DNA of 64,000 bases from an uncultured Candidatus Saccharibacteria bacterium (GTDB lineage: Bacteria > Patescibacteriota > Minisyncoccia > Phycocordibacterales > UBA2100). The translations under genes were made by a program, and so were the position numbers. Positions 1-64,000 of this stretch are shown here, in pieces. Within the stretch, counting starts at the first letter, position 1; every line of letters begins with the position of its first letter. The stretch spans positions 42,593 through 106,592 of the forward strand of contig CAYYEX010000005.1 in assembly GCA_964471165.1 (NCBI GenBank). The letters are read 5' to 3'. A model generated the notes under the pieces. That model ran no database searches and was not told where the DNA came from. It was given only the letters and a program-made list of their open reading frames with translations.

Positions 1-299
1 TGACAAGGGTAAGCGCTCACGAATGTTCGGTACAACTCTAGGAACGAGTGCCAGTAGTACGATTGCAAACACCAGGAGGGCGAGGAGATGATACCGGCTC
101 AATCGCGACATTGGGGTCAGTATACGCCCACGTCCTCTTTATCGTCTATTGGAACAGCGAGAAAAAGCTGACGATTGCTAGAATACGTTGCCACCGGCCC
201 TGAAGCTCTTGTTATTTATACACGCGACAGTTATGCACCCTGTCAATCAGGGGCGGCTATTCAACTGGCAAAGGGGTAGGTAGTCAGGCAGACCGTATA

Positions 300-1388
300 A
301 TGTGTCGTGAGGTCTGGCACGCGCAGGTCAACCGTTTCGACAGAAATATGACAAACCGAATTTCACTGCAACATAACGAAAGCTACTGGTTGCTCGATGA
401 TGTACTCATGAAAGCGTACACAGCAGATGCAACTGCGGTCTTTTCTCGCTACCCAGATTACGCAGAGCTCACCGAGCTCCTTGCTGAATACGTAGGAGTT
501 ATTCGAGAAAATATTCTGGTCACGAGCGGCTCAGATGCTGCCGTGCGTTTGATTGCGGAATTAGAGCACGAATCGGGTAATAAAGTGTTGCTCCCCGTGC
601 CGTCTTTCTACGGGTATGAAAAGATTTTTTCGCAAATCGGGCTTGATTTTGACACGGTGTCTTTCACGGAAGAAATGGGAGTGTTTACATTTCCACTCGA
701 TGCTGCACGAACACTCATTCAGAGCGGCGCATACTCGGCACTCTTTATTTGCCAGCCAAATAACCCGCTTGGTTCTGCACTGTCAGAAGAAACAATCAAT
801 ACGCTCATAACGCTGTGCGGCAACTGCGGCGTCCGCTTGATTATCGATGAGGCATACTTTGAATTTCTTGGGCGCACTTCGGTATCAGAAATTTCACAGC
901 AAAACATCGTAATTTTGCGAACACTCTCAAAGTCACTCGGCTTGGCGGGAGCGCGCGTCGGTTATGTGTGTGCAAACTCTGCCTATCTGAAGCTGCTCTC
1001 TGCAAGAATGCTGCCATGGTCGGTAGCGCATCCGTCTGTCTACGCTGCTGTCGCCGGATTGAGACAGATTGCGCATGTGCGCACGCGGATGGAAGCGGTC
1101 ATACACGAACGCGCAGTGTTTCTCGGCGCCTTACGACAGGTACCGGGCGTTCACGCCTATCCATCTGAAACGAACTTCATACTTTCTCGCGTTGATAATG
1201 CACAAAATGTAGCTGCCGCTCTCAAAGAAAAGGGGATAGATGTGGCACTGTGTTCTTGGATGTCGAACGATACCGACGCCAGAGCGCTACTTTCCGACAC
1301 AATCCGGATGGCGGTACCTTCGCCCAGTGACCGAGACAGGGTCATTGCGACACTTGAAGAGGCGGTCGCAGGCACTAGACAAATGTAG
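300..1388 (+). CDS. Class I/II pyridoxal-phosphate aminotransferase, histidinol-phosphate/aromatic aminotransferase (HisC) family
   Basis: 362-aa ORF; motif LSKSLGLAGARVGYV matches the HisC-family PLP-lysine region (KSFGLAGLRVGY). A TATAAT box at 296-301 overlaps the first ATG, so the true start may be a downstream Met. Confidence 0.75.
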   Translation: MCREVWHAQVNRFDRNMTNRISLQHNESYWLLDDVLMKAYTADATAVFSRYPDYAELTELLAEYVGVIRENILVTSGSDAAVRLIAELEHESGNKVLLPVPSFYGYEKIFSQIGLDFDTVSFTEEMGVFTFPLDAARTLIQSGAYSALFICQPNNPLGSALSEETINTLITLCGNCGVRLIIDEAYFEFLGRTSVSEISQQNIVILRTLSKSLGLAGARVGYVCANSAYLKLLSARMLPWSVAHPSVYAAVAGLRQIAHVRTRMEAVIHERAVFLGALRQVPGVHAYPSETNFILSRVDNAQNVAAALKEKGIDVALCSWMSNDTDARALLSDTIRMAVPSPSDRDRVIATLEEAVAGTRQM

Positions 1389-1414
1389 AATAAGGTGGTA
1401 CTATACAAACATCT

Positions 1415-2956
1415 ATGAAATCGCACAAAGCGAAGTCCGCGATTACCAGCAAGAAAGACGCGGCTCTCCAGCGTCTCTCGATGTTTCTGCCCTCACAAAA
1501 GGCAACGTCCGCACACTGGTCAAAAATGCAAGCCGACTACATGGTCGATGCATTTAAAAGCGCTGCAAAGCACGTACCTGCGTACCGCTCATTCCTCAAG
1601 GAGCGCGGTGTTATGGCAAAGGACATAAAATCCGTTGCGGACATGAAAAAGGTGCCGCCCACATCAAAAAAGAATTATTTACGCAGTCACCCGTGGGAAG
1701 ACTTGTGTATGCCGGGCTCTCTTGCGGGCACACAGCTCGTTCTCACCGCAACCTCTGGCTCAACGGGCGAACCGTTCTATTTTCCACGCACGGATGTTGT
1801 TGAGGAGCAGTCGTACATCTATCACCGCACGTTTCTAAAGAACAGCGGACTCGACCCCCAGGAGCCCACGCTCGTAATCGTGGCATTCGGAATGGGTGTG
1901 TGGATTGGCGGACTTATTACATACGAGGCTTTCAACCGCATCTCCCAGCGCGATTTCCCGCTTACTCTTCTCACCCCAGGTGTAAACAAGCATGAAATTT
2001 ACGCGGCACTGCGCGAAATTGGGTCTCGATACACGCAGGTAATTCTTTGTGGCTATCCTCCGTTTGTAAAAGACATCATCGACGATGGTAAGGGAAACGG
2101 CGTGGACTGGAAACAGTTCGACATGCGAATCGTGTGTGCGGCCGAAGGTTTTTCCGAAGACTTCCGTGATTACCTCGTAACAGAGGCTCACATGACGAAT
2201 CGGTATCGCGACATCATGAATATCTACGGCAGCGCGGAGCTTGGCACAATGGCTACGGAGACCCCTCTTGCTGTTTTGGTTCGAGAACTCAGTCTCAAAA
2301 ACCCCGTACTGTTTTCAAAGTTGTTTGGGGAGGCAACGCGTTTGCCGACACTTGCGCAATACATTCCATCATTCGTTAGTTTCGAAGCGGTAGATAATCG
2401 TATTTACTGTACCTCCGGCAATGTGTTACCGATGATTCGCTATGAAATTGGTGATCACGGTGGCGTGATGACATATGCAGAGCTCAAAAATATCTGCGCG
2501 TCAGAGGGAGTTGACCTCAAGGCTGAAGCAAAGAAGGCGGGTATTACCGATACGGTCAAAGAACTACCGTTTGTCTATGTGTATGAACGCGCCGATCTTT
2601 CTACAAAACTTTACGGTGCAATTATTTACCCAGAACACATTAAGCACGGGCTGATAATCAAGAGTCTGCACAAGGAAGTAACTGGCAAGTTTACAATTGC
2701 AACTAAGAATGACGAAAACCAGGATGAATACCTTGAGGTAAACGTTGAGTTACAACCCAAGGTGCAACCCTCGGAAGACCTCAAGGAGCGTGTCACACAG
2801 GCCATCAATGAAGCGCTTATCGCAAAGAGTGCAGAGCACCGAAACAACTCGCTCTCGCTCGGGGAGCGTGTAATTCCTCGCGTTACATTCTGGGAGCATA
2901 ACCACGCGGAACATTTCCCGGTGGGTGCAAAACACCGCTGGGTAAAGAAGAAATAA
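1415..2956 (+). CDS. Adenylate-forming enzyme, phenylacetate-CoA ligase (PaaK)/coenzyme F390 synthetase family
   Basis: 513 aa; adenylation motif TSGSTGEPFYFPRT; N-terminal PaaK-like region ending VPPTSKKNYLR; starts 27 nt after the upstream gene. Confidence 0.75.
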   Translation: MKSHKAKSAITSKKDAALQRLSMFLPSQKATSAHWSKMQADYMVDAFKSAAKHVPAYRSFLKERGVMAKDIKSVADMKKVPPTSKKNYLRSHPWEDLCMPGSLAGTQLVLTATSGSTGEPFYFPRTDVVEEQSYIYHRTFLKNSGLDPQEPTLVIVAFGMGVWIGGLITYEAFNRISQRDFPLTLLTPGVNKHEIYAALREIGSRYTQVILCGYPPFVKDIIDDGKGNGVDWKQFDMRIVCAAEGFSEDFRDYLVTEAHMTNRYRDIMNIYGSAELGTMATETPLAVLVRELSLKNPVLFSKLFGEATRLPTLAQYIPSFVSFEAVDNRIYCTSGNVLPMIRYEIGDHGGVMTYAELKNICASEGVDLKAEAKKAGITDTVKELPFVYVYERADLSTKLYGAIIYPEHIKHGLIIKSLHKEVTGKFTIATKNDENQDEYLEVNVELQPKVQPSEDLKERVTQAINEALIAKSAEHRNNSLSLGERVIPRVTFWEHNHAEHFPVGAKHRWVKKK

Positions 2957-2977
2957 CGGTATACTAAAGGCCATCCT

Positions 2978-4159
2978 ATGGAAGGCCTACCGGAGAAGCT
3001 TCAAGAAATGCGCGCTCGCCCCATACCGGAGCGCCCGCGCTTTTTTGATATCAAAACAGATTCGGCTGAGCTATCTGCACTTATTGATTCTGGAGCACTC
3101 TTGCGTGTTTCTGATGACTACGAGGAAGCGTCTCGTGAGCTTTTTGCTATACAGAATCCGACACTCGTGTATGCACCGGGGTTTGAGGACGCATTCCAAA
3201 AACACTACACAATTCTTACAAGCAATGTGCCCGAGATACTCGGACGCTGGGTATATTTTCCCTGGAACGGCACACTGTGCCATATCCTTGCAGAAGCCGA
3301 TTACTTTCGCGTCCGAACGGCGCGCAATCGGAATTTGATAACAGAGGTAGAACAGGAGCGATTCTACAATTCGACAATCGGTATTGCAGGGCTCTCGGTG
3401 GGTTCGAGTGTTGCATTCAGTATTGCGCTACAGGGCGGCGGAAAGAAACTCAAACTTGCTGACATGGATTATTTGGCGCTTTCAAACACGAATCGTGTTC
3501 TCTCGGGTGCCCCGGAGTTGGGCTCGCTCAAGGTATCTATGGCAGCCAGACGTATTTACGAAATGAATCCCTATGCAGAAATCGAGCTGTTTCCACAAGG
3601 ATTACAACCTGAAAACATAGCAGCATTTTTCGACGGACTCGATATTGTTATCGACGAGCTTGATAACCTAGCTGTAAAATTTTTAATTCGAGAGCATGCA
3701 AAAAAGAACCACATTGCGGTAGTAATGGGCGCCGACAACGGGGACAATGCGGTTATTGATATTGAACGCTACGATGTGGACCCACAGCCACCATTCTTTC
3801 ATGGTCGGATGGGGAATGTTTCCTACGATTCACTCAAGGCGCTGGATAAGTTCGGTATCGGCAAAACTATTACGCAACACATCGGTCCAGAGAATGTAAC
3901 GATGCGTATGCAGGAATCTTTGATGGAAATGGGCAAAACCATTGTTTCCTGGCCGCAATTGGGCGGTGCTGCGCTCATCAACGGGGCAGCGGTTGCATAC
4001 TGCGTACGAAAGATTCTCAACGGGGAGAAGCTCGAGTCGAATCGCGCACTCGTATCGGTTGATGAAAAATTAGTTCCCGACTTTATGTCAGATGAGCAAA
4101 AAAAGGAGCGGACTGAAACCGCGCACGCATTTGCTGCCCGATTCGGCATCACACTATGA
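2978..4159 (+). CDS. E1-like/ThiF-MoeB family protein with degenerate nucleotide-binding glycine loop and ~130-aa N-terminal extension
   Basis: 393 aa; Rossmann-like segment IGIAGLSVGSSVAFSIALQGGGKKLKLADMDY resembles ThiF/MoeB/E1, but the GxGxxG motif is degenerate (GIAGLSVGS). 22-nt gap to the upstream gene and 4-nt overlap with the downstream gene. Confidence 0.6.
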   Translation: MEGLPEKLQEMRARPIPERPRFFDIKTDSAELSALIDSGALLRVSDDYEEASRELFAIQNPTLVYAPGFEDAFQKHYTILTSNVPEILGRWVYFPWNGTLCHILAEADYFRVRTARNRNLITEVEQERFYNSTIGIAGLSVGSSVAFSIALQGGGKKLKLADMDYLALSNTNRVLSGAPELGSLKVSMAARRIYEMNPYAEIELFPQGLQPENIAAFFDGLDIVIDELDNLAVKFLIREHAKKNHIAVVMGADNGDNAVIDIERYDVDPQPPFFHGRMGNVSYDSLKALDKFGIGKTITQHIGPENVTMRMQESLMEMGKTIVSWPQLGGAALINGAAVAYCVRKILNGEKLESNRALVSVDEKLVPDFMSDEQKKERTETAHAFAARFGITL

Positions 4160-5208
4160 ACGAAGACATCCTGTTTGCGCTCTCCGCTGCAAACGCAGCA
4201 CCATCCGGTGAGAACAGTCAGCCGTGGCGCTTCATCGTACGTGAAGACAAGGTCGAGCTCTGGAACCGACCAGAGCGTGATCGTTCGCTGTATAACTGGC
4301 AACAAAGTGCCTCGTATGTTTCAAATGGTGCCGCCCTTGAAAACATGGTTATTGCGGCAAGCGCCCGTGGTCTCGCAACTGAGGTGGAGTATTTTCCACA
4401 AACGAGCACAGACCATGTGGCAACGGTTCGTTTTACGCGCGGTGCATCTCCGGACCCGCTTGCTGAGCCGGTTCTTAAACGAGCAACAAACAGAAAGCCG
4501 TATTCGAAAGAGTCGCTCACACCGGCACAAGCCGGCGCACTATCGGGTTGTTTTGAAAAGGATCTCTGTTCACTTCGACTGATTGGCGAGAGAGATGCAA
4601 TCAATCGCCTCGGACGCATTGGCTCCACGAATGAAGAGATTATGCTCACGAGCAAACAAATCCACTCGTTCTTCTTTGAGCACGTGAACTGGACTCCTGC
4701 CGAGGACGCAAAAAAAACTGTTGGCTTTTTCATAGATACACTTGAGTTGCCACCGCCGGCCCGCGTGATGTTTCGTTTGCTTCGTCGCTGGCCGGTTGCG
4801 TTGCTGCTTACCCGACTCGGGCTGCATCGTGTCATTGCCAAGGAGAACGGAGCGGTGAATGCCTCTGCCGCTGCTATTGGGATAGTTTCTGTGCGTTCGC
4901 TTGAGCCAACAGAGCTCGTACGAGCGGGTCGCGCAATCGAGCGCATCTGGCTTACAGCAACATCGCTTGGGCTTTCATTCCAGCCGCTCTCGGGCATGTT
5001 GTTTTTTGAGTTAATGCGGGCACACGGTGACGCGTCGAAATTCTCTGAAACACATGCAAAAATGATTGAAGAAGCATACGCCGAAGTCCGACGCATTTCC
5101 GGTTTCTCTGAGGGTTCAATCGTCTTTATGTTCCGCACCGGAATAGGGGAGCCCCCGACAGCACGCTCATCTCGCTTTACGCTTGAACGCACAATGCAGG
5201 CTGAGTAA
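4156..5208 (+). CDS. Nitroreductase-superfamily protein, apparently two tandem nitroreductase-like halves (SagB/McbC-type dehydrogenase-like)
   Basis: 350 aa; N-terminal APSGENSQPWRF motif typical of the FMN nitroreductase fold; a second basic motif KRATNRKPY is further in; about twice the size of single-domain nitroreductases. Confidence 0.65.
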   Translation: MNEDILFALSAANAAPSGENSQPWRFIVREDKVELWNRPERDRSLYNWQQSASYVSNGAALENMVIAASARGLATEVEYFPQTSTDHVATVRFTRGASPDPLAEPVLKRATNRKPYSKESLTPAQAGALSGCFEKDLCSLRLIGERDAINRLGRIGSTNEEIMLTSKQIHSFFFEHVNWTPAEDAKKTVGFFIDTLELPPPARVMFRLLRRWPVALLLTRLGLHRVIAKENGAVNASAAAIGIVSVRSLEPTELVRAGRAIERIWLTATSLGLSFQPLSGMLFFELMRAHGDASKFSETHAKMIEEAYAEVRRISGFSEGSIVFMFRTGIGEPPTARSSRFTLERTMQAE

Positions 5209-6784
5209 ACATATGGAAATTTCCACCCTTGTTCAGATAAATGTTGATCTCTTACTTGTTGCTGTTTCCGTATGCGGCATCGCGTTGCTTGGTTTTTTGA
5301 TTTTCTTCAACAACAGATCGAGCGAAACGAATCGTTCCTTTTTGCTCTTTTCGGTGCTCACAGTCGTATGGGGTATATCAAATTACCTGGAGTATAGATT
5401 TACATCTTCAACATCTGCACTTTGGGCGCTGCGTATTCACTTGTTTATTTCTGTCTGGCACGCGTATGCGTTTTTCCGCTTGGCATACGTGTTCCCAAAT
5501 TCTTTAATGTCGTATCCAAAATGGTTTACCCATTATCTAACGCCCGTTGTTGCTGTTACGTCACTTCTCACATTGACTCCCGCTGTTTTCTCCGGCCTCG
5601 ACCATTTACCGGCTGCTGGGCAGGTAACAAAGGCGGTTCCGGCTCCGGGGATAGCTCTCTTTATGCTGGTCGCATTCGGACTACTCGCTTCCGCGATATA
5701 TGTCCTTGCTCGCAAGATGTATCGTGCACCTGGTGAATCACGTAAACAGACAGGTGCGCTCCTCATCGGTATGGCGCTCACTGCGTGCCTGCTACTCACG
5801 TTCAATGTAATTCTGCCGAATGTTTTCAATAACACGAGTTTTATACCGCTGGCCGCTTTGTTTATCTTGCCGTTCATAGCGCTGACTTCGTATTCAATAT
5901 ATCGCTATCACTTCCTCAACCTGAAGGTGGCGACCACCGCAGTTCTCGGCTTTATGGTAACCATCTTTACGTTCTCAAATATATTGTTTGCAAAGGACCT
6001 CGCGGGGATAGCGATAAACGTGACTGCATTTATTATCGTGCTCTTGGGGTCAATACGAATTGTCCGCGATACGCTTGATTTGCAGCTGGCGAACGAGGAG
6101 CGCTCCGAATTCATGTCGTTTGCGTCACACGAAATCCGCAACCCGATTACAGCCATGCGCGGGCTCGCCTCACTTATTGTTGATGGGACCACGGGAGAAA
6201 CAACGAAGGATACAAAAGAGGCTGCTCAAAAGATTCTTGTTGCGGGACACGATGTGCTCAATATTATTGCAACATTCCTCAGCAAGTCGAAGCTCGAGAT
6301 TGGTCAAATCGGTTATGACAAGGCGACGTTTGATTTGGGTGAAGCGGTCGCCCAGATTGCCGACGGCTACGTTCCGCACGCAGAAATCAAGGGACTTACA
6401 TTCGATATCAAAATCGACCGCTCTCACAAGTACTTGATTTCGGGCGACCAAGGAAAGGTAAAGGAGGTTGTGGGTAATCTCATAGACAACTCGCTCAAGT
6501 ACACCAAGGAGGGCGGTATGACTGTCTCTGTAGAGCGGCATGCAGCCTTTGTGAGATGCGTCATATCCGACACAGGGGTTGGCATCCCGCCAGAAACTCT
6601 GCCGTCGTTGTTTAAGAAGTTCTCTCGAGCCGATGCCCAGAAGGTGAATCTGCTTGGCACGGGCGTCGGGCTCTACCTCGCAAAGCTATTCATTGAAGCC
6701 CAGGGTGGCCGCATTTGGGCCGAATCCGACGGGGCAGGCAAGGGCTCGCGCTTCATAATCGAGTTTAACTCGGTGCAGGCTTAA
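5183..6784 (+). CDS. Membrane sensor histidine kinase (multi-pass N-terminal domain + HisKA + HATPase_c)
   Basis: 533 aa; 7-8 predicted TM helices in the N-terminal half; H-box FMSFASHEIRNPITAM; G-box GTGVGLYLAKLFIEAQGG; overlaps the upstream gene by 26 nt; no adjacent response regulator. Confidence 0.85.
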   Translation: MNAQCRLSKHMEISTLVQINVDLLLVAVSVCGIALLGFLIFFNNRSSETNRSFLLFSVLTVVWGISNYLEYRFTSSTSALWALRIHLFISVWHAYAFFRLAYVFPNSLMSYPKWFTHYLTPVVAVTSLLTLTPAVFSGLDHLPAAGQVTKAVPAPGIALFMLVAFGLLASAIYVLARKMYRAPGESRKQTGALLIGMALTACLLLTFNVILPNVFNNTSFIPLAALFILPFIALTSYSIYRYHFLNLKVATTAVLGFMVTIFTFSNILFAKDLAGIAINVTAFIIVLLGSIRIVRDTLDLQLANEERSEFMSFASHEIRNPITAMRGLASLIVDGTTGETTKDTKEAAQKILVAGHDVLNIIATFLSKSKLEIGQIGYDKATFDLGEAVAQIADGYVPHAEIKGLTFDIKIDRSHKYLISGDQGKVKEVVGNLIDNSLKYTKEGGMTVSVERHAAFVRCVISDTGVGIPPETLPSLFKKFSRADAQKVNLLGTGVGLYLAKLFIEAQGGRIWAESDGAGKGSRFIIEFNSVQA

Positions 6785-6809
6785 ATAACGCCCTTTTTCT
6801 GCTATATTT

Positions 6810-7793
6810 GTGCCTATGGCTCGATTACTGACGGGGCTCCAGCCCTCGGGAACACTTCATATCGGTAACTATCTTGGCGCACTACGCCCGTTCGTCGAAT
6901 TATCGAAAAGCGGGGAATACGAACATATCTTCCTGATGGTGGTGGATTACCATGCGCTTACATCGCTCAAAAATCCTCGGGAACTCAAACAGAACATCAT
7001 TTCCGTCGTAGCCGACTACGTGGCCGCCGGAATCGACCCAAACAAAGCAATCATATTTAAGCAATCCGACGTGCCACAGCACACTGAGCTGGCCTGGATA
7101 TTTAGTTGCCAAATGAGCACCTCGTTTCTCGAGCTTGGACATGCCTTCAAGGACAAGGTAGCAAAGGGAATAGATTCAAATGTCGGATTGTTCACATATC
7201 CGCTTTTGATGGCCGCTGATATTCTGCTCTACGACGCAACCGATATTCCGGTTGGTGAGGACCAACGCCAGCACATTGAGTACACGCGCGAAATCGCTGC
7301 GAAATTCAATATCAATTATCCTGGCCGTTCCCGCATCTTTAATGAGAATGTAAAGGAAAGAATCTTCGAAGGAACGGGCATCATTCCCGGAGTTGATGGC
7401 GCAAAAATGAGCAAAAGCTATGGCAACACTATTCCACTTTTTGCCACAGATGCGGAGATTCAACAGGCGGTTATGAGTATCAAAACTGGGTCAGAAGCTA
7501 TGGGTTCATCGCTTCCTGTTGATGATACGGTGTTGAAACTCTTTAAACACTTTGACCCAGAAGGGGCTGCTGCACTCGCTGGACGCTACCAGGCCGGTGC
7601 AGTTGGTTACAAGGAAGCAAAGGAAATACTCGCAAAAGCAATCATTACGGCGACGCATGACATGCGAGTGAAGCGACGCGATATTACAACAGAACAGGTG
7701 GAAGATATTCTTAAAAAAGGAAAAACGAAGGCGCGCGCGTTTGCACGAAAGAAAATGGACCTCGTACATCGCCGTATCGGAGTTGAAGTCTAA
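6810..7793 (+). CDS. trpS: Tryptophanyl-tRNA synthetase
   Basis: HIGH-type motif TLHIGNYLGA, KMSKS motif present, 327 aa. A TATATT -10 box sits 8 nt upstream of the ATG, so likely leaderless. Confidence 0.9.
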   Translation: MPMARLLTGLQPSGTLHIGNYLGALRPFVELSKSGEYEHIFLMVVDYHALTSLKNPRELKQNIISVVADYVAAGIDPNKAIIFKQSDVPQHTELAWIFSCQMSTSFLELGHAFKDKVAKGIDSNVGLFTYPLLMAADILLYDATDIPVGEDQRQHIEYTREIAAKFNINYPGRSRIFNENVKERIFEGTGIIPGVDGAKMSKSYGNTIPLFATDAEIQQAVMSIKTGSEAMGSSLPVDDTVLKLFKHFDPEGAAALAGRYQAGAVGYKEAKEILAKAIITATHDMRVKRRDITTEQVEDILKKGKTKARAFARKKMDLVHRRIGVEV

Positions 7794-7803
7794 ACACAAA
7801 CAC

Positions 7804-9159
7804 ATGGAACGAATACTCATTACAGATTTAGGGGGTCGCACCGGCGAAACAGTGCTCATAAAGGGCTGGGTTTCGGTGCGCCGCGACCAGGGCAAAATGG
7901 TTTTTTTTGATTTCCGGGATCGTTCTGGCTCCGTGCAGGGTGTAGTGCTCCCAAACTCGGCAGCAATTGAACTCGCAAAAGAAATAAAAATCGAATACGT
8001 TGTTGCTGTAACGGGCATTGTTAATCAGCGGCCAGAGAAAAATCGCAATGCCAAGGTGCAAAACGGCGATATTGAACTCGAAGTTACCGGGCTAGAGGTA
8101 CTTGCGGCTGCGGAACCGCTTCCGTTTGATATGTCGGAGAGTGGATACAATGTAGACCTCACAACGGAACTCGACCACCGAGCACTCACGCTTCGCCATC
8201 CGCGCCTACAATCAATTTTCAAAGTACAGGCGGTAATCATTGACTCGTTCCGTGAGTATATGAAGCAGCAGGACTTCTTTGAGTTTCAAGCTCCCGCAAT
8301 AGTTCCAGCAACCGCCGAGGGGGGTGCCGAGGTTTTCCAGGTGCAATATTTTGACAAGCAAGCGTATCTTTCGCAGTCACCACAACTCTACAAACAGATT
8401 GTTATGACAGCGTTTGAACGCGTGTTTTCGGTCAACAAAGTGTTTCGCGCCGAGCCATCGTCCACGACACGCCACCTCACTGAAATAGTGTCTTTGGATG
8501 CAGAAATGGCATTCATAGATTCGTGGACCGATGTGCGCGATATGTCGGAGAGCACGGTGCGATATATTCTTGAGCAAGTTGCAGAACGCTGTGCGAAAGA
8601 TTTGGAATTCTTGGATGCGACGCTTCCGGTAATGATAGATAAGACGCCAACACTCTCACTTGCCGAGGCACAAGAGAAAATCCACTCAGTAACCGGCCGC
8701 GACGTCCGCGGAGAGAAGGACCTCAATCCGGAAGATGAGCGTCAACTATGCGAAATTATCAAAAACGAGACAGGCTCCGACTTTGTATACGTATATGGAT
8801 ACCCGACGCGACAGAAGCCATTCTATGTATTCCCGAACCCTGAGAATCCTGAAGTAAACGAGGGGATGGATTTGTTGTGTCGCGGGGTTGAATGGCTCTC
8901 CGGTGGCCGACGCATCAATGATTACAAGCAGCTTTTAGAGCACGTTGCAGTTTGGGGGCTCGACGCATCGAAGGTGGAAATGTTTCTCGAGGCCTTTCGA
9001 CACGGAGTTCCGCCAGAAGGGGGATTTGCATTCGGTGCAGAGCGCATGACAATGCAGATTTTGGGACTCAAAAACATTCGTGAGGCGACGATGTTCCCGC
9101 GCGACATGAATCGCATAGACGCCCGACTCAACGAAGCAGTAGAGCCCGACAACTCGTAG
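7804..9159 (+). CDS. aspS: Aspartyl-tRNA synthetase, class II, archaeal/eukaryal-type (short form)
   Basis: N-terminal OB-fold anticodon-binding region (VLIKGWVSVRRDQGKMVFFDFRD); class II motif 2 FRAEPSSTTRHLTEIVSLDAEMAF; about 450 aa. The in-frame upstream ATG at 7741 overlaps trpS, so the start was placed at the ATG at 7804. Confidence 0.85.
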   Translation: MERILITDLGGRTGETVLIKGWVSVRRDQGKMVFFDFRDRSGSVQGVVLPNSAAIELAKEIKIEYVVAVTGIVNQRPEKNRNAKVQNGDIELEVTGLEVLAAAEPLPFDMSESGYNVDLTTELDHRALTLRHPRLQSIFKVQAVIIDSFREYMKQQDFFEFQAPAIVPATAEGGAEVFQVQYFDKQAYLSQSPQLYKQIVMTAFERVFSVNKVFRAEPSSTTRHLTEIVSLDAEMAFIDSWTDVRDMSESTVRYILEQVAERCAKDLEFLDATLPVMIDKTPTLSLAEAQEKIHSVTGRDVRGEKDLNPEDERQLCEIIKNETGSDFVYVYGYPTRQKPFYVFPNPENPEVNEGMDLLCRGVEWLSGGRRINDYKQLLEHVAVWGLDASKVEMFLEAFRHGVPPEGGFAFGAERMTMQILGLKNIREATMFPRDMNRIDARLNEAVEPDNS

Positions 9160-9164
9160 TTCGT

Positions 9165-9515
9165 ATGGGTGAATTGCGCACAAAGGAAACCGCAAAGCGA
9201 TATAAGGATGACATCGCAGCCGGTCTTCTTGCGGGCGAATGTGTCATCTGCAAAAAAGCACCTGTACAGGAGTTCAAATATTGGAAAATCGTTCACAACG
9301 ACTACCCGTATGACGCTGCATTTTCACAGCACGACATGATAGTGCCATTGCGACACGCCAATATAGACGGCGTTCTGCCGGAGGAATGGCAAGAGCTCAA
9401 TGAGATAAAGAGAACATACATTAACGAGCACTACGAGTGGACAATGGAATCGACGATTCGAAGACTATCCATTCCAGCACACTTCCATATGCATCTAGTT
9501 AACTCCCCGGACTAA
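9165..9515 (+). CDS. HIT (histidine triad) family nucleotide hydrolase/transferase-like protein
   Basis: 116 aa; C-terminal histidine triad HFHMHLV; fold-typical hydrophobic core. Confidence 0.65.
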   Translation: MGELRTKETAKRYKDDIAAGLLAGECVICKKAPVQEFKYWKIVHNDYPYDAAFSQHDMIVPLRHANIDGVLPEEWQELNEIKRTYINEHYEWTMESTIRRLSIPAHFHMHLVNSPD

Positions 9516-9519
9516 CCCC

Positions 9520-10257
9520 ATGGATACCGAGCAAAACAAATTCAGTTTCGAGACAGAGCATTTTCAAGGGCCGCTTGAGGCGCTGCTCGACATGATTGAA
9601 GCGAGAAAACTTTCTATCTCGGAAGTCACACTTGCCGACGTGACAGATGGGTATTTGGCATACATCGAAAAACTTCCCGAGATGCCACTCGGCGAAACGG
9701 CACAGTTCATTCTTGTGGCCTCAACGTTGTTGCTCATAAAGTCCCGCACTCTTCTGCCAACACTGGCACTTTCTGAGGAGGAGCGTGAGTCAGTAGACGA
9801 ACTCGAGCGACGACTTGCGCGCTACGCTGTAGTGCGCAAAGCAGCTCGTGCACTGCGCAAGGAATGGGGTGTTGCTCCGTACAGATTTCCGAAACGTGCG
9901 CCGCTACGTGCTCCCATATTTAATCCAGCTGAGGCAAGCATCGAGGCGGCCTCGAGCGTCCTTCAGAGACTCATATCGCTCCTTCCAAAGGCAGAGGCAC
10001 TGGTTGAAGCGGCGGTAGCTCCCGTGCTGGCACTTGAAGATGTAATCATAAGTCTCAAATCACGCCTCTCTACCGCGTTCAAGGCGCGCTTTAGTGAACT
10101 TACGAAAACAAAGGACCGACACGAGGTGATTGTGTATTTTTTGGCAATGCTTGAGCTTGTGCGAAACGGCTCTGCGTCTGTAACACAAGAAAAGTTGTTT
10201 GACGATATCACTATCGAATCTGAAGCCCCAGAAGGAATCCCGCGCTACGGCGTATAA
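9520..10257 (+). CDS. scpA: Segregation and condensation protein A
   Basis: Kleisin N-terminal motif FETEHFQGPLEALLDMIEARKLSISEVTLADVTDGYLAYIEKL; 245 aa; followed by scpB. Confidence 0.85.
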   Translation: MDTEQNKFSFETEHFQGPLEALLDMIEARKLSISEVTLADVTDGYLAYIEKLPEMPLGETAQFILVASTLLLIKSRTLLPTLALSEEERESVDELERRLARYAVVRKAARALRKEWGVAPYRFPKRAPLRAPIFNPAEASIEAASSVLQRLISLLPKAEALVEAAVAPVLALEDVIISLKSRLSTAFKARFSELTKTKDRHEVIVYFLAMLELVRNGSASVTQEKLFDDITIESEAPEGIPRYGV

Positions 10258-10264
10258 TGCGGAT

Positions 10265-10852
10265 ATGTCGGATTTGTCACTTTCTGATCGAATAGAGGCT
10301 CTGCTCTTTACAGAGGGGGGTTCGCTCTCATACAAGAAACTTTTGCAGCTTCTCAGTTGCACAGAAGAGGAGTTAAAGGCTGGTATAGCAGAGCTCGAAC
10401 AAAAGCGTGCGTCGAGCGGTATTGCGCTTGTTAAAACTGATACCGAAGTCGCGCTTACCATTGCTCCAGCGGCCGCTGAAACTATTGAAAAGGCCTTTGA
10501 GCGAGAAGTGGGTCGCGAGATTGGAGACGCCGGCCTTGAGGTGGTAGCAATTATCTTGTACCGAGGCCCGTCGACGCGCTCTCAGATTGATTACATTCGG
10601 GGAGTGAATACCTCGTCGACCATACGTGCACTTGCCGCCCGTGGATTGCTCGAACGCATACCGAATCCGAATGACGCGCGTGAATACCTGTATCGACCAA
10701 CTACGGAGCTCATTGCGTACCTCGGAGTGACCGAGGCGACAAAACTGCCGGATTATGTTAAAATAACGAACGAATTAGCCGCTTTTGAGGCCCAACAAAA
10801 GAGCCCCTTTGATACAAATCATGCCGAATCAGGAGACCCTCAGCCGGAATGA
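10265..10852 (+). CDS. scpB: Segregation and condensation protein B
   Basis: Winged-helix ScpB motif IEALLFTEGGSLSYKKLLQLL. Start chosen at the ATG at 10265 (MSDLSLSD); the tracked ORF began at 10199, inside scpA. Confidence 0.8.
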   Translation: MSDLSLSDRIEALLFTEGGSLSYKKLLQLLSCTEEELKAGIAELEQKRASSGIALVKTDTEVALTIAPAAAETIEKAFEREVGREIGDAGLEVVAIILYRGPSTRSQIDYIRGVNTSSTIRALAARGLLERIPNPNDAREYLYRPTTELIAYLGVTEATKLPDYVKITNELAAFEAQQKSPFDTNHAESGDPQPE

Positions 10853-11789
10853 ACCTTCCGCACACACTATTACGCGTTACGGTTTAACGCTGCTCTGCCT
10901 CATTGCTGCAGCAGCTTTTTTTATAGTCTATGGCTACTTCGACAACATGCAGCCCCCCGTTGTCGCACAAGCGGCTGCGGTAGTGAAAGCTGACCCATTT
11001 GCGGGTATCCATATTGCCGCGGACGCCGCTGTCGTTATTGACTTAACGACCGGGGAAACACTCTACGAAAAAAATGCAGATACACAGCTTCCACTAGCCT
11101 CACTTACAAAAGTGCCACTCGTTGTGGTGGTCGCAGAGTCAATGCCGAAAGGCTCGATGGTAACGATACCAATAGACACTGCATGGAACAGCAACGCGCA
11201 GCAGCTCCATCAGGGTGATGTTTTGAAACTTCAGGATTTAATTGATTACACGCTTATCGCGAGCTCGAACGAAGGAGCAGAAATACTCGGTGCTGTTGCA
11301 GAAAAATCTGTAAGTGCACGCTATCCGCAAGCACCGCTTGGCGGCTCGACGCTGTGGAGAATGAACAATCTCGTTTCCGAGCTTGGACTCTCACACACAT
11401 ATTTTTTGAATCCAAGCGGCCTCGATGAGAGCCTTACTCAGTCCGGTGCATACGGCTCACCACGCGATGTTGCAAAAATCTTTGCATACGCTGCTCAGAA
11501 CTACCCAGACACCTTTACGGGAACAACCGAGAACGGTCGTTTAGTGTATTCCGAAGGCGGCGGTGTTGCGTCTGTCACAAACACAAATGAAGCGCTCGGT
11601 GATATTCCAGGACTCATCATGGGAAAGACCGGCTTTACCGATCTTGCGGGTGGGAATCTTGCCGTTGTGTTCGACGTTGGCCTTGCGCGACCCGTCGCTG
11701 CGGTTGTGTTGGGTTCAACGGAGCACGCTCGCTTCACTGATATGCGCATACTCGTGAATAAGGCGCGCGAAGCTGTGATGTCTCAATAA
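10785..11789 (+). CDS. D-alanyl-D-alanine carboxypeptidase (serine peptidase S11 / PBP5-like), membrane-anchored
   Basis: SxxK motif ASLTK, SxN motif ASSNEG, KTG motif GKTGFTD; N-terminal TM helix. The start is probably a downstream Met (e.g. 10821), still overlapping the end of scpB. Confidence 0.8.
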   Translation: MRPNKRAPLIQIMPNQETLSRNEPSAHTITRYGLTLLCLIAAAAFFIVYGYFDNMQPPVVAQAAAVVKADPFAGIHIAADAAVVIDLTTGETLYEKNADTQLPLASLTKVPLVVVVAESMPKGSMVTIPIDTAWNSNAQQLHQGDVLKLQDLIDYTLIASSNEGAEILGAVAEKSVSARYPQAPLGGSTLWRMNNLVSELGLSHTYFLNPSGLDESLTQSGAYGSPRDVAKIFAYAAQNYPDTFTGTTENGRLVYSEGGGVASVTNTNEALGDIPGLIMGKTGFTDLAGGNLAVVFDVGLARPVAAVVLGSTEHARFTDMRILVNKAREAVMSQ

Positions 11790-11793
11790 GACC

Positions 11794-12879
11794 ATGGACG
11801 CGTCACTCACAGACATGATTCGCATCCTTGTCCCGGCAACGGCGGCTTTTGCAATTGGCATGCTTTGCACACCGATTCTTACTCACTATTTGTACGCATT
11901 TAAAGCGTGGAAGAAGAAGTCAGGCAAACTTTCACTGGATGGAACGAAGGCTGAGGAGTTTAATCGGTTGCACGAAAAGCATGAAGTCCGTGCTCCGCGC
12001 ATGGGGGGCATTGTGATCTGGGGTAGCGTACTACTAACCGCGCTGAGTATTTGGCTTGTCGCGCACGTGGTTCCTGGCGCCGACGTTCTGCGTCTCGACT
12101 TTTTGAGCCGCAGTCAAACCTGGATTCCGCTTGCGGTGCTCGTTATCGGTTCGCTCGTTGGACTTATCGACGATTTGTTGATTATCAAACCTGAAGGCGA
12201 GGGAATGCCGTTGCGGTACCGTCTTCTCATAGTCGTGCTCCTCTCTGCATTCATCGGCTGGTGGTTTTGGGCGAAACTCGACATCACCGCAATCAATATT
12301 CCATTCACAGAACCCTTTACACTCGGGATACTCATTATTCCATTTTTTATTGCTATGTCGCTCGCACTCTACGCATCCGGCGTCATCGACGGCATCGACG
12401 GTCTTTCAGGTGGCGTTTTTGCGTCAATTTTTGCGTCCTACACTATTATCGCGTTTGCTCAGAATCAGATTAACCTCGCGGCATTTTCCGCTGCAATTAT
12501 GGGTGGCTTGTTGGCGTTTCTCTGGTATAACATTCCGCCTGCACGGTTTTACATGTCGGACACCGGCACGATGGGGCTCACGCTTACCATCGGCACACTC
12601 GCGTTCATGACCGACAACCTTGGTGGCGGGGTTGGTATTTCTGTATTGCCCATTATTGGAATGCTTCTGGTGCTCACGGTGATGTCGGATATTTTGCAGG
12701 TGCTCTCCAAGCGTTTCTTGGGTAAAAAGCTATTCCGTGTTGCCCCTCTCCATCATCATTTCGAAGCAATTGGTTGGCCAGGATACAAAGTGGTTATGCG
12801 CTACTGGGTACTCTCGGTCGTGTTTGCGGTAATGGGTGTAATTATCGCCCTTGCTGCCATTTCAGTCACCGGAGCGTAG
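11794..12879 (+). CDS. mraY: Phospho-N-acetylmuramoyl-pentapeptide transferase
   Basis: 10-TM protein; motifs GIDGLSGG and LHHHFEAIGWP are diagnostic of MraY. Confidence 0.9.
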   Translation: MDASLTDMIRILVPATAAFAIGMLCTPILTHYLYAFKAWKKKSGKLSLDGTKAEEFNRLHEKHEVRAPRMGGIVIWGSVLLTALSIWLVAHVVPGADVLRLDFLSRSQTWIPLAVLVIGSLVGLIDDLLIIKPEGEGMPLRYRLLIVVLLSAFIGWWFWAKLDITAINIPFTEPFTLGILIIPFFIAMSLALYASGVIDGIDGLSGGVFASIFASYTIIAFAQNQINLAAFSAAIMGGLLAFLWYNIPPARFYMSDTGTMGLTLTIGTLAFMTDNLGGGVGISVLPIIGMLLVLTVMSDILQVLSKRFLGKKLFRVAPLHHHFEAIGWPGYKVVMRYWVLSVVFAVMGVIIALAAISVTGA

Positions 12880-12928
12880 TTGTTCGATCTACGCAGGAAT
12901 TCAGTCCGCCGAGGCTCGGCCAAGTAGG

Positions 12929-12959
12929 TCACGCCCGGCTAAGCTTAGCCGAGGCGTGA
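12929..12959. promoter_or_regulatory. Imperfect 31-bp palindrome centred on AAGCTT, abutting the -10 box of the leaderless ftsW promoter
   Basis: TCACGCC-CGGCTAAGCTTAGCCG-A-GGCGTGA; 3 nt upstream of TACAAT (12963-68); 50 nt downstream of the mraY stop. Confidence 0.5.
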
Positions 12960-12977
12960 GTGTTACAATTTGTATCC

Positions 12978-14084
12978 ATGTCGCGAAATTCGAGCCATAT
13001 CGACCGGCCGCTCATCATAATTCTAGCCTCGCTCATTTTTGGGGGCTCTCTTATTTTTGCTTCCGCCGCTTTCGGTCTCCTTGCTCGTGGAGCAACGCAC
13101 ACATCTTCAGTTGTGTTCAATCATTTGGTGCTTGGCGTCGGACTCGGCCTCGTTGCCTTGGTAGTTTGCACAGTAATAGACTTGCGATTATGGCGACGGT
13201 TCGCTCCGTACGTATTCGGACTATCGCTGCTTGCGACGGCCGCGGTGTTTATTCCTGGCATTGGCGCTGAGCATGGCGGTGGCACACGCTGGATAATTCT
13301 TTTTGGCACTTCGTTTCAACCATCTGAGCTACTTAAAATTGCCACCGTTATTATGGCGGCTGCATACTTTGCGGCTATTCGATTCAAAGTGTCCACTATT
13401 CAGTACGGCCTCGGTGGATTTCTCGCAATTATTGCGCTGCCGACAATACTGCTCTTGCTGCAGCCAGACATGGGCACGCTCGGCATCATTATTATGGGTG
13501 CTTTTGCCGTGTATGTTGCAGCGGGAGCGTCGTGGCGCGACATAGCGCTCGTAATTCTGATTGGCCTGCTCAGTCTTTCGGTCCTCGCGATTGCACGCCC
13601 CTACGTGCGAGACCGAGTGATGACATTTTTTAATCCAGCTGTCGGTCAACACGACCAGGCGTATCAAATCAAGCAATCACTCATTGCGGTTGGCTCTGGC
13701 GGTCTTCGTGGACGTGGCTTTGGACAGGGAATCCAAAAGTTTACCTACCTGCCCGAACCGATGGGTGACTCAATATTCGCAGTCGCGGCCGAGGAACTCG
13801 GATTCATAGGCTCCGTTGTAATAGTGGTTTTGTTTGTTTCGTTTGCACTTCGCGGACTGATTGTTTCGGCACGTGCAATTGACCCGTTTGTTGCATATCT
13901 TGGTATTGGCACTGCCACGTATCTTTCCGCAGAGGCATTTATAAATATGGCATCAATGCTCGGATTGGCACCGCTCACCGGTGTACCCCTCACGTTTATA
14001 AGTCAGGGAGGCTCCGCGATGCTGGTGTCTCTCGCAAGCGCCGGCATTTTGCTCGCCGTTTCAAGACAGCGGGGAAGAGTGTAG
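12978..14084 (+). CDS. ftsW: SEDS-family peptidoglycan glycosyltransferase (FtsW/RodA)
   Basis: Polytopic membrane protein with SEDS motifs (QPSELLKIA, GFIGSVV). Start set to the ATG at 12978, 9 nt after a TACAAT box (leaderless); the tracked ORF start at 12960 is a GTG. Confidence 0.85.
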   Translation: MSRNSSHIDRPLIIILASLIFGGSLIFASAAFGLLARGATHTSSVVFNHLVLGVGLGLVALVVCTVIDLRLWRRFAPYVFGLSLLATAAVFIPGIGAEHGGGTRWIILFGTSFQPSELLKIATVIMAAAYFAAIRFKVSTIQYGLGGFLAIIALPTILLLLQPDMGTLGIIIMGAFAVYVAAGASWRDIALVILIGLLSLSVLAIARPYVRDRVMTFFNPAVGQHDQAYQIKQSLIAVGSGGLRGRGFGQGIQKFTYLPEPMGDSIFAVAAEELGFIGSVVIVVLFVSFALRGLIVSARAIDPFVAYLGIGTATYLSAEAFINMASMLGLAPLTGVPLTFISQGGSAMLVSLASAGILLAVSRQRGRV

Positions 14085-14101
14085 AAATTTTGTATGAAAT
14101 C

Positions 14102-14135
14102 AGGCCCGCCGCGAACATCGCGGCGGGCCTTCTGT
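14102..14135. terminator. Bidirectional intrinsic terminator between convergent ftsW and purB
   Basis: Perfect 12-bp stem AGGCCCGCCGCG / CGCGGCGGGCCT with loop AACAT. Confidence 0.7.
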
Positions 14136-14164
14136 GCAAGAACAGAGCTCAAAAGCAAATTGTC

Positions 14165-15652
14165 TCAGTCGGCGACCGCGAGAACCTTTTCGGTGAGCTC
14201 CGGGGCAATGCCGATGTAGGACTGCGGCGTAAGCCGTTTGAGCCAGTCCTTCGTCGTTCTGTCCACAAGCTCCGGGTTCAACCCCTCGATGAAGATGTCG
14301 ATTTCTTCGAGCGTGATTTTCTTTCCGCGCGCAAGCTGTTTGAGCGCATCGTACGCGTTCGGATAGTTGATGCGCCGCAGGATCGTCTGGATCGCTTCCG
14401 TGAGAACCTCGGGATGATCGATGAGTTCCTGGCGGATATGTTCCTCGTTGGCATAGATTTTTTCCATGCCCTTGACGATACTCTTGAACGCAACGATGCA
14501 GTGAGCGAACGACATACCGAACGCGCGTTCAACGGTGGAATCCGACAAATCACGTTGCCGCCGAGAGATGGGAAGTTTTCTGCAGAAGAACTCCATGATT
14601 GCATAGGCAATTCCCAAATTGCCCTCGGCATTTTCGAAGTCGATCGGATTTACCTTGTGCGGCATAATCGACGAACCGGCTTCGCCCTCCTTCGGGCGCT
14701 GTACGATTGTTTCGCCGCTGATGTAGGACCACACATCCTGACTGAATCCGATCAGGATGGTCAGGATTCGCTTGATGATGTCGAACAACTCGGCGTAGGT
14801 GTCGTGCGATTCGATCTGTGTCGAAATCTCTGTCTGTTCGAATCGGTAACTCGCGCGCTTGCCGAGCCGAGCGATAAACCTTGACGAAAACGCCTGCCAA
14901 TCAACTTCTGGACATGCCGCGTACATGGCATTCATGTTGCCGCTTGCCGAATTGAGTTTGACGGAAAGACGGAAGTTCTTGAGCTTGCCGATTTGACGAC
15001 GAAGACGCGATACGAAAACCGCGAATTCCTTGCCGAGCGTGGTGGGCGTCGCTGCCTGCCCATGTGTCTCGGCAAGCATCGCAACGTATTTGTTCACGCC
15101 TGCAAACGTCTTCAGCGCACTCATGATTTTATCGAGTTCCGGCACCATTGTTTCGGTAACCATGTCTCGCAGCATCAGGCCGTACGCCATGTTGTTGACG
15201 TCTTCCGACGTGCAGCCGAAATGAATCCACTCGAGGCAGTCCTTGAGTGTTGTTTTTCCGAGCTTGTACCGTAGCCACAACTCGATGGCCTTTACGTCGT
15301 GGTTGGTCCGCATGAACGGACCCCAGTTGGACATCTCGATTGCCTTGATTTCTTGGGCATCTGCCAAACTGAAGTTCGCGACAATCTTGCGCAGACGACG
15401 GCGTTCGGTGCGCGTGAATGCGCGCAGCGGCGTGTCCTCGTCATCCGAAAGCGCAATGAAAATCTCGACCATCACCGTCAGACGGTACAGGATGAGACCG
15501 AATTCACTGGCAATGCCGCGAAGCTTTTCGGTCTTTTCCGCATAACGCCCGTCAATCGGGGAAATGCAGAGCAGCGCTTGTGAAGATACAGATGCATAGA
15601 GGTCGCGCATGATGATGCTCCCGTTTGTGACCCAGTTGGAACCTGTAAACAT
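14165..15652 (-). CDS. purB: Adenylosuccinate lyase
   Basis: Fumarate-lyase signature GSSIMPHKVNPIDFENAEGN; 495 aa. Confidence 0.9.
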   Translation of the reverse strand: MFTGSNWVTNGSIIMRDLYASVSSQALLCISPIDGRYAEKTEKLRGIASEFGLILYRLTVMVEIFIALSDDEDTPLRAFTRTERRRLRKIVANFSLADAQEIKAIEMSNWGPFMRTNHDVKAIELWLRYKLGKTTLKDCLEWIHFGCTSEDVNNMAYGLMLRDMVTETMVPELDKIMSALKTFAGVNKYVAMLAETHGQAATPTTLGKEFAVFVSRLRRQIGKLKNFRLSVKLNSASGNMNAMYAACPEVDWQAFSSRFIARLGKRASYRFEQTEISTQIESHDTYAELFDIIKRILTILIGFSQDVWSYISGETIVQRPKEGEAGSSIMPHKVNPIDFENAEGNLGIAYAIMEFFCRKLPISRRQRDLSDSTVERAFGMSFAHCIVAFKSIVKGMEKIYANEEHIRQELIDHPEVLTEAIQTILRRINYPNAYDALKQLARGKKITLEEIDIFIEGLNPELVDRTTKDWLKRLTPQSYIGIAPELTEKVLAVAD

Positions 15653-15749
15653 TTATTGCCAGCCCGAACTATGCCCTAGGGGCTAAACGCTGTCTATGAA
15701 GCTGTTTTAGGCCTCACAGAGCCATAAAACGTGGTAAAATCTGGCCAAT

Positions 15750-16892
15750 ATGCGCATTGTTTTGGTCGGCGGAGGCTCCGGCGGGCACTTCTACCCGCTG
15801 ATTGCTATTTCCGAGGGAATTGAGGCAATTTGCAAAGAACGAACACTCTTGGAACCAGAGCTTTTCTACCTAGGGCCCGAACCATTCGACGCAAACGCAC
15901 TTATGGAGCGTGACATCATTCACGTGCCGTCACCAGCAGGGAAAGTGCGGCGCTATGCGAGCGTGCTGAATATCTTTGGATTCGTCAGTACCTTTTTTGG
16001 TGTCATCAAATCGATTTTTCTTTTGTACAAACTGTATCCAGACGTTGTTTTCTCAACTGGCGGATACGCGGCATTTCCAACACTCTATGCGGCACGGATA
16101 CTTGCGATACCGATTGTGATTTACGATGCGGATGCTACACCGGGGCGCGTGACCCTGTGGTCTGCAAAGTTTGCCAAGTGGATTGGTACCGCACACCCAG
16201 AAGCCGCATCGCAGTTTCCAGAGAAGCTCCGCGGCAAGATTGCACGTGTGGGCCATCCAATACGCGCCGCAATTGAGCACCCCGCAAAAGAGGGGGGATA
16301 CGAGTTTTTGAAGCTTGATGCGTCGGTCCCGGCAGTGTTCGTTGTGGGCGGCTCTCTGGGTGCACAGGCGATAAACAACGTGGTGCTCGATTCTGTGAAA
16401 GATTTGGTGACACGCTACAACGTGATTCATCAAGCAGGGATGGCAAACGTGAAAGAAGTTTCATCTGTCGCAAACCTCGTACTCAAAGATTCTCCGAATC
16501 AGGCACGCTACCGTGCATTTGGACTGTTAAACACGCTGGCAATACGGATGGCCGCGGGAATATCTACGGTAATAGTGTCGCGCGCAGGCAGCGGCACCAT
16601 TTTTGAAATCGCATCGTGGGGTATCCCCGCAATTCTGGTTCCGATTCCGGAAGACGTTTCGCACGACCAAGTTGAAAACGCTTTTTCTTATGCACGCTCG
16701 GGTGCAGCCGTTGTTATCGAGCAGCGCAATCTCACACAGCACGTACTCACTGCAGAGATTGACCGCCTTATGAACGATTCTGAGCTTCGCACTCAAATGT
16801 CGGAGGCGGCGCGAGAGTATTCACGACCCGAGGCAGCAAAAAAGATTGCAAACATACTTATAGAAACCGCACTTGAACATGAACCCCTATGA
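15750..16892 (+). CDS. murG: UDP-GlcNAc:undecaprenyl-PP-MurNAc-pentapeptide GlcNAc transferase
   Basis: N-terminal MRIVLVGGGSGGHFYPLIAI glycine-rich motif; GT28 C-terminal domain; a TAAAAT box sits 10 nt upstream of the ATG. Confidence 0.9.
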   Translation: MRIVLVGGGSGGHFYPLIAISEGIEAICKERTLLEPELFYLGPEPFDANALMERDIIHVPSPAGKVRRYASVLNIFGFVSTFFGVIKSIFLLYKLYPDVVFSTGGYAAFPTLYAARILAIPIVIYDADATPGRVTLWSAKFAKWIGTAHPEAASQFPEKLRGKIARVGHPIRAAIEHPAKEGGYEFLKLDASVPAVFVVGGSLGAQAINNVVLDSVKDLVTRYNVIHQAGMANVKEVSSVANLVLKDSPNQARYRAFGLLNTLAIRMAAGISTVIVSRAGSGTIFEIASWGIPAILVPIPEDVSHDQVENAFSYARSGAAVVIEQRNLTQHVLTAEIDRLMNDSELRTQMSEAAREYSRPEAAKKIANILIETALEHEPL

Positions 16893-18259
16893 GTAATATT
16901 GCGAGTGATTCTGGGAGCAACGTCCGCGTCAGATTTCCTCCGAGCCCAACGGGCTTCTGTCACGTGGGTACTGCGCGCATGGCAATCATTAACTTTCTTT
17001 TTGCACGCAAGCACGGCGGAACAATTGTATTTCGCAGTGAAGACACCGACCGCGCGCGAAGCAAAATTGAGTTTGAAGACGACATCAAGGAGCAGCTCAC
17101 GTGGCTTGGATTGGGATGGGACGATTTTGAACGACAGTCTGAGCGCGCAGGCATTCACACAGAGGCTCTGAAAAAGTTGATTGCCGAGGATAAGGCGTAT
17201 GTTTCCGAAGAGCCGAGCAAGAACGACCCTGCGGTAAACGTGCGGGTTGTGCGCTTGCGTAACCCCGGGACCGTAATCACATTCACCGATATTATCCGCG
17301 GCGATATCACATTTGATACAACTGAGCTCAAGGATTTTGCGATAGCGCGCAGCGAAACAGACCCGCTGTATCACTTCGCAGTTGTGATGGACGACCACGA
17401 TATGGGAATCACGCACGTGATTCGCGGCGAGGACCACATTTCTAACACACCCCGTCAGATATTGATTCAAGAGGCACTCGGATTTCCTCGCCCACAGTAC
17501 GCACACTATCCATTGCACTTGGGGGCCGACAAATCGAAACTATCGAAGCGAACCGGCGACGTTGCGGTAAAAAGTTATCGTGAAAAGGGATTCCTCTCTG
17601 AGGCACTGCTCAACTACATTGCGATTCTTGGCTGGACTCCTCCCAGCGAGCGCGAAATAATCGGACTCGAAGAAATGATTGCCGAGTTCGATTTAAAGCA
17701 CCTACACAAGAGCGGCGCCGTGTTTGATTTAGAGAAACTTCGCTGGTACAACCGACAGTATTTGCTTGCCATGGCAGAGAGTGAATTCAAGGCCGGCGCA
17801 CTCGATGCACTTAAAACCGCGCTCGTAGCGCGAAACATACCGTGGGACGATGCCGTAGGCGAGAAACTACTCCCACTTTTGAGGGAAAGAACTGCTGTAT
17901 GGGAGGACATCCGTGAACAAGTAGCTGAAGGGGAGTATGACTACTTCTTTGTAGACCCATCACTCGAACCAGAACTCATACCCCAGAAAGGGGAAGTGGC
18001 ATCAATTGCATCAAAACATCTCGCGCATGCACATGAGGCGCTTTCTGCGGCGTCCGCTGAAAGTTTCGAGGATGCCACACGTCTAAAAGACATTATGTGG
18101 GATTACGCTTCCGCTGAAGGGCGCGGTTCGGTGCTATGGCCGCTGCGTTTTTCACTTTCTGGGCGCGCAAAGTCTCCTGACCCGTTTACCATTGCGGCTC
18201 TCATTGGAAAAGATGCAACATTACGCCGCATAGAGAGCGCTCGCTCCAAACTCGTATGA
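16889..18259 (+). CDS. gltX: Glutamyl-tRNA synthetase
   Basis: HIGH-type PTGFCHVGTAR, KMSKS-type KLSKR; 456 aa; 4-nt ATGA overlap with murG. Confidence 0.9.
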   Translation: MSNIASDSGSNVRVRFPPSPTGFCHVGTARMAIINFLFARKHGGTIVFRSEDTDRARSKIEFEDDIKEQLTWLGLGWDDFERQSERAGIHTEALKKLIAEDKAYVSEEPSKNDPAVNVRVVRLRNPGTVITFTDIIRGDITFDTTELKDFAIARSETDPLYHFAVVMDDHDMGITHVIRGEDHISNTPRQILIQEALGFPRPQYAHYPLHLGADKSKLSKRTGDVAVKSYREKGFLSEALLNYIAILGWTPPSEREIIGLEEMIAEFDLKHLHKSGAVFDLEKLRWYNRQYLLAMAESEFKAGALDALKTALVARNIPWDDAVGEKLLPLLRERTAVWEDIREQVAEGEYDYFFVDPSLEPELIPQKGEVASIASKHLAHAHEALSAASAESFEDATRLKDIMWDYASAEGRGSVLWPLRFSLSGRAKSPDPFTIAALIGKDATLRRIESARSKLV

Positions 18260-19533
18260 AGGTGGCTCGCGCGGTAGCCATAATCGCCATTGCGAGCCTT
18301 TTGCCATTCGTGGTTTCTGCACAATCAGCAGACGAGCTTCAGAAGCAAATTGATGACCAGAATGCGCAAATTACACTCCTGAACAAGGAAATCGACCAAT
18401 ACACAAAGCAGCTCACCGACACAACAAAGCAAAAAAACACACTTCAGAATAAAGTGTCGCAGCTCGATTTGCAGCGAAAGAAACTTACCTCGCAAATATC
18501 TGTCACTCAGAAACAAATCAACAATACGCAACTTCAGATTCAGCAGCTCGCTGCGGGTATCGAAACGCGACAAGGCTCTATCGACGTAAACAAGGCGGGG
18601 CTTGCAGAGTCAATCCGCAGACTCTCCCAGGCAGAGAAGAAGACCCTCGCAATTTCCGTGCTATCGGCAGATTCTATGACTGATGCCTGGAAGGATGTTG
18701 ACGCGCACGTTGTTCTTGAGGAAGCAGTTCAAAAAGACATTGCGCACCTGGCAAGCGAGAAGCAGCAACTCAACACTTCGAAGGAAACTGCGGAGGACAA
18801 AAAAAAGCAGCTCGATGCACAGAAACGCACCCTTACCACCCAGCAGGGCTCGCTCGATGCTACACGCCGGGCACAGGCAGAACTCCTCGCCGAAACGAAG
18901 TCGACGGAGGCAAACTATCAAGCGCTCATCGCAAAAAAACGCGCACAAGAAGCGGCGTTTGAAGCATCATTGCAAGACTTGCAGGCTAAACTGCAGTACA
19001 CGATTAATCCCGACCAGATTACACCTGCCGGAAAAGGTGTGCTTCGATGGCCACTCGACCAAGTGCGCGTAACGCAAACGTTTGGCGACACGGCATTTGC
19101 TCGCGGCGGTGCATACAACGGCAAAGGTCATAACGGTATCGACCTTGCGGCTTCAATCGGTTCACCGCTCAAAGCAGCGCTCACTGGAACAGTCGTTGGA
19201 ACCGGCAATACTGATACCGTGCGGGGATGTTACTCGTTTGGTAAATGGGTCATGATTAAACACGGCAATGGTTTGAGCACGATGTATGCGCACATGTCGC
19301 AAATCGGAGTGTCTACCGGGCAATCAGTCGGTACAGGCCAAGTAATCGGCTACTCGGGAGAGACCGGCTACGCAACCGGGCCGCACCTGCACTTTGGCGT
19401 CTATGTTTCCTCTGCAACGCAGATTGTGAGCTTGGGCAGTGTCACCAAGTCGAAAACGGCGTGCTCAAACGCAATCATGCCTGTAGTACCGGTTTCAGGT
19501 TACTTGAACCCGATGTCGTACCTGCCGGGCTGA
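18256..19533 (+). CDS. M23 family metallopeptidase with N-terminal coiled coil (EnvC-like murein hydrolase/activator)
   Basis: Signal peptide; long Q/K-rich coiled coil; LytM motifs HNGIDLAA and HLHFGVY. Confidence 0.85.
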   Translation: MKVARAVAIIAIASLLPFVVSAQSADELQKQIDDQNAQITLLNKEIDQYTKQLTDTTKQKNTLQNKVSQLDLQRKKLTSQISVTQKQINNTQLQIQQLAAGIETRQGSIDVNKAGLAESIRRLSQAEKKTLAISVLSADSMTDAWKDVDAHVVLEEAVQKDIAHLASEKQQLNTSKETAEDKKKQLDAQKRTLTTQQGSLDATRRAQAELLAETKSTEANYQALIAKKRAQEAAFEASLQDLQAKLQYTINPDQITPAGKGVLRWPLDQVRVTQTFGDTAFARGGAYNGKGHNGIDLAASIGSPLKAALTGTVVGTGNTDTVRGCYSFGKWVMIKHGNGLSTMYAHMSQIGVSTGQSVGTGQVIGYSGETGYATGPHLHFGVYVSSATQIVSLGSVTKSKTACSNAIMPVVPVSGYLNPMSYLPG

Positions 19534-19544
19534 TATACACGAAG

Positions 19545-20195
19545 CTATTTGCCTCGTTTGCCAGACTTTTTCCATTCGACGGAATCGAATGTCTTGATTT
19601 CGATTACATCTGCACGGCGAAGATTTTTAATCATGTCTTTTGTCACGATGTCGTGATGCGGTGAATCGTCGAGTGCGTTCACAAGGTCTATCAAATCTTC
19701 GTCTGCGGTGAGCCAGCTATCGAGCGGAAGCCTGGAGAGGTCAAATGGGTCTGAATACGCACGCATAGACTTTTTGCCGTTGCCCAAAAAATATTCGTGG
19801 AAATAGGAGAGTGCGAGCTCGCGCACATTGGCATATACCGGGTCGCGAAAGCGCAGTACCGCATGGTTTGTTTTTGAAATCGCTCCCCAATATTTATCAA
19901 CTTTAAACAGTGCAACCACGTGGTCTTGGTCGTCGCTTGTTGTCCGTAAATCGAGTAACAACGGTTTGTGACCGTGATGCATCAAAGCGGCAGCGGCAAA
20001 CAACGCACCTTCGAAACAATGTGCGGTGCCGGCTGCAATCATGCGACGCGGGCTCATGTATGTTTCGCCGCGTCGCTCGTGATTAAACGGCAGCCCGTTT
20101 AAATAATCCTGAATTTTTGCCGGGGAGTTGAGTCGCGTGAAAAGTCTTGATTCGGCAGGGGAGAGACTACCCTTCAATTGCTCCATTTTGGACAT
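19545..20195 (-). CDS. Hypothetical protein, possible transglutaminase-like Cys-His-Asp fold
   Basis: 216 aa; ordered putative catalytic residues in GTAHCFEGALFAAAAL ... DHVVALFKVD; no other recognisable signature. Confidence 0.45.
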   Translation of the reverse strand: MSKMEQLKGSLSPAESRLFTRLNSPAKIQDYLNGLPFNHERRGETYMSPRRMIAAGTAHCFEGALFAAAALMHHGHKPLLLDLRTTSDDQDHVVALFKVDKYWGAISKTNHAVLRFRDPVYANVRELALSYFHEYFLGNGKKSMRAYSDPFDLSRLPLDSWLTADEDLIDLVNALDDSPHHDIVTKDMIKNLRRADVIEIKTFDSVEWKKSGKRGK

Positions 20196-20221
20196 GGGAC
20201 CAGTCTACCCTACATACGAAA

Positions 20222-20252
20222 ACCCCGGCGCGTGAACACCGGGGTTTCTGAT
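20222..20252 (-). terminator. Intrinsic terminator downstream of the secreted-protein gene
   Basis: Minus-strand RNA AACCCCGGUG...CGCCGGGGUU hairpin followed by UUUUCG. Confidence 0.6.
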
Positions 20253-20269
20253 TGATGCGGCACATGCCG

Positions 20270-20710
20270 TTACAGGGGCTTGTCGAGCAGTATTTTTGGT
20301 AACTCACCCGGAGCAAGGCATGAGTTCGACGGGAGCGCGCGCTCCATCAGCTCAATATGCCGCTCCTTGAAACCCGTGCACTTATTTCGCAGAAGTTCCG
20401 TGGTTAGCCATCCGTACTGTCTGCCCACCCACTGAAGCCGGTCGTGAGGCCGTAGCGACTGCAGGTGCTTTGCGATGTTATCGCGGGTTGCCGGGCCCAC
20501 AAACGTCGAATCCTTTGGCATCAACCCATTATCCGCAAGTGCATTCACTGCAATCGACAGCGTTCCGTCCGTTGCGGAAATTGGCCCACTGTTTGTAAGC
20601 GCATCGTATGCAGCCTGCATCTGCTGGCACGTGGGCGTTGCGATGCTTGCGTGGGCCAGCTCTGCAAACCCACACGCCATCAAGAAGGCGATAGTGGCAA
20701 TTGCGCGCAT
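20270..20710 (-). CDS. Hypothetical secreted protein
   Basis: Likely start at MRAIATIAFLMACGFAELAHA, a Sec-type signal peptide. The tracked ORF extends to 20887. An intrinsic terminator follows at about 20222-20252. Confidence 0.5.
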   Translation of the reverse strand: MRAIATIAFLMACGFAELAHASIATPTCQQMQAAYDALTNSGPISATDGTLSIAVNALADNGLMPKDSTFVGPATRDNIAKHLQSLRPHDRLQWVGRQYGWLTTELLRNKCTGFKERHIELMERALPSNSCLAPGELPKILLDKPL

Positions 20711-20880
20711 GACTTCGACGCTCCCTGGCTGAACTTTTGTGTAACCTGGCGGAACTATATACATGTAAAATCCGTGCCACAACTCCCCCTGCAATTTTTC
20801 AAAAAAAGAGGGAAGGGGGTAAGCAAAAAGGCCGAACGAGTCGGCCCTTAAGATGCTTGGGAGCATGTGCGGTGGATACG

Positions 20881-21459
20881 TTACCACCAGCGGTGTTTGC
20901 CACCGTCATGGCGATTCATGTCGCGCGGAAACCAGTCGTCGCGGACCTGCATACGCGACCTCCACGGATCGTACGGCTCGCCCTCAACCACATCCGGATA
21001 GTCCTTGCCGAGATGCTGATAGACCTCGCGAATCTCGGATTCCGAATTGAGATTGATGCCTTTGAGCAATCCGTCGCGACCGGCGAACCACTCGCGCTGA
21101 TACATGTCGTCCCAATTCGGAACACGGATGTAGCAGGCGGCCATCAGTTTCAGCAGGTTATCGAACAGCTCGGAAACTTTCGGGTCCTCAGCGAGGTGTC
21201 CCTTATCGAGCCAGAAGCGGATGACTCGCAGTCGGTTGTCGCAGATTCGCGTCGCGACTTCCTGCGGAGTTTCCGGCGGCGCAAATGCGCGCTCCGATGT
21301 GCTCGCAAAACGCGTGCCCGAAAAGCGGTTCGGCGATGAGTCTCTCCACAGCGACATGGCGACAGCCCTCAGTTTGCCTCCCAAGAGGCGACTATGTACA
21401 ACTATACACACATATTTTCCCTGCGCGAAATGCCGAGATGTGGCTAAAAACTTGAGCAT
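20881..21459 (-). CDS. Hypothetical protein, Trp/Arg/Asp-rich C-terminus
   Basis: 192-aa ORF co-directional with its neighbours. A competing antisense ORF 20737..21339(+) exists; minus was chosen from the operon context. Confidence 0.4.
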   Translation of the reverse strand: MLKFLATSRHFAQGKYVCIVVHSRLLGGKLRAVAMSLWRDSSPNRFSGTRFASTSERAFAPPETPQEVATRICDNRLRVIRFWLDKGHLAEDPKVSELFDNLLKLMAACYIRVPNWDDMYQREWFAGRDGLLKGINLNSESEIREVYQHLGKDYPDVVEGEPYDPWRSRMQVRDDWFPRDMNRHDGGKHRWW

Positions 21460-21547
21460 CTCGGATACATCTCGGATTGAGCACGGACGCGACTCCCCCG
21501 GAAAAACTAAAAAAACAGGGGACCCAGGTACCGCACTGAACCAGGTT

Positions 21548-21566
21548 CTAGGGCTTTAGGGCTAGG
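21548..21566. repeat. TAGGGCT short tandem repeat within the 490-nt noncoding gap
   Basis: ctagggctttagggctagg. Confidence 0.6.
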
Positions 21567-21948
21567 AAAAGGATTTATGCAGAGCCGGGGGACCAGACAG
21601 CCGAATAACAGACGTATATGTATACGCAGCGTCATGTTGATACAAACCCGCAAAGAGCAGAGGAGTGCAGAGTCTCGAGCCAGGCCAGATGTTGCAATAT
21701 GTGCCTACGCCTGTGCCTAAGCGTCGCAAAAGATATATTGTGCGACGTATACTATATTTCACCACAGCCTCTCGCCTTCATCTTCATCTCGGTGTGTCGG
21801 AAAATCTTTTGCTCGCTTCCCGATTAATACTGCGGCCGGATTTTTCCGGCTCGCTGTCTGCATATATTTCTGCATGTCTATAAAAGCCCACATCTCCAAA
21901 TAGGGGGGGTCCCTCCCCTCTTTGTCGAAAATATGGGGAAGGACTAAT

Positions 21949-22698
21949 TTAGAGAAAAAAGACAAAACCAATGACAAGCAGACCGGTAGCGAGTACAAAA
22001 ATGCCATTAATTAAATAAAAAAAGCCCTCACCGCCAAACATATTCTTTCTGTTTATTTTTGACTCATCACTGAACTTGGAATTGCGAAACTCCTCGTAAG
22101 ATTTGATGTCATTAATGGTCGTGCCCACGGCGTCGAAAAATTCGCTTCTTGTTTGTCTAAGAAACTTCAGGGCATCGGAAAGTGTTGTATTTTCAGCGAC
22201 AAGTAGAGCTGCTAACCATAAACAACCATAGAGTAAAAACATCGCGTAGCCGTACCCTCCTAATCGGGCCAGAATCAAAAATTGAGGATCAATAGCCTTG
22301 TCACTAGTTGCAAAGAAAATGAACAGACCAGCAATTACCGCCGCCGCGATTGTCATCTGTGTTCCAAGCATGGCGCGTCTATGCTCGATATTCATCGAGT
22401 ACAGCCCTATTAGACTATTTTCGTTTTCAGTTAACGATCTCGCGCGGTCTTCGATAAGTCGATTGAATTCGGGTCGATCCTCTAACCATTTTGAATACCA
22501 TCCCCAGAAGGCTCCGTTTTCTACGACATCGCCTTTTTCGTTCTTTATTAAGCCGGCCAATTTGTCATAGAAAGCCAGAACAACATCGTCGGAAGCATCT
22601 TTACCCGCCTGTATGCGTGCTCGATCAAACTTATTTGAGTTGTTGTTGACAGTAAAAGTGCGCCCTCCAACATTTAGATGAAATTCGTTCGAGCTCAT
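21949..22698 (-). CDS. Hypothetical membrane protein (N-terminal soluble domain + 3 TM helices)
   Basis: 249 aa; hydrophobic segments IAAAVIAGLFIFF, YAMFLLYGCLWLAALLV and FFYLINGIFVLATGLLVIGFVFFL. Confidence 0.55.
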   Translation of the reverse strand: MSSNEFHLNVGGRTFTVNNNSNKFDRARIQAGKDASDDVVLAFYDKLAGLIKNEKGDVVENGAFWGWYSKWLEDRPEFNRLIEDRARSLTENENSLIGLYSMNIEHRRAMLGTQMTIAAAVIAGLFIFFATSDKAIDPQFLILARLGGYGYAMFLLYGCLWLAALLVAENTTLSDALKFLRQTRSEFFDAVGTTINDIKSYEEFRNSKFSDESKINRKNMFGGEGFFYLINGIFVLATGLLVIGFVFFL

Positions 22699-22716
22699 TA
22701 TGCAAAATCAACTATC

Positions 22717-22896
22717 TTAATACTTCCCTCCTGCGGCTTCGAACTGGGCGGCGGCTTCAACTTCGGCGTCTACCACCTGTTCGGCGGTCAGCTGCTCTGT
22801 GCCAGAGCGCTGGGAGTTGGATTTCACTACAAATACGGCCAGAATCAGAATCACGATGGCAGCGGCTGTGAGGATGTATTGGGTTGTCTTTGTCAT
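22717..22896 (-). CDS. Small single-pass membrane protein (59 aa), paralog of the adjacent upstream small ORF
   Basis: Hand-translated: MTKTTQYILTAAAIVILILAVFVVKSNSQRSGTEQLTAEQVVDAEVEAAAQFEAAGGKY. Its ATG overlaps the TGA of the upstream ORF (ATGA). Below the 60-aa cutoff of the ORF track. Confidence 0.55.
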   Translation of the reverse strand: MTKTTQYILTAAAIVILILAVFVVKSNSQRSGTEQLTAEQVVDAEVEAAAQFEAAGGKY

Positions 22897-23060
22897 GCGG
22901 TAAGCATGAACCCCTCTTCATTTGATGTCAATGAGGCGCTGATTTCAGCATCAACGGCCAGTACGCCTGGGCGATGTCGGTAGGCATCAACCATCATGGC
23001 GGTCAGAAATAGCAGCATAATCAGTCCTCCAGCGATTACGACTCGCATATCCGAGTTCAT
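22893..23060 (-). CDS. Small single-pass membrane protein (55 aa), paralog of 22717..22896
   Basis: MNSDMRVVIAGGLIMLLFLTAMMVDAYRHRPGVLAVDAEISASLTSNEEGFMLTA; GAGGGG RBS 9-12 nt upstream of the ATG at 23060. The tracked ORF begins at a GTG at 23087. Confidence 0.55.
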   Translation of the reverse strand: MNSDMRVVIAGGLIMLLFLTAMMVDAYRHRPGVLAVDAEISASLTSNEEGFMLTA

Positions 23061-23097
23061 ACTGAATAAGCATGAACCTCCCCTCACACGATGTCAA
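22897..23097 (-). repeat. Duplicated ~37-nt element (TTGACATC...GAGGGG(A)GGTTCATGCTTA) preceding each of the two tandem small ORFs
   Basis: Plus 23061-23097 (intergenic) and plus 22897-22933 (inside the 3' end of the upstream small ORF) differ at only a few positions. On the minus strand each reads TTGACATC(G/A)...TGAGGGG(A)GGTTCATGCTTA before the ATG. Confidence 0.75.
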
Positions 23098-23460
23098 TCA
23101 GTCACAGTTTGCAAGCTGGAGGATGTCGCAGGAAAAGATTTCCGCAACGAAGCCTGCGGCAATAAAGAGCGCAAGCGCACCTATCATAATTCCGATTACA
23201 AGGTTGAGTGATTTGTAGTCTCGCTTACCGTTTGCATCCCTTTTGAGTACCGGGTGAATAGTAATAAAAGAGCCCACAATCATGAGTCCAATCAAAATGG
23301 CCAGTAGAACATGTTCAAAGATGCTCGTGTTCCCTGTCGGGCGCAGCCACGCTATAAACGACTCCCCTTGCGCACCAACCAGCCAATTCACTAAGAAAAA
23401 TGGCAGCACGAGCAAAAACCCTATCAGTGCTGCTCTGTTACATTCAGAAAGGCCGGACAT
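23098..23460 (-). CDS. Hypothetical integral membrane protein (about 4 TM)
   Basis: 120 aa, strongly hydrophobic; immediately upstream of the tandem small ORFs and downstream of the NUDIX gene. Confidence 0.55.
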   Translation of the reverse strand: MSGLSECNRAALIGFLLVLPFFLVNWLVGAQGESFIAWLRPTGNTSIFEHVLLAILIGLMIVGSFITIHPVLKRDANGKRDYKSLNLVIGIMIGALALFIAAGFVAEIFSCDILQLANCD

Positions 23461-23469
23461 GGCTCTATG

Positions 23470-24015
23470 CTACCACTTACCCGTTTCGTTGCGAGCGCCG
23501 TCGCGGTAGGCCTCAATTCTGCGGCGGTTACCGGGTGAGAGCTCATCTGGCAGCGTGTCGATGTCAAACCACGAGCGCGCCATGATTTCCAAGTTGGGTC
23601 GCATCGCGAGAGAGCCGGTAAAATCTCCTGTGTAAAAGAAAGTAACGCGGTCGGTCTTCCCCATCGTTCCGGTATACGTGCCAATCTCGCCGGCAATGCT
23701 ATGTACCATAAGCCCCGTTTCCTCGCGCACTTCGCGAATCGCTGCTTGCTCAGCGGTCTCACCTTTGTCCACACCGCCGCCAGGCAAGGTCCACGCCCAC
23801 GGCGCGTACCAATGGCTGACTAATAGAACCCGCCGCTCATCCAAAACAAGTATGCGAACTCCGTGCGATTCTTTATCGCCACGCATCTGCCCAACCGCGT
23901 AGCGACCCACGTGTGCGGTATTGATAATCAAAAGAGACAGGTACATCCCGAAGCGACGAAGTATTTTCATGGGTATTTTTTTAGCGAAGCATGAGCTCCA
24001 TTTGCAGCTCATCAA
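23470..24015 (-). CDS. NUDIX hydrolase
   Basis: Nudix box [24 protein letters not shown]; the start is probably an internal Met (MKILRRF... or MYLSLL...). Confidence 0.8.
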
Positions 24016-24490
24016 TATAGACGCCGTCTACAAATATCTCTTTCTTAAATAGTCCTACCTGATCGAATCCCATTTTTTCATACAGAGCGCGCGCTTCTGA
24101 TTGGGAAGCCGCAACGTTCAAACCAATCTTTATCACCTCCGGCCTTGTTTTTGCTTCGGCAATCACTCGTTCGAGCAATCCCCTACCCACTCCAAGTCCA
24201 CGGCACTCAGGAGCAACATACACGCTATACAAATGCATAGTGTGAGCGGATTTAGGGTTATCACCTTGCACAAAACTGAGCATACCCACAAACACCCCGT
24301 CTTTTTCAGCGGTGATGTATTGTCTTTTTTCCAATCGGGAGCGCCAGGTTTCTTCTGTGCTTTCTTCCTCTTCTTCGAGCGTCCTTCCAAATGCAATCGG
24401 ATGCTCTTTCACCGAACGCACCCGCAAATCTTTTAAGGCTTTCCACTCATCAGCGCCGGGACTTCGATATGTGATATCGCCGGCACTCAT
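23981..24490 (-). CDS. GNAT family N-acetyltransferase
   Basis: Acetyl-CoA binding motif [20 protein letters not shown]; 169 aa. Confidence 0.8.
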
Positions 24491-24493
24491 GAG

Positions 24494-25084
24494 CTATTTA
24501 AACGGTATCTCAAACTCCATGAATTCTGGAAGAAGTTTTCGGCCGTAGAGTAATCGCGACACCACTTCCGCGTGGCAGAGTGCCCCCGTAAGCGCGTTGT
24601 GAGGATTTGGCTCTTCCGGAATGCCGCAATAAATCAAAACCGCATCGAGGTTGAGTGCGCTTCGGCGGTGCTGCACCGGAGGTTGTTTGCCGTGGGTCAC
24701 CATGTGCATATATGCGAGTGTGTGTGTATCGATAGTGCGGAATGCAAACGGCCAATCAGTGTGGCCAGCACGCTCCGCCGCCTCGCGCAAAAAGTCGCGG
24801 TCGAACGAAACGTTCTGTCCGGCAAATGTGCGCTCCTCCACTTTTTCGCTCCACTCTAAAAATGCATGTGTTAAATCGGCTTCGCTTGGTTTCGCTGGGT
24901 CCTTGATTTGCTCTTCGGTAAATCCGTTCACGCGCATGGCGTCCGGCATAATGTGTGCGCCCTCCCAAATACGACACTCCATGTAAAATCGGTTTTCCGG
25001 GTGCGCCAAGTCGAGTGCTCCCACACTCACGATTGAGTGTTTTTTTGCCTCTGTTCCAGAAGCCTCCACGTCTACAATTATCAT
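24494..25084 (-). CDS. DEDD-type 3'-5' exonuclease (DnaQ-like domain protein)
   Basis: Exo I motif MIIVDVEASGT; 196 aa. The promoter motif TATCTCACGGGGTATACT ends 6 nt upstream of the ATG. Confidence 0.7.
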   Translation of the reverse strand: MIIVDVEASGTEAKKHSIVSVGALDLAHPENRFYMECRIWEGAHIMPDAMRVNGFTEEQIKDPAKPSEADLTHAFLEWSEKVEERTFAGQNVSFDRDFLREAAERAGHTDWPFAFRTIDTHTLAYMHMVTHGKQPPVQHRRSALNLDAVLIYCGIPEEPNPHNALTGALCHAEVVSRLLYGRKLLPEFMEFEIPFK

Positions 25085-25092
25085 CGGGCTAG

Positions 25093-25160
25093 TATACCCC
25101 GTGAGATAGCCAATATCTAAGCCGTTAAAACCATTCGTGCGTTTATCTCATGGGGTATAG
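25093..25160. promoter_or_regulatory. Inverted pair of the promoter motif TATCTCAYGGGGTATA flanking a 35-nt spacer; the minus copy ends 6 nt upstream of the exonuclease ATG
   Basis: 25093-25109 is gtataccccgtgagata, the reverse complement of TATCTCACGGGGTATAC. 25145-25160 is tatctcatggggtata. The -10-like TATACT is followed by 6 nt and then ATG, so a leaderless transcript is likely. Confidence 0.6.
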
Positions 25161-25206
25161 CCCACAATTGGCTCAACGTTGTCTATTGTGGGGCTCTATT
25201 CCGAGG

Positions 25207-25596
25207 TCATTCGCTGCTCATCCCTTTGCAGTTCTTTGCAGGCCGGTAACCTGCCTTTTGCGCGGCCACCTCGCTCGCAAACCAGACCCTCTGCGAGAGG
25301 GCAATTTTCTGCGCCCCGGAGCACCATGGAAAGTAGTATAAATCTCCTGTTTTAGAGCCAATATACGCTCCTTGGATGAGGGTTTCCCCCTCCTGCAGGG
25401 AAATACCCGCCAGGGCCCCATTTTGGACCGAAATTGGCCCTTTTGGCTCCATGAGAGCGGAGAGCCGTCCAAGCCCAAAAGCCGCGGTAATGGCCAAAAT
25501 AACGAGGATAAACAGGCCCCATTCCCCCACGATGGCATTCCCCACCCTGCGACCCTGGGCCTTGATTTTTAGCCACCGTTCTTGTATATTGCCCAT
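25207..25596 (-). CDS. Small membrane-anchored protein with C-terminal Ada-like (Ada_Zn_binding-like) domain, Cys ligands degenerate
   Basis: N-terminal TM helix; C-terminal YYFPWCSGAQKI...RVWFASEVAAQKAGYRPAKNC resembles the Ada N-terminal metal-binding fold (F..S...A...AGYRPCKRC) but keeps only 2 Cys. Confidence 0.55.
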   Translation of the reverse strand: MGNIQERWLKIKAQGRRVGNAIVGEWGLFILVILAITAAFGLGRLSALMEPKGPISVQNGALAGISLQEGETLIQGAYIGSKTGDLYYFPWCSGAQKIALSQRVWFASEVAAQKAGYRPAKNCKGMSSE

Positions 25597-25625
25597 ACGT
25601 TATTGGTCTGGTTTGTTGCATAACA

Positions 25626-25661
25626 CTATAACCTGTTCCCTATAACCTATTCCCTAATCTT
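25626..25661. repeat. TAGG-based heptad/14-mer repeats in the divergent rpmA / Ada-like promoter region
   Basis: Minus-strand reading TAGGGAATAGGTTA TAGGGAACAGGTTA TAGTGTT; ends at the rpmA ATG. Confidence 0.75.
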
Positions 25662-25940
25662 ATGGCACATACAAAAGCTGGCGGTTCAGCAAAAAACCTA
25701 CGAGATTCAAATCCGAAGTACCTCGGCGTTAAACGCGGCGATGGACAGAAAGTTGGTATCGGCGAAGTCATCGTGCGACAACGCGGTACTGCGATTATGG
25801 CCGGCAAGAACATCGGCGTTGGTCGCGACCACACATTGTTTGCACTCGCTGCAGGCAAAGTACAGTTTGCTTCAAAACGAAAAACGAACTTTGACGGACG
25901 CAAGGTCACCCGGCGCATCCTCAATATCGTTACTGCCTAA
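25662..25940 (+). CDS. rpmA: 50S ribosomal protein L27
   Basis: [31 protein letters not shown]...GRDHTLFA matches the L27 consensus. Confidence 0.9.
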
Positions 25941-25955
25941 ACTCGTATCAAAATG

Positions 25956-25987
25956 CAAAAAGTCCGCCTCACAAGGCGGACTTTTTG
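25956..25987. terminator. Bidirectional intrinsic terminator between convergent rpmA and rplI
   Basis: AAAAAGTCCGCC-TCACAA-GGCGGACTTTTTG: 10-bp GC-rich stem flanked by A-run and T-run. Confidence 0.85.
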
Positions 25988-26006
25988 TTTAGAATGTTTG
26001 GTGTGT

Positions 26007-26450
26007 TTAGACTGCTTTCACGACGAGCGTCAGTTTCGCTATTGTTTTTCCGAGCTTGAGCAAAATCGATGATTCGCCCGTTGATTTAACAGGAGCAGGA
26101 AATGAAATCATATTTTCAGCGACATCAATGCCGAATGCTTTTTTGATTTCCTTTGCCACCGTGTCTGCGCCAAGCTGCTTGTACAGATGTCCCTTCTCGT
26201 TTGCCTTTGCAGACACTTCTACGGTTGCACTGTTTACTCGCGATGCAAGGTCGGCGAAAACCTTCTCTCGGGCAGCGTTCGCTGCCATCTCGACCTCGGT
26301 TTGTTTTGCGTGTGCGTGCACCTTCTCTGGAGTTGCTTGTTCGGCAAGACCGTTGGGAATCAAGAAATTTAGTGCGTATCCATCGGAAACCTCCTTAATG
26401 GTCCCGCGCTGTCCCACCCCACCAACATCTTTCTTGAATATCACCTTCAT
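26007..26450 (-). CDS. rplI: 50S ribosomal protein L9
   Basis: [36 protein letters not shown] matches the L9 N-domain; start at MKV. The promoter motif TATCTCATAGGGTAAACT ends 6 nt upstream. Confidence 0.9.
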
Positions 26451-26456
26451 GCACAC

Positions 26457-26525
26457 AGTTTACCCTATGAGATATATCGCCGATAGGTTGCCAAAATCGG
26501 ATGAATGTTATCTCACGGGGTGTAT
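26457..26525. promoter_or_regulatory. Inverted pair of the same promoter motif between ctpA and rplI; the minus copy ends 6 nt upstream of the rplI ATG
   Basis: 26457-26474 is the reverse complement of TATCTCATAGGGTAAACT. 26509-26525 is TATCTCACGGGGTGTAT. Confidence 0.6.
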
Positions 26526-26555
26526 CCGTGCACAGAAAGAGTTCAAGTAGACACA

Positions 26556-27836
26556 CTATTTTTTCTTTTGCGTGGTCGTTGTAGCCGCTGCTTTTGTTGG
26601 CGCCTTTACACCCAACAACTCAAGCGCCTTATCCAATTGCGGGTCGCGCCCCTCTTTGATGTCTTCGTCGGTAATCTCTACCTGGAAGTCAGGAACAATG
26701 CCGGTGAGTGGAATATGCACACCGTCCGGCTCGAGCCAGCGTGCAACAGTAATTTTAAGCGAGGTACCCGGCGTAATGTCGATAAGCTCCTGAACTGAAC
26801 CTTTGCCGAATGAATTCGTTCCAACAAGCGTTGCCTGAACATTTTGCCGCATGGCACCAGCAAAAATTTCGGAGGCTGAAGCAGAACCTTTATCCTGCAG
26901 AATGATTATCTTCAGGCGGTCATCGAAAATGTTGTATCCCATTGAACGATGCACAATATTTTCCGCGTGACCTGCGTAGTCTTCAGTCACAATCACTTTG
27001 CCTGCCGGCATAAACCAGCTCGCCATTTGTACTGCCGCTTCCAAGTAGCCGCCCGGATTGCCGCGCAGGTCGATAATAAGCTTGTTTGAGCCAGACTTTT
27101 TAAACTCGCGCAGCGCATCGCGGAACAAGTCCGGCGAGTTCGACGTAAACGTAGCAACCGAGATTACAAATACTCCGTCTGGTCGCAGTGTCGAGTTTAC
27201 AATTGGCACGTTTATGACTTCGCGCGTAACTTTTATTTCCCGGGACTCTCCCCATCCTTCGCGGACAATCAGTAGCGTTACCTGGCTGCCCTTGGGCCCG
27301 CGAATTCGCTTAATCGCGGCGTCCACTTCCATACCTTCGGTTGATTCACCATCGATTTTCAAAATCAGGTCCCCGCTCTTGATGCCCGCGCGCTCAGCAG
27401 GAGTTCCCTTGAGGGGGGTAACAACGGTGAGCACCTGGTCTTTGATTGCAACCTCCATACCCACCCCTTCAAAGAGTCCGCTCATGTCTGCAGCGAATTG
27501 CGTGGCTTCTTGTGGCGGCATGAAGTAGGTGTATGGGTCACCAAGAGACGCTGCAAGCCCGGCAATCATTCCGTAGACACGCTCATCGTTCCTACCTTGT
27601 GTAGTTGTGGCGACCTTGGTTGTGGTGGCAACAGAGGCGGGTACAAACTTTTGGTCAATTATTTCCCACGCGTCCCAAACTGGGGTGAAGTCCACATTCT
27701 CCGGTTGGTTCGCACTGACGAGCGATTGATTATTCTGCGTAGCCGAGATTTCATAGCCACCAATAAAACCGATTATCAAAACCAGAAGACCGAGTCCAAT
27801 TGCGGAGCTCAAAGGAACTACTCGGCCATTTTGCAT
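26556..27836 (-). CDS. Carboxyl-terminal processing protease (S41 family, PDZ domain)
   Basis: N-terminal TM anchor; PDZ segment; S41 catalytic-region motifs GNPGGYL and TNSFGKGSVQE. Confidence 0.85.
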   Translation of the reverse strand: MQNGRVVPLSSAIGLGLLVLIIGFIGGYEISATQNNQSLVSANQPENVDFTPVWDAWEIIDQKFVPASVATTTKVATTTQGRNDERVYGMIAGLAASLGDPYTYFMPPQEATQFAADMSGLFEGVGMEVAIKDQVLTVVTPLKGTPAERAGIKSGDLILKIDGESTEGMEVDAAIKRIRGPKGSQVTLLIVREGWGESREIKVTREVINVPIVNSTLRPDGVFVISVATFTSNSPDLFRDALREFKKSGSNKLIIDLRGNPGGYLEAAVQMASWFMPAGKVIVTEDYAGHAENIVHRSMGYNIFDDRLKIIILQDKGSASASEIFAGAMRQNVQATLVGTNSFGKGSVQELIDITPGTSLKITVARWLEPDGVHIPLTGIVPDFQVEITDEDIKEGRDPQLDKALELLGVKAPTKAAATTTTQKKK

Positions 27837-27892
27837 CCCGGCATTATCGCATGCGACTCAAGTGCAACAAAGTGAATAGCACCTGGATGCGA

Positions 27893-27961
27893 TATGCACG
27901 GGAGATATTCACTCTGAAATGTTGATGAACAAAATTGCAACCGTATCTCACAGGGTATAAT
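27893..27961. promoter_or_regulatory. Inverted pair (one degenerate) of the same promoter motif in the divergent ctpA / corA-like region
   Basis: 27944-27961 is TATCTCACAGGGTATAAT, with a perfect TATAAT 8 nt before the corA-like ATG. 27897-27907 is the reverse complement of TATCTCCCGTG. Confidence 0.6.
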
Positions 27962-27969
27962 CATTCATA

Positions 27970-28881
27970 ATGATTTCTCGACATGAACACAATGGTCTCA
28001 TTTGGATTGACTTACTCTCCCCTACCCCGAAAGAGGTAGCGGATGTTGCTGTCGAATTCGACCTTGACCACGCGACCGCAGAAGAGCTGCTGTTGCCGTC
28101 ACTGAAACCGCGTGTGGATTTCTCGGAGAAGTGGCTATATCTCATTCTGCACTTCCCCGCGCTGCGCCATGGGCGCAAAACACAGGAGCAAGAGGTAGAT
28201 TTTGTTGTTGGCGAGAGGTTCATCATAACCACCCATTACGACGCGGTTGACCCTCTCCACAAGTTTTCGAAGATATTTGAGACAAATAGTCTGCTCGACA
28301 GAACACATATGACCGAGCACGCTGGCTTTATTTTGTTCTACATGCTGAAGAACCTCTATAAAGCCATTGACCACGAGGGCGAGTATATTCGTCGCGAGCT
28401 TTCTCAAATCGAAGAGCATATTTTTATAGGCCACGAGGTAGAGATGGTGCAAGCAATATCGCGCAGCGCACGCGACTTGCTCAACTTGCGCCAAACTATC
28501 GAACCGCATCGTGAGGTGCTCCACGACCTTGAAACGAACGGCTCACGATTCTTTGGTGCTGACTTCGTCCCGTTTCTCAAAGGGATGTCCAACGAGTATT
28601 ACCGTGTACACAACCACATCATGCGTAACACCGAGTCCTTGCACGAACTACGCGAAACAAACAACTCGCTCCTCACCACAAAGCAGAACGAAACGATGCG
28701 CGTGCTTACAGTCATGGCACTGCTCACGTTTCCACTTGCACTCTTTGTTGCTATATCCGACTTCCACGGTTCGGGTAATCCGTTTACCCACGTTGAGAAC
28801 GGTTTCTGGTATCTGCTCGGCCTCGTAGTAACTGCCGCAAGCATACTTACCTGGTATTTCTGGCGTAAAAAGTGGCTGTAA
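27970..28881 (+). CDS. CorA-family divalent cation transporter homolog lacking the canonical GMN motif
   Basis: 303 aa; CorA-like cytoplasmic domain plus two C-terminal TM helices and a terminal KKW. The YGMNF position reads ISDFHGSGNPF. TATAAT sits 8 nt upstream of the ATG (leaderless). Confidence 0.65.
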   Translation: MISRHEHNGLIWIDLLSPTPKEVADVAVEFDLDHATAEELLLPSLKPRVDFSEKWLYLILHFPALRHGRKTQEQEVDFVVGERFIITTHYDAVDPLHKFSKIFETNSLLDRTHMTEHAGFILFYMLKNLYKAIDHEGEYIRRELSQIEEHIFIGHEVEMVQAISRSARDLLNLRQTIEPHREVLHDLETNGSRFFGADFVPFLKGMSNEYYRVHNHIMRNTESLHELRETNNSLLTTKQNETMRVLTVMALLTFPLALFVAISDFHGSGNPFTHVENGFWYLLGLVVTAASILTWYFWRKKWL

Positions 28882-28907
28882 TAGACGCCACCTAGTACAA
28901 TACTCGG

Positions 28908-30431
28908 ATGAAGTTTTTTGGATTTAGCCGTTTGTTTGCTCGAAAGCCAGATCCCAAACCTATTGAATCATTGCGTCCACTCCATCTGCACAACACGCTC
29001 AGCGGCAAGAAAGAGGTGTTTTCGTTGCCGCCGCGAATAAAAACGGTACGCATGTACAACTGCGGTCCAACCGTCTACGGACGGCAACACATTGGCAACC
29101 TGTCTATGTTTGTTTTCACAGACGTGCTGCGCCTTGCGCTCGAGTACAACGATTACCAGGTAAAGCAGGTAATCAATTTTACCGACTTCGGCCATCTTTC
29201 TGGCGACAATGAGGGCGACGCCGACCACGGCGAAGACCGCATGAGCAAAGGCTTGAAACGCGAAGGCATGAAGCCAACACTCGAAAACATGGCAATCCTT
29301 GCGAAGAAGTATGCTGAGATTTTCCTGCAAGATATCGAAGAGCTGAACATTCATACAAAGAAAATCACCTTCCCATACGCGAGTGAATACATACCTGCAC
29401 AAATTGCGATGATTCGTGCCCTCGAAGAAAAAAGCTATGCCTACAAAACGAAAGACGGTGTGTATTTTGACACAACGCAATTTGCAGACTACGGCAAGCT
29501 CGGCAACATCGACCTCTCTGGCCTGCGCGAAGGCGCACGCATTGGTGTCTCCGATGAGAAACGAAGCCCGACTGATTTCCTGCTATGGAAGAGCGACAAA
29601 AAAATTGGCTGGGAGTCACCATGGGGACTTGGATTTCCAGGATGGCATATTGAGTGCTCCGCAATGATTCGTGCGACACTCGGCGAACAAATTGATATTC
29701 ACACGGGAGGCATTGAACACATTCCGGTTCACCACAACAACGAAATCGCGCAATCAGAAGCTGCAACCGGAAAGAAGCCCCTCTCGCGCTTTTGGCTGCA
29801 CCGTGCGCATATTCAAATCAACGGCGGAAAAATTGCGAAGTCCAAGGGTGCTGTTATCTATCTTTCAGATATTCACGAAAAAGGATTCCACCCAATTTCT
29901 TTGCGTTACTTGTTCCTCGGAGCACATTATCGCACCACGATGAACTTTACGTACGAAGCGCTCGGAGCGGCACAAAGCGCATACACGCGCTTGCTCGCCG
30001 CACGCCTGTCTTTTACTGAGGAACCTGCCCCAATTGCAGAGGATTATCGCGCTCGCTTCCATGAACGCATCAACGATGACCTCGACACTCCTGGAGCGCT
30101 TGCGGTCGTTTGGGAAATGGTAAAAGACGATTCGCTCAGCCGCGGCACACGCCTCGCGACGCTGCTCGACGCCGACCGCGTACTGGGGTTGAACCTTGCG
30201 ATACCTGACGTCGCCGCGCTCGCGCTCGCAAAAGCAGAGTTGCGTGACTACTTGTCTGAGACCGAACTATCCGAGCAAATAATAGACATCGTAACCCGTC
30301 GAGAAACTGCGCGGGCCGATAAAAACTGGACTACGGCAGATGCGCTGCGCGATGAGCTGGATGTGTTGGGTCTTGGCGTGGAAGATGCCCCCGATGGCCC
30401 GAAAGTGTTTCGAAAGTCTGCGAAAAAATAA
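28908..30431 (+). CDS. cysS: Cysteinyl-tRNA synthetase
   Basis: HIGH-type CGPTVYGRQHIGN; Zn-binding Cys; KMSKS-type KIAKSKG; 507 aa. A TACAAT box sits 6 nt upstream of the ATG. Confidence 0.9.
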   Translation: MKFFGFSRLFARKPDPKPIESLRPLHLHNTLSGKKEVFSLPPRIKTVRMYNCGPTVYGRQHIGNLSMFVFTDVLRLALEYNDYQVKQVINFTDFGHLSGDNEGDADHGEDRMSKGLKREGMKPTLENMAILAKKYAEIFLQDIEELNIHTKKITFPYASEYIPAQIAMIRALEEKSYAYKTKDGVYFDTTQFADYGKLGNIDLSGLREGARIGVSDEKRSPTDFLLWKSDKKIGWESPWGLGFPGWHIECSAMIRATLGEQIDIHTGGIEHIPVHHNNEIAQSEAATGKKPLSRFWLHRAHIQINGGKIAKSKGAVIYLSDIHEKGFHPISLRYLFLGAHYRTTMNFTYEALGAAQSAYTRLLAARLSFTEEPAPIAEDYRARFHERINDDLDTPGALAVVWEMVKDDSLSRGTRLATLLDADRVLGLNLAIPDVAALALAKAELRDYLSETELSEQIIDIVTRRETARADKNWTTADALRDELDVLGLGVEDAPDGPKVFRKSAKK

Positions 30432-30442
30432 TATTCGCGACA

Positions 30443-30478
30443 TACACACATGCTGTGCGGTCGCACAGCATGTGTGTA
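30443..30478. terminator. Bidirectional hairpin terminator between convergent cysS and leuS
   Basis: Near-perfect 16-17-bp inverted repeat TACACACATGCTGTGCG / CGCACAGCATGTGTGTA. Confidence 0.75.
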
Positions 30479-30487
30479 TATGCGGTT

Positions 30488-33388
30488 CTATTCTTCAACA
30501 ACGAAGTTCACGAGCTTTTTTGGTACCACTATTACGCGTTTGATTATCTTACCTGCGAGTCGCTCAGCAACAGTCTCCTTCGCCATAATTTCCAGAGCCT
30601 CTTTGTCGGTATCTTTTGAAGCAACGAAATCGCCTCGAAGTTTTCCGTTTATTTGTATTGCAATAGTCACCTCGTCAAACTCCAACTTTGTTTCATCAAA
30701 TCCGGGCCAGGCTTCCTTGTGAATTGAGGTGTCGTGTTTAAGAAAATCATGCCATAGCTCTTCGGTCATGTGCGGAGCAAATGGCGACAGAACACGAAGG
30801 AAATCCTCATACAACTCAACTGTTACGTTCTGCTCCTTATCCTCCATCAAGTTCAAAAGCGACATCATCTGACTAATAGCGGTATTAAATTTGAAAGACT
30901 CAATGTCTTCTCCTATCTTTTTAATCGCAATATTCATAGAGTTACTCATGTAGGGGGTGACTCCATTTTCGACGGATGTTGGCAGGACTTTGTCTGAAAG
31001 ACGCCACACTTTTTCAAGGAAGCGCCGTGAACCAATCATGCTTTGAGTATTCCACGCAATGGAGTCTTGGAATGGACCCATAAACATTTCATACACGCGC
31101 ATGGTGTCGGCGCCGTAGCTCTCCACGATATCGTCCGGATTAATCACGTTTCCGTATCGCTTACTCATCTTGCGACCGTCTTCGGCCATAATCAGCCCCT
31201 GGTGACGCAACTTGAGGAATGGCTCGTCGAAGTTCAAATATCCCATGTCTCGCAGTGCCTTGGTGAAGAAACGGGCATACAGCAGATGCAGCACCGTATG
31301 CTCTGCCCCACCGATATACAAATCAACCGGGAGCCAATCTCGCAACGCTTCGGGCGATGTAAACTCCTGGTCATTGTGTGGGTCTGCAAAACGAAAGAAA
31401 TACCACGATGAGCATGCAAAGGTGTCCATCGTATCAATTTCCGGTCTCCAACCTTTGCCGAAGACTCGTTCCGTTCGCTCGAACAATTCTTTTGAGCTTC
31501 CTAGTGGCGACGTACCTTTCGGCAGGTACTCAACATCCGTGGGCAAAAGCCACGGCAAGTGCTCAGCGGGAACTGGGTGCGGCTTCCCCTCTGGGTCGTA
31601 CACAATTGGAATCGGGGTGCCCCAGTAGCGCTGACGCGAAATAAGCCAGTCGCGCATCTTGTACGTTTTCTTTACGCGCCCAAACTTTTCTGTAATCGCG
31701 CGCTTTGCTTCCTCAGTATCCAAACCATCGTATGCACCGGAATTAATAAGAATACCGTCGCCGACAAAGATAAATTGTTCGTTGTCGATAAAATTCAATG
31801 TGTAGTCCCCTTCGACAACTGTGAAGTGATTATTCAGCTCTTTGCGCGTCTTCCAGACAACCTCGTGCAGTGCAGCCTCCTTTTCTGATACTGGCTCCTG
31901 CTCAGTATCGATGAGTTCCAAGAAAACATAACGAAATCGAGCGCCGCGATTTTCTAGCTTTACGCGATGGAAGAAAAGCGTGTTGATTGCAAAGTCCATA
32001 TTGCGCACCAGACGCAGATTCTTGTAGCCGGTTTCCTCTCGCACCTCTCGCATCGCGGCCTCAGCCACATTCTCCCCCGCATCAATGCCGCCCGTTACTA
32101 AACCCCGCATGTTGATGCCGTTTTTCCAACTGATGGTGAGGTACGTATCATCTGCCGGATTGCGAACAATCACAGCGACCGCATCACGCTTGATGATAGG
32201 TAGCTCAGGCTTTATTGGTGAGTCCGAACTATCGCGAAATATCGGTTCGACAACCTGTCGAATTGGGAGGTTGTATTTAAGTGCAAACATGTGGTCACGT
32301 TCGTCGTGCGCCGCAACTGCCATGATGGCGCCTGTACCGTAGTGAGCAAGAACGTAGTCGGCAACAAAGAGCGGAATCTTTTCTCCGTTTGCGGGATTGA
32401 TAGCCACTACACCTTTTAGCTCCACTCCAGTTTTCTCTTTGTCGGCCGACAAGCGGTCTATATCAGTTTTCCTTCTCGATGCTGCCACATAATCTGCGAC
32501 CTCGTCGTTATTCTTAAGAACTGTTTTGTGTCCGAGTGCGAGGGTTACCCATTGGTGCTCGGGAGCAAGAACAAGGTAGGTTGCACCGAACAAAGTGTCA
32601 GGCCTGGTCGTGAATACAGTGATATGAGCACGCTTGCCCGTATCATCGGTACGTGCATTTACTGTCTCGTCTCCAAAATCAAGATAGAAATCGAGTTCAG
32701 CGCCTTCCGAGCGACCAATCCAGTTTCTTTGGTTAATCTTGGTCGACTCTGGCCAATCAATTGTGTCGAGCTTGTCGGCGAGCTCATCTGCGTAATCTGT
32801 TATTTTGAAAAACCACTGTTCCAAATCCTTTTTTTCCACAACAGCTCCCGAACGCTCTGCTGTGCCATCGGGCAGCACCTGCTCATTGGCAAGCACGGTC
32901 TGGTCAACGGGGTCCCAGTTTACGAGCGCCTTCTTTTTGTACACAAGCCCCCTTTCAAAAAACTTGGTGAACAGCCACTGTGTCCAGCGGTAGTAATCTG
33001 GTCGATGGCTCCCAATCTCACGATCCCAATCGTATGAAAGTGCCAGGTTTGAAATCTGCGACTTGAATGTCGCAATGCTTTCATCAGTCGTCTGCTGCGG
33101 AGGCGTTCCTGTTTTAATCGCGTAGTTTTCTGCCGGAAGTCCGAATGCATCCCACCCCATTGGGTGCAGCACCCGGTGACCCTCCATGCGCTTTTTTCGA
33201 GCCACGATGTCAGAGGCAATGTAGCCCTTTGGGTGTCCGACATGGAGCCCGGCACCGGATGGGTACGGAAACATGTCGAGTACGTAGTATTTCGGCTTCG
33301 AGGTGTCAGCGTCAGTTTTATAGGCGCCGTCTTTGGCCCACTGTTTCTGCCATTTCTGCTCGACTTTCTTATGGTCGTACGACTTCAT
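30488..33388 (-). CDS. leuS: Leucyl-tRNA synthetase with an inserted NUDIX hydrolase domain
   Basis: 966 aa; HIGH (PSGAGLHVGHPKGY); editing-domain TTRPDT motif; GTGAIMAVAAHDERD; KMSKR (RKMSKRYGN). About 135 extra residues lie between ...LPIRQVVEPIF and GILINSGAYDGLD, and they contain a canonical Nudix box [23 protein letters not shown]. Confidence 0.9.
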   Translation of the reverse strand: MKSYDHKKVEQKWQKQWAKDGAYKTDADTSKPKYYVLDMFPYPSGAGLHVGHPKGYIASDIVARKKRMEGHRVLHPMGWDAFGLPAENYAIKTGTPPQQTTDESIATFKSQISNLALSYDWDREIGSHRPDYYRWTQWLFTKFFERGLVYKKKALVNWDPVDQTVLANEQVLPDGTAERSGAVVEKKDLEQWFFKITDYADELADKLDTIDWPESTKINQRNWIGRSEGAELDFYLDFGDETVNARTDDTGKRAHITVFTTRPDTLFGATYLVLAPEHQWVTLALGHKTVLKNNDEVADYVAASRRKTDIDRLSADKEKTGVELKGVVAINPANGEKIPLFVADYVLAHYGTGAIMAVAAHDERDHMFALKYNLPIRQVVEPIFRDSSDSPIKPELPIIKRDAVAVIVRNPADDTYLTISWKNGINMRGLVTGGIDAGENVAEAAMREVREETGYKNLRLVRNMDFAINTLFFHRVKLENRGARFRYVFLELIDTEQEPVSEKEAALHEVVWKTRKELNNHFTVVEGDYTLNFIDNEQFIFVGDGILINSGAYDGLDTEEAKRAITEKFGRVKKTYKMRDWLISRQRYWGTPIPIVYDPEGKPHPVPAEHLPWLLPTDVEYLPKGTSPLGSSKELFERTERVFGKGWRPEIDTMDTFACSSWYFFRFADPHNDQEFTSPEALRDWLPVDLYIGGAEHTVLHLLYARFFTKALRDMGYLNFDEPFLKLRHQGLIMAEDGRKMSKRYGNVINPDDIVESYGADTMRVYEMFMGPFQDSIAWNTQSMIGSRRFLEKVWRLSDKVLPTSVENGVTPYMSNSMNIAIKKIGEDIESFKFNTAISQMMSLLNLMEDKEQNVTVELYEDFLRVLSPFAPHMTEELWHDFLKHDTSIHKEAWPGFDETKLEFDEVTIAIQINGKLRGDFVASKDTDKEALEIMAKETVAERLAGKIIKRVIVVPKKLVNFVVEE

Positions 33389-33420
33389 TCAGACAAGCCT
33401 AACATAGCAGGCCGTACCCG

Positions 33421-33447
33421 AAAAACCCCGCGTTTGCGGGGTTTTTC
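33421..33447 (-). terminator. Intrinsic terminator downstream of membrane-protein gene 33457..34413
   Basis: AAAAACCCCGC-GTTT-GCGGGGTTTTT; on the minus strand the stem is followed by UUUUUCGGG. Confidence 0.85.
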
Positions 33448-33456
33448 TCACGAGCG

Positions 33457-34413
33457 CTATTTAACGAGAACGTCTCCTTTGGGAAACACCGGGTATCGCT
33501 CCGGGTCGATTGTTCTCTCAAAGCATGTCTGCCCCACTCCGTGTGACCACGTAACGTTGTCTGGGCCGTAATTAGAAACAGGCTTCGGTGCATTCGGTCC
33601 ATCTCCAATGGAAGCCGCATTGAACGTGGCACACAATTCAAACGAGTACGGAGCCTTGGTGATTCGGTAGCCGTAGTCTGTGCCCGACTGTGGATCCTTC
33701 GGAATGTACATGTAGCTGTTGAGTGGGTCAGCAACTTCGGCAAGAGAAACAGGAAGTTTGCCCTTTGTCTGGTAGTAGTTGATAACCTGCTGCTGAATCT
33801 CCATGAGGTTCTGTTGCTTCGTTGCATCGAATCTGGTCAGGCGTACTGCTGCCGGTGAACCGATGATAAGGAATCCGGAAACAATGGTTAGCACAACGAG
33901 CGCGCACGCAGCAATACCAACTGAGAGCGCGCGACTCGGAAACTTAATCCAGTAGCCCCAGTAGTCTGCAAGGAAGTGCATAAACACTGCACTCGCCACC
34001 AGGAGCACGGTTGCCACCTTGAGGATAAATCGTGTCGTAACCTCTCCGCCAAGGAAGTAATTTATGAGTACTATTAAATCGGTTGCCATCGAAAACCCGG
34101 CGATAAATAGCGTCAGGAACAACGCCCAGCGTCGCACCCACAAATCTGCTTTCGCTTGGTCCTTTGTAATATCGCGTCTAATGAGTTGCAGTAAAATTAT
34201 TGCAAGTGGCGCGAGCACGATGAGACTCGCCATCGCGAGTCGTATCGATCCTGAATATGGGTCGTAATAATAATCCTGTTCCAGAGCATCTGGAAACGCC
34301 TGGTTAATGTACTCGAATATAAGGGTAATAAACGCCACTACGCTCCCATAGAGCGCAACCATGGCTCCCGCCCAAAGAAAAAAGTCTTTTGGGGTGACTT
34401 TGTGTGTATTCAT
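33457..34413 (-). CDS. Hypothetical polytopic membrane protein with C-terminal extracytoplasmic domain
   Basis: Start placed at MNTHKVTPKDF (34413), preceded by TTATAGT 6 nt upstream; 5-6 TM helices then a soluble tail of about 110 aa. The tracked ORF extends to 34545, overlapping the divergent yidD-like gene. Confidence 0.6.
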   Translation of the reverse strand: MNTHKVTPKDFFLWAGAMVALYGSVVAFITLIFEYINQAFPDALEQDYYYDPYSGSIRLAMASLIVLAPLAIILLQLIRRDITKDQAKADLWVRRWALFLTLFIAGFSMATDLIVLINYFLGGEVTTRFILKVATVLLVASAVFMHFLADYWGYWIKFPSRALSVGIAACALVVLTIVSGFLIIGSPAAVRLTRFDATKQQNLMEIQQQVINYYQTKGKLPVSLAEVADPLNSYMYIPKDPQSGTDYGYRITKAPYSFELCATFNAASIGDGPNAPKPVSNYGPDNVTWSHGVGQTCFERTIDPERYPVFPKGDVLVK

Positions 34414-34492
34414 GACATGACTATAACGTAATAGGTGCCCATTGACATACACCTGAGACTGTTCCATTATCTTGCCAGCCAAGGAGACAACA

Positions 34493-34876
34493 ATGAGCAC
34501 TGCTGCTCTGAACACCACCGTCAGCCACGTCGCCATTGAAGCCATACGTCTGTATCAGCGTTGGGTATCGCCCCGTAAGGGGTTCTGCTGTGCGCACAAT
34601 ACGCTTCATGGCCAAGGAAGCTGCTCCGGCTTCGGGGTCAAAGTCTTGCAAGTGAACGGCTTTGCTACGGCGCTCACGTTGATGCGCTTGAGAATACGTC
34701 AGTGCTACCTGGCGAACCTGGTCCTAGAGGAGGATCGACGTAAAAAGCGGCAGCGTCAGATTAAAAAAGCCGCCGGCATTGGCGCTGTAAATGTGGCGGA
34801 GGTGGGACTAGATGTCGCTGCAACCGGCATGGAAGCAGCAGATTGCTGCGGGGGTATCCTAGGCGCTCTCGCCTGA
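34493..34876 (+). CDS. yidD: YidD-like membrane protein insertion efficiency factor (DUF37) with C-terminal extension
   Basis: IEAIRLYQRWVSPRKGFCCAHNTLHGQGSCSGFG matches the YidD core (RFYQ..ISP....C.F.P.CS.Y). AAGGAG RBS 8 nt upstream of the ATG at 34493. Confidence 0.65.
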   Translation: MSTAALNTTVSHVAIEAIRLYQRWVSPRKGFCCAHNTLHGQGSCSGFGVKVLQVNGFATALTLMRLRIRQCYLANLVLEEDRRKKRQRQIKKAAGIGAVNVAEVGLDVAATGMEAADCCGGILGALA

Positions 34877-34926
34877 GCGGAGATGCTCGTTGAACGAAGC
34901 CGGGGCGCACTGCCCCGGCTGTTTAG

Positions 34927-36000
34927 TTATGTGTGATTGCTTTTTACGAGCAAAAGCTCAAACCAAAATGCGCTTCCTTTACCCGGCTTGGAGCGAACGT
35001 TTAACTCCGCCCCGTGAGCACGAACGACTTCGCGCACAATATGTAGACCGAGTCCCGAACCAGCTGTTAAGGATGATTTCGCGTCATTACTTCTGAAATA
35101 GGGGTCGAATATATGTTTCTGGTCTGCAATCGATATTCCGCGCCCAGCATCCGTGACCGAAGCAATAACACGCGACCCCTCTTCGGTCACCGATACATAC
35201 ACAGGTACGTCGGCTCCGGCATATTTAAGCGCATTTTCTATCAAATTTCGTAGCACTTGTTCGATTCGTTCTCTGTCTGCGTGGACAATGCATTGCGTCT
35301 TTGCAACGCTGACAATTCGACCTGGATACGCATATTGAGCTTGTGCAACTGAATGCACGAGTTCAGCTATATCAAAATCGCGTGTATGGAGCACAATTTT
35401 ACCAGCTTCAATCTGCCCAACATCTAACAGAATTGCCGCCAACGCTTCCAAGCGTCGAATCTCAGCTCGCAATGCTCGCGTCGATTCGTCGCCATGCTCC
35501 ATCGTCACTATCTCGGTTAACACATCAAGGTTTTGTAAAGGAGCACGAATGTCGTGTGCTGCGATTCGTATAAATTGCTTTTGGAATTCCGCCGTGCGTT
35601 TTGTTTCGGTAATGTCGTCAAGAATTTGAACATAGTGCAATCTCCCGCTTGATTGCACCGGATACACAGTCGATGACAAATTGAAATATGAGCCGTTCTT
35701 ACGTTTGTCTATAACTTCCGTCGTTTGAAACGGCTTACCAGCCTTCAGTGTTTCCCACATCTTGATGTAGACATCGGGCTGTGTTTTTCCGCTCTGGAGT
35801 ATGCGCGGATTTTTCCCTACGACCTCGGATTGCTTGTAACCGAACTGCCGCTCCCATGCACTATTCACGTAAATTATTTCGGCCCGGTCATTTGTGACAA
35901 GAGTTGGGAGTGGAGATGTGTTCGTGAGTGCACGAAAAAAATCTATACCACTATCGACCATCATGTGCTTTGTGCGCGTAGCACGACGATATCGACTCAT
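34927..36000 (-). CDS. Cytoplasmic PAS-domain sensor histidine kinase
   Basis: PAS-like N-terminus; H-box AAHDIRAPLQNL; HATPase_c G-boxes (GSGLGLHIVREVV); 357 aa; no adjacent response regulator. Confidence 0.85.
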   Translation of the reverse strand: MSRYRRATRTKHMMVDSGIDFFRALTNTSPLPTLVTNDRAEIIYVNSAWERQFGYKQSEVVGKNPRILQSGKTQPDVYIKMWETLKAGKPFQTTEVIDKRKNGSYFNLSSTVYPVQSSGRLHYVQILDDITETKRTAEFQKQFIRIAAHDIRAPLQNLDVLTEIVTMEHGDESTRALRAEIRRLEALAAILLDVGQIEAGKIVLHTRDFDIAELVHSVAQAQYAYPGRIVSVAKTQCIVHADRERIEQVLRNLIENALKYAGADVPVYVSVTEEGSRVIASVTDAGRGISIADQKHIFDPYFRSNDAKSSLTAGSGLGLHIVREVVRAHGAELNVRSKPGKGSAFWFELLLVKSNHT

Positions 36001-36057
36001 GCAAGCAGTATACGCCTCGTAATGCTCTCGAGGCCAGCCATCTTCACGAAGAAAATC

Positions 36058-37167
36058 CTAGCTGTGAAGAAACTCCATCACATCGCCGTCCTGCACGATG
36101 TACTCCTTCCCCTCTATGCGAAGCTGGCCTTTTTCCTTTGCTTTTGATTGCGAACCGTTTTCGAGCAACTTGTCCCACGCAATCACTTCTGCACGAATGA
36201 ATTTGTCTTTAAAGTCTGTATGAATCGCAGCCCCGGCCTCTGGTGCAGTAGAGCCACGTTTGACGGTCCATGCGCGCGTCTCTTTTTCACCAGTAGTAAA
36301 GAATGAAATGAGGTCGAGCAGCGAATAACCAGCTTTAATAAGCGCATCGAGTCCATCTTCGTTTACCCCAAGCTCGCGACGAAAGTCCATTCGTTCATCA
36401 TCGTGCACGTCAGAAAGTTCATGCTCAATTCCGGCGTCAACAAACACATACGAAGCACCTGATTCGTCGAGATACGTTTTGAGTTCTCTCCAACGCGGCC
36501 CATTTTCCGCATCAATGTTCACAACGCCGGCTTTTCGGTTTAGTACGTAGAGTAACGGCTTCATGGTGAGAAGCTGCAATTTCTTTGCCGTTGGAATTTC
36601 CGCAGTTTCGAGCGCGACAGTGCGCGCAGCTTTACCATTTTGGAGCGCGGGAACAATTTTGCGAAGCACATCGCGCGTCGCAACAATTTCCTTGTCGTTT
36701 CCCTTTGAATCGCGCTCTGCACGCTCGAGCATTTTTTCGGCAGTTTGCAGGTCTGCGAGCACAAGCTCCATATCAATGATTTCGATATCATGACGTGGGT
36801 CAACCTGTCCCGCAACATGATGAATATCTTCGTCGTCGAAAAGTCGCACTACTTCAGCAATCGCATCCGTCTCACGAATATTTGTGAGGAACTGGTTTCC
36901 AAGCCCCTCCCCCTCGGAAGCACCTTTTACGAGCCCCGCAATATCGACGAACTCGACAACCGCTGGAATTGTCTTTTGGGTATTCGACATCTTGGCAAGT
37001 GCATGCAGACGATGGTCGGGCACGGCAACAACACCCACCGAAGGGTCGATGGTGGCAAATGGATAATTCGCAATGAGTACCCCTTTTTTTGTAAGTGCAT
37101 TAAAAAGCGTGGACTTTCCCACGTTTGGCAGACCGACGATACCTATAGAGAGAGACATTCGGACCAT
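36058..37167 (-). CDS. ychF: Ribosome-binding ATPase YchF (Obg-family GTPase/ATPase with TGS domain)
   Basis: GIVGLPNVGKSTLFNALT P-loop; C-terminal TGS domain (LRIEGKEYIVQDGDVMEF); 369 aa. Confidence 0.9.
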   Translation of the reverse strand: MVRMSLSIGIVGLPNVGKSTLFNALTKKGVLIANYPFATIDPSVGVVAVPDHRLHALAKMSNTQKTIPAVVEFVDIAGLVKGASEGEGLGNQFLTNIRETDAIAEVVRLFDDEDIHHVAGQVDPRHDIEIIDMELVLADLQTAEKMLERAERDSKGNDKEIVATRDVLRKIVPALQNGKAARTVALETAEIPTAKKLQLLTMKPLLYVLNRKAGVVNIDAENGPRWRELKTYLDESGASYVFVDAGIEHELSDVHDDERMDFRRELGVNEDGLDALIKAGYSLLDLISFFTTGEKETRAWTVKRGSTAPEAGAAIHTDFKDKFIRAEVIAWDKLLENGSQSKAKEKGQLRIEGKEYIVQDGDVMEFLHS

Positions 37168-37217
37168 CCTAGCCGAAAATCCACATTTTAGCTACGCACA
37201 GTGCCCCGCCTTGACCC

Positions 37218-37236
37218 TCTATTGTCACGGGTATAG
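37218..37236 (+). promoter_or_regulatory. Variant copy of the promoter motif (TCTATTGTCACGGGTATAGT) upstream of small ORF 37329..37517
   Basis: Shares the GTCACGGGTATAGT core with the other copies. Confidence 0.45.
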
Positions 37237-37328
37237 TCTGCCGAAAGCGTGAGTTCAAGGAGAGTGTAAAGTACTTCGGCGCTCACGCGGGGTAGAAATC
37301 ACTCGAAACGCGACAAGGAGATTGACGG

Positions 37329-37517
37329 ATGACACAACGAACAGGGCTCCATGCGGATAGCCCCAATGGCGACGTGCGGGTTAACCGCTTCGATAGTGGC
37401 CCGTTCGACACGGAGGCTTACAAGGCCGAAATCGTTCAACCCAAGTCGTGGGCACCTCAGATTACGGCGCTTGCGATGCTCGCGGTAGCCGTTGGCGCAG
37501 TGCTCATCTTGCGCTGA
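37329..37517 (+). CDS. Small hypothetical protein with C-terminal TM helix (62 aa)
   Basis: AAGGAG RBS 8 nt upstream of the ATG. A variant of the recurrent promoter motif (CTATTGTCACGGGTATAGTC) lies about 95 nt upstream; hydrophobic C-terminus ITALAMLAVAVGAVLIL. Confidence 0.4.
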   Translation: MTQRTGLHADSPNGDVRVNRFDSGPFDTEAYKAEIVQPKSWAPQITALAMLAVAVGAVLILR

Positions 37518-37575
37518 CTGCTCAAGGAGAAGTGTTCAATGAGACATTCGGGCGGCCTATGGCCGCCCGTTTCAT

Positions 37576-38166
37576 TTATTGCCCTTTGGCGGCGATTGCA
37601 TTCACCTGTGCCAACCATTTTGCTTTGATATCTTCTGGAATGTTTTCAGCCGGACCATACCACTTTGTACGCACAGCAAACCCGGCGAACCACAAGATGC
37701 CCCATCGCAGTTGCGCATTTACGTTGCCCGGAAGGAAGCGCACGAGGAGCGGTTGCGTTCCACTCGTCATAAATATACGAGCAGTTTTTCCACGGAACAG
37801 TCTGTGCCAAAATATCGTACGCTTACCTGTTTTTGTTTTGATGTAGCGGAATGCAGAACCCGGCAACCACGCTCGGTCAAACAGGCCTTTCAAAATTGCA
37901 GGCATTCCAACCCACCACACCGGATACACAATTACAAAATGGTCCGACGTTGTGACAAGCTCCTGAAACCGTTTCAAGTCTGGTTCTAGTTCTTGCATTG
38001 CGCGGTAGCCTTTGTGCAAAATAGGATCAAACTGCATCTCGCCAATGTTCATGCGCTCAACAGTGTGCCCGGCTGCACGTGCGGCGGTCTCATAGGTATC
38101 TGCAATTTCCCCACAGATGCCGCTTTTATCTGGATGTCCGAGCAGCAAAAAAATTTTCCTTTGCAT
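37576..38166 (-). CDS. Flavodoxin-like fold NAD(P)H dehydrogenase (quinone) family protein
   Basis: KIFLLLGHPDKSGICGEIADTY...DHFVIVYPVWWVGMPAILKGLFDR matches the NQO1/MdaB-like Flavodoxin_2 family. Confidence 0.75.
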   Translation of the reverse strand: MQRKIFLLLGHPDKSGICGEIADTYETAARAAGHTVERMNIGEMQFDPILHKGYRAMQELEPDLKRFQELVTTSDHFVIVYPVWWVGMPAILKGLFDRAWLPGSAFRYIKTKTGKRTIFWHRLFRGKTARIFMTSGTQPLLVRFLPGNVNAQLRWGILWFAGFAVRTKWYGPAENIPEDIKAKWLAQVNAIAAKGQ

Positions 38167-38408
38167 GAAAAGAGTTATGTAAATGTGTTATTTAATATCA
38201 GTCGCCCGAATCGTCTTCTGGCGCCGCAGGATTTCCGAGACCATCCTCAATGATTCCGTCATTATCGGCATCCATTTTACGAGAGTCGTCTGGCCCGGCT
38301 TCTATCCCCCTGTCTCCTTGGTTTGGCGTGCTCATATATATGATTTCCTGTGCAGTACGCACATACGTAATGTATACCACATAGTTTCTGACACGCTGGT
38401 GAACAACT

Positions 38409-38708
38409 CTACGCTGCCGACGTTTTTGCCAATGATAAAAGTGCCGCCGGGTCGTCGCTTGAGGCTGTGCGATTGCGCCTGCGAATGCCACATCGTGCGC
38501 ATTGGTGAACTATGGTGTAATTGGGAGACGACCCTTCGAGCGCAATCGGCTCCATCGAGCCCCGACAGACTTGCGCCCTATCCCCCGGCTCAATATCAAC
38601 ATGCTTACTCCACAAACATTTTGGGCAATGATTCGTGTATCCACTGCCTGACACTGCGCAACCACAATGCTCACACGCGAAATCCTCGATTGTTCGGGTA
38701 AAGGCCAT
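38409..38708 (-). CDS. RNHCP domain-containing protein
   Basis: MAFTRTIEDFACEHCGCAVSGSGYTNHCPKCLWSKHVD matches the RNHCP zinc-ribbon signature; start placed at MAFTRT (38708). Confidence 0.7.
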   Translation of the reverse strand: MAFTRTIEDFACEHCGCAVSGSGYTNHCPKCLWSKHVDIEPGDRAQVCRGSMEPIALEGSSPNYTIVHQCARCGIRRRNRTASSDDPAALLSLAKTSAA

Positions 38709-38712
38709 AGAA

Positions 38713-40767
38713 CTACTGCACCGCAGCGGCTGTTGCTTGCGTAAACACGGTGCCATTCTGCGCGGTACACGCAATCATGAATCGCATAATGCCGCTCGAC
38801 GAAGCCATCACAATTTTCGAGCCTTCGTTTGTCGTTCCTATCGTTGTAGTCCCCGTCTTTGTGACCATAATGGTTCTGCACGGAATACTCGGATTTGTTC
38901 CCACGCTCGACCACGAAACTACAATGCGATTTCCAACATATGCGTTTTGCGGCTGCGCCACAATGGAAGCCACCGCCTGCTGTTGCGAAGCCTGAGATTG
39001 GTACTGAACCTGCTGAGCCGTCGGATTCTGAACGGGTGCCTGGGAAGTAGGCCGAAACATATTTCCAAAGGCAGATGACCCCGAACCACCTGAGTTCGTG
39101 GAATAACCGGTCGGTGTTGAGTACCCCGTTGGAGTGGAGTATCCGGTCTGGCCATCGTAAAACGGATTAGCCGCATTGAACGCACTTCCACCACCTGTGT
39201 ATGTGCCACTGCCGCTTGTAATTCCCGTAAATGGGGAGCCGTTCGTTGCCATGGAAGGTATCACGCTTCCGTTTCCACCGAGGCGCCGGTCAAGTTCGCC
39301 AAATACTCCAGCAACAGTTCCACCACTTCTGAATATCGAACTATTGTTATTGCATGCTGAATTACCGAGCGCGGAGCCGCACAGGGAGAACGCAGAATTG
39401 TTTGGGCCATTAACGTATGCGTTGTACATTCGCTGGTAGCCGCCTTCTCCAAATACGTGGATTGCATACTGACAGGATGTAAGCGTGAGACCCGCCTGTG
39501 TGCACGAGGTGCCGTACTTTTCAGCAAATTGATTCATCTTTGCGTTCATCACGTGAGTCGAGATAGTGGGGTCATTTCGATAGTTGCAATCGGAATACTG
39601 ACCGTTGCCGGTGGAGTTTGCGTACGCCTGCCATGTTGGGCATAGAAAGTGGTACGGGCCTTGAACAGAGGAAAGCGGGTTGCTGTTAATGCGACCGCAG
39701 CTACTTTCAGCTCGCATAATATTTCCTGCAAGACCCTCCACGCCACACTGCTGTGGTAAGCCAGATGAAACTTTCGCCTCCTGCTCAAACGTATTTTCTC
39801 GCAGTAGCCGCTGCTGTTCTGCAATTTCCTTAGCTTCGTCGGGTGTAATTTGTTTTGGCGGCGCCATTTCCGCAATACTCTTCATAGTATCCTCGTTGAG
39901 GTTCAACTCTTTCGCAATTGCCTGCGCTCCTGCGGTGTCGTTTGAAAGCGACTTTTGAATCATTTCTTTTATCTTATCGGAATCACTTTCGACAAGCGCC
40001 TTAGCCTGATCAGGCGGCACTTTGTATTTTTCCGTCAGCATCTGCGCGAGCGCATCCGAATCCTTTGGTGTCTCCGGCGGTTTAGCAACGCCTGTCTCAT
40101 CAGGCTGTGGTGTTTCGGCCGGCTTCGACGCGGTTACCGTCGAATCAAGCGTCTCCTCTTTTGGTGCAGGCGATGGAGACCCGAGTCTGCTGAATTGGTC
40201 AAAACCAGGATCAAGTCCGTTTTTTCCGTTGGTCGTAAACGCCTTTATCGCATTTTCGACGTTTGGGTCGCAACGAGACTTCGGCCCTTCAACTCTTTCG
40301 TTGGTAAGTACGGCAGGAATTGTGTAGCCGAGAGCTTTTCCCGCAATTGCCTCAAACGTACCGATAGGAACGGACTTGGCCGTCACAGAGGGCAGCCCCT
40401 TTCCGTTTCTGCAACTTCGCGCTTCAAATGGCTTATCGAGAGGTGAATATACATTTTTTACCTTGGCAGGGTCGGGCTTTTGGCCGCCACAATGGTCTTT
40501 CGCCGTCGTAACAATCTTTAATTTTTTGTCCTGTGCACTGATGGTAAGCACCACATCAAAACACGCATTCGGACATACTACTTTCTGTTTGAGAAAGTTA
40601 TCCATGACAGAGGCGTCGCTATTATCGTCCACGAAGAAATTTATTCCAGACGGGTTTCCCGTTTTGCCCTGGCACAGCTTATCGAGCGCTGCATCTGCAG
40701 ATGCGGCATATGGAAATACCAGCATGGATACCGCAACAAAAAAGATTCCTGCGCGCATTCTCTGCAT
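38713..40767 (-). CDS. Large secreted protein with Ser/Thr/Gly-rich low-complexity tail and tandem PTGYST repeats; central region with possible lysozyme-like (SLT-like) motifs
   Basis: 684 aa; signal peptide MQRMRAGIFFVAVSMLVFPYAASADA; central ES...YNAYVNG motif spacing weakly resembles lytic transglycosylase family 1; C-terminal ~250 aa are S/T/G/N-rich with (PTGYST)x3. Confidence 0.55.
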   Translation of the reverse strand: MQRMRAGIFFVAVSMLVFPYAASADAALDKLCQGKTGNPSGINFFVDDNSDASVMDNFLKQKVVCPNACFDVVLTISAQDKKLKIVTTAKDHCGGQKPDPAKVKNVYSPLDKPFEARSCRNGKGLPSVTAKSVPIGTFEAIAGKALGYTIPAVLTNERVEGPKSRCDPNVENAIKAFTTNGKNGLDPGFDQFSRLGSPSPAPKEETLDSTVTASKPAETPQPDETGVAKPPETPKDSDALAQMLTEKYKVPPDQAKALVESDSDKIKEMIQKSLSNDTAGAQAIAKELNLNEDTMKSIAEMAPPKQITPDEAKEIAEQQRLLRENTFEQEAKVSSGLPQQCGVEGLAGNIMRAESSCGRINSNPLSSVQGPYHFLCPTWQAYANSTGNGQYSDCNYRNDPTISTHVMNAKMNQFAEKYGTSCTQAGLTLTSCQYAIHVFGEGGYQRMYNAYVNGPNNSAFSLCGSALGNSACNNNSSIFRSGGTVAGVFGELDRRLGGNGSVIPSMATNGSPFTGITSGSGTYTGGGSAFNAANPFYDGQTGYSTPTGYSTPTGYSTNSGGSGSSAFGNMFRPTSQAPVQNPTAQQVQYQSQASQQQAVASIVAQPQNAYVGNRIVVSWSSVGTNPSIPCRTIMVTKTGTTTIGTTNEGSKIVMASSSGIMRFMIACTAQNGTVFTQATAAAVQ
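39098..39152. repeat. Three imperfect 18-nt tandem repeats encoding (PTGYST)x3 within the secreted protein gene
   Basis: ggaataaccggtcggtgtt / gagtaccccgttggagtg / gagtatccggtctggcc on the plus strand, in the minus-strand CDS. Confidence 0.7.
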
Positions 40768-40812
40768 TGTACCGTTACGAGGGCTCGCTACGGTGTTGGT
40801 ATGTGGAGAAGC

Positions 40813-42129
40813 CTACTGTCGAGTAAACATTCTCATCATGCTTTCAAAAAGTGTTCGGAATGACGCGATAATAGAAAGAAATGTCTGCGTTGTCTGTGGT
40901 GAGAGTGCCTGCTCGCTCTGCACTATTGTTTGCTGCTGGAATGTATTTTCCTGTGGCGCTGTTGCTGAATAGCTAACAGGATTATTGGGGCGTGGAATAG
41001 TTCCTGCACCCACCACCTCAGCTGAGTTTGCCTGCATCTGCGCCACATCATCGTATTGAGATACAGCCATTAAGGACACATTACTAGTGTCATAAAGAGC
41101 TGCAGGAGCCGGGCTCTGCTGTTGAACAACAGGGCGAGACCCCGCGGATTGTGGCGTGGAGAACAAATCAATGAGTGCCTGTGCCGTGCTTTGAACAACT
41201 CGTATTCCCGATGTTGCGCTCGATTGCTGGAAGAGCGAAGAGAGCATCGTGCTCGACGGAGTGCCTTGAGTGGGAACGGGTGCCTGCGGCAGCGGTGCCC
41301 CGTAATATCCAGGGTCTGCGTAGGCAGGCGCGCCTGTGTAAACCTGCGAGCCATTCCCGACTGCGCCACCCCCGGAACTTCCCCCAGTAGAACCACCAGT
41401 CGGCGAGGATTGCGGTTCCTGGTACGACTGTCCCGGAGATTGCCCTGGGCTCTGCATTCCTTGCAGCGGATTCTGTGGCGCAAGACTCATCGGCGGAATA
41501 TGCTGCGCACTCACAGGAGTGCCCTCTTCTTTTGGCTGTCCTCCACACGGAGCGAGTGCTGATGCGGCATCGCCTGACTGCCTTGGAATACCAGCGATTT
41601 GAGTCCAATCTTTAGGCGCACGATTGGGATTTTTTGTAATGTAGTTCATTGCAAACTCCGCTGAATACCCATTGAAGTTTCCTACCGCAATATCCATTTT
41701 GTCGGTTCGCGCTTTTCCATCGCAGAATTGACGTACGAATGCACACGAACAAGTCCCATTGAAGGCGCAACCGGTGTCGTGCACATAGCCAACCACGTTA
41801 CTGAGCGTGTGCGTCTTTCCGTCGCCACCATTGCCAGGCGGCGAAGTGTACGTGACTGTGCCAATGCAATAGTAGCGGCCTTTCATTGAGGAGGCGGATG
41901 CGAGCGTTACGTACTTAGACTTACCGAGTCGCACGTCGTCGAGCGTATGTATTCCATTCGATGAACCTTCCGCATCTTTCTGTGATGCAGTCATCGGCCC
42001 TTGCATTTTCCCTGATGCTCCCGGGCCGTAAAACGTCCAGTTAATTGTGTTTGCGGCGTCCGCACTGGAATAAACAAAGAAAATGAGCAATACGACTGAA
42101 TACAAAATCACCCGTGGCATTACACACAT
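40813..42129 (-). CDS. Secreted hypothetical protein with Cys-rich N-domain and Pro/Gln/Ser/Gly-rich low-complexity C-terminus
   Basis: Start placed at MCVMPRVILYSVVLLIFFVYSSADA (signal peptide); the tracked ORF extends to 42285, overlapping atpC. Repeats QSPGQSPGQS and GGSTGGSSGGG. Confidence 0.5.
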   Translation of the reverse strand: MCVMPRVILYSVVLLIFFVYSSADAANTINWTFYGPGASGKMQGPMTASQKDAEGSSNGIHTLDDVRLGKSKYVTLASASSMKGRYYCIGTVTYTSPPGNGGDGKTHTLSNVVGYVHDTGCAFNGTCSCAFVRQFCDGKARTDKMDIAVGNFNGYSAEFAMNYITKNPNRAPKDWTQIAGIPRQSGDAASALAPCGGQPKEEGTPVSAQHIPPMSLAPQNPLQGMQSPGQSPGQSYQEPQSSPTGGSTGGSSGGGAVGNGSQVYTGAPAYADPGYYGAPLPQAPVPTQGTPSSTMLSSLFQQSSATSGIRVVQSTAQALIDLFSTPQSAGSRPVVQQQSPAPAALYDTSNVSLMAVSQYDDVAQMQANSAEVVGAGTIPRPNNPVSYSATAPQENTFQQQTIVQSEQALSPQTTQTFLSIIASFRTLFESMMRMFTRQ

Positions 42130-42184
42130 TGTACCGTTACTTGTGCGGCTACAGTTTGCCGCATGTGGAGAATTTCGCACCCGC

Positions 42185-42433
42185 CTACAACAACACGACA
42201 ACGCGATTCGACGAGCACTCGAGCACACCACTTTCAATATCAAACTTTTGCACAATACCCTCCTGGTTCCTGACCGATATGGCACCCTTGTTGAGAGTGG
42301 TTACGATTGGCTCATGGTGCGGGAGAATTGTCATCTCACCAGCGGAGCCTGGCACAATAACGGACTGCGCGCGGCTATCAAAGAGGGTTTCGCCCACGCT
42401 AGCGACCACGAGATGAAACGTGTTCTCTGACAT
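42185..42433 (-). CDS. atpC: F1 ATP synthase epsilon subunit, N-terminal beta-sandwich only (82 aa)
   Basis: Consensus-like N-domain (HLVVASVGETLFD...ILPHHEPIVTTL). Ends about 50 residues short of typical bacterial epsilon, so no C-terminal helical hairpin. Confidence 0.8.
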   Translation of the reverse strand: MSENTFHLVVASVGETLFDSRAQSVIVPGSAGEMTILPHHEPIVTTLNKGAISVRNQEGIVQKFDIESGVLECSSNRVVVLL

Positions 42434-42438
42434 ACCAC

Positions 42439-44239
<1,801 letters not shown>

Positions 44240-44243
<4 letters not shown>

Positions 44244-44839
44244 ACAAACTCTTTTAGCAGTATCTCTCTGGCCTGTTTCAAGGCTCGGCCGCGATGACTG
44301 ACCGTATCGATGAGCTCGTCATCGAGTTCGCCAAACGCCTTCCCTAAATCATTGGAAATAAACAACTGATCAAAACCGAATCCTTTTTCACCATGCGGTT
44401 CAGTGGCAAGGACACCCTCGGTAACCCCATATCCAAAACGGACCTTGTCGCTACGCGGGTCGTATATCGCAATCACGTCCCGGTATCTGCATGTGCGCTT
44501 ATCCGCGGGCACATCTTTCATCATCTCTAGAAGCTGAACGAGTCTTTCCGCGCGATTCCCCGTGAATGAATACGCAGTCTGAACACCCATAGCTTCCGGA
44601 AACGCATCGATCTCAAGACCAGAGTCGTCGGCAACAGTAATCATCTGCGAATGCTTTCCATATACGAACGCCTTGATAAGCGCATTCGCTTCGTACGTAG
44701 TACCGGGCTCAGCAACGTTGAATCCGTCAGGCAGCGTCAAGTCATTGAGTGTCCGTATTTGAAATGGAATGTCTTTCAGTCCCGCAATAAGCTGCGGGAT
44801 TTTTCCCTTATTTGCAGTCGCTAAAAGGAGCTCCCTCAT
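44240..44839 (-). CDS. rdgB: Non-canonical purine NTP pyrophosphatase (RdgB/Ham1/ITPase family)
   Basis: ATANKGKIPQL, ADDSGLEIDAF, LEMMKDVP and TVSHRGRAL motifs align along the whole length with E. coli RdgB. Confidence 0.85.
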
Positions 44840-44844
44840 ACAAA

Positions 44845-45288
44845 TTATTTATTGTCGAACCCGTAGTTACTGAACGGCTCACCGTCCGCGATGCATTTGA
44901 GCGCCTGCTGAACGTACGGAATTGTATTCGATGGCAAGTCTGTGGCGGCGTACCACCAGAGGTCCGAGCACTTTTCTGGTTCCATGTTTTTAAGTTCCCC
45001 CGTCCAGGAATCCGCGGTAATGTACACGTCGAAATACGTTCTGTCTGGGTACTGTCGCTGCATCACATGAACAATCTCTAAGTTGCTCTCGGAAATGTCG
45101 AGATTCGTCTCTTCCATCACTTCACGAATAAGCGCCTGTTCAGCGGTTTCTCCGCGCTCAATGTGCCCCGAAACGAGTCCATAGTTTCCATCTTCGTGCC
45201 CGGTATTCTTGCGCTGTGAAAGCAATACCTGGTCTTCGTATCTTAGGACCAGAAACACTGCACCAAAAAACAGAAACTTATCAGACAT
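44845..45288 (-). CDS. NUDIX hydrolase, inside the atp operon
   Basis: Nudix box SGHIERGETAEQALIREVMEETNL; MEPEKCSDLWWY motif is paralogous to GEPEKCSNVGWF in the NUDIX at 43821..44243. 3-nt gap to atpG. Confidence 0.8.
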   Translation of the reverse strand: MSDKFLFFGAVFLVLRYEDQVLLSQRKNTGHEDGNYGLVSGHIERGETAEQALIREVMEETNLDISESNLEIVHVMQRQYPDRTYFDVYITADSWTGELKNMEPEKCSDLWWYAATDLPSNTIPYVQQALKCIADGEPFSNYGFDNK

Positions 45289-45291
45289 GGC

Positions 45292-46206
45292 TTATCGCAT
45301 TGCTTCCATGCCAGATGTAATTTCAGATACTTCGCGCGTAATTGCAGCCTGACGAACTTTGTTGAAAAGTCGTGTGAGATTGTGTGCCATTTCTTTTGCC
45401 TTGTCGGTTGCGCTCTTCATCGAAACCATTCGCGCAGAGTGCTCGGATGCCTTGCTCTCGAGGAGCCCGTGGTACACAGCAATGTTGAGCAGCTTCGGAA
45501 GAAGTACCGCGAGCACCGCGTCTGCATCCGGTTCAATTTCATAGGAAGCAGGTGCAGCACTTACTTCTCCGGACGGGGCGTATTTTCCACGTGCTGGTCG
45601 GATTCCCTTTACGGTCTCGCGCATGAGTTCCGCAGAAATAGGAACGATTTGCCGCACGATTGGTTCCTGCTCAAACGTGGAAACGAAGTTTTGGTACGCA
45701 ATGATTGCCGTACCAATTTCGCTCGATTGATGCCACGAAAGAATGAGGTCAGTCACCGAACGCATTTCAGACTCGGTTACGTCGTCACGCTTGTTGAGCT
45801 CGCGCAGACGCACATCGTAGCCGCGATTGTGAAAATGGTCCCCTCCGCGCCGGCCAATGCACGCCATCACGATGTCCTCTTTTGAAAGTCCTCGAGCCGC
45901 AATCTCATTCTCCACCTTGCGAATCACTGCGCTATTGAGCGAGCCTGCGAGACCTTTGTCTGAGGTTACAACGATGAATGCAGTTTTCCCTGCGCGCGCA
46001 CTCATGAGTGCGTGACGCGACATGTCTGCAGTACTTGAAATGCGCTCAAGCACCGTGAGTGCCGCAGCGGCATAGGAGCGGCCAGAAAGCGCACGCTCCT
46101 GAGCCTTGCGCATCTTTACCGCCGACACCGCCTCCATGGCATGCGTAACAGTTCCCGTTTTTTTGTACGAGATGATTTTTGATTTGATTGCTTTCAGGTT
46201 CGCCAT
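45292..46206 (-). CDS. atpG: F1 ATP synthase gamma subunit
   Basis: MANLKAIKSKIISYKKTGTVTHAMEAVSAVKMRKAQE N-terminal helix; start placed at MANLK (46206). The tracked ORF reads through the upstream heptad repeats. Confidence 0.9.
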   Translation of the reverse strand: MANLKAIKSKIISYKKTGTVTHAMEAVSAVKMRKAQERALSGRSYAAAALTVLERISSTADMSRHALMSARAGKTAFIVVTSDKGLAGSLNSAVIRKVENEIAARGLSKEDIVMACIGRRGGDHFHNRGYDVRLRELNKRDDVTESEMRSVTDLILSWHQSSEIGTAIIAYQNFVSTFEQEPIVRQIVPISAELMRETVKGIRPARGKYAPSGEVSAAPASYEIEPDADAVLAVLLPKLLNIAVYHGLLESKASEHSARMVSMKSATDKAKEMAHNLTRLFNKVRQAAITREVSEITSGMEAMR

Positions 46207-46300
46207 AGGTAGGTTGTAGGTTTTAGGTTGTAGGTTGTAGGTTGTAGTGATTCGTATTTCATTCGCTCGCACTATTCCCAATCACCTATTCCCTATACCC
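46207..46300. repeat. TAGG-based heptad tandem repeats (TAGGTTG x5 on plus, then TAGGGAA/TAGGTGA/TTGGGAA on minus) in the atpA-atpG spacer
   Basis: 46207-46247 reads taggttg taggttt taggttg taggttg taggttg tag. 46272-46300 is the reverse complement of tagggaa taggtga ttgggaa tag. The second block overlaps the atpA stop. Confidence 0.8.
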
Positions 46301-47864
46301 GTATTGTGAACAGTTCCGGGTGAGCGAGTTTAAACTCCTCGCCAGCTTTAAGAATCGCCTCTTTTGATTCGTCGGAGAGCACGGCACTCGTCTTGATTGT
46401 CTCGAGCACGTGTGAGTACTGCCCGTCCATAAATTCCATAAACAGTCGCTCCACCTCAACAACCTTGTTGACCGGCGCCTGATGCAGGAATCCCTTACCA
46501 GCGATAAATATCATCGCCACCTGCTTCTCGAGTGGAATTGGGTGTCCATTTTTCTGCTTGAGCACCTCTACCATGCGCTGTCCAGATGCGATGCGGTCTG
46601 CTGTCGCCTTGTCGAGGTCGGACGCGAATTGCATGAACGCCTCAAGTTCGCGGAACTGCGCGAGTTCGAGCTTGAGTCCTCCTGCTACTGATTTCATGGA
46701 CTTCGTTTGTGCTGCGGAGCCAACGCGTGATACCGAGATGCCCACATCGATTGCCGGTCGAATACCCTTGTTGAAGAGTTCGGCAGTTACGAACATTTGC
46801 CCGTCAGTGATTGAAATCACGTTGGTTGGGATGTAACCAGAAACGTCGCCTTCCTGCGTTTCAACAATCGGCAACGCCGTGATTGAGCCACCTCCCTTTG
46901 CTTCAGAGAGTCGTGCTGCACGTTCCAACAAGCGTGAATGCAAATAGAACACATCGCCCGGATACGCTTCGCGGCCTGGTGGGCGTCGGAGCAGGAGTGA
47001 GAGCTCACGGTATGCAACAGCCTGCTTAGAAAGGTCGTCGTAGATGATAAGCACGTCCTTTCCCTTATCCATAAAGTACTCGCCGATAGAAACGCCGGAG
47101 AACGGCGCGAGATACTGCAGAGCAGCTGGAGCAGATGCTGGAGCATCCACAATGATTGTGTATTCGAGTGCACCCGTCTCGCGCAATTGCTGCACTATGC
47201 GCGCGGTCTTTGATTCCTTCTGGCCGATGGCCACATAGATACAAATTGGACGCTTGTCTGCTGGTTCATTTTTCTGGTTGATGATTGCATCGATTGCAAC
47301 AGTTGTTTTGCCAGTGCCGCGGTCGCCAATGATGAGCTCGCGCTGTCCTCGGCCGATTGGAATCATCGCGTCGATTGCCTTAATGCCCGTCTGGAGCGGA
47401 ACGGATACGGATTTTCGGTCGATGACGCCCGACGCCTCACGCTCAACGGGCATCATTGTTGTGTTTGTGAATGGTCCCTTGCCATCGATTGGCTCTCCAA
47501 GCACATTCACCACACGGCCAAGCATGCTCTCGCCTGCGGGAATAGAGAGCACCTTGCCGGTCGATTTGACGGTCATGCCTTCTTTCACGCGCGCGGTGTC
47601 GCCAAGAATCGTTGCGCGCACACCATCTTCTTCAAGGTTGAGAATCAAGCCCCAAAGTACCGACGATTCCTCCACAGCGTCTGCAAGCTTTTTTCCTTTC
47701 TCTTCGTCGAAGATGATGATTTCCGACATCACCGACTTTGAAAGTCCGTCGATTGCGACAACGCCGTCACCGACAGAAACCACGCGGCCAACATGTTCGC
47801 CGTGCGTCTTCGGAGAGAGGTGTTCAATCTCTTTGATGATTTTCTGTACCGTTGATGAGTCCAT
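46293..47864 (-). CDS. atpA: F1 ATP synthase alpha subunit
   Basis: P-loop [13 protein letters not shown]; 523 aa. Confidence 0.95.
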
Positions 47865-47890
47865 AGTGCTGTTGTTAAGTTTTTTCGCTG

Positions 47891-48280
47891 TTATACGCGC
47901 GTGACGCTGTTATATAGATCGAGTAACTGCTTCTTGTGAGATGCGTCCACGAGCTTCTCGTTGCCCTCGAGGCGCCAGCCGCCGATTAATGTATCGTCGA
48001 CTTGCGTCTTGAGGTTATCGACGTCGATGTCGAGATCCCCCGTGAGCGCCTTCATTTCCTTCTTTGCGTGCGCCAAATCCTGTTCACGCGCAACCGAAAG
48101 GGTGTAATCAGTCTTGCGCGCCTCGCGTTGTGCAATGCGTTCAAACGCATGCGCCACGCGCGGCATGAGGATTACACGACCCTCTTTTTCAAGTCGGTCG
48201 TGAATCGCGTGCACGGCAACCTTTGCATCCATCCCGTTTTTTACGAGCTGCCACAAAGCCTGTGCGTACACTTTTTCCAT
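47891..48280 (-). CDS. atpH: F1 ATP synthase delta (OSCP) subunit, short form (129 aa)
   Basis: C-terminal OSCP-like region with TLIGGWRLE (cf. the conserved LIGG motif); about 50 residues shorter than typical delta. Confidence 0.7.
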
Positions 48281-48286
48281 ACCCGT

Positions 48287-48739
48287 TTACTTCGCCGCCT
48301 CCTTTCGAAGGATTCTTTCTGCTGCCAAAACCGCAGCGCGGGTAATTTCTTTTTCACTCTCCATGAGCGCCAATCGCTTAGCCTCTTCGGCGCGCGACGT
48401 GGCGTCTGCCATCACTGCGTGCGCCTTGTGCTCAGCCTCTTTCACCAATTCAAGTCCTTTTTCATCGGCTCGTGCGCGAGCGGCAGCCACAAGTGCCTCC
48501 GCTTCGCGAGCGGCATTGCCAACAATCCCCTCACCCTGTTCTTTGGAGTGCGCGAGCACGCGGTCAGCCTCTTGGGCAGAACGCACACCTTCGGCAACCA
48601 TTTCCTGACGCTTTTTGATCATGTTCATGACCGGCGTGTAGAGGAAATAGGTCAAGCCTCCGAGCAGCACGGCAAAGTTCACCGCCTGAATAATCAGGAG
48701 GCGCAGATCCAAACCAAATGCTGATACGAGACCTTCCAT
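48287..48739 (-). CDS. atpF: Fo ATP synthase b subunit
   Basis: Single N-terminal TM helix followed by a long charged coiled coil; 150 aa; sits between atpE and atpH. Confidence 0.85.
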   Translation of the reverse strand: MEGLVSAFGLDLRLLIIQAVNFAVLLGGLTYFLYTPVMNMIKKRQEMVAEGVRSAQEADRVLAHSKEQGEGIVGNAAREAEALVAAARARADEKGLELVKEAEHKAHAVMADATSRAEEAKRLALMESEKEITRAAVLAAERILRKEAAK

Positions 48740-48754
48740 AACAGAGTGCAGGGG

Positions 48755-48982
48755 TTAAACGAACTTAATAATGAATGCGACAACGAGTGCGAGAATACCG
48801 AGCGCCTCAGAGAAAACGATAGGAAGAATCATGTTTGAAACGATTTTTCCTGCCGCATCCGGATTGCGTCCGATTGCCTCCATTGCACCTGCGCCAATGA
48901 GACCCACGCCGATACCAGGCCCGAGCACGCCGAAGCCTGCTGCAATCGCCATACCGATGAGTCGTGCTGATTCCATGTCCAT
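48755..48982 (-). CDS. atpE: Fo ATP synthase c subunit
   Basis: Two-helix hairpin; GxGxGxG helix 1 (GVLGPGIGVGLIGAGA); carboxylate in helix 2 (VFSEALGI); 75 aa. Confidence 0.9.
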   Translation of the reverse strand: MDMESARLIGMAIAAGFGVLGPGIGVGLIGAGAMEAIGRNPDAAGKIVSNMILPIVFSEALGILALVVAFIIKFV

Positions 48983-49081
48983 AGGATTGGTAGTCTATTT
49001 TCTAATAATTTATTCGGCCTTACTTTATCACAAAGCCGCACTGAAGCCACCAGAGTGAAAGCCTTCTTTCACTCGTAAAAA

Positions 49082-49957
49082 CTAGGGGTGGCTCCCGTGC
49101 GGTTCCGCGATTGCCATTTTGACGAAAAACAGCGTCAAAAGTGCAAACACTGCTCCTTGCACAATTCCAACGAACATCTCGAACGCCATGACCGGCGCCG
49201 GCAGGAAGTATGGTACGAAGAACGACACTACTGCAATCAACACCTCGCCTGCAAAAATGTTGCCGAACAATCGGAACGAGAACGAAATGAATCGCGAGAG
49301 TTCCGAAATCAATTCGATGAGTCCGACAATGAAATTAATTGGCGAGGAAAAGTTGATAAACTTCCCCGCGTACTTGAAAAGCCCGAGCGCAAAGATGCCT
49401 GCAAACTCAATGACGAACATTACGATGAACGTGAGTGCAAGAGTCACATTGAGGTCCGTATTCATACTACGCAAGAGCGGTGCAGTTTCTCCATCGTGTT
49501 GCACGGTAATGGAACCGATTCCAGGCGTAAACTCGATGAGGTTTGCCAATGCGATAAACAAAAACAAAGTAAGGAGTAGTGGAAAGATGCGGCGTGCCCA
49601 GGTCTTATCTTCAAGAGTGGTCTCGATAAACTCGTATATGTAGGAGAACATCAGCTCGATGAATGTTTGGAACTTGCCTGGAATCACCTTGAGATTCGCG
49701 CGTACGAAAAAAGCGAGCGTGAAGAGCATCGCCATGACAATCCAGCTCATGAGGAGTGTGTTGGTGAGCGGAATACCCAAAAATGTGCCGATTTGCTCGG
49801 CGGAGAGTGCCACGTGGATACCGCTTTGGTGGGCAGCCTCTGCCGCGTGCTCCACAGGCAGCGCAGTTGTGTTTGCAGTCTCCGCTATGTGCTCTAAAGG
49901 CAGACCGCTCGTTTGAGCGGCCTCTACGGCACGTTCTGTCATCGTGGCTTCTGGCAT
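49082..49957 (-). CDS. atpB: Fo ATP synthase a subunit with about 60-aa N-terminal extension carrying an internal repeat
   Basis: Conserved Arg motif SFSFRLFGNIFAGE. The N-terminal extension holds the near-duplicate LPLEHIAETA / LPVEHAAEAA. Confidence 0.9.
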   Translation of the reverse strand: MPEATMTERAVEAAQTSGLPLEHIAETANTTALPVEHAAEAAHQSGIHVALSAEQIGTFLGIPLTNTLLMSWIVMAMLFTLAFFVRANLKVIPGKFQTFIELMFSYIYEFIETTLEDKTWARRIFPLLLTLFLFIALANLIEFTPGIGSITVQHDGETAPLLRSMNTDLNVTLALTFIVMFVIEFAGIFALGLFKYAGKFINFSSPINFIVGLIELISELSRFISFSFRLFGNIFAGEVLIAVVSFFVPYFLPAPVMAFEMFVGIVQGAVFALLTLFFVKMAIAEPHGSHP

Positions 49958-50036
49958 GTTGGCGCGATTCTATCATGATTCTCAGCCAAAAAACACCCCT
50001 TTCGGAGTTTTTTTGTGGGCAAACTAATGCCCCAGC

Positions 50037-50648
50037 CTAGTTACTTTTCTTGGGGGGTAATAACACGTTATCAATTACAATAACGACACCGTTGGTTCCC
50101 ACGTATTGCGTGATTACAATCGCGCTATTCACCATTGGAATCTTGTCTGCGCCGTAGCTAAAATTGAGTACGTCCCGTGAGAGCGATTCAATCTGCCCAA
50201 CCGCCATCTGGTCCGGGTCTACCTGCCTGCCAGAAACGACGTGGTATTGAATAAGGCGTTTTTTCTGGTCCGCGGTCATGGCACTCACGGTGCCTGGTGG
50301 TAATTGCGCGAATGCCCCATTTGTCGGTACGAAAATTGTATATTTGCTCTGCGACTTCGGGTTAATTGTTGCTGCAATGCCAGTGGAGCGAAAATAGGCA
50401 TTAAAGGTGGATGCATTGGTGAGTCCTCGCACGATTGTGGCAACGTCTTGATTCTTCTTGCTGACCTCTTTCTTGACCACAACCGGTGCAGTCGTAGCTG
50501 TTGTCGTTGCAGCTTGAATTGTGCTCGTAGAACCACTGAGTCCGCTCAGCATTCCGGTTACACCTTTTTGAGACAGCCACCACAAGCCAAGCGCAGCGAC
50601 CACAATCACTGATACTACAGCCAGCCAGATTCCTTTATTGTGTTTCAT
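50037..50648 (-). CDS. Fasciclin (FAS1) domain protein, membrane-anchored
   Basis: N-terminal TM helix; FAS1 motifs TIFVPTNGAFAQLP and VIVIDNVLLP. Confidence 0.8.
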   Translation of the reverse strand: MKHNKGIWLAVVSVIVVAALGLWWLSQKGVTGMLSGLSGSTSTIQAATTTATTAPVVVKKEVSKKNQDVATIVRGLTNASTFNAYFRSTGIAATINPKSQSKYTIFVPTNGAFAQLPPGTVSAMTADQKKRLIQYHVVSGRQVDPDQMAVGQIESLSRDVLNFSYGADKIPMVNSAIVITQYVGTNGVVIVIDNVLLPPKKSN

Positions 50649-50704
50649 AAATTTGATTTGCGCCCAGTGTCTGACCTTTGGTGTCAGGGGTAGATAAAGA
50701 CGAA

Positions 50705-51583
50705 TTAATTGTAGCCCTCTTTCATGAATGACACCATCGCACGCTTGAGTGGCCGCTCTTGTTCAGTAAAGCTATGGTCCGAGCCTTTTACGATTACCGC
50801 TTCACCTGTGTAGATGTGTTTTGTAAACCAATCAGCCATTGCCACCGCCGGTCGGTCTGAATACTCATCCTTTTCCGCCAGTACCACCAGTATTGGTAGC
50901 TTTACAGCTCTGAGCGACTTCGGGAGCACCTTTGGCGAAGCGTATGAAAATACTTCTTCTGGAGAATCAGGTGTATAGAGACTTATAAATCGCTGTGCGT
51001 CGCATTTAAACTCTCCCGCAAGCTCGTCCGGAATCATTGCATGCGGTTTTCCGGATTTTACGAGCTGTCTGGCTACAGCCAGAGCCTTTTTGTGAGCTCC
51101 GTTCTTGTCGTCGAGCGCACGGTACGACGCGTAGTCGCTAATTGGTGCGAGCAAAATTATTCCTTTGAGGTGTTTGGTATTGCCGCGCGAGGCAAAGTAG
51201 ATAGATTTCTGGCAACCCGTTGAGTGCCCTGCCAGGAATATTTTTCGTACACCCTGGGCGCGAACAAAATCGAGAGCTCCTTCTATGTCGTCTACGCAGT
51301 CGGTAAACACCTCGTGTGCGCATCCCGCCAGAATCCACTTCTGTTTCTTTGAGTTCCGAATGTTTTTTGTTATGTAGTTCATCAGACCAAAACCACGGTT
51401 GTTGAATGTGAGCACTGCAGTTTTTTTGTCTACCAATTCGAGAACGCGGCGCATAGAAAACGCACTCGACATGAGCCCGTGCACGAGCACAACGACTCGC
51501 TCTGGCTTTTTTGGACCAAACCACAATCCATTTAAATTGACCCCTGTCGGGGTCACGATGTGTATGACGTTAGCTGCACGCAT
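50705..51583 (-). CDS. Alpha/beta-fold hydrolase
   Basis: HG oxyanion motif (VVLVHGLMSS); nucleophile elbow GHSTG; 292 aa. Confidence 0.7.
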   Translation of the reverse strand: MRAANVIHIVTPTGVNLNGLWFGPKKPERVVVLVHGLMSSAFSMRRVLELVDKKTAVLTFNNRGFGLMNYITKNIRNSKKQKWILAGCAHEVFTDCVDDIEGALDFVRAQGVRKIFLAGHSTGCQKSIYFASRGNTKHLKGIILLAPISDYASYRALDDKNGAHKKALAVARQLVKSGKPHAMIPDELAGEFKCDAQRFISLYTPDSPEEVFSYASPKVLPKSLRAVKLPILVVLAEKDEYSDRPAVAMADWFTKHIYTGEAVIVKGSDHSFTEQERPLKRAMVSFMKEGYN

Positions 51584-51599
51584 ACGATATGTATATCAC

Positions 51600-52271
51600 T
51601 TATCTAGCTTTCACCGCGATGGCAAGCTCCCCATCTATCGCGATGTTGCGTGTTTCCAGCGCAAGCGCCAGTTCGTCTTGAGTCTTTGGCATCTTCTTTG
51701 TATCGATGCGCCCGACGATTTTAATCGTTACATTCTTGCACATACCAAGCGCCTTGGCCGGATTACGCTTAATCTTACCGACCTGCACGAGCTCCTTGTG
51801 GTCGAGAAGAATATCAACAGTATTCGTGATTCGCGGGTTCATAGCGTCGGCAATCACGCGCAGGCCGATTTGGTCGTGTACGACTTGGCGGCCGCAGTTT
51901 ACGTCTTTGGGAGTAGAGGTGGAAGCAGGCACAACTTCAATAACAGTCCCGTATGGCAACTCATCAGCAAGGTCTTTTGACCGAGCCGCGATGATGTCGG
52001 GGTTTGTGTAAGCGCCAATCGAGGTAGTGAAAGGCGTATCGTCCGTCTGACCGGGAACTGCGTTATAAGCAGTCATCTTTACGGTCAGTGTCGGGTATGT
52101 AGGCTGTTCCGGCGTTTCCTCTACCAAGTTGGTTTCGGCGGCAAATGCCACCGGAACAAAACTGTGCAAAAGAAAAGCGCCCGTAACGGCCGCTGTACCA
52201 AATGTTGTCATGCGCTGCCGGGTCACCCCAGCCACAAGATAGTAGCATTTTGCAAGACCGATGTCAAGCAA
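51600..52271 (-). CDS. 3D-domain (MltA-like/YuiC-like) cell-wall protein, membrane-anchored
   Basis: N-terminal TM or signal segment; 3D-domain motifs TAYNAVPGQTDDTPFTT, LPYGTVIEVV and DAMNPRITNTVDIL. Confidence 0.7.
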   Translation of the reverse strand: MLDIGLAKCYYLVAGVTRQRMTTFGTAAVTGAFLLHSFVPVAFAAETNLVEETPEQPTYPTLTVKMTAYNAVPGQTDDTPFTTSIGAYTNPDIIAARSKDLADELPYGTVIEVVPASTSTPKDVNCGRQVVHDQIGLRVIADAMNPRITNTVDILLDHKELVQVGKIKRNPAKALGMCKNVTIKIVGRIDTKKMPKTQDELALALETRNIAIDGELAIAVKAR

Positions 52272-52496
52272 AAATATGGCTCTGTTGAGCCATATTTATG
52301 CCATTTTATTTGACTTCAGGCTAAATTGATTGTGATATTCGCACAATTTCGATTCTGCCATTTGGTGATTCCGACCCGAAATTACACCGCAGATGCGAGG
52401 CGCGGAGAAAAGTGGACGCGACTCGTACTGAATGTACGACGAGAGGCCACTTGAGGCTCCGCAACGAAGCAGATGGGGTGTAATTTGGGCGTCGGA

Positions 52497-53768
<1,272 letters not shown>

Positions 53769-53795
53769 TTATCGATGTGTAGGTGTTTAGAAAAA

Positions 53796-53823
53796 CTTGA
53801 CAGAATAGTATTTTCATGTATAG
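53796..53823 (+). promoter_or_regulatory. Sigma70-like promoter for the MFS leader (TTGACA-16 nt-TATAGT)
   Basis: TTGACA at 53796-53801, TATAGT at 53818-53823, 16-nt spacer; about 140 nt upstream of the MFS ATG. Confidence 0.5.
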
Positions 53824-53835
53824 TCTTCGCAACAT

Positions 53836-53967
53836 AACTTCAAATCAGCCGCGGTCTTAGGACCGAACGAGCCCAGAGCCCTCGGCTGACTTGAAAAGCC
53901 CGAGGGCTTTTCGACTCAGCAGGGTCGAAAGGCCCTCGTTCGCTGACAAACCACATAAGGAAATTGG
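53836..53967 (+). promoter_or_regulatory. Structured 5' leader with alternative terminator/antiterminator helices (riboswitch or attenuator candidate) upstream of the MFS transporter
   Basis: The terminator is AGCCCTCGG (53877-85) + 14-nt loop + CCGAGGGCT (53900-08) + UUUCG. Its 5' arm can instead pair with upstream UCAGCCG (53845-51). A further long-range pair is CGAACGAG (53863-70) / CTCGTTCG (53933-40). Confidence 0.45.
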
Positions 53968-55146
53968 ATGACGGATGTACAAGCGAGTCGAAATATTCGG
54001 CTCTACTATCTCCAGGCAATCTTTGGCGAGTCATTGCTGCTGGGAATCATAACGGTCGATCTGTACACGGGGCTTACCGGAATCTCACTCGCCGAAATCT
54101 TCTACATGCAGGCAGCCCTGCATGCACTTTCGGCGGTGCTCGAGGTTCCTGCAGGCGCAATCTCCGACATCTTCGGCCGCAGACGCACACTTATTGCGGC
54201 CCGCATCATCTACGGGGTCGGTTCGATTCTGTTCATGGCAATGTCGAGTCCTATCCACTTGTGGACTGCGGGCATTCTCATGGCAGTCGGCGGCTGCCTA
54301 CAATCGGGCACCGACACCTCGCTCCTGTACGAAACACTCAAAGAAAAGGGGCGAGAATCCGAATACGCTCGCATTCTCGGCGCAGCAGTCGGGTGGAGGT
54401 TAAAAATCAAAGGCGTGTGCGCACTTTCTGTTGGAGTGCTTGCCGCAATCGATCTAAGGCTTCCCCTCCTCATCGGAGTCCCGCTCACATTCCTACCACT
54501 TGTCGGTTCGTTCTTCTACACCGAACCGACACGTGTAATCGCGCACGGGCTCGAGAATCGCTTCAGCGACCTCAAGCGCGGCATCGTTGCAACACACGAG
54601 AACGTACACGTGCGTTGGATTGTCGCATTCTCTGCATTTCTCGGAGTCTCCGGGTCACTCTGGTACTGGTACAACCCGTACTACGGATTGATAGGGGTTT
54701 CGACTGCGTGGTTGGGTGTAATCGGCTTTTCTACCAACTTCATCGCAGGAATCACGAGCCGCTACGCGTATCGCATCAAGGAGAAGTTCAGTGAACGCTT
54801 CTGCATGCTTGTGGTCTCCGCATCGCAAGGCGCAACACTATTGGCTTCGGCGGCGCACCCATTCATGACGTCGATCGCGCTCATCGTTCCGCGCTCGTTT
54901 GCGGAAGGACTCTCGGGGCCAATCACTTCTGCGTACTTGAATCACCGCATTGCGAGCGTTGCGCGCAACACGGTGCTATCGATTCAATCGGCACTTGCAA
55001 ACGCCGCCACCATTGTGACGTCGCTCGTATTCGGATTGTCGATAGATGCGATCGGATTTCTGAACAGTGCGATGATCTTCGGTGCAATTCTCTCTGTGTG
55101 TGGATGCATGTTTTTTCTCGCATACCTTCGGCAGCCGAAGGTGTAA
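53968..55146 (+). CDS. Major facilitator superfamily transporter
   Basis: 12 predicted TM helices; MFS motif A-like DIFGRRRTL; 392 aa. Confidence 0.85.
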   Translation: MTDVQASRNIRLYYLQAIFGESLLLGIITVDLYTGLTGISLAEIFYMQAALHALSAVLEVPAGAISDIFGRRRTLIAARIIYGVGSILFMAMSSPIHLWTAGILMAVGGCLQSGTDTSLLYETLKEKGRESEYARILGAAVGWRLKIKGVCALSVGVLAAIDLRLPLLIGVPLTFLPLVGSFFYTEPTRVIAHGLENRFSDLKRGIVATHENVHVRWIVAFSAFLGVSGSLWYWYNPYYGLIGVSTAWLGVIGFSTNFIAGITSRYAYRIKEKFSERFCMLVVSASQGATLLASAAHPFMTSIALIVPRSFAEGLSGPITSAYLNHRIASVARNTVLSIQSALANAATIVTSLVFGLSIDAIGFLNSAMIFGAILSVCGCMFFLAYLRQPKV

Positions 55147-55203
55147 CAAAACAATCCCCGGGCTCGCAAGCCCGGGGATACTCATTTGTGTTACACAATG
55201 CGG

Positions 55204-55617
55204 CTAATTTTCCCGAATTCGAAACTTGGTGATGGTGTAGCCGTTGTCTGCAGAAGCAGTGTAGTTGAAGTCAGCGGTGTACTGCATGTGGCCGTCTTCG
55301 TATTGCACGACTCCGCTGCCGTTTTTCGAACTGATTTGTGTGACGAAAAACTTCCCGCCAAGCGTTTCCTGTACTGGTGAAAGTTTGGAAATGTTTACGC
55401 TCACAAAGGTGTCGATATCCATCACTCGGTTTTTGTAGGCCTCTTCTTGGTAGTACTCGTCTTGTGGATTGTCGCGAATGTCCAGCGTCGGGGCAATTGC
55501 GCGCTCACTCGTGAATACGAACACCGCGATTGATGTGAGGAACACGAGTATCATAAAAATAATCACGTTGCGGGGCATGTATTCATTGTACACAAAAGAA
55601 AACGCGCCCGGCAACAC
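55204..55617 (-). CDS. Hypothetical membrane-anchored protein
   Basis: 137 aa; N-terminal TM helix IIFMILVFLTSIAVFVF then a soluble domain; start likely MPRNVII. Confidence 0.5.
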   Translation of the reverse strand: MLPGAFSFVYNEYMPRNVIIFMILVFLTSIAVFVFTSERAIAPTLDIRDNPQDEYYQEEAYKNRVMDIDTFVSVNISKLSPVQETLGGKFFVTQISSKNGSGVVQYEDGHMQYTADFNYTASADNGYTITKFRIREN

Positions 55618-55657
55618 GATGCTGCCGGGCGGGTCAATTCAGTTAGTTGAGGCAATT

Positions 55658-58600
55658 TTATGATTGGTCGCACAGATATCGCATGTTGTGGAACAAGCGA
55701 TCCCACGGCGCGCCCTGGCCTTTGAACTCCTCGGGAACGTAGCCCATCTGGTGTTCGAGGTTGCAGCGCTCCATGTGCAGCATCGTCGCGAGATGCCGCT
55801 TGTTGCGGGAGAGTAATCCCGCCACACCGTCGCGCGAGCCGTTCGGATTGAACGGGTACGCTTCGGTTGCTTCCCCATCGAGACCCACATAGACGAACGG
55901 CACGAGTTTGTTTTTGACGATATCGGCATACACTTTCTCGTCCTGAAACACATACTGTCCTTCGCCGTGAGCACTCCACACGCCAAGCACCATTCCACCC
56001 ATTCCGTGCAGAAGCGGTGAATCGGTGTCTTCCATGACCTTCAGCGGAATCCACCGGCCTTCGAACCGGCCGGATTTATTTTCAACGAGCCGTGGCTGCC
56101 GCTTATCCGCAACATGACGACCCGGTGTCCAGCCGATGAGTGACATCAACTGTGCCCCGTTGCATGGTCCAAACGAGACAGTGTCCGGTCGTTCGTAGAA
56201 GTCGGCGAACATCGCGTTCACGTTGTCGTTGAGCAGAATTGACGCCGCCCAGCCTTTTGCAGAACCACCCGCATCTCCGTCGGCAAAGCCGCCCGGAAAA
56301 CCGGCGAACTGGAACTTCTTCAGCGACCGTACGCGTCTGCTGAAGATATCGTTCATGTGGATGTTGACCACCTTGAAGCCGTGACGAACGAGCGCCGCGA
56401 TATATTCCTCGTAGCCGTTGGTACCCTTGGCGCGGAAAACCGCAGCATAGGGCTTGGCGACTCGGATGATGGCGGGCGCGGATGCCCGGAATGTATGGTC
56501 GTAGCGGATGACACGCGGGTCGTTGAACCGTGCGACTTCCTGCAGAACCATGTCCCGGTTCGTCTGACGCATTTCAAGCGCGGTTGCCGTTGCCTCCCAC
56601 CACACGCGCAGCGTGCCGATGTCTTCGTGCAGCAGTGTTTGCCTGCCCGAAGTAATAGTCACGTGCCGATCCGCCATAGTTCCCGTTTTCCCGATTACAT
56701 GCGCATCATTTTCGACGCCATGTTCTTTCAGAATCGCGAGCACCTTGTCCAGATTCTCCGGCTTGCACTCGATGACATGTCCCACTTCCTCATTGAAGAG
56801 GAACGGTAACACGTCGCGGTCTCCCACTTCGATACATCCACCGCGGTTGCCCGCCATGAACATCTCGAGCAAGGTCGTGACGAGTCCACCGCGACCAACA
56901 TCGTGCAATGCCGTCATCAATCCCGCGTCATGCAGTGCAAGAATTGCTTCGAGCGAGCGCACGAAACTGAGTGGGAAGTCGATGTCGGGACACTCGTTGC
57001 CGAGCTGTTTCATCGATTGCGCAAGCGCGGAACCGCCAAGACGGAATTGTCCTTGGCTGTTGAGGTAGAGCAGCATGCCGCGTCCCTTTGCATCGGGATT
57101 CACGACCTGGCGTATGTCGTTGACCGGTGCATGCCCGTACGCAACGAGTTGCATGGGTCCTACGACGTAACTCAAAGCCTTCTTCACCGCCGAGCCGAGA
57201 CTATCCTTGCCTCCGCTCGAAGCCGTGCGAATGACCTCCATAATCTGGCAGGACGAACGCACGCCGCGGTACATTTTTGCACCCTCGCCCGGTTGCTGCG
57301 GTGCCGCCATTTCATTAAGACGGCACTTCAAGTCTGCAAGCGAGGAAATGCGAGCCCCGACGATGTTGGTATACATTTTTCCAATCACCATCCTGCCCTG
57401 CGCTTCGGCGCTCACGAGACCAAGCACTCCTTGGTGACCGCGAGCCGTTGCCATACCGACGTTGGAGTTGAACGACGCTGCGAGAACCGCAACGTTTGCG
57501 ACATGCATCTGCAATGGTCCGCAAATTTGTTGCTGTGCAATTCGACCGCCTACGGACTGGTCGCCCTTGATGATGAGGTGACGCTTCGAGCCGACGGCCG
57601 GAAGCGTGAACACCTGTCGCACCAATTCTGCCAGTTTGTATTCCGTGGGCAGAACGAGTGCTGGCAGCTCGTTGGGAATGTCATCCCACCTGATGGGCTG
57701 CCAGGGCGGGTTCGAAAGCGCCTTTTCGACAGCAACATCTACGACGATGCCGTCGACCGAGTCAACGACGAATCGACCGTTGCCAATGATTTTGCCAAGG
57801 ACTTCGACGAACGCTCCTTCACGTTCGAACACTTGCATGACGAGCTTCAGTGATTTCCGTCGGATAACAATGCCGACCGCTTCCTGCGTTTCCGCAATCA
57901 GCTGTTCGCGCGGCGACATTGTTTTATCTGCGATACGTAAGTTCCGCAGATTAAGTTTGCCGCCGAGTAATCCAACAAGCTCGAAGAACAGGTTGCCGAG
58001 GCCACCTGCTCCTTGGTCCACCAAATCGATAACCGGATTTTTCAGACCAAGCTGCATAAAGCATTTCAAGCCGCGGAACACGGCACTCTCCTCCACCGCG
58101 TCAGCACGTTGCACTGAGGCGGTGTCGAGTTTTGTTTCTGCGGTGCCGCCCTGTTCGCTTGAGAGCGTTGCCCCTCCGACACCGACCCTGCGTGTGGCAG
58201 AACCGACGCGTAGAATCAACATCCCCTTTTCAAGCGGTTGCTTGAAAATTTGCTTCTTGTCCGTGATTCCGCTGCCGCCGACGTAGCAGATGAACTTTTC
58301 CCAAGCGGTGTGTCTACCGTTCACCACCTGCTCGAAGCTGTCGACGAACCCCTGCGTAATCGCAACGCCAGTCTTGTTGGCGTTGTCGCACGCGCCATCG
58401 CTCATACCAAGGATGCCTTCGAGCGAGGTCGCGTAGCCTTCTTGCTTCACGCCGCCGAGTTCTTCGCCAGCGATTTTGTGTTCCGGCATCATGTAGTTGC
58501 CCGTGCAGTAACCGGCAATAATCATGCCGAGCACGAGCGCACCTTTTCCCTGCGTGAACAAATCGCGCAGCATGCCGCCGACTCCCGTCTCGGCACCAGG

Positions 58601-59446
58601 CACCGGAGACACGTAGCTTGGGTGGCTATGTGTTTCTGCGGTGATGGTGTAGCAGATGTCGAGAAGTCGTTCGACTATGTCGCTGATTCGTGTCGGGTCC
58701 ATCGGCATGAGAATCGGGACACCTGAGTGTCCTTCAATCACACCAGCGCCGTCGTGGAACTGGACCAGGCTGTTGCCCGGGTTTTTGCGCCACGGTTCCT
58801 GGACCATCTCGATGATGGTCTGCGGTTGCAGAACACCATTGAGAATAATCGGTGACTTGATGGTGCCGTGACGCGTATGTTCGGAGAGCGACGCCCCGAG
58901 CAGTGCGAGCAACGCATCGGAGGGCGTGCGCCCTTCGAGCAGAGTGAGCACGAACTCGAACAAAAGCTCCTTCAGACCGAACTTGTGAGTGTCGTTCACA
59001 CGACGCAGTGACTCTGCATCGGTAACTTCGGGAAACCACAACGTGGGAACCCGAGTTTCGGTGCTGAAAAATGATTTCAGACGCCCGGCATAGACCTGCT
59101 CGAGGAGCGGGTCAATGCCACGACGAATGATTTCTTTGCCGACCGTACCGGGAGTAACCCGATGCCGTTTCGACATCTCAGCGCGCGAAATCGAAATGCC
59201 GATTCGTTTGCAGATTTCGACCAAGCGAGTTGAGTCGCCGGTTTCCATCCGCAACTGCGGACCGACTTCAATCGCATGGCTCTGTAGAAGCTTGCTGCGC
59301 TTAGTCGTGCGCACCCCTGGAGACTCGAGAATCCAGCGGATATCGCGAATCTGTTTGTCGGTGAGGGGCGCATTGCCCTCGGTCTCGATATTGAGCACGC
59401 GCTCAACATTCGGATTTCTTGAATCCTGAGCATAGAGCTGAAACAT
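55658..59446 (-). CDS. purL: Phosphoribosylformylglycinamidine synthase, single-chain large form (PurL with C-terminal glutaminase)
   Basis: 1262 aa; duplicated AIR-synthase-related (PurM-like) domains; C-terminal class I GATase with GPCNGAQ catalytic Cys. Confidence 0.9.
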   Translation of the reverse strand: MFQLYAQDSRNPNVERVLNIETEGNAPLTDKQIRDIRWILESPGVRTTKRSKLLQSHAIEVGPQLRMETGDSTRLVEICKRIGISISRAEMSKRHRVTPGTVGKEIIRRGIDPLLEQVYAGRLKSFFSTETRVPTLWFPEVTDAESLRRVNDTHKFGLKELLFEFVLTLLEGRTPSDALLALLGASLSEHTRHGTIKSPIILNGVLQPQTIIEMVQEPWRKNPGNSLVQFHDGAGVIEGHSGVPILMPMDPTRISDIVERLLDICYTITAETHSHPSYVSPVPGAETGVGGMLRDLFTQGKGALVLGMIIAGYCTGNYMMPEHKIAGEELGGVKQEGYATSLEGILGMSDGACDNANKTGVAITQGFVDSFEQVVNGRHTAWEKFICYVGGSGITDKKQIFKQPLEKGMLILRVGSATRRVGVGGATLSSEQGGTAETKLDTASVQRADAVEESAVFRGLKCFMQLGLKNPVIDLVDQGAGGLGNLFFELVGLLGGKLNLRNLRIADKTMSPREQLIAETQEAVGIVIRRKSLKLVMQVFEREGAFVEVLGKIIGNGRFVVDSVDGIVVDVAVEKALSNPPWQPIRWDDIPNELPALVLPTEYKLAELVRQVFTLPAVGSKRHLIIKGDQSVGGRIAQQQICGPLQMHVANVAVLAASFNSNVGMATARGHQGVLGLVSAEAQGRMVIGKMYTNIVGARISSLADLKCRLNEMAAPQQPGEGAKMYRGVRSSCQIMEVIRTASSGGKDSLGSAVKKALSYVVGPMQLVAYGHAPVNDIRQVVNPDAKGRGMLLYLNSQGQFRLGGSALAQSMKQLGNECPDIDFPLSFVRSLEAILALHDAGLMTALHDVGRGGLVTTLLEMFMAGNRGGCIEVGDRDVLPFLFNEEVGHVIECKPENLDKVLAILKEHGVENDAHVIGKTGTMADRHVTITSGRQTLLHEDIGTLRVWWEATATALEMRQTNRDMVLQEVARFNDPRVIRYDHTFRASAPAIIRVAKPYAAVFRAKGTNGYEEYIAALVRHGFKVVNIHMNDIFSRRVRSLKKFQFAGFPGGFADGDAGGSAKGWAASILLNDNVNAMFADFYERPDTVSFGPCNGAQLMSLIGWTPGRHVADKRQPRLVENKSGRFEGRWIPLKVMEDTDSPLLHGMGGMVLGVWSAHGEGQYVFQDEKVYADIVKNKLVPFVYVGLDGEATEAYPFNPNGSRDGVAGLLSRNKRHLATMLHMERCNLEHQMGYVPEEFKGQGAPWDRLFHNMRYLCDQS

Positions 59447-59503
59447 GAGACGACTCCCTGTTGTAGCTAACTAACTGAATTATCAAAGCAACACGCACCC
59501 CTT

Positions 59504-60130
59504 TTGGGGGTGCCGCCTGCGGGCAATGTATCAATACACTCTATAAAAGGACAGTGTTGTAGGATTGCAGTAATAAGGCACTATGTTGGCAGGCAACCGG
59601 CGAAGGGTGGGGCTATGCCGAAAAAAGCGACAACACCGATAGTCACGATTTCCTGTCATGCACGAGACTGGCGCGGCATCGCGCTCGCTGTTTCTCTCGA
59701 CGGAGCGTTTCTTCTGCACGATGTGTCCCCTGCTTCAGTGGAGGGGTTCATTCAAGCGATACGCATGCGTCCGTATACGGTAAAGCGCCACAAGGCACTG
59801 CGCTCGCTCACAATGACGGCGCAAACGTTTGCGGGAAACAAGCAACGCACCTGGGTATGGTGGAATGACAAGAAGGTGCGGTATGGCTCGAAAAAGCATC
59901 ACGACTACATTGAACGCGCTTTCCGCGCACGATTGCTGCGTTGTGAACACGCGCTGCGGGCACTTGCTGCAAGTAATAGCGTCACATTTGTCTATCGGCC
60001 GCGCCAAAATGAGGCGCGCGTGTCCCTGAGACCGGCGCACGTCGTTGCAATATTTTCGAAGCTACGCGACGAAGTCGTCGCAACGGGCACACTGCTTCCG
60101 CGCGAAGCACGCCAGCCGAAAACCCGGTAA
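59504..60130 (+). CDS. Hypothetical basic protein
   Basis: 208-aa ORF; start probably MPKKATTP (59614); no recognisable domain; followed by a strong bidirectional terminator. Confidence 0.4.
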   Translation: MGVPPAGNVSIHSIKGQCCRIAVIRHYVGRQPAKGGAMPKKATTPIVTISCHARDWRGIALAVSLDGAFLLHDVSPASVEGFIQAIRMRPYTVKRHKALRSLTMTAQTFAGNKQRTWVWWNDKKVRYGSKKHHDYIERAFRARLLRCEHALRALAASNSVTFVYRPRQNEARVSLRPAHVVAIFSKLRDEVVATGTLLPREARQPKTR

Positions 60131-60153
60131 GTTCAAATATTTAGGGCAAAACG

Positions 60154-60181
60154 AAAGGCCGCAGAAATTCCTGCGGCCTTT
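60154..60181. terminator. Bidirectional intrinsic terminator between convergent hypothetical genes
   Basis: AAAGGCCGCAG-AAATTC-CTGCGGCCTTT followed by TGATATTTTG. Confidence 0.85.
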
Positions 60182-60226
60182 GATATTTTGTGCATCGTCA
60201 ATCGGTAACTGCCGAAGACGGAAGAA

Positions 60227-61249
60227 CTAGCCCAGGCCGAGTCCATGGCCCTGTTGTTCCAGCAGCGCGATCACGTAGGCGTCCGGCAACATGTTGCCCG
60301 GCGTCACCGTAGTCGAATCCGACTGGCTGATTGACAGCGTGTTGGTGTGCGCGTGGAAGTAATCGCCGCTCTGCTCGCTCCCCTGCTCAAGGATATCGAG
60401 CGAGAAGCTCTGGCCCACTGCTTGGCGCCCGAAGATGTCGCTGTACTGCACATTCGACGCCGTGCGAACGACCTGATTCACGCCGTCGCTCGAGTTGTTG
60501 CCGATTGCGAAGTGGAACGAGTCGGTCGAGACGTCGCTGGACGTGGAAGCGCTCATTGACGCGAGCACCGTATTCACCTGCAGACTGGCGCCTTCGTGCG
60601 TTTCGCCGTGGTAGACGTCGTTCACGATGTTGCCGATTTGCACATGGCTGTTCTGCCCCGACGTGTCGAGGAAGTGGAACGTGTCGGAGGTACCCCACGG
60701 CGTTTCGGTGCGAACACCTTCCGCGACGTAGGTGTGGTTCCAGCCGGACGAGAAGTTGAAGTCCTGTCCGTTGTACCAGTTGCCGGCGCCCTCGGAAATT
60801 GTGATGCGGAACGCGGTCGTGTGCGAGAACGGCGTGAACCGTTCCACAGTCTGCAGCGCGAAGCTGCTGAAGTCGTAGTGACCGCCCGAACCCCAGGCAT
60901 TCTGCCAAAAGTCGGAGTTATAGTAGTTCGCGCTTTCGCTGTGACGCACTTCAACAACCGGCATCCACCAGCTGTACGCCATCGGAACCGGCGATGACGA
61001 ACTGATGCCGGTCATCGCCTTGTCCCCCATGCCGATATACGGCACGGGAACATTGGCTGAAGGCACGAGCGGCGGAGCGCCATACGTGCCGAAGCCCATG
61101 TAGTCGAGATCGAGCACGTTGCCGAACCCAAATTCGTCATTCTGGTATCCGAATCCGCGCTTTCCGTATCGCATGTGGTCTCTCCCCTTGGATATACGTC
61201 CCCGTTGGACGCTACCGGGAATAGTATCACAATAGGACACGCTTGTCAA
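60227..61249 (-). CDS. Hypothetical Gly/Ser/Thr/Asn- and aromatic-rich protein, no signal peptide
   Basis: 340-aa ORF (likely start MRYGKRGFGY, 61174); the GC-rich region gives multi-frame shadow ORFs; GFGY/GFG N-terminus and GHGLGLG C-terminus; no known signature. Confidence 0.45.
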   Translation of the reverse strand: MTSVSYCDTIPGSVQRGRISKGRDHMRYGKRGFGYQNDEFGFGNVLDLDYMGFGTYGAPPLVPSANVPVPYIGMGDKAMTGISSSSPVPMAYSWWMPVVEVRHSESANYYNSDFWQNAWGSGGHYDFSSFALQTVERFTPFSHTTAFRITISEGAGNWYNGQDFNFSSGWNHTYVAEGVRTETPWGTSDTFHFLDTSGQNSHVQIGNIVNDVYHGETHEGASLQVNTVLASMSASTSSDVSTDSFHFAIGNNSSDGVNQVVRTASNVQYSDIFGRQAVGQSFSLDILEQGSEQSGDYFHAHTNTLSISQSDSTTVTPGNMLPDAYVIALLEQQGHGLGLG

Positions 61250-61277
61250 TGCGTGTCAAGGCTAAAATAGCCCGTGT

Positions 61278-61883
61278 TTAAGCCCTTGTTTGACGCTTTG
61301 CTTTTGCAATGTGGTAGCGCTTCCACCAGCGAAATGGATGCGGAAGACCGAGTCTAAGGAATGTTCGGTTCACAAACATAATAACGGGTGAGAGATGTCG
61401 CGATACTTGCCCACTGCTAAACGGAGCCTCCCGAAGCATTTGTATCCACTCTGGTGAAAGACCGTGTTCTTGAGCCCCATTTATGAGTAAGTTCATATAA
61501 CGAAGCGAAGGGTGCAAACCGGCAGACACATTTTTAGTCGCAAACGTGTGTGCTTCTACTGTGCCACTGACCTCACCCTCTACATTGGAAGTCACAATGT
61601 CGTACGCGCCATTGCCTTCTGACTTATCTAAGCGAACCATTTCCTCGCCAGTGATTTCGTAGAGCACGCCCTCGATATACTCCCCTGGAGCTTCCTCGAT
61701 ATTTGCAAACGATGGTTCGAGCCATGGTATTCCTGGCTGATTAAATACGAGCTTATATTCCTTGAGGACAGCACGCTCAATTTTGGTGGGTTTCATACTG
61801 CGGCGACCCTGAAAGACCTGCGAGTTCATGTTTGAACCGTATCCGAAATAGTAATATTTTGCGTCTTTGGGAAATTCGCGCAT
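61278..61883 (-). CDS. Gamma-glutamyl cyclotransferase-like (AIG2/GGCT fold) protein
   Basis: N-terminal YYFGYGSNMN (YGSNM signature of the GGCT/AIG2 family); 201 aa. Confidence 0.7.
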   Translation of the reverse strand: MREFPKDAKYYYFGYGSNMNSQVFQGRRSMKPTKIERAVLKEYKLVFNQPGIPWLEPSFANIEEAPGEYIEGVLYEITGEEMVRLDKSEGNGAYDIVTSNVEGEVSGTVEAHTFATKNVSAGLHPSLRYMNLLINGAQEHGLSPEWIQMLREAPFSSGQVSRHLSPVIMFVNRTFLRLGLPHPFRWWKRYHIAKAKRQTRA

Positions 61884-61997
61884 GCAATCAGAATAGCATT
61901 CTGTACGTCGCGCCAGTCTTTGTGCAAATGAATACGCAGTAATTGTTGATACAACTTCATCGCAATTGGCGGCGAATCATGATGTACTTACGGATGT

Positions 61998-62933
61998 ATG
62001 AATGTACCAGGACTTCATCACGTAACCGCAATCACGGCGGCCCCACAAAAAAATATCGACTTCTATACGGGTGTGCTCGGACTTCGGTTGGTAAAAGTCA
62101 CCATCAACTTTGACGACCCGCGTGCGTACCATCTCTACTACGGCGATGCCGCAGGAAATCCTGGTACGATTCTCACTTTTTTTGCCTGGCCGAATGCACG
62201 CAAGGGACAAAGCGGTGTGGGTGAGGTATCAACCATATCCTTCGCGATTCCCGCTAAGGCTCTCGAATTTTGGGAAGTGCGACTGACTGAATGCGATGTT
62301 CCCTTCGAAAAGAAAGTTGTGTTCACACGGCAACGCCTTGCGTTCAAAGACCCCGACGGCATCGAGCTCGAGCTCGTCGAGGAAACGACTGCCATAGTCT
62401 CGAAACCCTGGGTACGCGGCCCTCTTACGGAGGGAACAGCAATACTGGGATTCTACGGCGTGACGCTCTGCGAGGACAGTCTCGCACTCACGAGAAAGTT
62501 ACTTATAGAAAAGCTCGCGTACCGTGAGATTGCAACGGAAAATGGTATCTACTACTTTCAAGGCATTGCGCATGAGCCCGGCGCCTCTCTTTTAATCCGG
62601 ATTGCTCCGGACCTCACGCGTGCTCTGATAGCGGCAGGCAGTGTTCATCACATCGCGTTCCGTGCCCGCACCGATGCCGACGAACTTTCGTTGCGCAGTG
62701 AACTTCTCGCGAGCGGCATCGATGCCACGCCTGTTATTGATCGTACCTATTTTCACTCGGTGTACTTCCATGAGCCCGGCGGGATTCTTTTTGAAATCGC
62801 GACAGACACACCTGGATTCACGGTAGACGAACCCCTCGATGCGCTCGGTACATCATTGAGATTGCCGCCACAATTCGAAGCACATCGAAGCATAATTGAA
62901 GAATCTTTATTACCTTTAAAGCTTCCTCTATGA
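61998..62933 (+). CDS. Two-domain VOC-family ring-cleaving dioxygenase (MhqO/YfiE-like)
   Basis: Tandem glyoxalase/bleomycin-resistance/dioxygenase modules (GLHHVTAITAAPQKNIDFYTGVLGLRL...; second half HHIAFRARTD...); 311 aa. Confidence 0.8.
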   Translation: MNVPGLHHVTAITAAPQKNIDFYTGVLGLRLVKVTINFDDPRAYHLYYGDAAGNPGTILTFFAWPNARKGQSGVGEVSTISFAIPAKALEFWEVRLTECDVPFEKKVVFTRQRLAFKDPDGIELELVEETTAIVSKPWVRGPLTEGTAILGFYGVTLCEDSLALTRKLLIEKLAYREIATENGIYYFQGIAHEPGASLLIRIAPDLTRALIAAGSVHHIAFRARTDADELSLRSELLASGIDATPVIDRTYFHSVYFHEPGGILFEIATDTPGFTVDEPLDALGTSLRLPPQFEAHRSIIEESLLPLKLPL

Positions 62934-63553
62934 CGTTCAACAGCCTTGGCGGTTTCGTCTTTGAATTTGTACAAAAGACCGGACCGAGGACCCTTTTACT
63001 TTTGCATGGCACAGGGGGCAGTGAAGTCGAAATCCTCAAACTTGGAGAAAAACTTGATGAAAACGCCTGCCTGATTGCTCCGCGGGGTAAAGTGCGCGAA
63101 GAAGGCATGAACCGTTTTTTTGAGCGCAACGCACCAGGAATGTTTAATCGCGCAGATTTGAAACAGCGTACAGAAGAATTGAGTCAATTTATTATTGAAA
63201 TGGAAGGTCGCTTTAGCGCACCGTCTGGCTCGCTTGTTGGAGTCGGCTACTCAAATGGTGCCAACATCCTGTTGCACATGCACTGTCTTTACCCAAATCG
63301 TCTGCGTGCGGCGATTCTATTTCGTCCCATGATGGCAGCCCTTGCGGATGATCCGCCGACATTTAGTCGACAACCAATATTAATCAGCGCAGGAGCAAAC
63401 GACATGATGGTGCCCGATGGAGACGCGGAGCAACTCGCAGCGCTGTTGGAAGAATCCGGCGCTGACGTGACCCTCAATATTACAAACAGTGGCCATGCTA
63501 TTACCTCCGAGGACATCAGTGCCGCTCGCGAGTGGCTAAACACGAATACATGA
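62930..63553 (+). CDS. Phospholipase/carboxylesterase family alpha/beta hydrolase (MhqD-like)
   Basis: HGTGGSE oxyanion region; nucleophile elbow GYSNG; 207 aa; 4-nt overlap with the dioxygenase gene. Confidence 0.75.
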   Translation: MTFNSLGGFVFEFVQKTGPRTLLLLHGTGGSEVEILKLGEKLDENACLIAPRGKVREEGMNRFFERNAPGMFNRADLKQRTEELSQFIIEMEGRFSAPSGSLVGVGYSNGANILLHMHCLYPNRLRAAILFRPMMAALADDPPTFSRQPILISAGANDMMVPDGDAEQLAALLEESGADVTLNITNSGHAITSEDISAAREWLNTNT

Positions 63554-63582
63554 TTCATCCCCATTCGAGGACGATAGTTTAT

Positions 63583-63990
63583 TTATTTATCTCTGTGTTG
63601 TGCAAAGTCCATGAGGAGCTGCGACAGAGCGCTTGCGTCGACTGGCTTTGTCATGTGCGAGTCAAAACCGGCTTCTAGAGCGCGAGATTTATCAGCTGCC
63701 TGACCCCATCCAGTAATTGCCACTAACTTTATTCTTTTACCGTGATTATTAGTCCGGATTAGCCTCGCCGCCTCATATCCATTCATATTAGGCATGCCGA
63801 TGTCGAGCAAAACGAAATCGGGATTAAAGCGCGTGACTTCTCGGACCGCCTCCAATCCATCGGACGCAGTTGCAACTTCGTTGCCCCGCAGACGAAGCAT
63901 CGTCGAGAGTGTGGTGAGAGCGTCTTTATTGTCATCTGCAATGAGAATGCGCAACGAGCCCACACTCGCCGCACGAGCTGGTGTCTGCAC
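63583..63990 (-). CDS. Stand-alone response-regulator receiver (CheY-like) protein
   Basis: LRILIADDN...FVLLDIGMPNMNGYE...KLVAITGW...TKP: the acidic pocket, phospho-acceptor Asp, Thr and Lys are all present; 135 aa. Confidence 0.8.
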   Translation of the reverse strand: MQTPARAASVGSLRILIADDNKDALTTLSTMLRLRGNEVATASDGLEAVREVTRFNPDFVLLDIGMPNMNGYEAARLIRTNNHGKRIKLVAITGWGQAADKSRALEAGFDSHMTKPVDASALSQLLMDFAQHRDK

Positions 63991-64000
63991 CGCGAGGTCA

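Follow-up and report, generated by a model that had tools for sequence, protein, structure and literature searches.

What does a run of five co-directional genes encoding an aminotransferase, an adenylate-forming enzyme, an E1-like protein, a tandem nitroreductase and a membrane sensor kinase produce or modify in an uncultured Candidatus Saccharibacteria bacterium? The genes lie in the window, the whole stretch of 64,000 nucleotides that was analyzed. An earlier note on this DNA framed them as a cassette for TOMM/LAP-like peptide maturation. The answer favored here, with somewhat better than even confidence, is that a four-gene cassette, found across many of the ultra-small CPR (Patescibacteria) bacteria and made up of a PaaK-fold ligase, a ThiF-like cyclase, a flavin-dependent oxidase (FDO) and a 7TM histidine kinase, constitutes a new form of the oxazolone (N-acyl-dehydroamino-acid) pathway.

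Gene arrangement and conservation of the block

The ORF list of the window places all five genes on the + strand, with the positions and orientation that the earlier note had reported. The peptides it quoted (TSGSTGEPFYF, GIAGLSVGS and APSGENSQPWRF) are each found in the window, and Pfam and NCBIfam agree with its family assignments for the five proteins. The first gene, encoding a HisC/CobD-like class I/II PLP aminotransferase, has its longest ORF at 300-1388. Its start is most likely ATG 348 (probable extent 348-1388), because DNA homology to L007, a locus 88% identical to this one, sets in at that position, and the orthologues have lengths of 340-346 aa. A perfect TATAAT hexamer on the + strand at 296-301, read directly from the sequence 47 nt upstream of this probable start, is a tentative -10 promoter candidate; having no -35 partner, it was not listed by the consensus promoter scan. 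The PaaK-fold adenylate-forming ligase (513 aa; 1415-2956), the ThiF/E1-like proposed ATP-dependent cyclase (2978-4159), the two-lobed nitroreductase-superfamily protein FDO (4156-5208) and the polytopic sensor histidine kinase (5183-6784) follow on the same strand. Conservation among kinase orthologues starts near residue 22, and translation may begin at ATG 5213, which would replace the overlap with a gap of +4 nt.

The five genes are separated by 26, 21, -4 and -26 nt; the start of FDO and the stop codon of ThiF overlap by 4 nt. Earlier values of -4 and -26 nt stand, and those of 27 and 22 nt were each one too many. Such tight spacing runs on past the kinase through TrpRS, AspRS, HIT, ScpA, ScpB and further, to about 14 kb, and spacing alone therefore cannot delimit an operon. 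The small gaps that had suggested a single operon are thus real but not special to these five genes.

Gene neighborhoods offer a clearer view of the unit. Across 80 species-level Patescibacteria genomes, the ThiF-like gene follows the PaaK-like ligase in 70/73 loci (immediately in 57), FDO follows in 59/67, and a HisKA_7TM kinase lies downstream in 44 of the 52 loci having room. The flanks are unrelated between genomes, and conservation of the ligase-ThiF-FDO-kinase block despite them is far beyond chance. This survey upholds the earlier proposal of a conserved cassette, without the aminotransferase as a core member, since that gene lies directly upstream of the ligase in only 16/75 loci. FDO is missing from 8/67 loci (e.g., L003); L093 likewise has no FDO, and its ThiF-like and kinase genes are separated by an alpha/beta-hydrolase gene. 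Among the best 150 relatives, 60 are ThiF-FDO fusions, as expected if the E1-like and tandem-nitroreductase proteins form the functional pair previously suggested. One further relative fuses the ligase to ThiF (P0325), and one fuses ThiF to an aromatic-amino-acid (MIO) lyase (P0286).

The ThiF-like protein and FDO

The two central proteins match consecutive parts of a single model, NCBIfam NF005901 (Rv1355c family): the ThiF-like protein at positions 21-352 (E 5.4e-96, 322 bits) and FDO at positions 381-719 (E 1.2e-59, 202 bits). Their combined 524 bits exceed the 476-bit cut-off, and each shares 36-39% identity with annotated members of the Rv1355c family. Rv1355c is TrzS, an enzyme shown to cyclize N-acyl-Trp at the expense of ATP and to desaturate it with O2 (PMC12856293); OxzB and TyzB/TyzC perform the equivalent reactions on N-acyl-Tyr (PMC10404671; bioRxiv 10.1101/2020.06.11.147165). 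Judged by sequence, the pair is a split version of this known ThiF-plus-flavoenzyme oxazolone synthetase.

The ThiF-like protein also matches Pfam ThiF (E 2.8e-21). Its glycine loop had been regarded as non-functional, a claim that fails on comparison: GLSVGS is shared with PGAP-annotated Rv1355c-family proteins and is a signature of the Rv1355c/TrzS group, whose members are ATP-dependent cyclases (PMC12856293). The motifs RTARNR, LADxD, SNxNR, K185 and DExDN are conserved in 70 orthologues, all from CPR bacteria, in which the Asp/Arg/Lys/Asp motifs of the ATP site are at least 95% conserved. D229, within DExDN, is equivalent to the catalytic Asp of TrzS, D217. With a loop typical of its family and conservation at the other ATP-site motifs, the protein is probably an active cyclase and not a TOMM docking scaffold. 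Its proposed role is to close an oxazolone ring after adenylating the carboxylate group of an N-acyl amino acid.

These observations largely refute peptide maturation by a dead E1-like docking protein, a SagB/McbC-type dehydrogenase and an adenylating enzyme replacing YcaO. The domain likeness that suggested it (an E1-like protein, a nitroreductase-fold dehydrogenase and an ATP-using enzyme) is superficial, as neither protein matched any TOMM-specific model, including TIGR03605 (SagB-type dehydrogenase) and TIGR03882 (docking scaffold/cyclodehydratase), at E<=0.01 in the NCBIfam scan. YcaO is absent from the core blocks of all 80 loci. A precursor ORF, which the earlier note had also failed to see, cannot fit the 21-26 nt gaps, and small ORFs are not conserved. 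Together with the intact ATP-site motifs, the loop of active TrzS-family cyclases and closest characterized relatives that act on small molecules (PMC12856293), this leaves the peptide reading very improbable. Nor would the ligase stand in for YcaO: the ThiF-like protein itself is the predicted cyclodehydratase, and the ligase occupies the place of the N-acyltransferase (OxzA/TyzA/TrzA/NasY).

A macromolecular substrate is equally hard to credit. The ThiF-like protein could cyclize tRNA as TcdA does, or activate a sulfur carrier in the manner of MoeB/ThiF, its neighbors being unrelated passengers. TcdA, an oxazolone-forming cyclodehydratase, is indeed its closest solved structure by sequence (E 1.3e-10), and the MoeB and ThiF models match weakly. 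However, none of the three models comes near its cut-off (TcdA 43.7 vs 304, MoeB 61.6 vs 449, ThiF 57 vs 275.25 bits), in contrast to the Rv1355c family. The protein lacks a CxxC zinc motif and a ThiS/MoaD-like neighbor, and conserved linkage and fusions bind its gene to FDO and the ligase.

FDO, the "double nitroreductase" of the earlier note, further matches NF011424 (E 8e-61) and, below the cut-off of 199 bits, the Acg-family model NF047509 (150.7 bits); Acg (2ymv) is its closest PDB entry. All 51 orthologues compared carry the motifs APSGxNxQPW and RxTNRK unchanged. The protein is proposed to be an O2-dependent C-alpha/C-beta desaturase. In TrzS, Arg540 is required for normal FMN loading and desaturation. 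By residue offset this Arg falls in an SDR[IV]RF motif, which reads NEExML in the CPR FDOs, so that flavin or substrate may be handled differently.

The ligase, its upstream partners and a possible route

The ligase is weakly PaaK/F390-like, scoring 54 bits against the 646.3-bit cut-off of NCBIfam PaaK TIGR02155. Foldseek searches with its AF2 model (pLDDT 83.6) gave PaaK1/2 (E 2e-19), BT_0428, the amide ligase ClxA (E 6e-14) and HCL as best matches. All 47 sequences compared keep the P-loop (T113-G118), the YGS and GD motifs and the C-terminal K506 unchanged. The enzyme has more than 2000 homologues, of which the top 120 are all >50% identical, and belongs to a Patescibacteria-specific clade. 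Identity to any solved enzyme is 15-19%, from which its chemistry is not readable, and the closest characterized relatives are CoA ligases. It is proposed to be a CoA-independent acyl-adenylate/amide ligase supplying the N-acyl amino acid. There is precedent in two enzymes of the PaaK fold, ClxA and NatL2, which use acyl-adenylates directly, without CoA, to build amides or esters (PMC12519233).

The ligase could instead be an ordinary aryl-/acyl-CoA ligase that forms no amide, feeding an unlinked N-acyltransferase or serving catabolism with the aminotransferase, with ThiF and FDO nonetheless yielding a product of oxazolone type. Phenylacetate-CoA ligases are its best matches in both sequence and structure, and every described oxazolone system uses acyl-CoA and an acyltransferase (PMC10404671; PMC12856293; PMC12479983). 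This alternative is nevertheless rather unlikely: three probes, few and of limited sensitivity, found no acyltransferase in or beside the cassettes, the ThiF-like gene usually comes directly after the ligase and is once fused to it, and the TIGR02155 score is low. To our knowledge, CPR genomes also generally lack fatty-acid and acyl-CoA metabolism.

The aminotransferase matches Pfam Aminotran_1_2 (E 1.8e-41) and falls below the cut-offs of NCBIfam hisC (206.6 vs 276.55 bits) and CobD (180.8 vs 290.55 bits). Its proposed reaction is the reversible conversion of an (aromatic) amino acid to the corresponding 2-oxo acid. In 18/75 loci, an ELFV dehydrogenase (Leu/Phe/Trp-type) takes its place. Three unrelated enzymes of the amino-acid alpha-amine thus recur (aminotransferase 16, ELFV dehydrogenase 18-19, MIO enzyme 1), the first two being present in under half of loci. 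Some loci also carry tailoring genes of small-molecule type (methyltransferase, SDR, alpha/beta-hydrolase).

Such amino-acid-handling genes would also suit a dipeptide route, in which the ligase couples one amino acid to another, activation of the C-terminus by the ThiF-like enzyme lets the ring close to a diketopiperazine or aminoalkyl-oxazolone, and the oxidase desaturates it, as the cyclodipeptide oxidase AlbA does in albonoursin biosynthesis. Nitroreductase-fold enzymes do desaturate diketopiperazines (bioRxiv 10.1101/2020.06.11.147165), and ClxA and NatL2 couple amino-aryl acids (PMC12519233). However, the ThiF-like protein and FDO belong to the Rv1355c/TrzS family and are not AlbA-type, and removal or relocation of the alpha-amine by the accessory enzymes points more to the making of an acyl donor than to that of a second amino acid. 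The dipeptide route is accordingly improbable.

The oxazolone pathway would proceed as follows. An optional first enzyme (a HisC-like aminotransferase here, a ScyB-like ELFV dehydrogenase or MIO lyase/aminomutase elsewhere) would target the alpha-amine of an amino acid, either aromatic or hydrophobic, and most likely yield a deaminated aryl acid. The ligase, substituting for the acyl-CoA N-acyltransferase of described systems, would adenylate a carboxylic acid and pass the acyl group, without CoA, to the amine of an amino acid. Homology to characterized enzymes suggests that the ThiF-like protein then adenylates the amino-acid carboxylate, the amide oxygen closing a 5(4H)-oxazolone ring, and that FDO desaturates C-alpha/C-beta with O2. 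Finally, conserved linkage suggests that the co-transcribed 7TM kinase could sense the product or control its synthesis. An alternative already offered in the earlier note, an aryl-acid-activating ligase and aminotransferase joined to an E1/redox module to make a small molecule, comes close to this scheme.

The sensor kinase and comparison with known systems

The kinase contains Pfam HisKA_7TM (E 2.5e-10, residues 26-247), HisKA (E 1.9e-11) and HATPase_c (E 1e-23) domains, and its sensor half is conserved as much as the kinase core (0.42 vs 0.40). It is a conserved fourth member of the cassette and a proposed receptor or regulator, although linkage does not reveal what it senses. No response regulator is adjacent to it in the window, the nearest receiver lying at 63583-63990 on the minus strand. 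The cassette may be a signal-synthase/receptor pair, that is, a small-molecule signaling module. CqsA-CqsS, LqsA-LqsS and agrBDCA pair autoinducer synthases with polytopic sensor kinases. Like them, the cassette links genes for a putative small hydrophobic molecule to a multi-pass membrane histidine kinase without a large extracytoplasmic domain; unlike them, it has no adjacent response regulator in the window, and it shares no sequence homology with them.

The activity proposed for the ligase has precedent in ClxA, NatL2 and AjiA1 of benzoxazole biosynthesis, which share its PaaK fold and C-terminal catalytic lysine, activate an aryl acid as its adenylate and hand the acyl group, with no CoA involved, straight to an amine or a hydroxyl (PMC12519233; PMC9400959). 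The likeness is structural only (16-17% identity by Foldseek), and the window ligase is about 110 residues longer. Amidohydrolase and benzoxazole genes are absent here, where amide formation is inferred.

TyzACB of M. tuberculosis, OxzAB of Pseudoalteromonas rubra and the NasY-ThiF-nitroreductase clusters of Planctomycetota follow the same logic, ThiF-type ATP-dependent cyclization and nitroreductase-fold desaturation of an N-acyl aromatic amino acid (PMC10404671; bioRxiv 10.1101/2020.06.11.147165; PMC12479983). TyzB and TyzC are split and adjacent, like the ThiF-like and FDO genes of the window, and each group has some clusters with methyltransferase tailoring genes. None of those clusters is reported with an adenylate-forming ligase, an amino-acid dehydrogenase/aminotransferase or a co-operonic sensor kinase.

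TrzAS (Rv1356c-Rv1355c), the N-acyl tryptazolone pathway of mycobacteria and Rhodococcus (PMC12856293), provides the fullest comparison: the halves of TrzS are homologous end to end to the ThiF-like protein and FDO, and the N-terminal extension, GLSVGS loop and catalytic Asp are common to TrzS and the ThiF-like protein. TrzS is a single protein, whereas the window has two overlapping genes, and a fusion like that of TrzS is found in some CPR relatives (e.g., L080, 731 aa, 442 bits). Arg540 of TrzS has no conserved counterpart in FDO. In place of the acyltransferase TrzA, a PaaK-fold ligase precedes the cyclase, and the cassette of CPR bacteria, unlike TrzAS of Actinomycetota, includes a 7TM histidine kinase.

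Gene content, spacing and conservation

The five co-directional open reading frames (ORFs) of the earlier note are all present in the window at the positions it gave, and the peptides that it quoted occur in their products. All lie on the forward strand and encode a class I/II aminotransferase resembling HisC and CobD (300-1388 as the longest ORF; matched by Pfam and NCBIfam, below both equivalog cut-offs), a PaaK/F390-synthetase-like adenylate-forming enzyme (1415-2956; a weak assignment), a ThiF-family, E1-like protein (2978-4159; Pfam and NCBIfam), a nitroreductase-superfamily flavin-dependent oxidase, or FDO (4156-5208; Pfam and NCBIfam), and a HisKA_7TM-HisKA-HATPase_c kinase (5183-6784; Pfam). 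For the aminotransferase, the most probable start is ATG 348 rather than position 300, as judged from homology of the gene with the 88%-identical related locus L007, which begins at this codon, from a TATAAT sequence at 296-301 ahead of it, and from the 340-346 aa lengths of its orthologues.

The genes are spaced by 26, 21, -4 and -26 nt; both overlaps are as first described, and the first two gaps replace values of 27 and 22 nt. No small ORF is conserved in the related loci, in agreement with the earlier view that a precursor peptide is not encoded locally. Equally tight spacing continues past the kinase through TrpRS, AspRS, HIT, ScpA, ScpB and further. Because of this, the spacing, which had been taken to indicate an operon, is regarded as a trait of a compact genome that sets no operon limits by itself. 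An Rfam search and a promoter and terminator scan of window positions 1-7200 gave nothing informative, the terminator-like sites there falling inside genes and being unconvincing. Elsewhere in the window, a leucyl-tRNA synthetase of 966 aa (30488-33388, reverse strand) is interrupted just past its editing domain by a NUDIX hydrolase domain (PF00293, E 1.7e-14, residues 400-522), an unusual architecture for LeuRS. Two large adjacent ORFs on the reverse strand (38713-40767, 684 aa, and 40813-42285, 490 aa) gave no Pfam hit at E<=1e-5.

The ligase has more than 2000 homologues, the best 120 of which are all more than 50% identical to it. When one genome per species was scanned, 157 were found to carry it, and the best 80 of these are all Patescibacteria (CPR) or unclassified metagenome-assembled genomes, including Paceibacterota and Kaiser-, Azam-, Taylor-, Nomura-, Uhr-, Magasanik-, Doudna- and Harrisonbacteria. 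Gene neighbourhoods were counted by searching six-frame ORFs of the 80 loci with the window proteins, using only loci with enough contig room; labels come from phmmer on raw ORFs, so that fragmented or divergent genes are undercounted. The ThiF-like gene lies 3' of the ligase gene on the same strand in 70 of 73 loci (directly next to it in 57), the FDO gene is downstream in 59 of 67, and the 7TM kinase gene is downstream in 44 of 52. The flanks vary between loci and include pilus genes, ApbE, DnaJ and ribosomal genes. Consequently, the block first described is conserved across relatives as ligase, ThiF, FDO and kinase, and the aminotransferase, found upstream in 16 of 75 loci, is not core.

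Several variants of the cassette occur. The FDO gene may precede the ThiF-like gene, a methyltransferase, SDR or alpha/beta-hydrolase gene may be added, and the kinase may be duplicated in a kinase-receiver-kinase-receiver arrangement. The FDO gene is missing from some related loci, among them L003 (9595-12509) and L004, where the 7TM kinase gene comes next, about 140 nt past the ThiF-like gene; desaturation may be dispensable there, or the gene may have been lost. A protein of 303-313 aa without a Pfam or NCBIfam match is encoded between FDO and kinase in about 12 of 80 cassettes (L025:11717-12634, L066:4202-5143, L035:12646-13557 and about nine further loci) and may add a further component to the pathway or to signalling.

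The probable ThiF-like cyclase and its oxidase partner

The ThiF-like protein matches NF005901, the NCBIfam model "Rv1355c family protein", at model positions 21-352 (E 5.4e-96, 322 bits). The FDO, whose gene overlaps the ThiF-like gene by 4 nt, aligns with positions 381-719 of that model, which has 722 positions (E 1.2e-59, 202 bits), and the summed score of 524 bits lies above the cut-off of 476. The FDO also scores 151 bits against the Acg family. The chemistry of this family has been characterised. Rv1355c (TrzS) converts N-acyl-tryptophan to N-acyl tryptazolone by ATP-dependent cyclisation and O2-dependent desaturation (PMC12856293), and the same pair of activities belongs to TyzB and TyzC of M. 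tuberculosis, encoded by split, adjacent genes (PMC10404671), to OxzB of Pseudoalteromonas rubra (bioRxiv 10.1101/2020.06.11.147165) and to ThiF/nitroreductase genes of planctomycetal N-acyl-dehydrotyrosine clusters (PMC12479983). Together, the model matches of both halves and the known family chemistry point to a split oxazolone synthetase of the TrzS/OxzB type. This predicted enzyme would consist of a cyclase of the Rv1355c/TyzB/OxzB cluster, with an adenylation site that appears intact, and a nitroreductase-superfamily oxidase that is adjacent here and fused to the cyclase in relatives.

Other assignments of the pair were weighed. A sulfur-carrier activator of the MoeB/ThiF kind was rejected on NCBIfam scores of 61.6 versus 449 bits for MoeB and 57 versus 275.25 bits for ThiF; the loop is GLS-VGS instead of the canonical GxGxxG, the sequence has no Zn-binding CxxC motif, and no small carrier gene of the ThiS/MoaD type is present. 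Membership in TcdA was likewise rejected, its NCBIfam model scoring far under the cut-off. The earlier note had likened the block to a thiazole/oxazole (TOMM/LAP) maturase that lacks its YcaO cyclodehydratase, with a dead E1 docking protein and a SagB/McbC-type dehydrogenase. YcaO is indeed missing, as neither Pfam nor NCBIfam finds its domain in any of the five proteins, and the conserved block of 80 loci contains only ligase, ThiF, FDO and kinase. On this absence, that of a precursor, the HMM results and the conserved ATP site, a maturase was rejected: the best matches of the two proteins are the Rv1355c and Acg families, and no TOMM model, including TIGR03605 and TIGR03882, which had been proposed as checks, matches either protein at E<=0.01 in the NCBIfam scan.

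The maturase reading had relied on a glycine loop described as degenerate and non-functional. The closest solved structure to the ThiF-like protein is TcdA (E 1.3e-10), an oxazolone-forming cyclodehydratase, and the loop differs from that of TcdA by a one-residue deletion (AGLS-VGS versus VGIGGVGS). The same GLSVGS loop is found in PGAP-annotated Rv1355c-family proteins from Rhodococcus and Mycobacterium plasmids, in a fused CPR protein (L080) and in a stand-alone Streptomyces homologue beside a GNAT gene. Across 70 CPR orthologues, the loop, RTARNR, LADxD, SNxNR, K185 and DExDN are each at least 95% conserved. The last Asp of DExDN, D229, corresponds to ThiF Asp127 and to TrzS Asp217, and the D217A substitution in TrzS abolished cyclisation. 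Since GLSVGS and the other nucleotide-site motifs are kept both in the family and in the CPR orthologues, the loop, seen in annotated members rather than the assayed proteins, is best read as the signature of an active enzyme family and not of a dead docking scaffold.

One difference concerns the oxidase half. TrzS requires Arg540 for normal FMN loading and desaturation, and mapping by residue offset on annotated family members places this residue in an SDR[IV]RF motif. By the same offset mapping, CPR oxidases read NE-x-[VI]-M-[LF] at this position (NEEIML in the window), with Arg in only 7 of 51 orthologues, and they retain the QPxS equivalent of Gln651, another residue known to matter in TrzS.

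The PaaK-fold ligase and the optional upstream enzymes

An AlphaFold2 model of the ligase, built from 47 sequences (pLDDT 83.6), finds its best structural matches in PaaK1/2 (E 2e-19), BT_0428, ClxA (E 6e-14) and 2-hydroxyisobutyryl-CoA ligase. No variation is seen in the ANL motifs, namely the P-loop T113-G118, the YGS motif, the GD motif and the C-terminal K506. PaaK proper was rejected, as TIGR02155 scores 54 bits against a cut-off of 646.3 with only the N-terminal domain aligned, and no paa genes occur in the neighbourhood within the window. Because the fold and motifs are present, the enzyme is placed by sequence and model within the superfamily, outside PaaK proper.

In described oxazolone systems, an N-acyltransferase supplies the N-acyl amino acid. 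No synthase of the OxzA/TyzA/TrzA/NasY type is found in the window cassette or related loci, and the PaaK-fold ligase occupies its position. Few acyltransferase probes were used, namely a Streptomyces GNAT encoded beside a ThiF homologue and the products of two genes that neighbour Rv1355c-family genes; across all loci they matched only twice, weakly and off-strand. An ORF of about 165 aa upstream of the aminotransferase in related loci L007 and L008, absent from the window, was also rejected as a GNAT; it encodes a small membrane protein without a Pfam match. CPR bacteria are not known to have fatty-acid or acyl-CoA pools, and such a lack would account for a ligase in the stead of an acyl-CoA transferase. 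The proposed activity has precedent in the PaaK fold, since ClxA and NatL2 adenylate an aryl acid and make an amide or ester from it directly, with no involvement of CoA (PMC12519233). A literature search for a link between IaaL and PaaK found none.

Relatives outside the CPR were also considered. The ligase has a large clade of relatives in Nonomuraea/Streptosporangiales (35% identity; annotated as "phenylacetate-CoA ligase family protein"), examples being L087:6699-10371 (Nonomuraea), L091 and L092. Their neighbours are TetR, GntR or PadR regulators and FAD monooxygenases, in some cases with a kinase/LuxR-type regulator pair, and never ThiF or FDO in the contexts examined; these relatives offered no lead on function. 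A Streptomyces sp. NBC_01426 plasmid (L088:7887-9661) encodes a stand-alone ThiF homologue (37% identity) that overlaps a GNAT-family gene, has no FDO nearby and shares the N-terminal extension and GLSVGS loop of the window subfamily; it may be a saturated-oxazolone or other variant.

Gene fusions bear on how the parts belong together. A HMMER search with the ThiF-like protein against 1.84 billion representative proteins gave 946 clusters at E<=1e-30, and the best 150 of these include 60 ThiF-FDO fusions. One of the 150, P0325 (863 aa; L093:1114-3705), is an in-frame ligase-ThiF fusion on a single metagenome contig, in the order ELFV (Glu/Leu/Phe/Val-family) dehydrogenase, ligase-ThiF, alpha/beta-hydrolase (in the usual place of the FDO), HisKA_7TM kinase and receiver. 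Another, P0286 (924 aa; L094:153-2927), again on one metagenome contig, joins ThiF to an MIO-type aromatic amino acid lyase/aminomutase domain that scores above the cut-offs for tyrosine 2,3-aminomutase (547 versus 501) and a histidine ammonia-lyase subfamily (542 versus 524). A distant PaaK-like ligase (29% identity to that of the window, E 1e-74), an Acg-family FDO and a HisKA_7TM kinase follow 3' of it. These fusions, the two unusual ones seen on one contig each, appear to tie ligase, cyclase and oxidase to one pathway.

The enzyme upstream of the ligase varies. An ELFV dehydrogenase, whose best NCBIfam match is the tryptophan dehydrogenase ScyB (278-327 bits; cut-off 600), stands in the place of the aminotransferase in 18 of 75 loci, and 41 of 75 have neither enzyme. 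The MIO enzyme would be a third, unrelated kind whose target is the alpha-amino group of an aromatic amino acid. Ammonia-lyases work in the deaminating direction only, which favours acyl-donor supply as the role of these optional enzymes. In the most closely related genome, L007, a fusion of chorismate mutase (CM_2) and methyltransferase (3698-4837, reverse strand) is encoded some 2 kb upstream of the cassette and in the opposite orientation; this suggests a possible connection with aromatic metabolism, the matching region lying outside the window.

The linked kinase and comparison with known oxazolone systems

The last protein of the cassette has the domains of a sensor histidine kinase, with HisKA (E 1.9e-11) bearing the H-box SFASHEIRNP, HATPase_c (E 1e-23) and HisKA_7TM (E 2.5e-10). 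Across 51 orthologues, identity to the window residue is 0.42 in the sensor half versus 0.40 in the catalytic core, and a sensor as conserved as the core lends weak support to a conserved ligand. Two-component genes are otherwise limited in the window to those for a cytoplasmic PAS histidine kinase (34927-36000, reverse strand) and a stand-alone receiver (63583-63990, reverse strand). The receiver is a candidate partner of the cassette kinase, which has no adjacent regulator in the window. In the related loci L027 and L093, the kinase has stand-alone receivers beside it.

A pathway can be proposed from these parts. Starting from an aromatic amino acid, optional enzymes (aminotransferase, ELFV dehydrogenase or MIO enzyme) would supply either a deaminated aryl acid or an altered amino acid. 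The gene context, the fusions and the precedent within the fold suggest that the ligase would join a free acid to an amino acid at the expense of ATP, yielding an N-acyl amino acid. By homology to characterised enzymes, the ThiF-type cyclase would then close the oxazolone ring in an ATP-dependent step, and the nitroreductase-fold oxidase would desaturate the C-alpha/C-beta bond. The 7TM kinase, to judge from linkage, may sense the product or control the pathway.

CPR bacteria have tiny genomes and, to our knowledge, are thought to have almost no secondary metabolism, with little known of their signalling. The cassette is a concrete, testable candidate for episymbiont communication or host sensing. 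A bolder reading, which we consider rather unlikely, is that it forms a CPR signalling module, in which a ligase-dependent, CoA-independent aromatic N-acyl-dehydroamino-acid or oxazolone autoinducer is paired with a co-transcribed 7TM kinase receptor. If true, it would give these ultra-small episymbionts their first described endogenous signal system, of the quorum-sensing or symbiont-host type, and bacterial oxazolones their first assigned physiological role.

The authors of the TrzS study remarked that oxazolones resemble signalling molecules and called their physiological role an open question (PMC12856293); the kinase linkage raises signalling as a possible role. According to a review, OxzB is the only validated ThiF-like enzyme acting on a small molecule (PMC12596934), and our literature searches found no description of a CPR version of the oxazolone pathway. 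A ligase-initiated, acyl-CoA-independent route would widen oxazolone biosynthesis. Compared with the described systems, the cassette is predicted to be of the same ThiF-FDO oxazolone-synthetase kind, and its new features are a ligase instead of an acyltransferase, a co-operonic 7TM kinase and a wide distribution in Patescibacteria.

Follow-up and report, generated by a model that had tools for sequence, protein, structure and literature searches.

Genomic context of the leader

The element described here lies in a 64,000-nucleotide stretch of DNA, hereafter the window, between two divergently oriented genes, ahcY on the minus strand and a gene for an MFS transporter on the plus strand (Table 1). 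Homologues of the transporter are scarce (only four, with 38-46% identity), and the nearest NCBIfam models, TetA(P) and Tet(40), both score far under their cut-offs. The leader in front of its start codon comprises about 137 nt (53831-53967) and contains neither AUG nor GUG. The preliminary description had remarked that so long a leader is unusual here, in agreement with a crude count over the 51 long open reading frames of the window: an SD-like motif precedes only 5 of them, and a -10-like hexamer stands 5-9 nt before the ATG in at least 12.

The sigma-70-type promoter of the leader was correctly recognized before, with coordinates (53796-53823) that are off by one base. Promoter-like sites are not enriched across the region (3 observed versus 2.1 expected). 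The transcription start is likely A53831, the seventh base past the -10 hexamer, and the 5' 30 nt of the leader are AACAUAACUUCAAAUCAGCCGCGGUCUUAG. The ACATAA located just before the Shine-Dalgarno sequence of the MFS gene is a repeat of the motif at the leader 5' end.

Two open reading frames overlapping the leader were considered and rejected. Using the 28-codon frame 53751-53837 as a leader peptide would require a promoter within ahcY, and its "IVFS" and "LD...CI" similarities arise as a by-product of the conserved -35 and -10 hexamers inside it; the frame lacks an ATG in one related locus (L016), and in another (L034) the sole in-frame ATG yields a 10-codon frame inside the promoter. The 26-codon TTG frame 53891-53971, which overlaps the MFS start, is noncoding: L034 carries an indel of 1 nt, and the reading frame is not kept in L013 or L016. 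An 18-codon frame without a canonical start (53838-53894) reads LQISRGLRTERAQSPRLT* and is discussed below.

Table 1. Features of the leader and its flanking genes (positions in the window)
Feature	Position	Strand	Basis or remark
ahcY, S-adenosylhomocysteine hydrolase, divergent neighbour	52497-53750	-	Gene annotation
Weak promoter-like site of ahcY	53789-53761	-	Promoter scan
Sigma-70-type promoter, TTGACA / 16-nt spacer / TATAGT	53797-53824 (-35, 53797-53802; -10, 53819-53824)	+	11/12 consensus positions
CAACATAA motif, predicted RNA 5' end	53830-53837	+	Identical in 4/4 class B loci, unlike the promoter spacer
S1, antiterminator 5' strand (TTCAAATCAGCCGCGGTCT)	53839-53857	+	Inverted repeat; RNAalifold helix in both classes
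Local hairpin CGGTC-TTAG-GACCG	53852-53865 (extended form, 53848-53872)	+	Terminator-state folds
Terminator-like hairpin S2:S3, 9 bp, GC-rich	AGCCCTCGG 53877-53885; loop 53886-53899; CCGAGGGCT 53900-53908	+	Inverted repeat
Lock hairpin S3:S4, 17 bp, loop AGCA	53901-53917 : 53922-53938	+	Class-B-specific; in RNAalifold consensus
Long-range helix	CGAACGAG 53864-53871 : CTCGTTCG 53935-53942	+	100% complementary in the window
Second GCTGA	53942-53946 (within 53935-53946)	+	Can pair with TCAGC of S1 in the terminator-containing conformer (constrained folds)
AAGGA, Shine-Dalgarno-like, before MFS	53957-53961	+	Read from sequence
MFS start codon ATG	53968-53970	+	N-terminus in register with orthologues
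MFS transporter, leader-controlled gene, 392 aa	53968-55146	+	Pfam MFS_1, E = 2e-16

Alternative helices in the window leader

The 9-bp terminator-like hairpin S2:S3 reported earlier is present with its 14-nt loop and the following TTTCG. By standard criteria (a GC-rich stem, a short loop and at least 5 U in 8 positions) it is a poor intrinsic terminator, given the length of the loop and a U-run of only 4 U (53908-53911, followed by CGAC), and a simple terminator scan does not call it. The strand competing for its 5' arm proved longer than claimed: S1 is complementary to 53877-53895 over 19 nt (84%), so that the antiterminator S1:S2 and the terminator S2:S3 are mutually exclusive. No minus-strand gene ends at the hairpin, which disposes of the alternative that it merely terminates a minus-strand transcript.

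Further pairings involve the strand downstream of the U-run. The lock hairpin S3:S4 engages the terminator 3' arm together with the U-run, and its S4 strand contains a direct repeat of part of S2 (GCCCTCG, 53932-53938 and 53878-53884). The long-range helix proposed previously (CGAACGAG/CUCGUUCG) does exist as a repeat. Since it overlaps S4, it belongs to an alternative, terminator-containing conformer and competes with the 17-bp hairpin; the latter is better conserved and had not been described as such. The Shine-Dalgarno sequence of the MFS gene is paired in neither conformer. In the window we found no second copy of the element (covariance model R1, see below, and a 3-mismatch search) and no complementary partner of the leader 5' strand (3-mismatch search).

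A family of related leaders in Patescibacteria

The element is a member of a family, which we defined by the core S1 UCAGCCGYGG ... S2 CCUCGGCUG ... S3 CCGAGG with a promoter upstream and a same-strand gene 50-70 nt downstream; the window contains this pattern at 53845-53905. The antiterminator/terminator core was found in about 16 loci upstream of genes for MFS transporters (window, L001, L002, L007, L015), GNAT acetyltransferases (L011, L012, L018, L022, L031, L046, L034) and SAM-methyltransferases (L013, L023). All loci that bear a taxonomic label belong to the Patescibacteria (Candidate Phyla Radiation, CPR), including Saccharibacteria, Parcubacteria, Adlerbacteria, Kaiserbacteria and Microgenomates-type MAGs. 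A scan of genome contigs for the core pattern gave 10 real loci, nine of them labelled CPR and one (L020) "uncultured bacterium"; metagenomes yielded further new loci, and two scans of viral contigs gave no match.

Orthology and model scores place the window leader in this family. The transporter of the window is orthologous to the MFS genes behind the class A leaders defined below, and the S1...S2...S3 core is present upstream of three orthologues retrieved by protein similarity alone (L001, L002 and L007); with L015, the leader is thus kept upstream of four orthologous MFS genes. With the covariance model R1 the window leader reaches 54.8 bits (E about 2e-11), compared with at most 20.5 bits for chance matches to the pattern; the model also recovers copies not used in training, namely L046 (77.5 bits) and a second copy in L023 (57.6 bits). 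None of the 4227 models of Rfam 15 matches 53500-54300 at E <= 10, none matches the element at gathering score in a search of the whole window, and none matches it in eight related loci. A limited literature search for leader peptides and riboswitches in Patescibacteria/CPR gave nothing relevant.

Most loci form class A, in which the core is embedded in a leaderless uORF of 33-43 codons ending in ...FSRGFCMTS*. In all 12 class A loci from MFS orthologues and pattern scans the ATG typically follows the -10 hexamer by 6-8 bases, and its A usually occupies the same seventh position as the predicted start in the window; in these 12 loci the uORF has 33-42 codons and stops 4-7 codons past FSRG. Some of the peptides had already been called as genes, independently, in public data. 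The strands of the core coincide with codons of the uORF: a strand S0 spans codons ~3-10, and S1 corresponds to codons ...L-V-F-S-R-G-F-C. Thus S0:S1 would act as an anti-antiterminator, S1:S2 as the antiterminator, and S2:S3 with its U-tract as the terminator. In agreement with this assignment of S0, a UUC to UAC change in S1 of L046 is matched by a compensatory AAU to UAU change in S0. For naked RNA, the fold with S0:S1 and the terminator is preferred in 11 of the 12 loci. The U-tract is of the UUUUUAUUU type and contains 5 or more U in every aligned copy but one of 12, the exception being L022 (TTGTTTGTTT). The anatomy of class A suggests the classic design of a trp-like attenuator that senses the position of a ribosome.

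Class B consists of the window and three other loci (L013, L016, L034), which lack the uORF; the promoter abuts the antiterminator strand. A translatable uORF with a start codon, which defines a leader-peptide attenuator, is found in 14 related class A copies and not in the window. S1 of the window is homologous to the L-V-F-S-R-G codons of its relatives. The uORF-homologous frame is closed in class B by an in-frame TAA or TAG (TAA 53835-53837 in the window), and in the window, L016 and L034 the stretch from the predicted transcription start to the gene contains neither AUG nor GUG. The gene start of L013 is ambiguous, with two in-frame ATGs. In all four loci a TTGACA-16 nt-TATAnT promoter is spaced identically from CAACATAR. 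The U-tract is cut to 4 U (3 in L016), and CTGAC, part of the second GCTGA region, is invariant. The ACATAA repeat before the gene also occurs in L013 and L016, with matching A/G variation. A class-B-specific exact pattern had no match in metagenomes. Judged by their downstream genes, classes A and B share one regulon.

The class B leader adjoins ahcY also in L013/L036 and L016. The AhcY protein of L013, labelled Ca. Saccharibacteria, is 95% identical to that of the window, and further AhcY matches carry the label Patescibacteria or Kaiserbacteria; the assignment of the window to the CPR is based on these neighbours. Among close homologues of ahcY, one (P0017) has upstream of it a copy identical to L013; five others (P0018, P0019, P0021, P0022, P0029) have another gene order and lack the element. 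The presence of ahcY prompted us to consider an SAH/SAM riboswitch, which was rejected: Rfam gives no match, strand and position assign the element to the MFS gene, and no aptamer is conserved.

Covariation and folding of the competing helices

The invariant helix cores of the 16-locus alignment were set by the search pattern and carry an ascertainment bias, hence information comes only from the pairs that flank them. Over 16 loci, pairing reaches 93% in the antiterminator helix, with 12 cells changed on both sides, and 96% in the terminator helix, with 10 such cells; in neither case did any of 500 shuffles match the score. Outside the pattern-fixed core, three antiterminator pairs show two-sided changes, and three terminator pairs changed on both sides as well. 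In addition, the second copy in L023 (CCCCGGCU/AGCCGGGG) carries a compensatory change in the terminator core. This bears out the earlier view that the region is indeed a cis-regulatory leader, whose terminator and antiterminator exclude each other. RNAalifold selects S1:S2 in class A, and S1:S2 together with S3:S4 in class B.

The class B alignment comprises only four sequences with a mean identity of 85%, and the class-B-specific helices therefore each rest on one compensatory change. S3:S4 is 97% paired in the four loci, with one compensatory replacement of C-G by U-A and four one-sided pair-keeping changes that involve G-U wobbles, possible on the plus strand only; the shuffle control was not significant (125/500). 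Conservation of the long-range helix is no more than moderate (in class B, 81% of cells pair, with one compensatory change): 7 of 8 pairs form in L013 and L034, 4 of 8 in L016, and its shuffle control likewise was not significant (118/500).

The window lacks S0, and the only competitor for S1 is the local hairpin. In its extended form this hairpin hides the 3' half of S1 and is a candidate anti-antiterminator, according to the folding models. Among the window, L013 and L016 its loop is UUAG, UCAG or UGAG; in L034 another local hairpin is found instead, with UUCAGCCGC paired to GCGACUGAG. The four class B loci differ in both the sequence and the length of the S1-S2 linker, which has 25 nt in the window.

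The minimum free energy of the window leader is -59.4 kcal/mol, versus -40.8 +/- 3.8 for shuffled sequences (z = -4.9; 0 of 200 shuffles as good). The reverse strand folds almost as strongly (z = -4.4), so that folding alone leaves the strand unfixed; the plus strand is established by the G-U pairs, the orientation of the promoter and the covariance-model scores (54.8 bits for the plus strand versus 20.5 for the minus strand). For the four class B loci, the energy of the terminator minus that of the antiterminator, in nascent RNA up to the U-run, is -1.8, +2.9, +5.2 and -0.1 kcal/mol; in this thermodynamic model, which ignores co-transcriptional kinetics, there is little energy difference between the states. 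The full class B leader prefers the antiterminator plus the lock by about 1 to 15 kcal/mol. These energies suggest that the window leader is probably biased to read-through.

Proposed mechanism and alternative explanations

On balance, with a confidence a little above even, we regard the window leader as a bistable attenuation switch, a peptide-less variant of a CPR attenuator family for which we found no Rfam entry and, in a limited search, no publication. Class B would have lost S0 and the uORF, with S1 beginning 8 nt after the transcription start, a short local hairpin rivalling S2 for S1, the U-tract reduced to 4 U, and a duplicated S2-like strand, S4, forming the 17-bp hairpin with S3. 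Two conformers are predicted: in conformer I, the local hairpin and S2:S3 would be closed by the long-range helices; conformer II, S1:S2 plus S3:S4, would be free of the terminator and permit read-through. As there is no ribosome sensor, folding alone would decide between them. S1:S2 would pair once S2 emerges, most polymerases would pass, and S3:S4 would then fix the leader in this state. Expression of the MFS gene would be the default, prevented only by capture of S1 and the conserved single-stranded 5' end, most plausibly by a trans-acting protein, RNA or ribosome rather than by a small molecule. It is also conceivable that the class B hairpin has ceased to terminate; the output may be RNA stability or processing.

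The reading of the leader as a decayed relic, whose sensor is lost and which allows constitutive, non-regulatory read-through while its hairpins at most stabilize the mRNA 5' end or set a basal level, is unlikely. It would account for the absence of the uORF and S0, the erosion of the U-tract to 3-4 U, the clear preference of the full-length RNA for the terminator-free conformer, and the resemblance of S3:S4 to a terminator-neutralizing device. Nevertheless, a relic would be expected to decay, whereas four lineages with different cargo have retained the promoter spacing, the invariant CAACAUA, both competing helices, nascent states of nearly equal energy and the absence of start codons from the leader. 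Deletion of the terminator would also have been an easier path to constitutive expression.

Rather doubtful is the far-reaching proposal that class B is a ribosome-independent RNA sensor derived from a leader-peptide attenuator, the uORF and S0 having been swapped for the conserved 5' CAACAUAA, the local hairpin and the duplicated S1'/S4 lock, and read by a ligand, protein or RNA. If true, it would represent an evolutionary transition from peptide-dependent to peptide-independent attenuation inside one family, which throughout the Candidate Phyla Radiation would control a small regulon resembling resistance or detoxification genes (MFS, GNAT, methyltransferase).

The preliminary description had suggested a novel riboswitch class, in which a small molecule would shift the balance between terminator and antiterminator and thereby control the transporter. 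The leader is indeed bistable, has a multi-helix junction in its terminator-containing conformer and matches no known Rfam family, so that the class would be new; the cargo of transporter, acetyltransferase and methyltransferase would suit a sensor of toxic metabolites. However, the junction helices use strands made after the U-run and thus cannot inform the decision to terminate. The only room for an aptamer before the terminator is the S1-S2 linker, which is variable, has no conserved junction and is replaced by another hairpin in L034. Apart from the strands of the alternative pairings, there is no invariant unpaired set typical of a binding pocket, and the homologous class A leaders would sense through a uORF, as members of a ribosome-sensing, leader-peptide family. 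The variable linker and the lack of a conserved aptamer core make a small-molecule riboswitch improbable.

Translational control, the other option raised initially, does not fit the window copy, with its closed frame and no AUG or GUG, unless the 18-codon frame 53838-53894 is read from a non-canonical start and the leader still senses ribosomes. In support of such cryptic translation, S-R-G-L-R-T is kept, with synonymous CUU, CUC and CUG codons in the window, L013 and L016; the frame is free of indels between its flanking stop codons, and its counterpart in L034 (IHFSRGFSD*) is close to the class A ending FSRGFSRT*. Leaderless initiation normally requires a 5' AUG. Yet AUG, GUG and UUG are missing at or near the 5' end, and the first codons are CUU or AUU directly behind an in-frame UAA or UAG. 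Moreover, the "synonymous" site is the free base of the UNAG loop, and an AGC to AGU change produces a G-U pair of the terminator stem, so that constraints on the RNA explain the codon pattern equally well. We consider this explanation very improbable. The same low probability applies to the element being no leader at all, but a stand-alone small RNA or a DNA palindrome (such as a protein operator or a recombination site, in common with the divergent promoter of ahcY): both strands fold strongly, palindromes overlap densely, an ACATAA direct repeat flanks the element, and the same leader adjoining ahcY precedes three different cargo genes, but the G-U pairs and covariance-model scores are strand-specific, the element always lies between a promoter and the start of a same-strand gene at the distance given above, and its class A homologues have an unmistakable attenuator anatomy.

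Comparison with known attenuation systems

To our knowledge, few regulatory systems have been experimentally characterized in CPR/Patescibacteria, which live as epibionts on other bacteria. The present analysis exposes a recurrent CPR attenuator family whose cargo resembles an inducible defence against antibiotics or toxins, and its covariance model allows annotators to locate short uORFs and leaders, most of which escape gene callers.

Class A shares with the leaders of amino acid operons (trp, his, leu, thr and phe; Rfam Trp_leader, His_leader, Leu_leader, Thr_leader and Phe_leader) a uORF over region 1, the hairpin chain 1:2/2:3/3:4 and an intrinsic terminator. The window retains the competition of 2:3 with 3:4; it differs in the absent uORF and the extra strand S4. 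There is no match in sequence or model, the best related one being Phe_leader with 30.8 bits (threshold 55) elsewhere in L022. The family also differs in the lack of regulatory codon runs, in its leaderless uORF, and in its target genes, which are for MFS, GNAT and methyltransferase proteins and not biosynthetic.

Translational attenuators of the erm and cat type are cousins of the antibiotic-responsive transcription attenuators. Pumps of the mef family belong to the MFS. By gene content, the antibiotic-responsive attenuators appear to be the best functional analogy for class A, which has in common with them a short uORF and a terminator/antiterminator before efflux pumps and enzymes of the drug-modifying type. 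Such leader-peptide transcription attenuators control the resistance or efflux genes bmrB-bmrCD in B. subtilis (PMC4191407) and mef(E)/mel in S. pneumoniae (PMC4335068), where slowing of the ribosome in the uORF promotes read-through. The family described here is unrelated to them in sequence, belongs to the CPR and initiates translation leaderlessly. Having no peptide, the window copy cannot work as these systems do.

The riboswitches of exporters, such as guanidine-I/ykkC and fluoride, likewise have a 5' leader with mutually exclusive terminator and antiterminator before a transporter gene; the window differs from them in the missing Rfam match (E <= 10), the absence of a conserved aptamer and the variable linker, and its homologues use a uORF. 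Closer to class B in lacking a uORF are the PyrR, TRAP, LicT/BglG and HutP systems, where binding of a trans-acting factor to a hairpin or single-stranded element selects either antiterminator or terminator. Although the window leader contains no RAT, (G/U)AG repeats or PyrR box, protein-mediated attenuation of this kind might, purely by analogy, serve as a model for the reading of the conserved 5' CAACAUAA-S1 strand of class B.

Compared with classical attenuators, the family is unusual in coupling leaderless translation with transcription termination. In the window copy the same RNA chassis appears to work, or at least to persist under selection, without a peptide. Classes A and B may thus provide a natural pair for studying how ribosome-sensing leaders become RNA-only switches, directly accessible to in vitro transcription and reporter assays.

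Structure of the leader and its genomic setting

The intergenic region at 53751-53967 separates two divergent genes, ahcY and the MFS transporter gene, and all the elements proposed for it in the preliminary description were located (see the table). In particular, the promoter is present with a shift of one base, the terminator-like hairpin has the stem, loop and U-tract described, and the alternative pairing of its 5' arm proved longer than had been stated, extending into the loop; the long-range repeat was also recovered. The hairpin was not called by a simple terminator scan, owing to the excessive length of its loop and to there being just four U after the stem.

Features of the ahcY-MFS intergenic region and flanking genes
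Feature	Position	Strand	Description
S-adenosylhomocysteine hydrolase gene (ahcY)	52497-53750	minus	
Promoter	53797-53824	plus	TTGACA-16 nt-TATAGT; 11/12 consensus positions matched
Competing upstream strand	53839-53857 with 53877-53895		19 nt, 84% complementarity; pairs hairpin 5' arm and loop
Long-range repeat CGAACGAG/CUCGUUCG	53864-53871 / 53935-53942		
Terminator-like hairpin AGCCCUCGG/CCGAGGGCU	53877-53885 / 53900-53908	plus	perfect 9 bp; 14-nt loop, then UUUCG
S3:S4 hairpin	53901-53917 with 53922-53938		17 bp, loop AGCA; terminator 3' arm and U-run paired with S4
MFS transporter gene	53968-55146	plus	392 aa

The plus-strand RNA has a minimum free energy of -59.4 kcal/mol, compared with -40.8 +/- 3.8 kcal/mol for shuffled sequences (z = -4.9). 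The minus strand gives a strong fold as well (z = -4.4), so the strand is not decided by folding alone. A search of Rfam gave no family match to the leader even at E <= 10.

A crude, uncontrolled survey of the 51 long ORFs in the window found a Shine-Dalgarno-like motif for only 5 and, for at least 12, a -10-like hexamer located 5-9 nt upstream of the ATG. This suggests widespread leaderless or Shine-Dalgarno-independent initiation in this genome and supports the remark that long leaders are unusual here; given the scarcity of such motifs, a 137-nt structured leader with a Shine-Dalgarno sequence stands out. The DNA comes from a CPR bacterium: AhcY is 95% identical to its counterpart in a genome labelled Ca. 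Saccharibacteria, its other matches being labelled Patescibacteria or Kaiserbacteria.

Several other features were observed in the window. A perfect 11-bp GC-rich hairpin, ATCCCCGGGCT-CGCA-AGCCCGGGGAT (55154-55179), lies just past the MFS stop codon between convergent genes; it was flagged as terminator-like on both strands and is thus probably a bidirectional terminator shared by the MFS gene with its convergent neighbours. A tandem heptamer, GTAGGTT x 5.6 with 93% matches (46209-46247; ACAACCT on the gene strand), directly precedes the start of ORF 45292-46206 on the minus strand. The 40-nt segments upstream of two adjacent genes on the minus strand, 38713-40767 and 40813-42129, closely resemble each other, TCCACAT...GTAACGGTACA-ATG (~40768-40810 and ~42130-42170), and may represent a 5' regulatory element that paralogues have in common.

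Related leaders in other genomes

Homologues of the MFS protein are very few, and four of them (38-46% identity) could be placed on contigs. All three with upstream sequence long enough to read (loci L001, L002, and L007) have a promoter followed directly by a conserved ORF of about 40 codons, with the peptide consensus MNH[QKR]IHEMN...TQPSW...L[VI]FSRGFC[MT]TS*, and 3' of it a canonical terminator, CCUCGGCU-loop-AGCCGAGG-UUUUUAUUU. The V-F-S-R-G codons (UAUUCAGCCGUGGA) are complementary to the terminator 5' arm and loop. The window aligns with this core (TCAGCCGCGG ... CCCTCGGCTGA ... CCGAGGGCTTTT) and with the segment preceding the Shine-Dalgarno sequence, CTGACAAACCACATAAGGA; the leader is conserved upstream of orthologous MFS genes. 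For the closest orthologue, P0002, the contig is cut 33 nt upstream of the gene, and these 33 nt, CTCTGACACGACGCATAGTGGAAAGG, match the leader 3' end.

A pattern derived from the shared core was scanned against public collections. Among species-representative genomes it identified 16 stretches, ten of them with the full anatomy; nine of the ten are labelled as CPR/Patescibacteria genomes (Saccharibacteria, Parcubacteria, Adlerbacteria, Kaiserbacteria, and Microgenomatus), and L020 is labelled only 'uncultured bacterium'. The remaining six fall within GC-rich coding regions from unrelated phyla and were treated as chance matches; R1, a covariance model of the shared core, gave at most 16.3 bits for three of the four examined and no hit for the fourth. 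JGI metagenomes added two new loci, L031 and L034, and duplicates of L011 and L023. A profile search with the leader peptides turned up a few that were already called as genes; among these, P0142 (...VYSRGFCMTS) pointed to L046, which was beyond the reach of the DNA pattern. Model R1 further revealed a second, divergent copy in L023 (peptide end ...ILSNRGFCRS*), and in the 64-kb window it found a single copy, with 54.8 bits for the plus strand against 20.5 bits for the minus strand.

Two classes of proposed attenuator

The copies fall into class A, with an upstream ORF (uORF), and the peptide-less class B, which includes the window. Below, S1 is the antiterminator 5' strand, S2 and S3 are the terminator arms, and S1:S2 competes with S2:S3. 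In the 14 class A copies, the ATG of a 33-43-codon ORF typically lies only 6-8 nt after the -10 hexamer, so the uORF is leaderless. An early ORF segment, S0 (codons ~3-10), is complementary to S1, and computed folding of the naked RNA favours S0:S1 together with the terminator in 11 of 12 loci. In L046 the change of UUC to UAC in S1 is matched by AAU to UAU in S0, a compensatory change. Of the 12 aligned copies, all but L022 have 5 or more U after the terminator; in L022 a G breaks the run (TTGTTTGTTT). Such an anatomy follows the classic scheme of ribosome-mediated attenuation, with its 1:2 / 2:3 / 3:4 pairings.

Between the terminator and the Shine-Dalgarno sequence of class A, short perfect DNA palindromes were seen by eye at matching positions (AGATCT in L015, GAGCTC in L012, TGATCA in L001); these could be a site for a DNA-binding protein or due to chance. 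The Kaiserbacteria contig L023 carries two tandem class A attenuators about 1.3 kb apart (2890-3072 and 4229-4440, minus strand), the first followed by a probable membrane protein gene and the second by a methyltransferase gene.

Class B comprises the window, L013 (with the identical copy L036), L016, and L034. Its members have the same promoter type, set at constant spacing from the invariant CAACAUAR, and S1 starts only 8 nt after the inferred transcription start. S0 is absent, and the frame homologous to the uORF is shut by an in-frame TAA/TAG just upstream. In the window, L016, and L034, the stretch from the inferred start to the start region of the gene contains no AUG or GUG; in L013 the gene start is ambiguous. 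A U-run of 4 U, shortened to 3 in L016, precedes CGA. Downstream lies S4 (GCCCTCG), a near-copy of the terminator 5' arm in direct repeat, which pairs with S3.

The (C)ACATAA motif at the 5' end (53830-53837) recurs directly before the Shine-Dalgarno sequence (53952-53958), also in L013 and L016. Its copies vary A/G in parallel, ACATAA in the window and L013 and ACATAGA in L016, and L034 is without the repeat, which may be a duplication scar of attenuator-module insertion or a shared binding site. In addition, the terminator loop is complementary to the U-run and following bases (53885-53920; 17 nt, 88%), which makes the post-terminator segment UUUCGACUCAGC nearly identical to S1. Class A, as judged by eye, has the same complementarity with parallel changes (UA/UA in L014 vs CG/CG in L018), and the two segments may form a further alternative pairing.

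Comparative and energetic support

In the core alignment of 16 loci, pairing is 93% in the antiterminator helix, where 12 cells are changed on both sides, and 96% in the terminator helix, where ten are; none of 500 shuffles reached the covariation score of either. Since the central base pairs, invariant here, were fixed by the search pattern, the evidence comes from the flanking pairs (e.g., AU/UA 5:5 and AU/GC/GU 9:4:3). The pattern-independent copies, L046 and the second copy in L023 with its terminator CCCCGGCU/AGCCGGGG, add support. The RNAalifold consensus is S1:S2 for class A and S1:S2 with S3:S4 for class B.

Support for the class B-specific helices, from four sequences with 85% identity, is suggestive rather than significant. 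S3:S4 is 97% paired, with one compensatory change (C-G to U-A) and four one-sided pair-keeping changes that involve G-U wobbles, pairs possible on the plus strand only. The long-range helix noticed earlier is 81% paired with one compensatory change, and retains only 4 of 8 pairs in L016; because it overlaps S4, it belongs to an alternative conformer. In folding, the terminator hairpin of this conformer sits in a multi-branch junction, which is closed by two pairings: the long-range helix, and that of the S1 TCAGC with a second invariant GCUGA (53942-53946).

When the nascent RNA was folded up to the U-run, the computed energy of the terminator state minus that of the antiterminator state was -1.8 kcal/mol in the window, +2.9 in L013, +5.2 in L016, and -0.1 in L034, so the two states are predicted to be close to balanced in class B. 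In the whole leader, S1:S2 with S3:S4 was favoured by about 6.5, 10, 12-15, and 1 kcal/mol, respectively.

Possible mechanism

The logic of class A would be similar to that of trp attenuation. Without a ribosome, S0:S1 would form and lead to termination; a ribosome that stays on the 5' portion of this leaderless uORF would free S1 for S1:S2 and read-through, and one running on over S1 would restore termination. The window copy has no ribosome sensor. Most likely, S1:S2 would form there once S2 is made, having to displace no more than the small local hairpin at 53848-53872. The weak U-run would then let the majority of polymerases through, after which S3:S4 would fix the transcript in its read-through form. 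For regulation to occur at all, something would have to hold the conserved single-stranded 5' end and S1.

On balance, the window copy probably functions as a bistable attenuator of this family that tends towards ON, rather than as a small-molecule aptamer. A decayed, constitutive relic is rather unlikely. The preliminary description had raised a possible novel riboswitch class; the conserved pre-terminator aptamer that defines riboswitches is missing from the window copy, and a true riboswitch is improbable. Cryptic translation, in a leader with no AUG or GUG, is very improbable, as is a small RNA or DNA-level palindrome.

Comparison with known regulatory systems

The genes downstream are of three kinds: MFS transporters (nearest named models TetA(P) and Tet(40), well below cut-off), Acetyltransf_3 GNATs (SpeG, PseH, and AAC(6'), below cut-off), and class I SAM methyltransferases. 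Beside ahcY, the class B leader was observed with three different cargos, the MFS gene of the window, a SAM methyltransferase, and a 117-aa highly charged protein (L013/L036 and L016 compared); five close relatives (L039, L040, L042, L044, and L045) have no element and another gene order. This site behaves like a cargo-swapping hotspot.

The leader would work like a terminator/antiterminator attenuator. The uORF that defines leader-peptide attenuators is absent from the window copy, whereas its relatives possess it. A literature search yielded no account of leaders like these from CPR bacteria and, with no Rfam match either, we regard the family as an addition to a known kind of regulator, and the peptide-less form in the window as a further variation on that kind. 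As the regulated gene set resembles inducible resistance or detoxification, the closest parallel, by analogy only, is antibiotic-responsive attenuation, like that of bmrCD and mef/mel (PMC4191407, PMC4335068).
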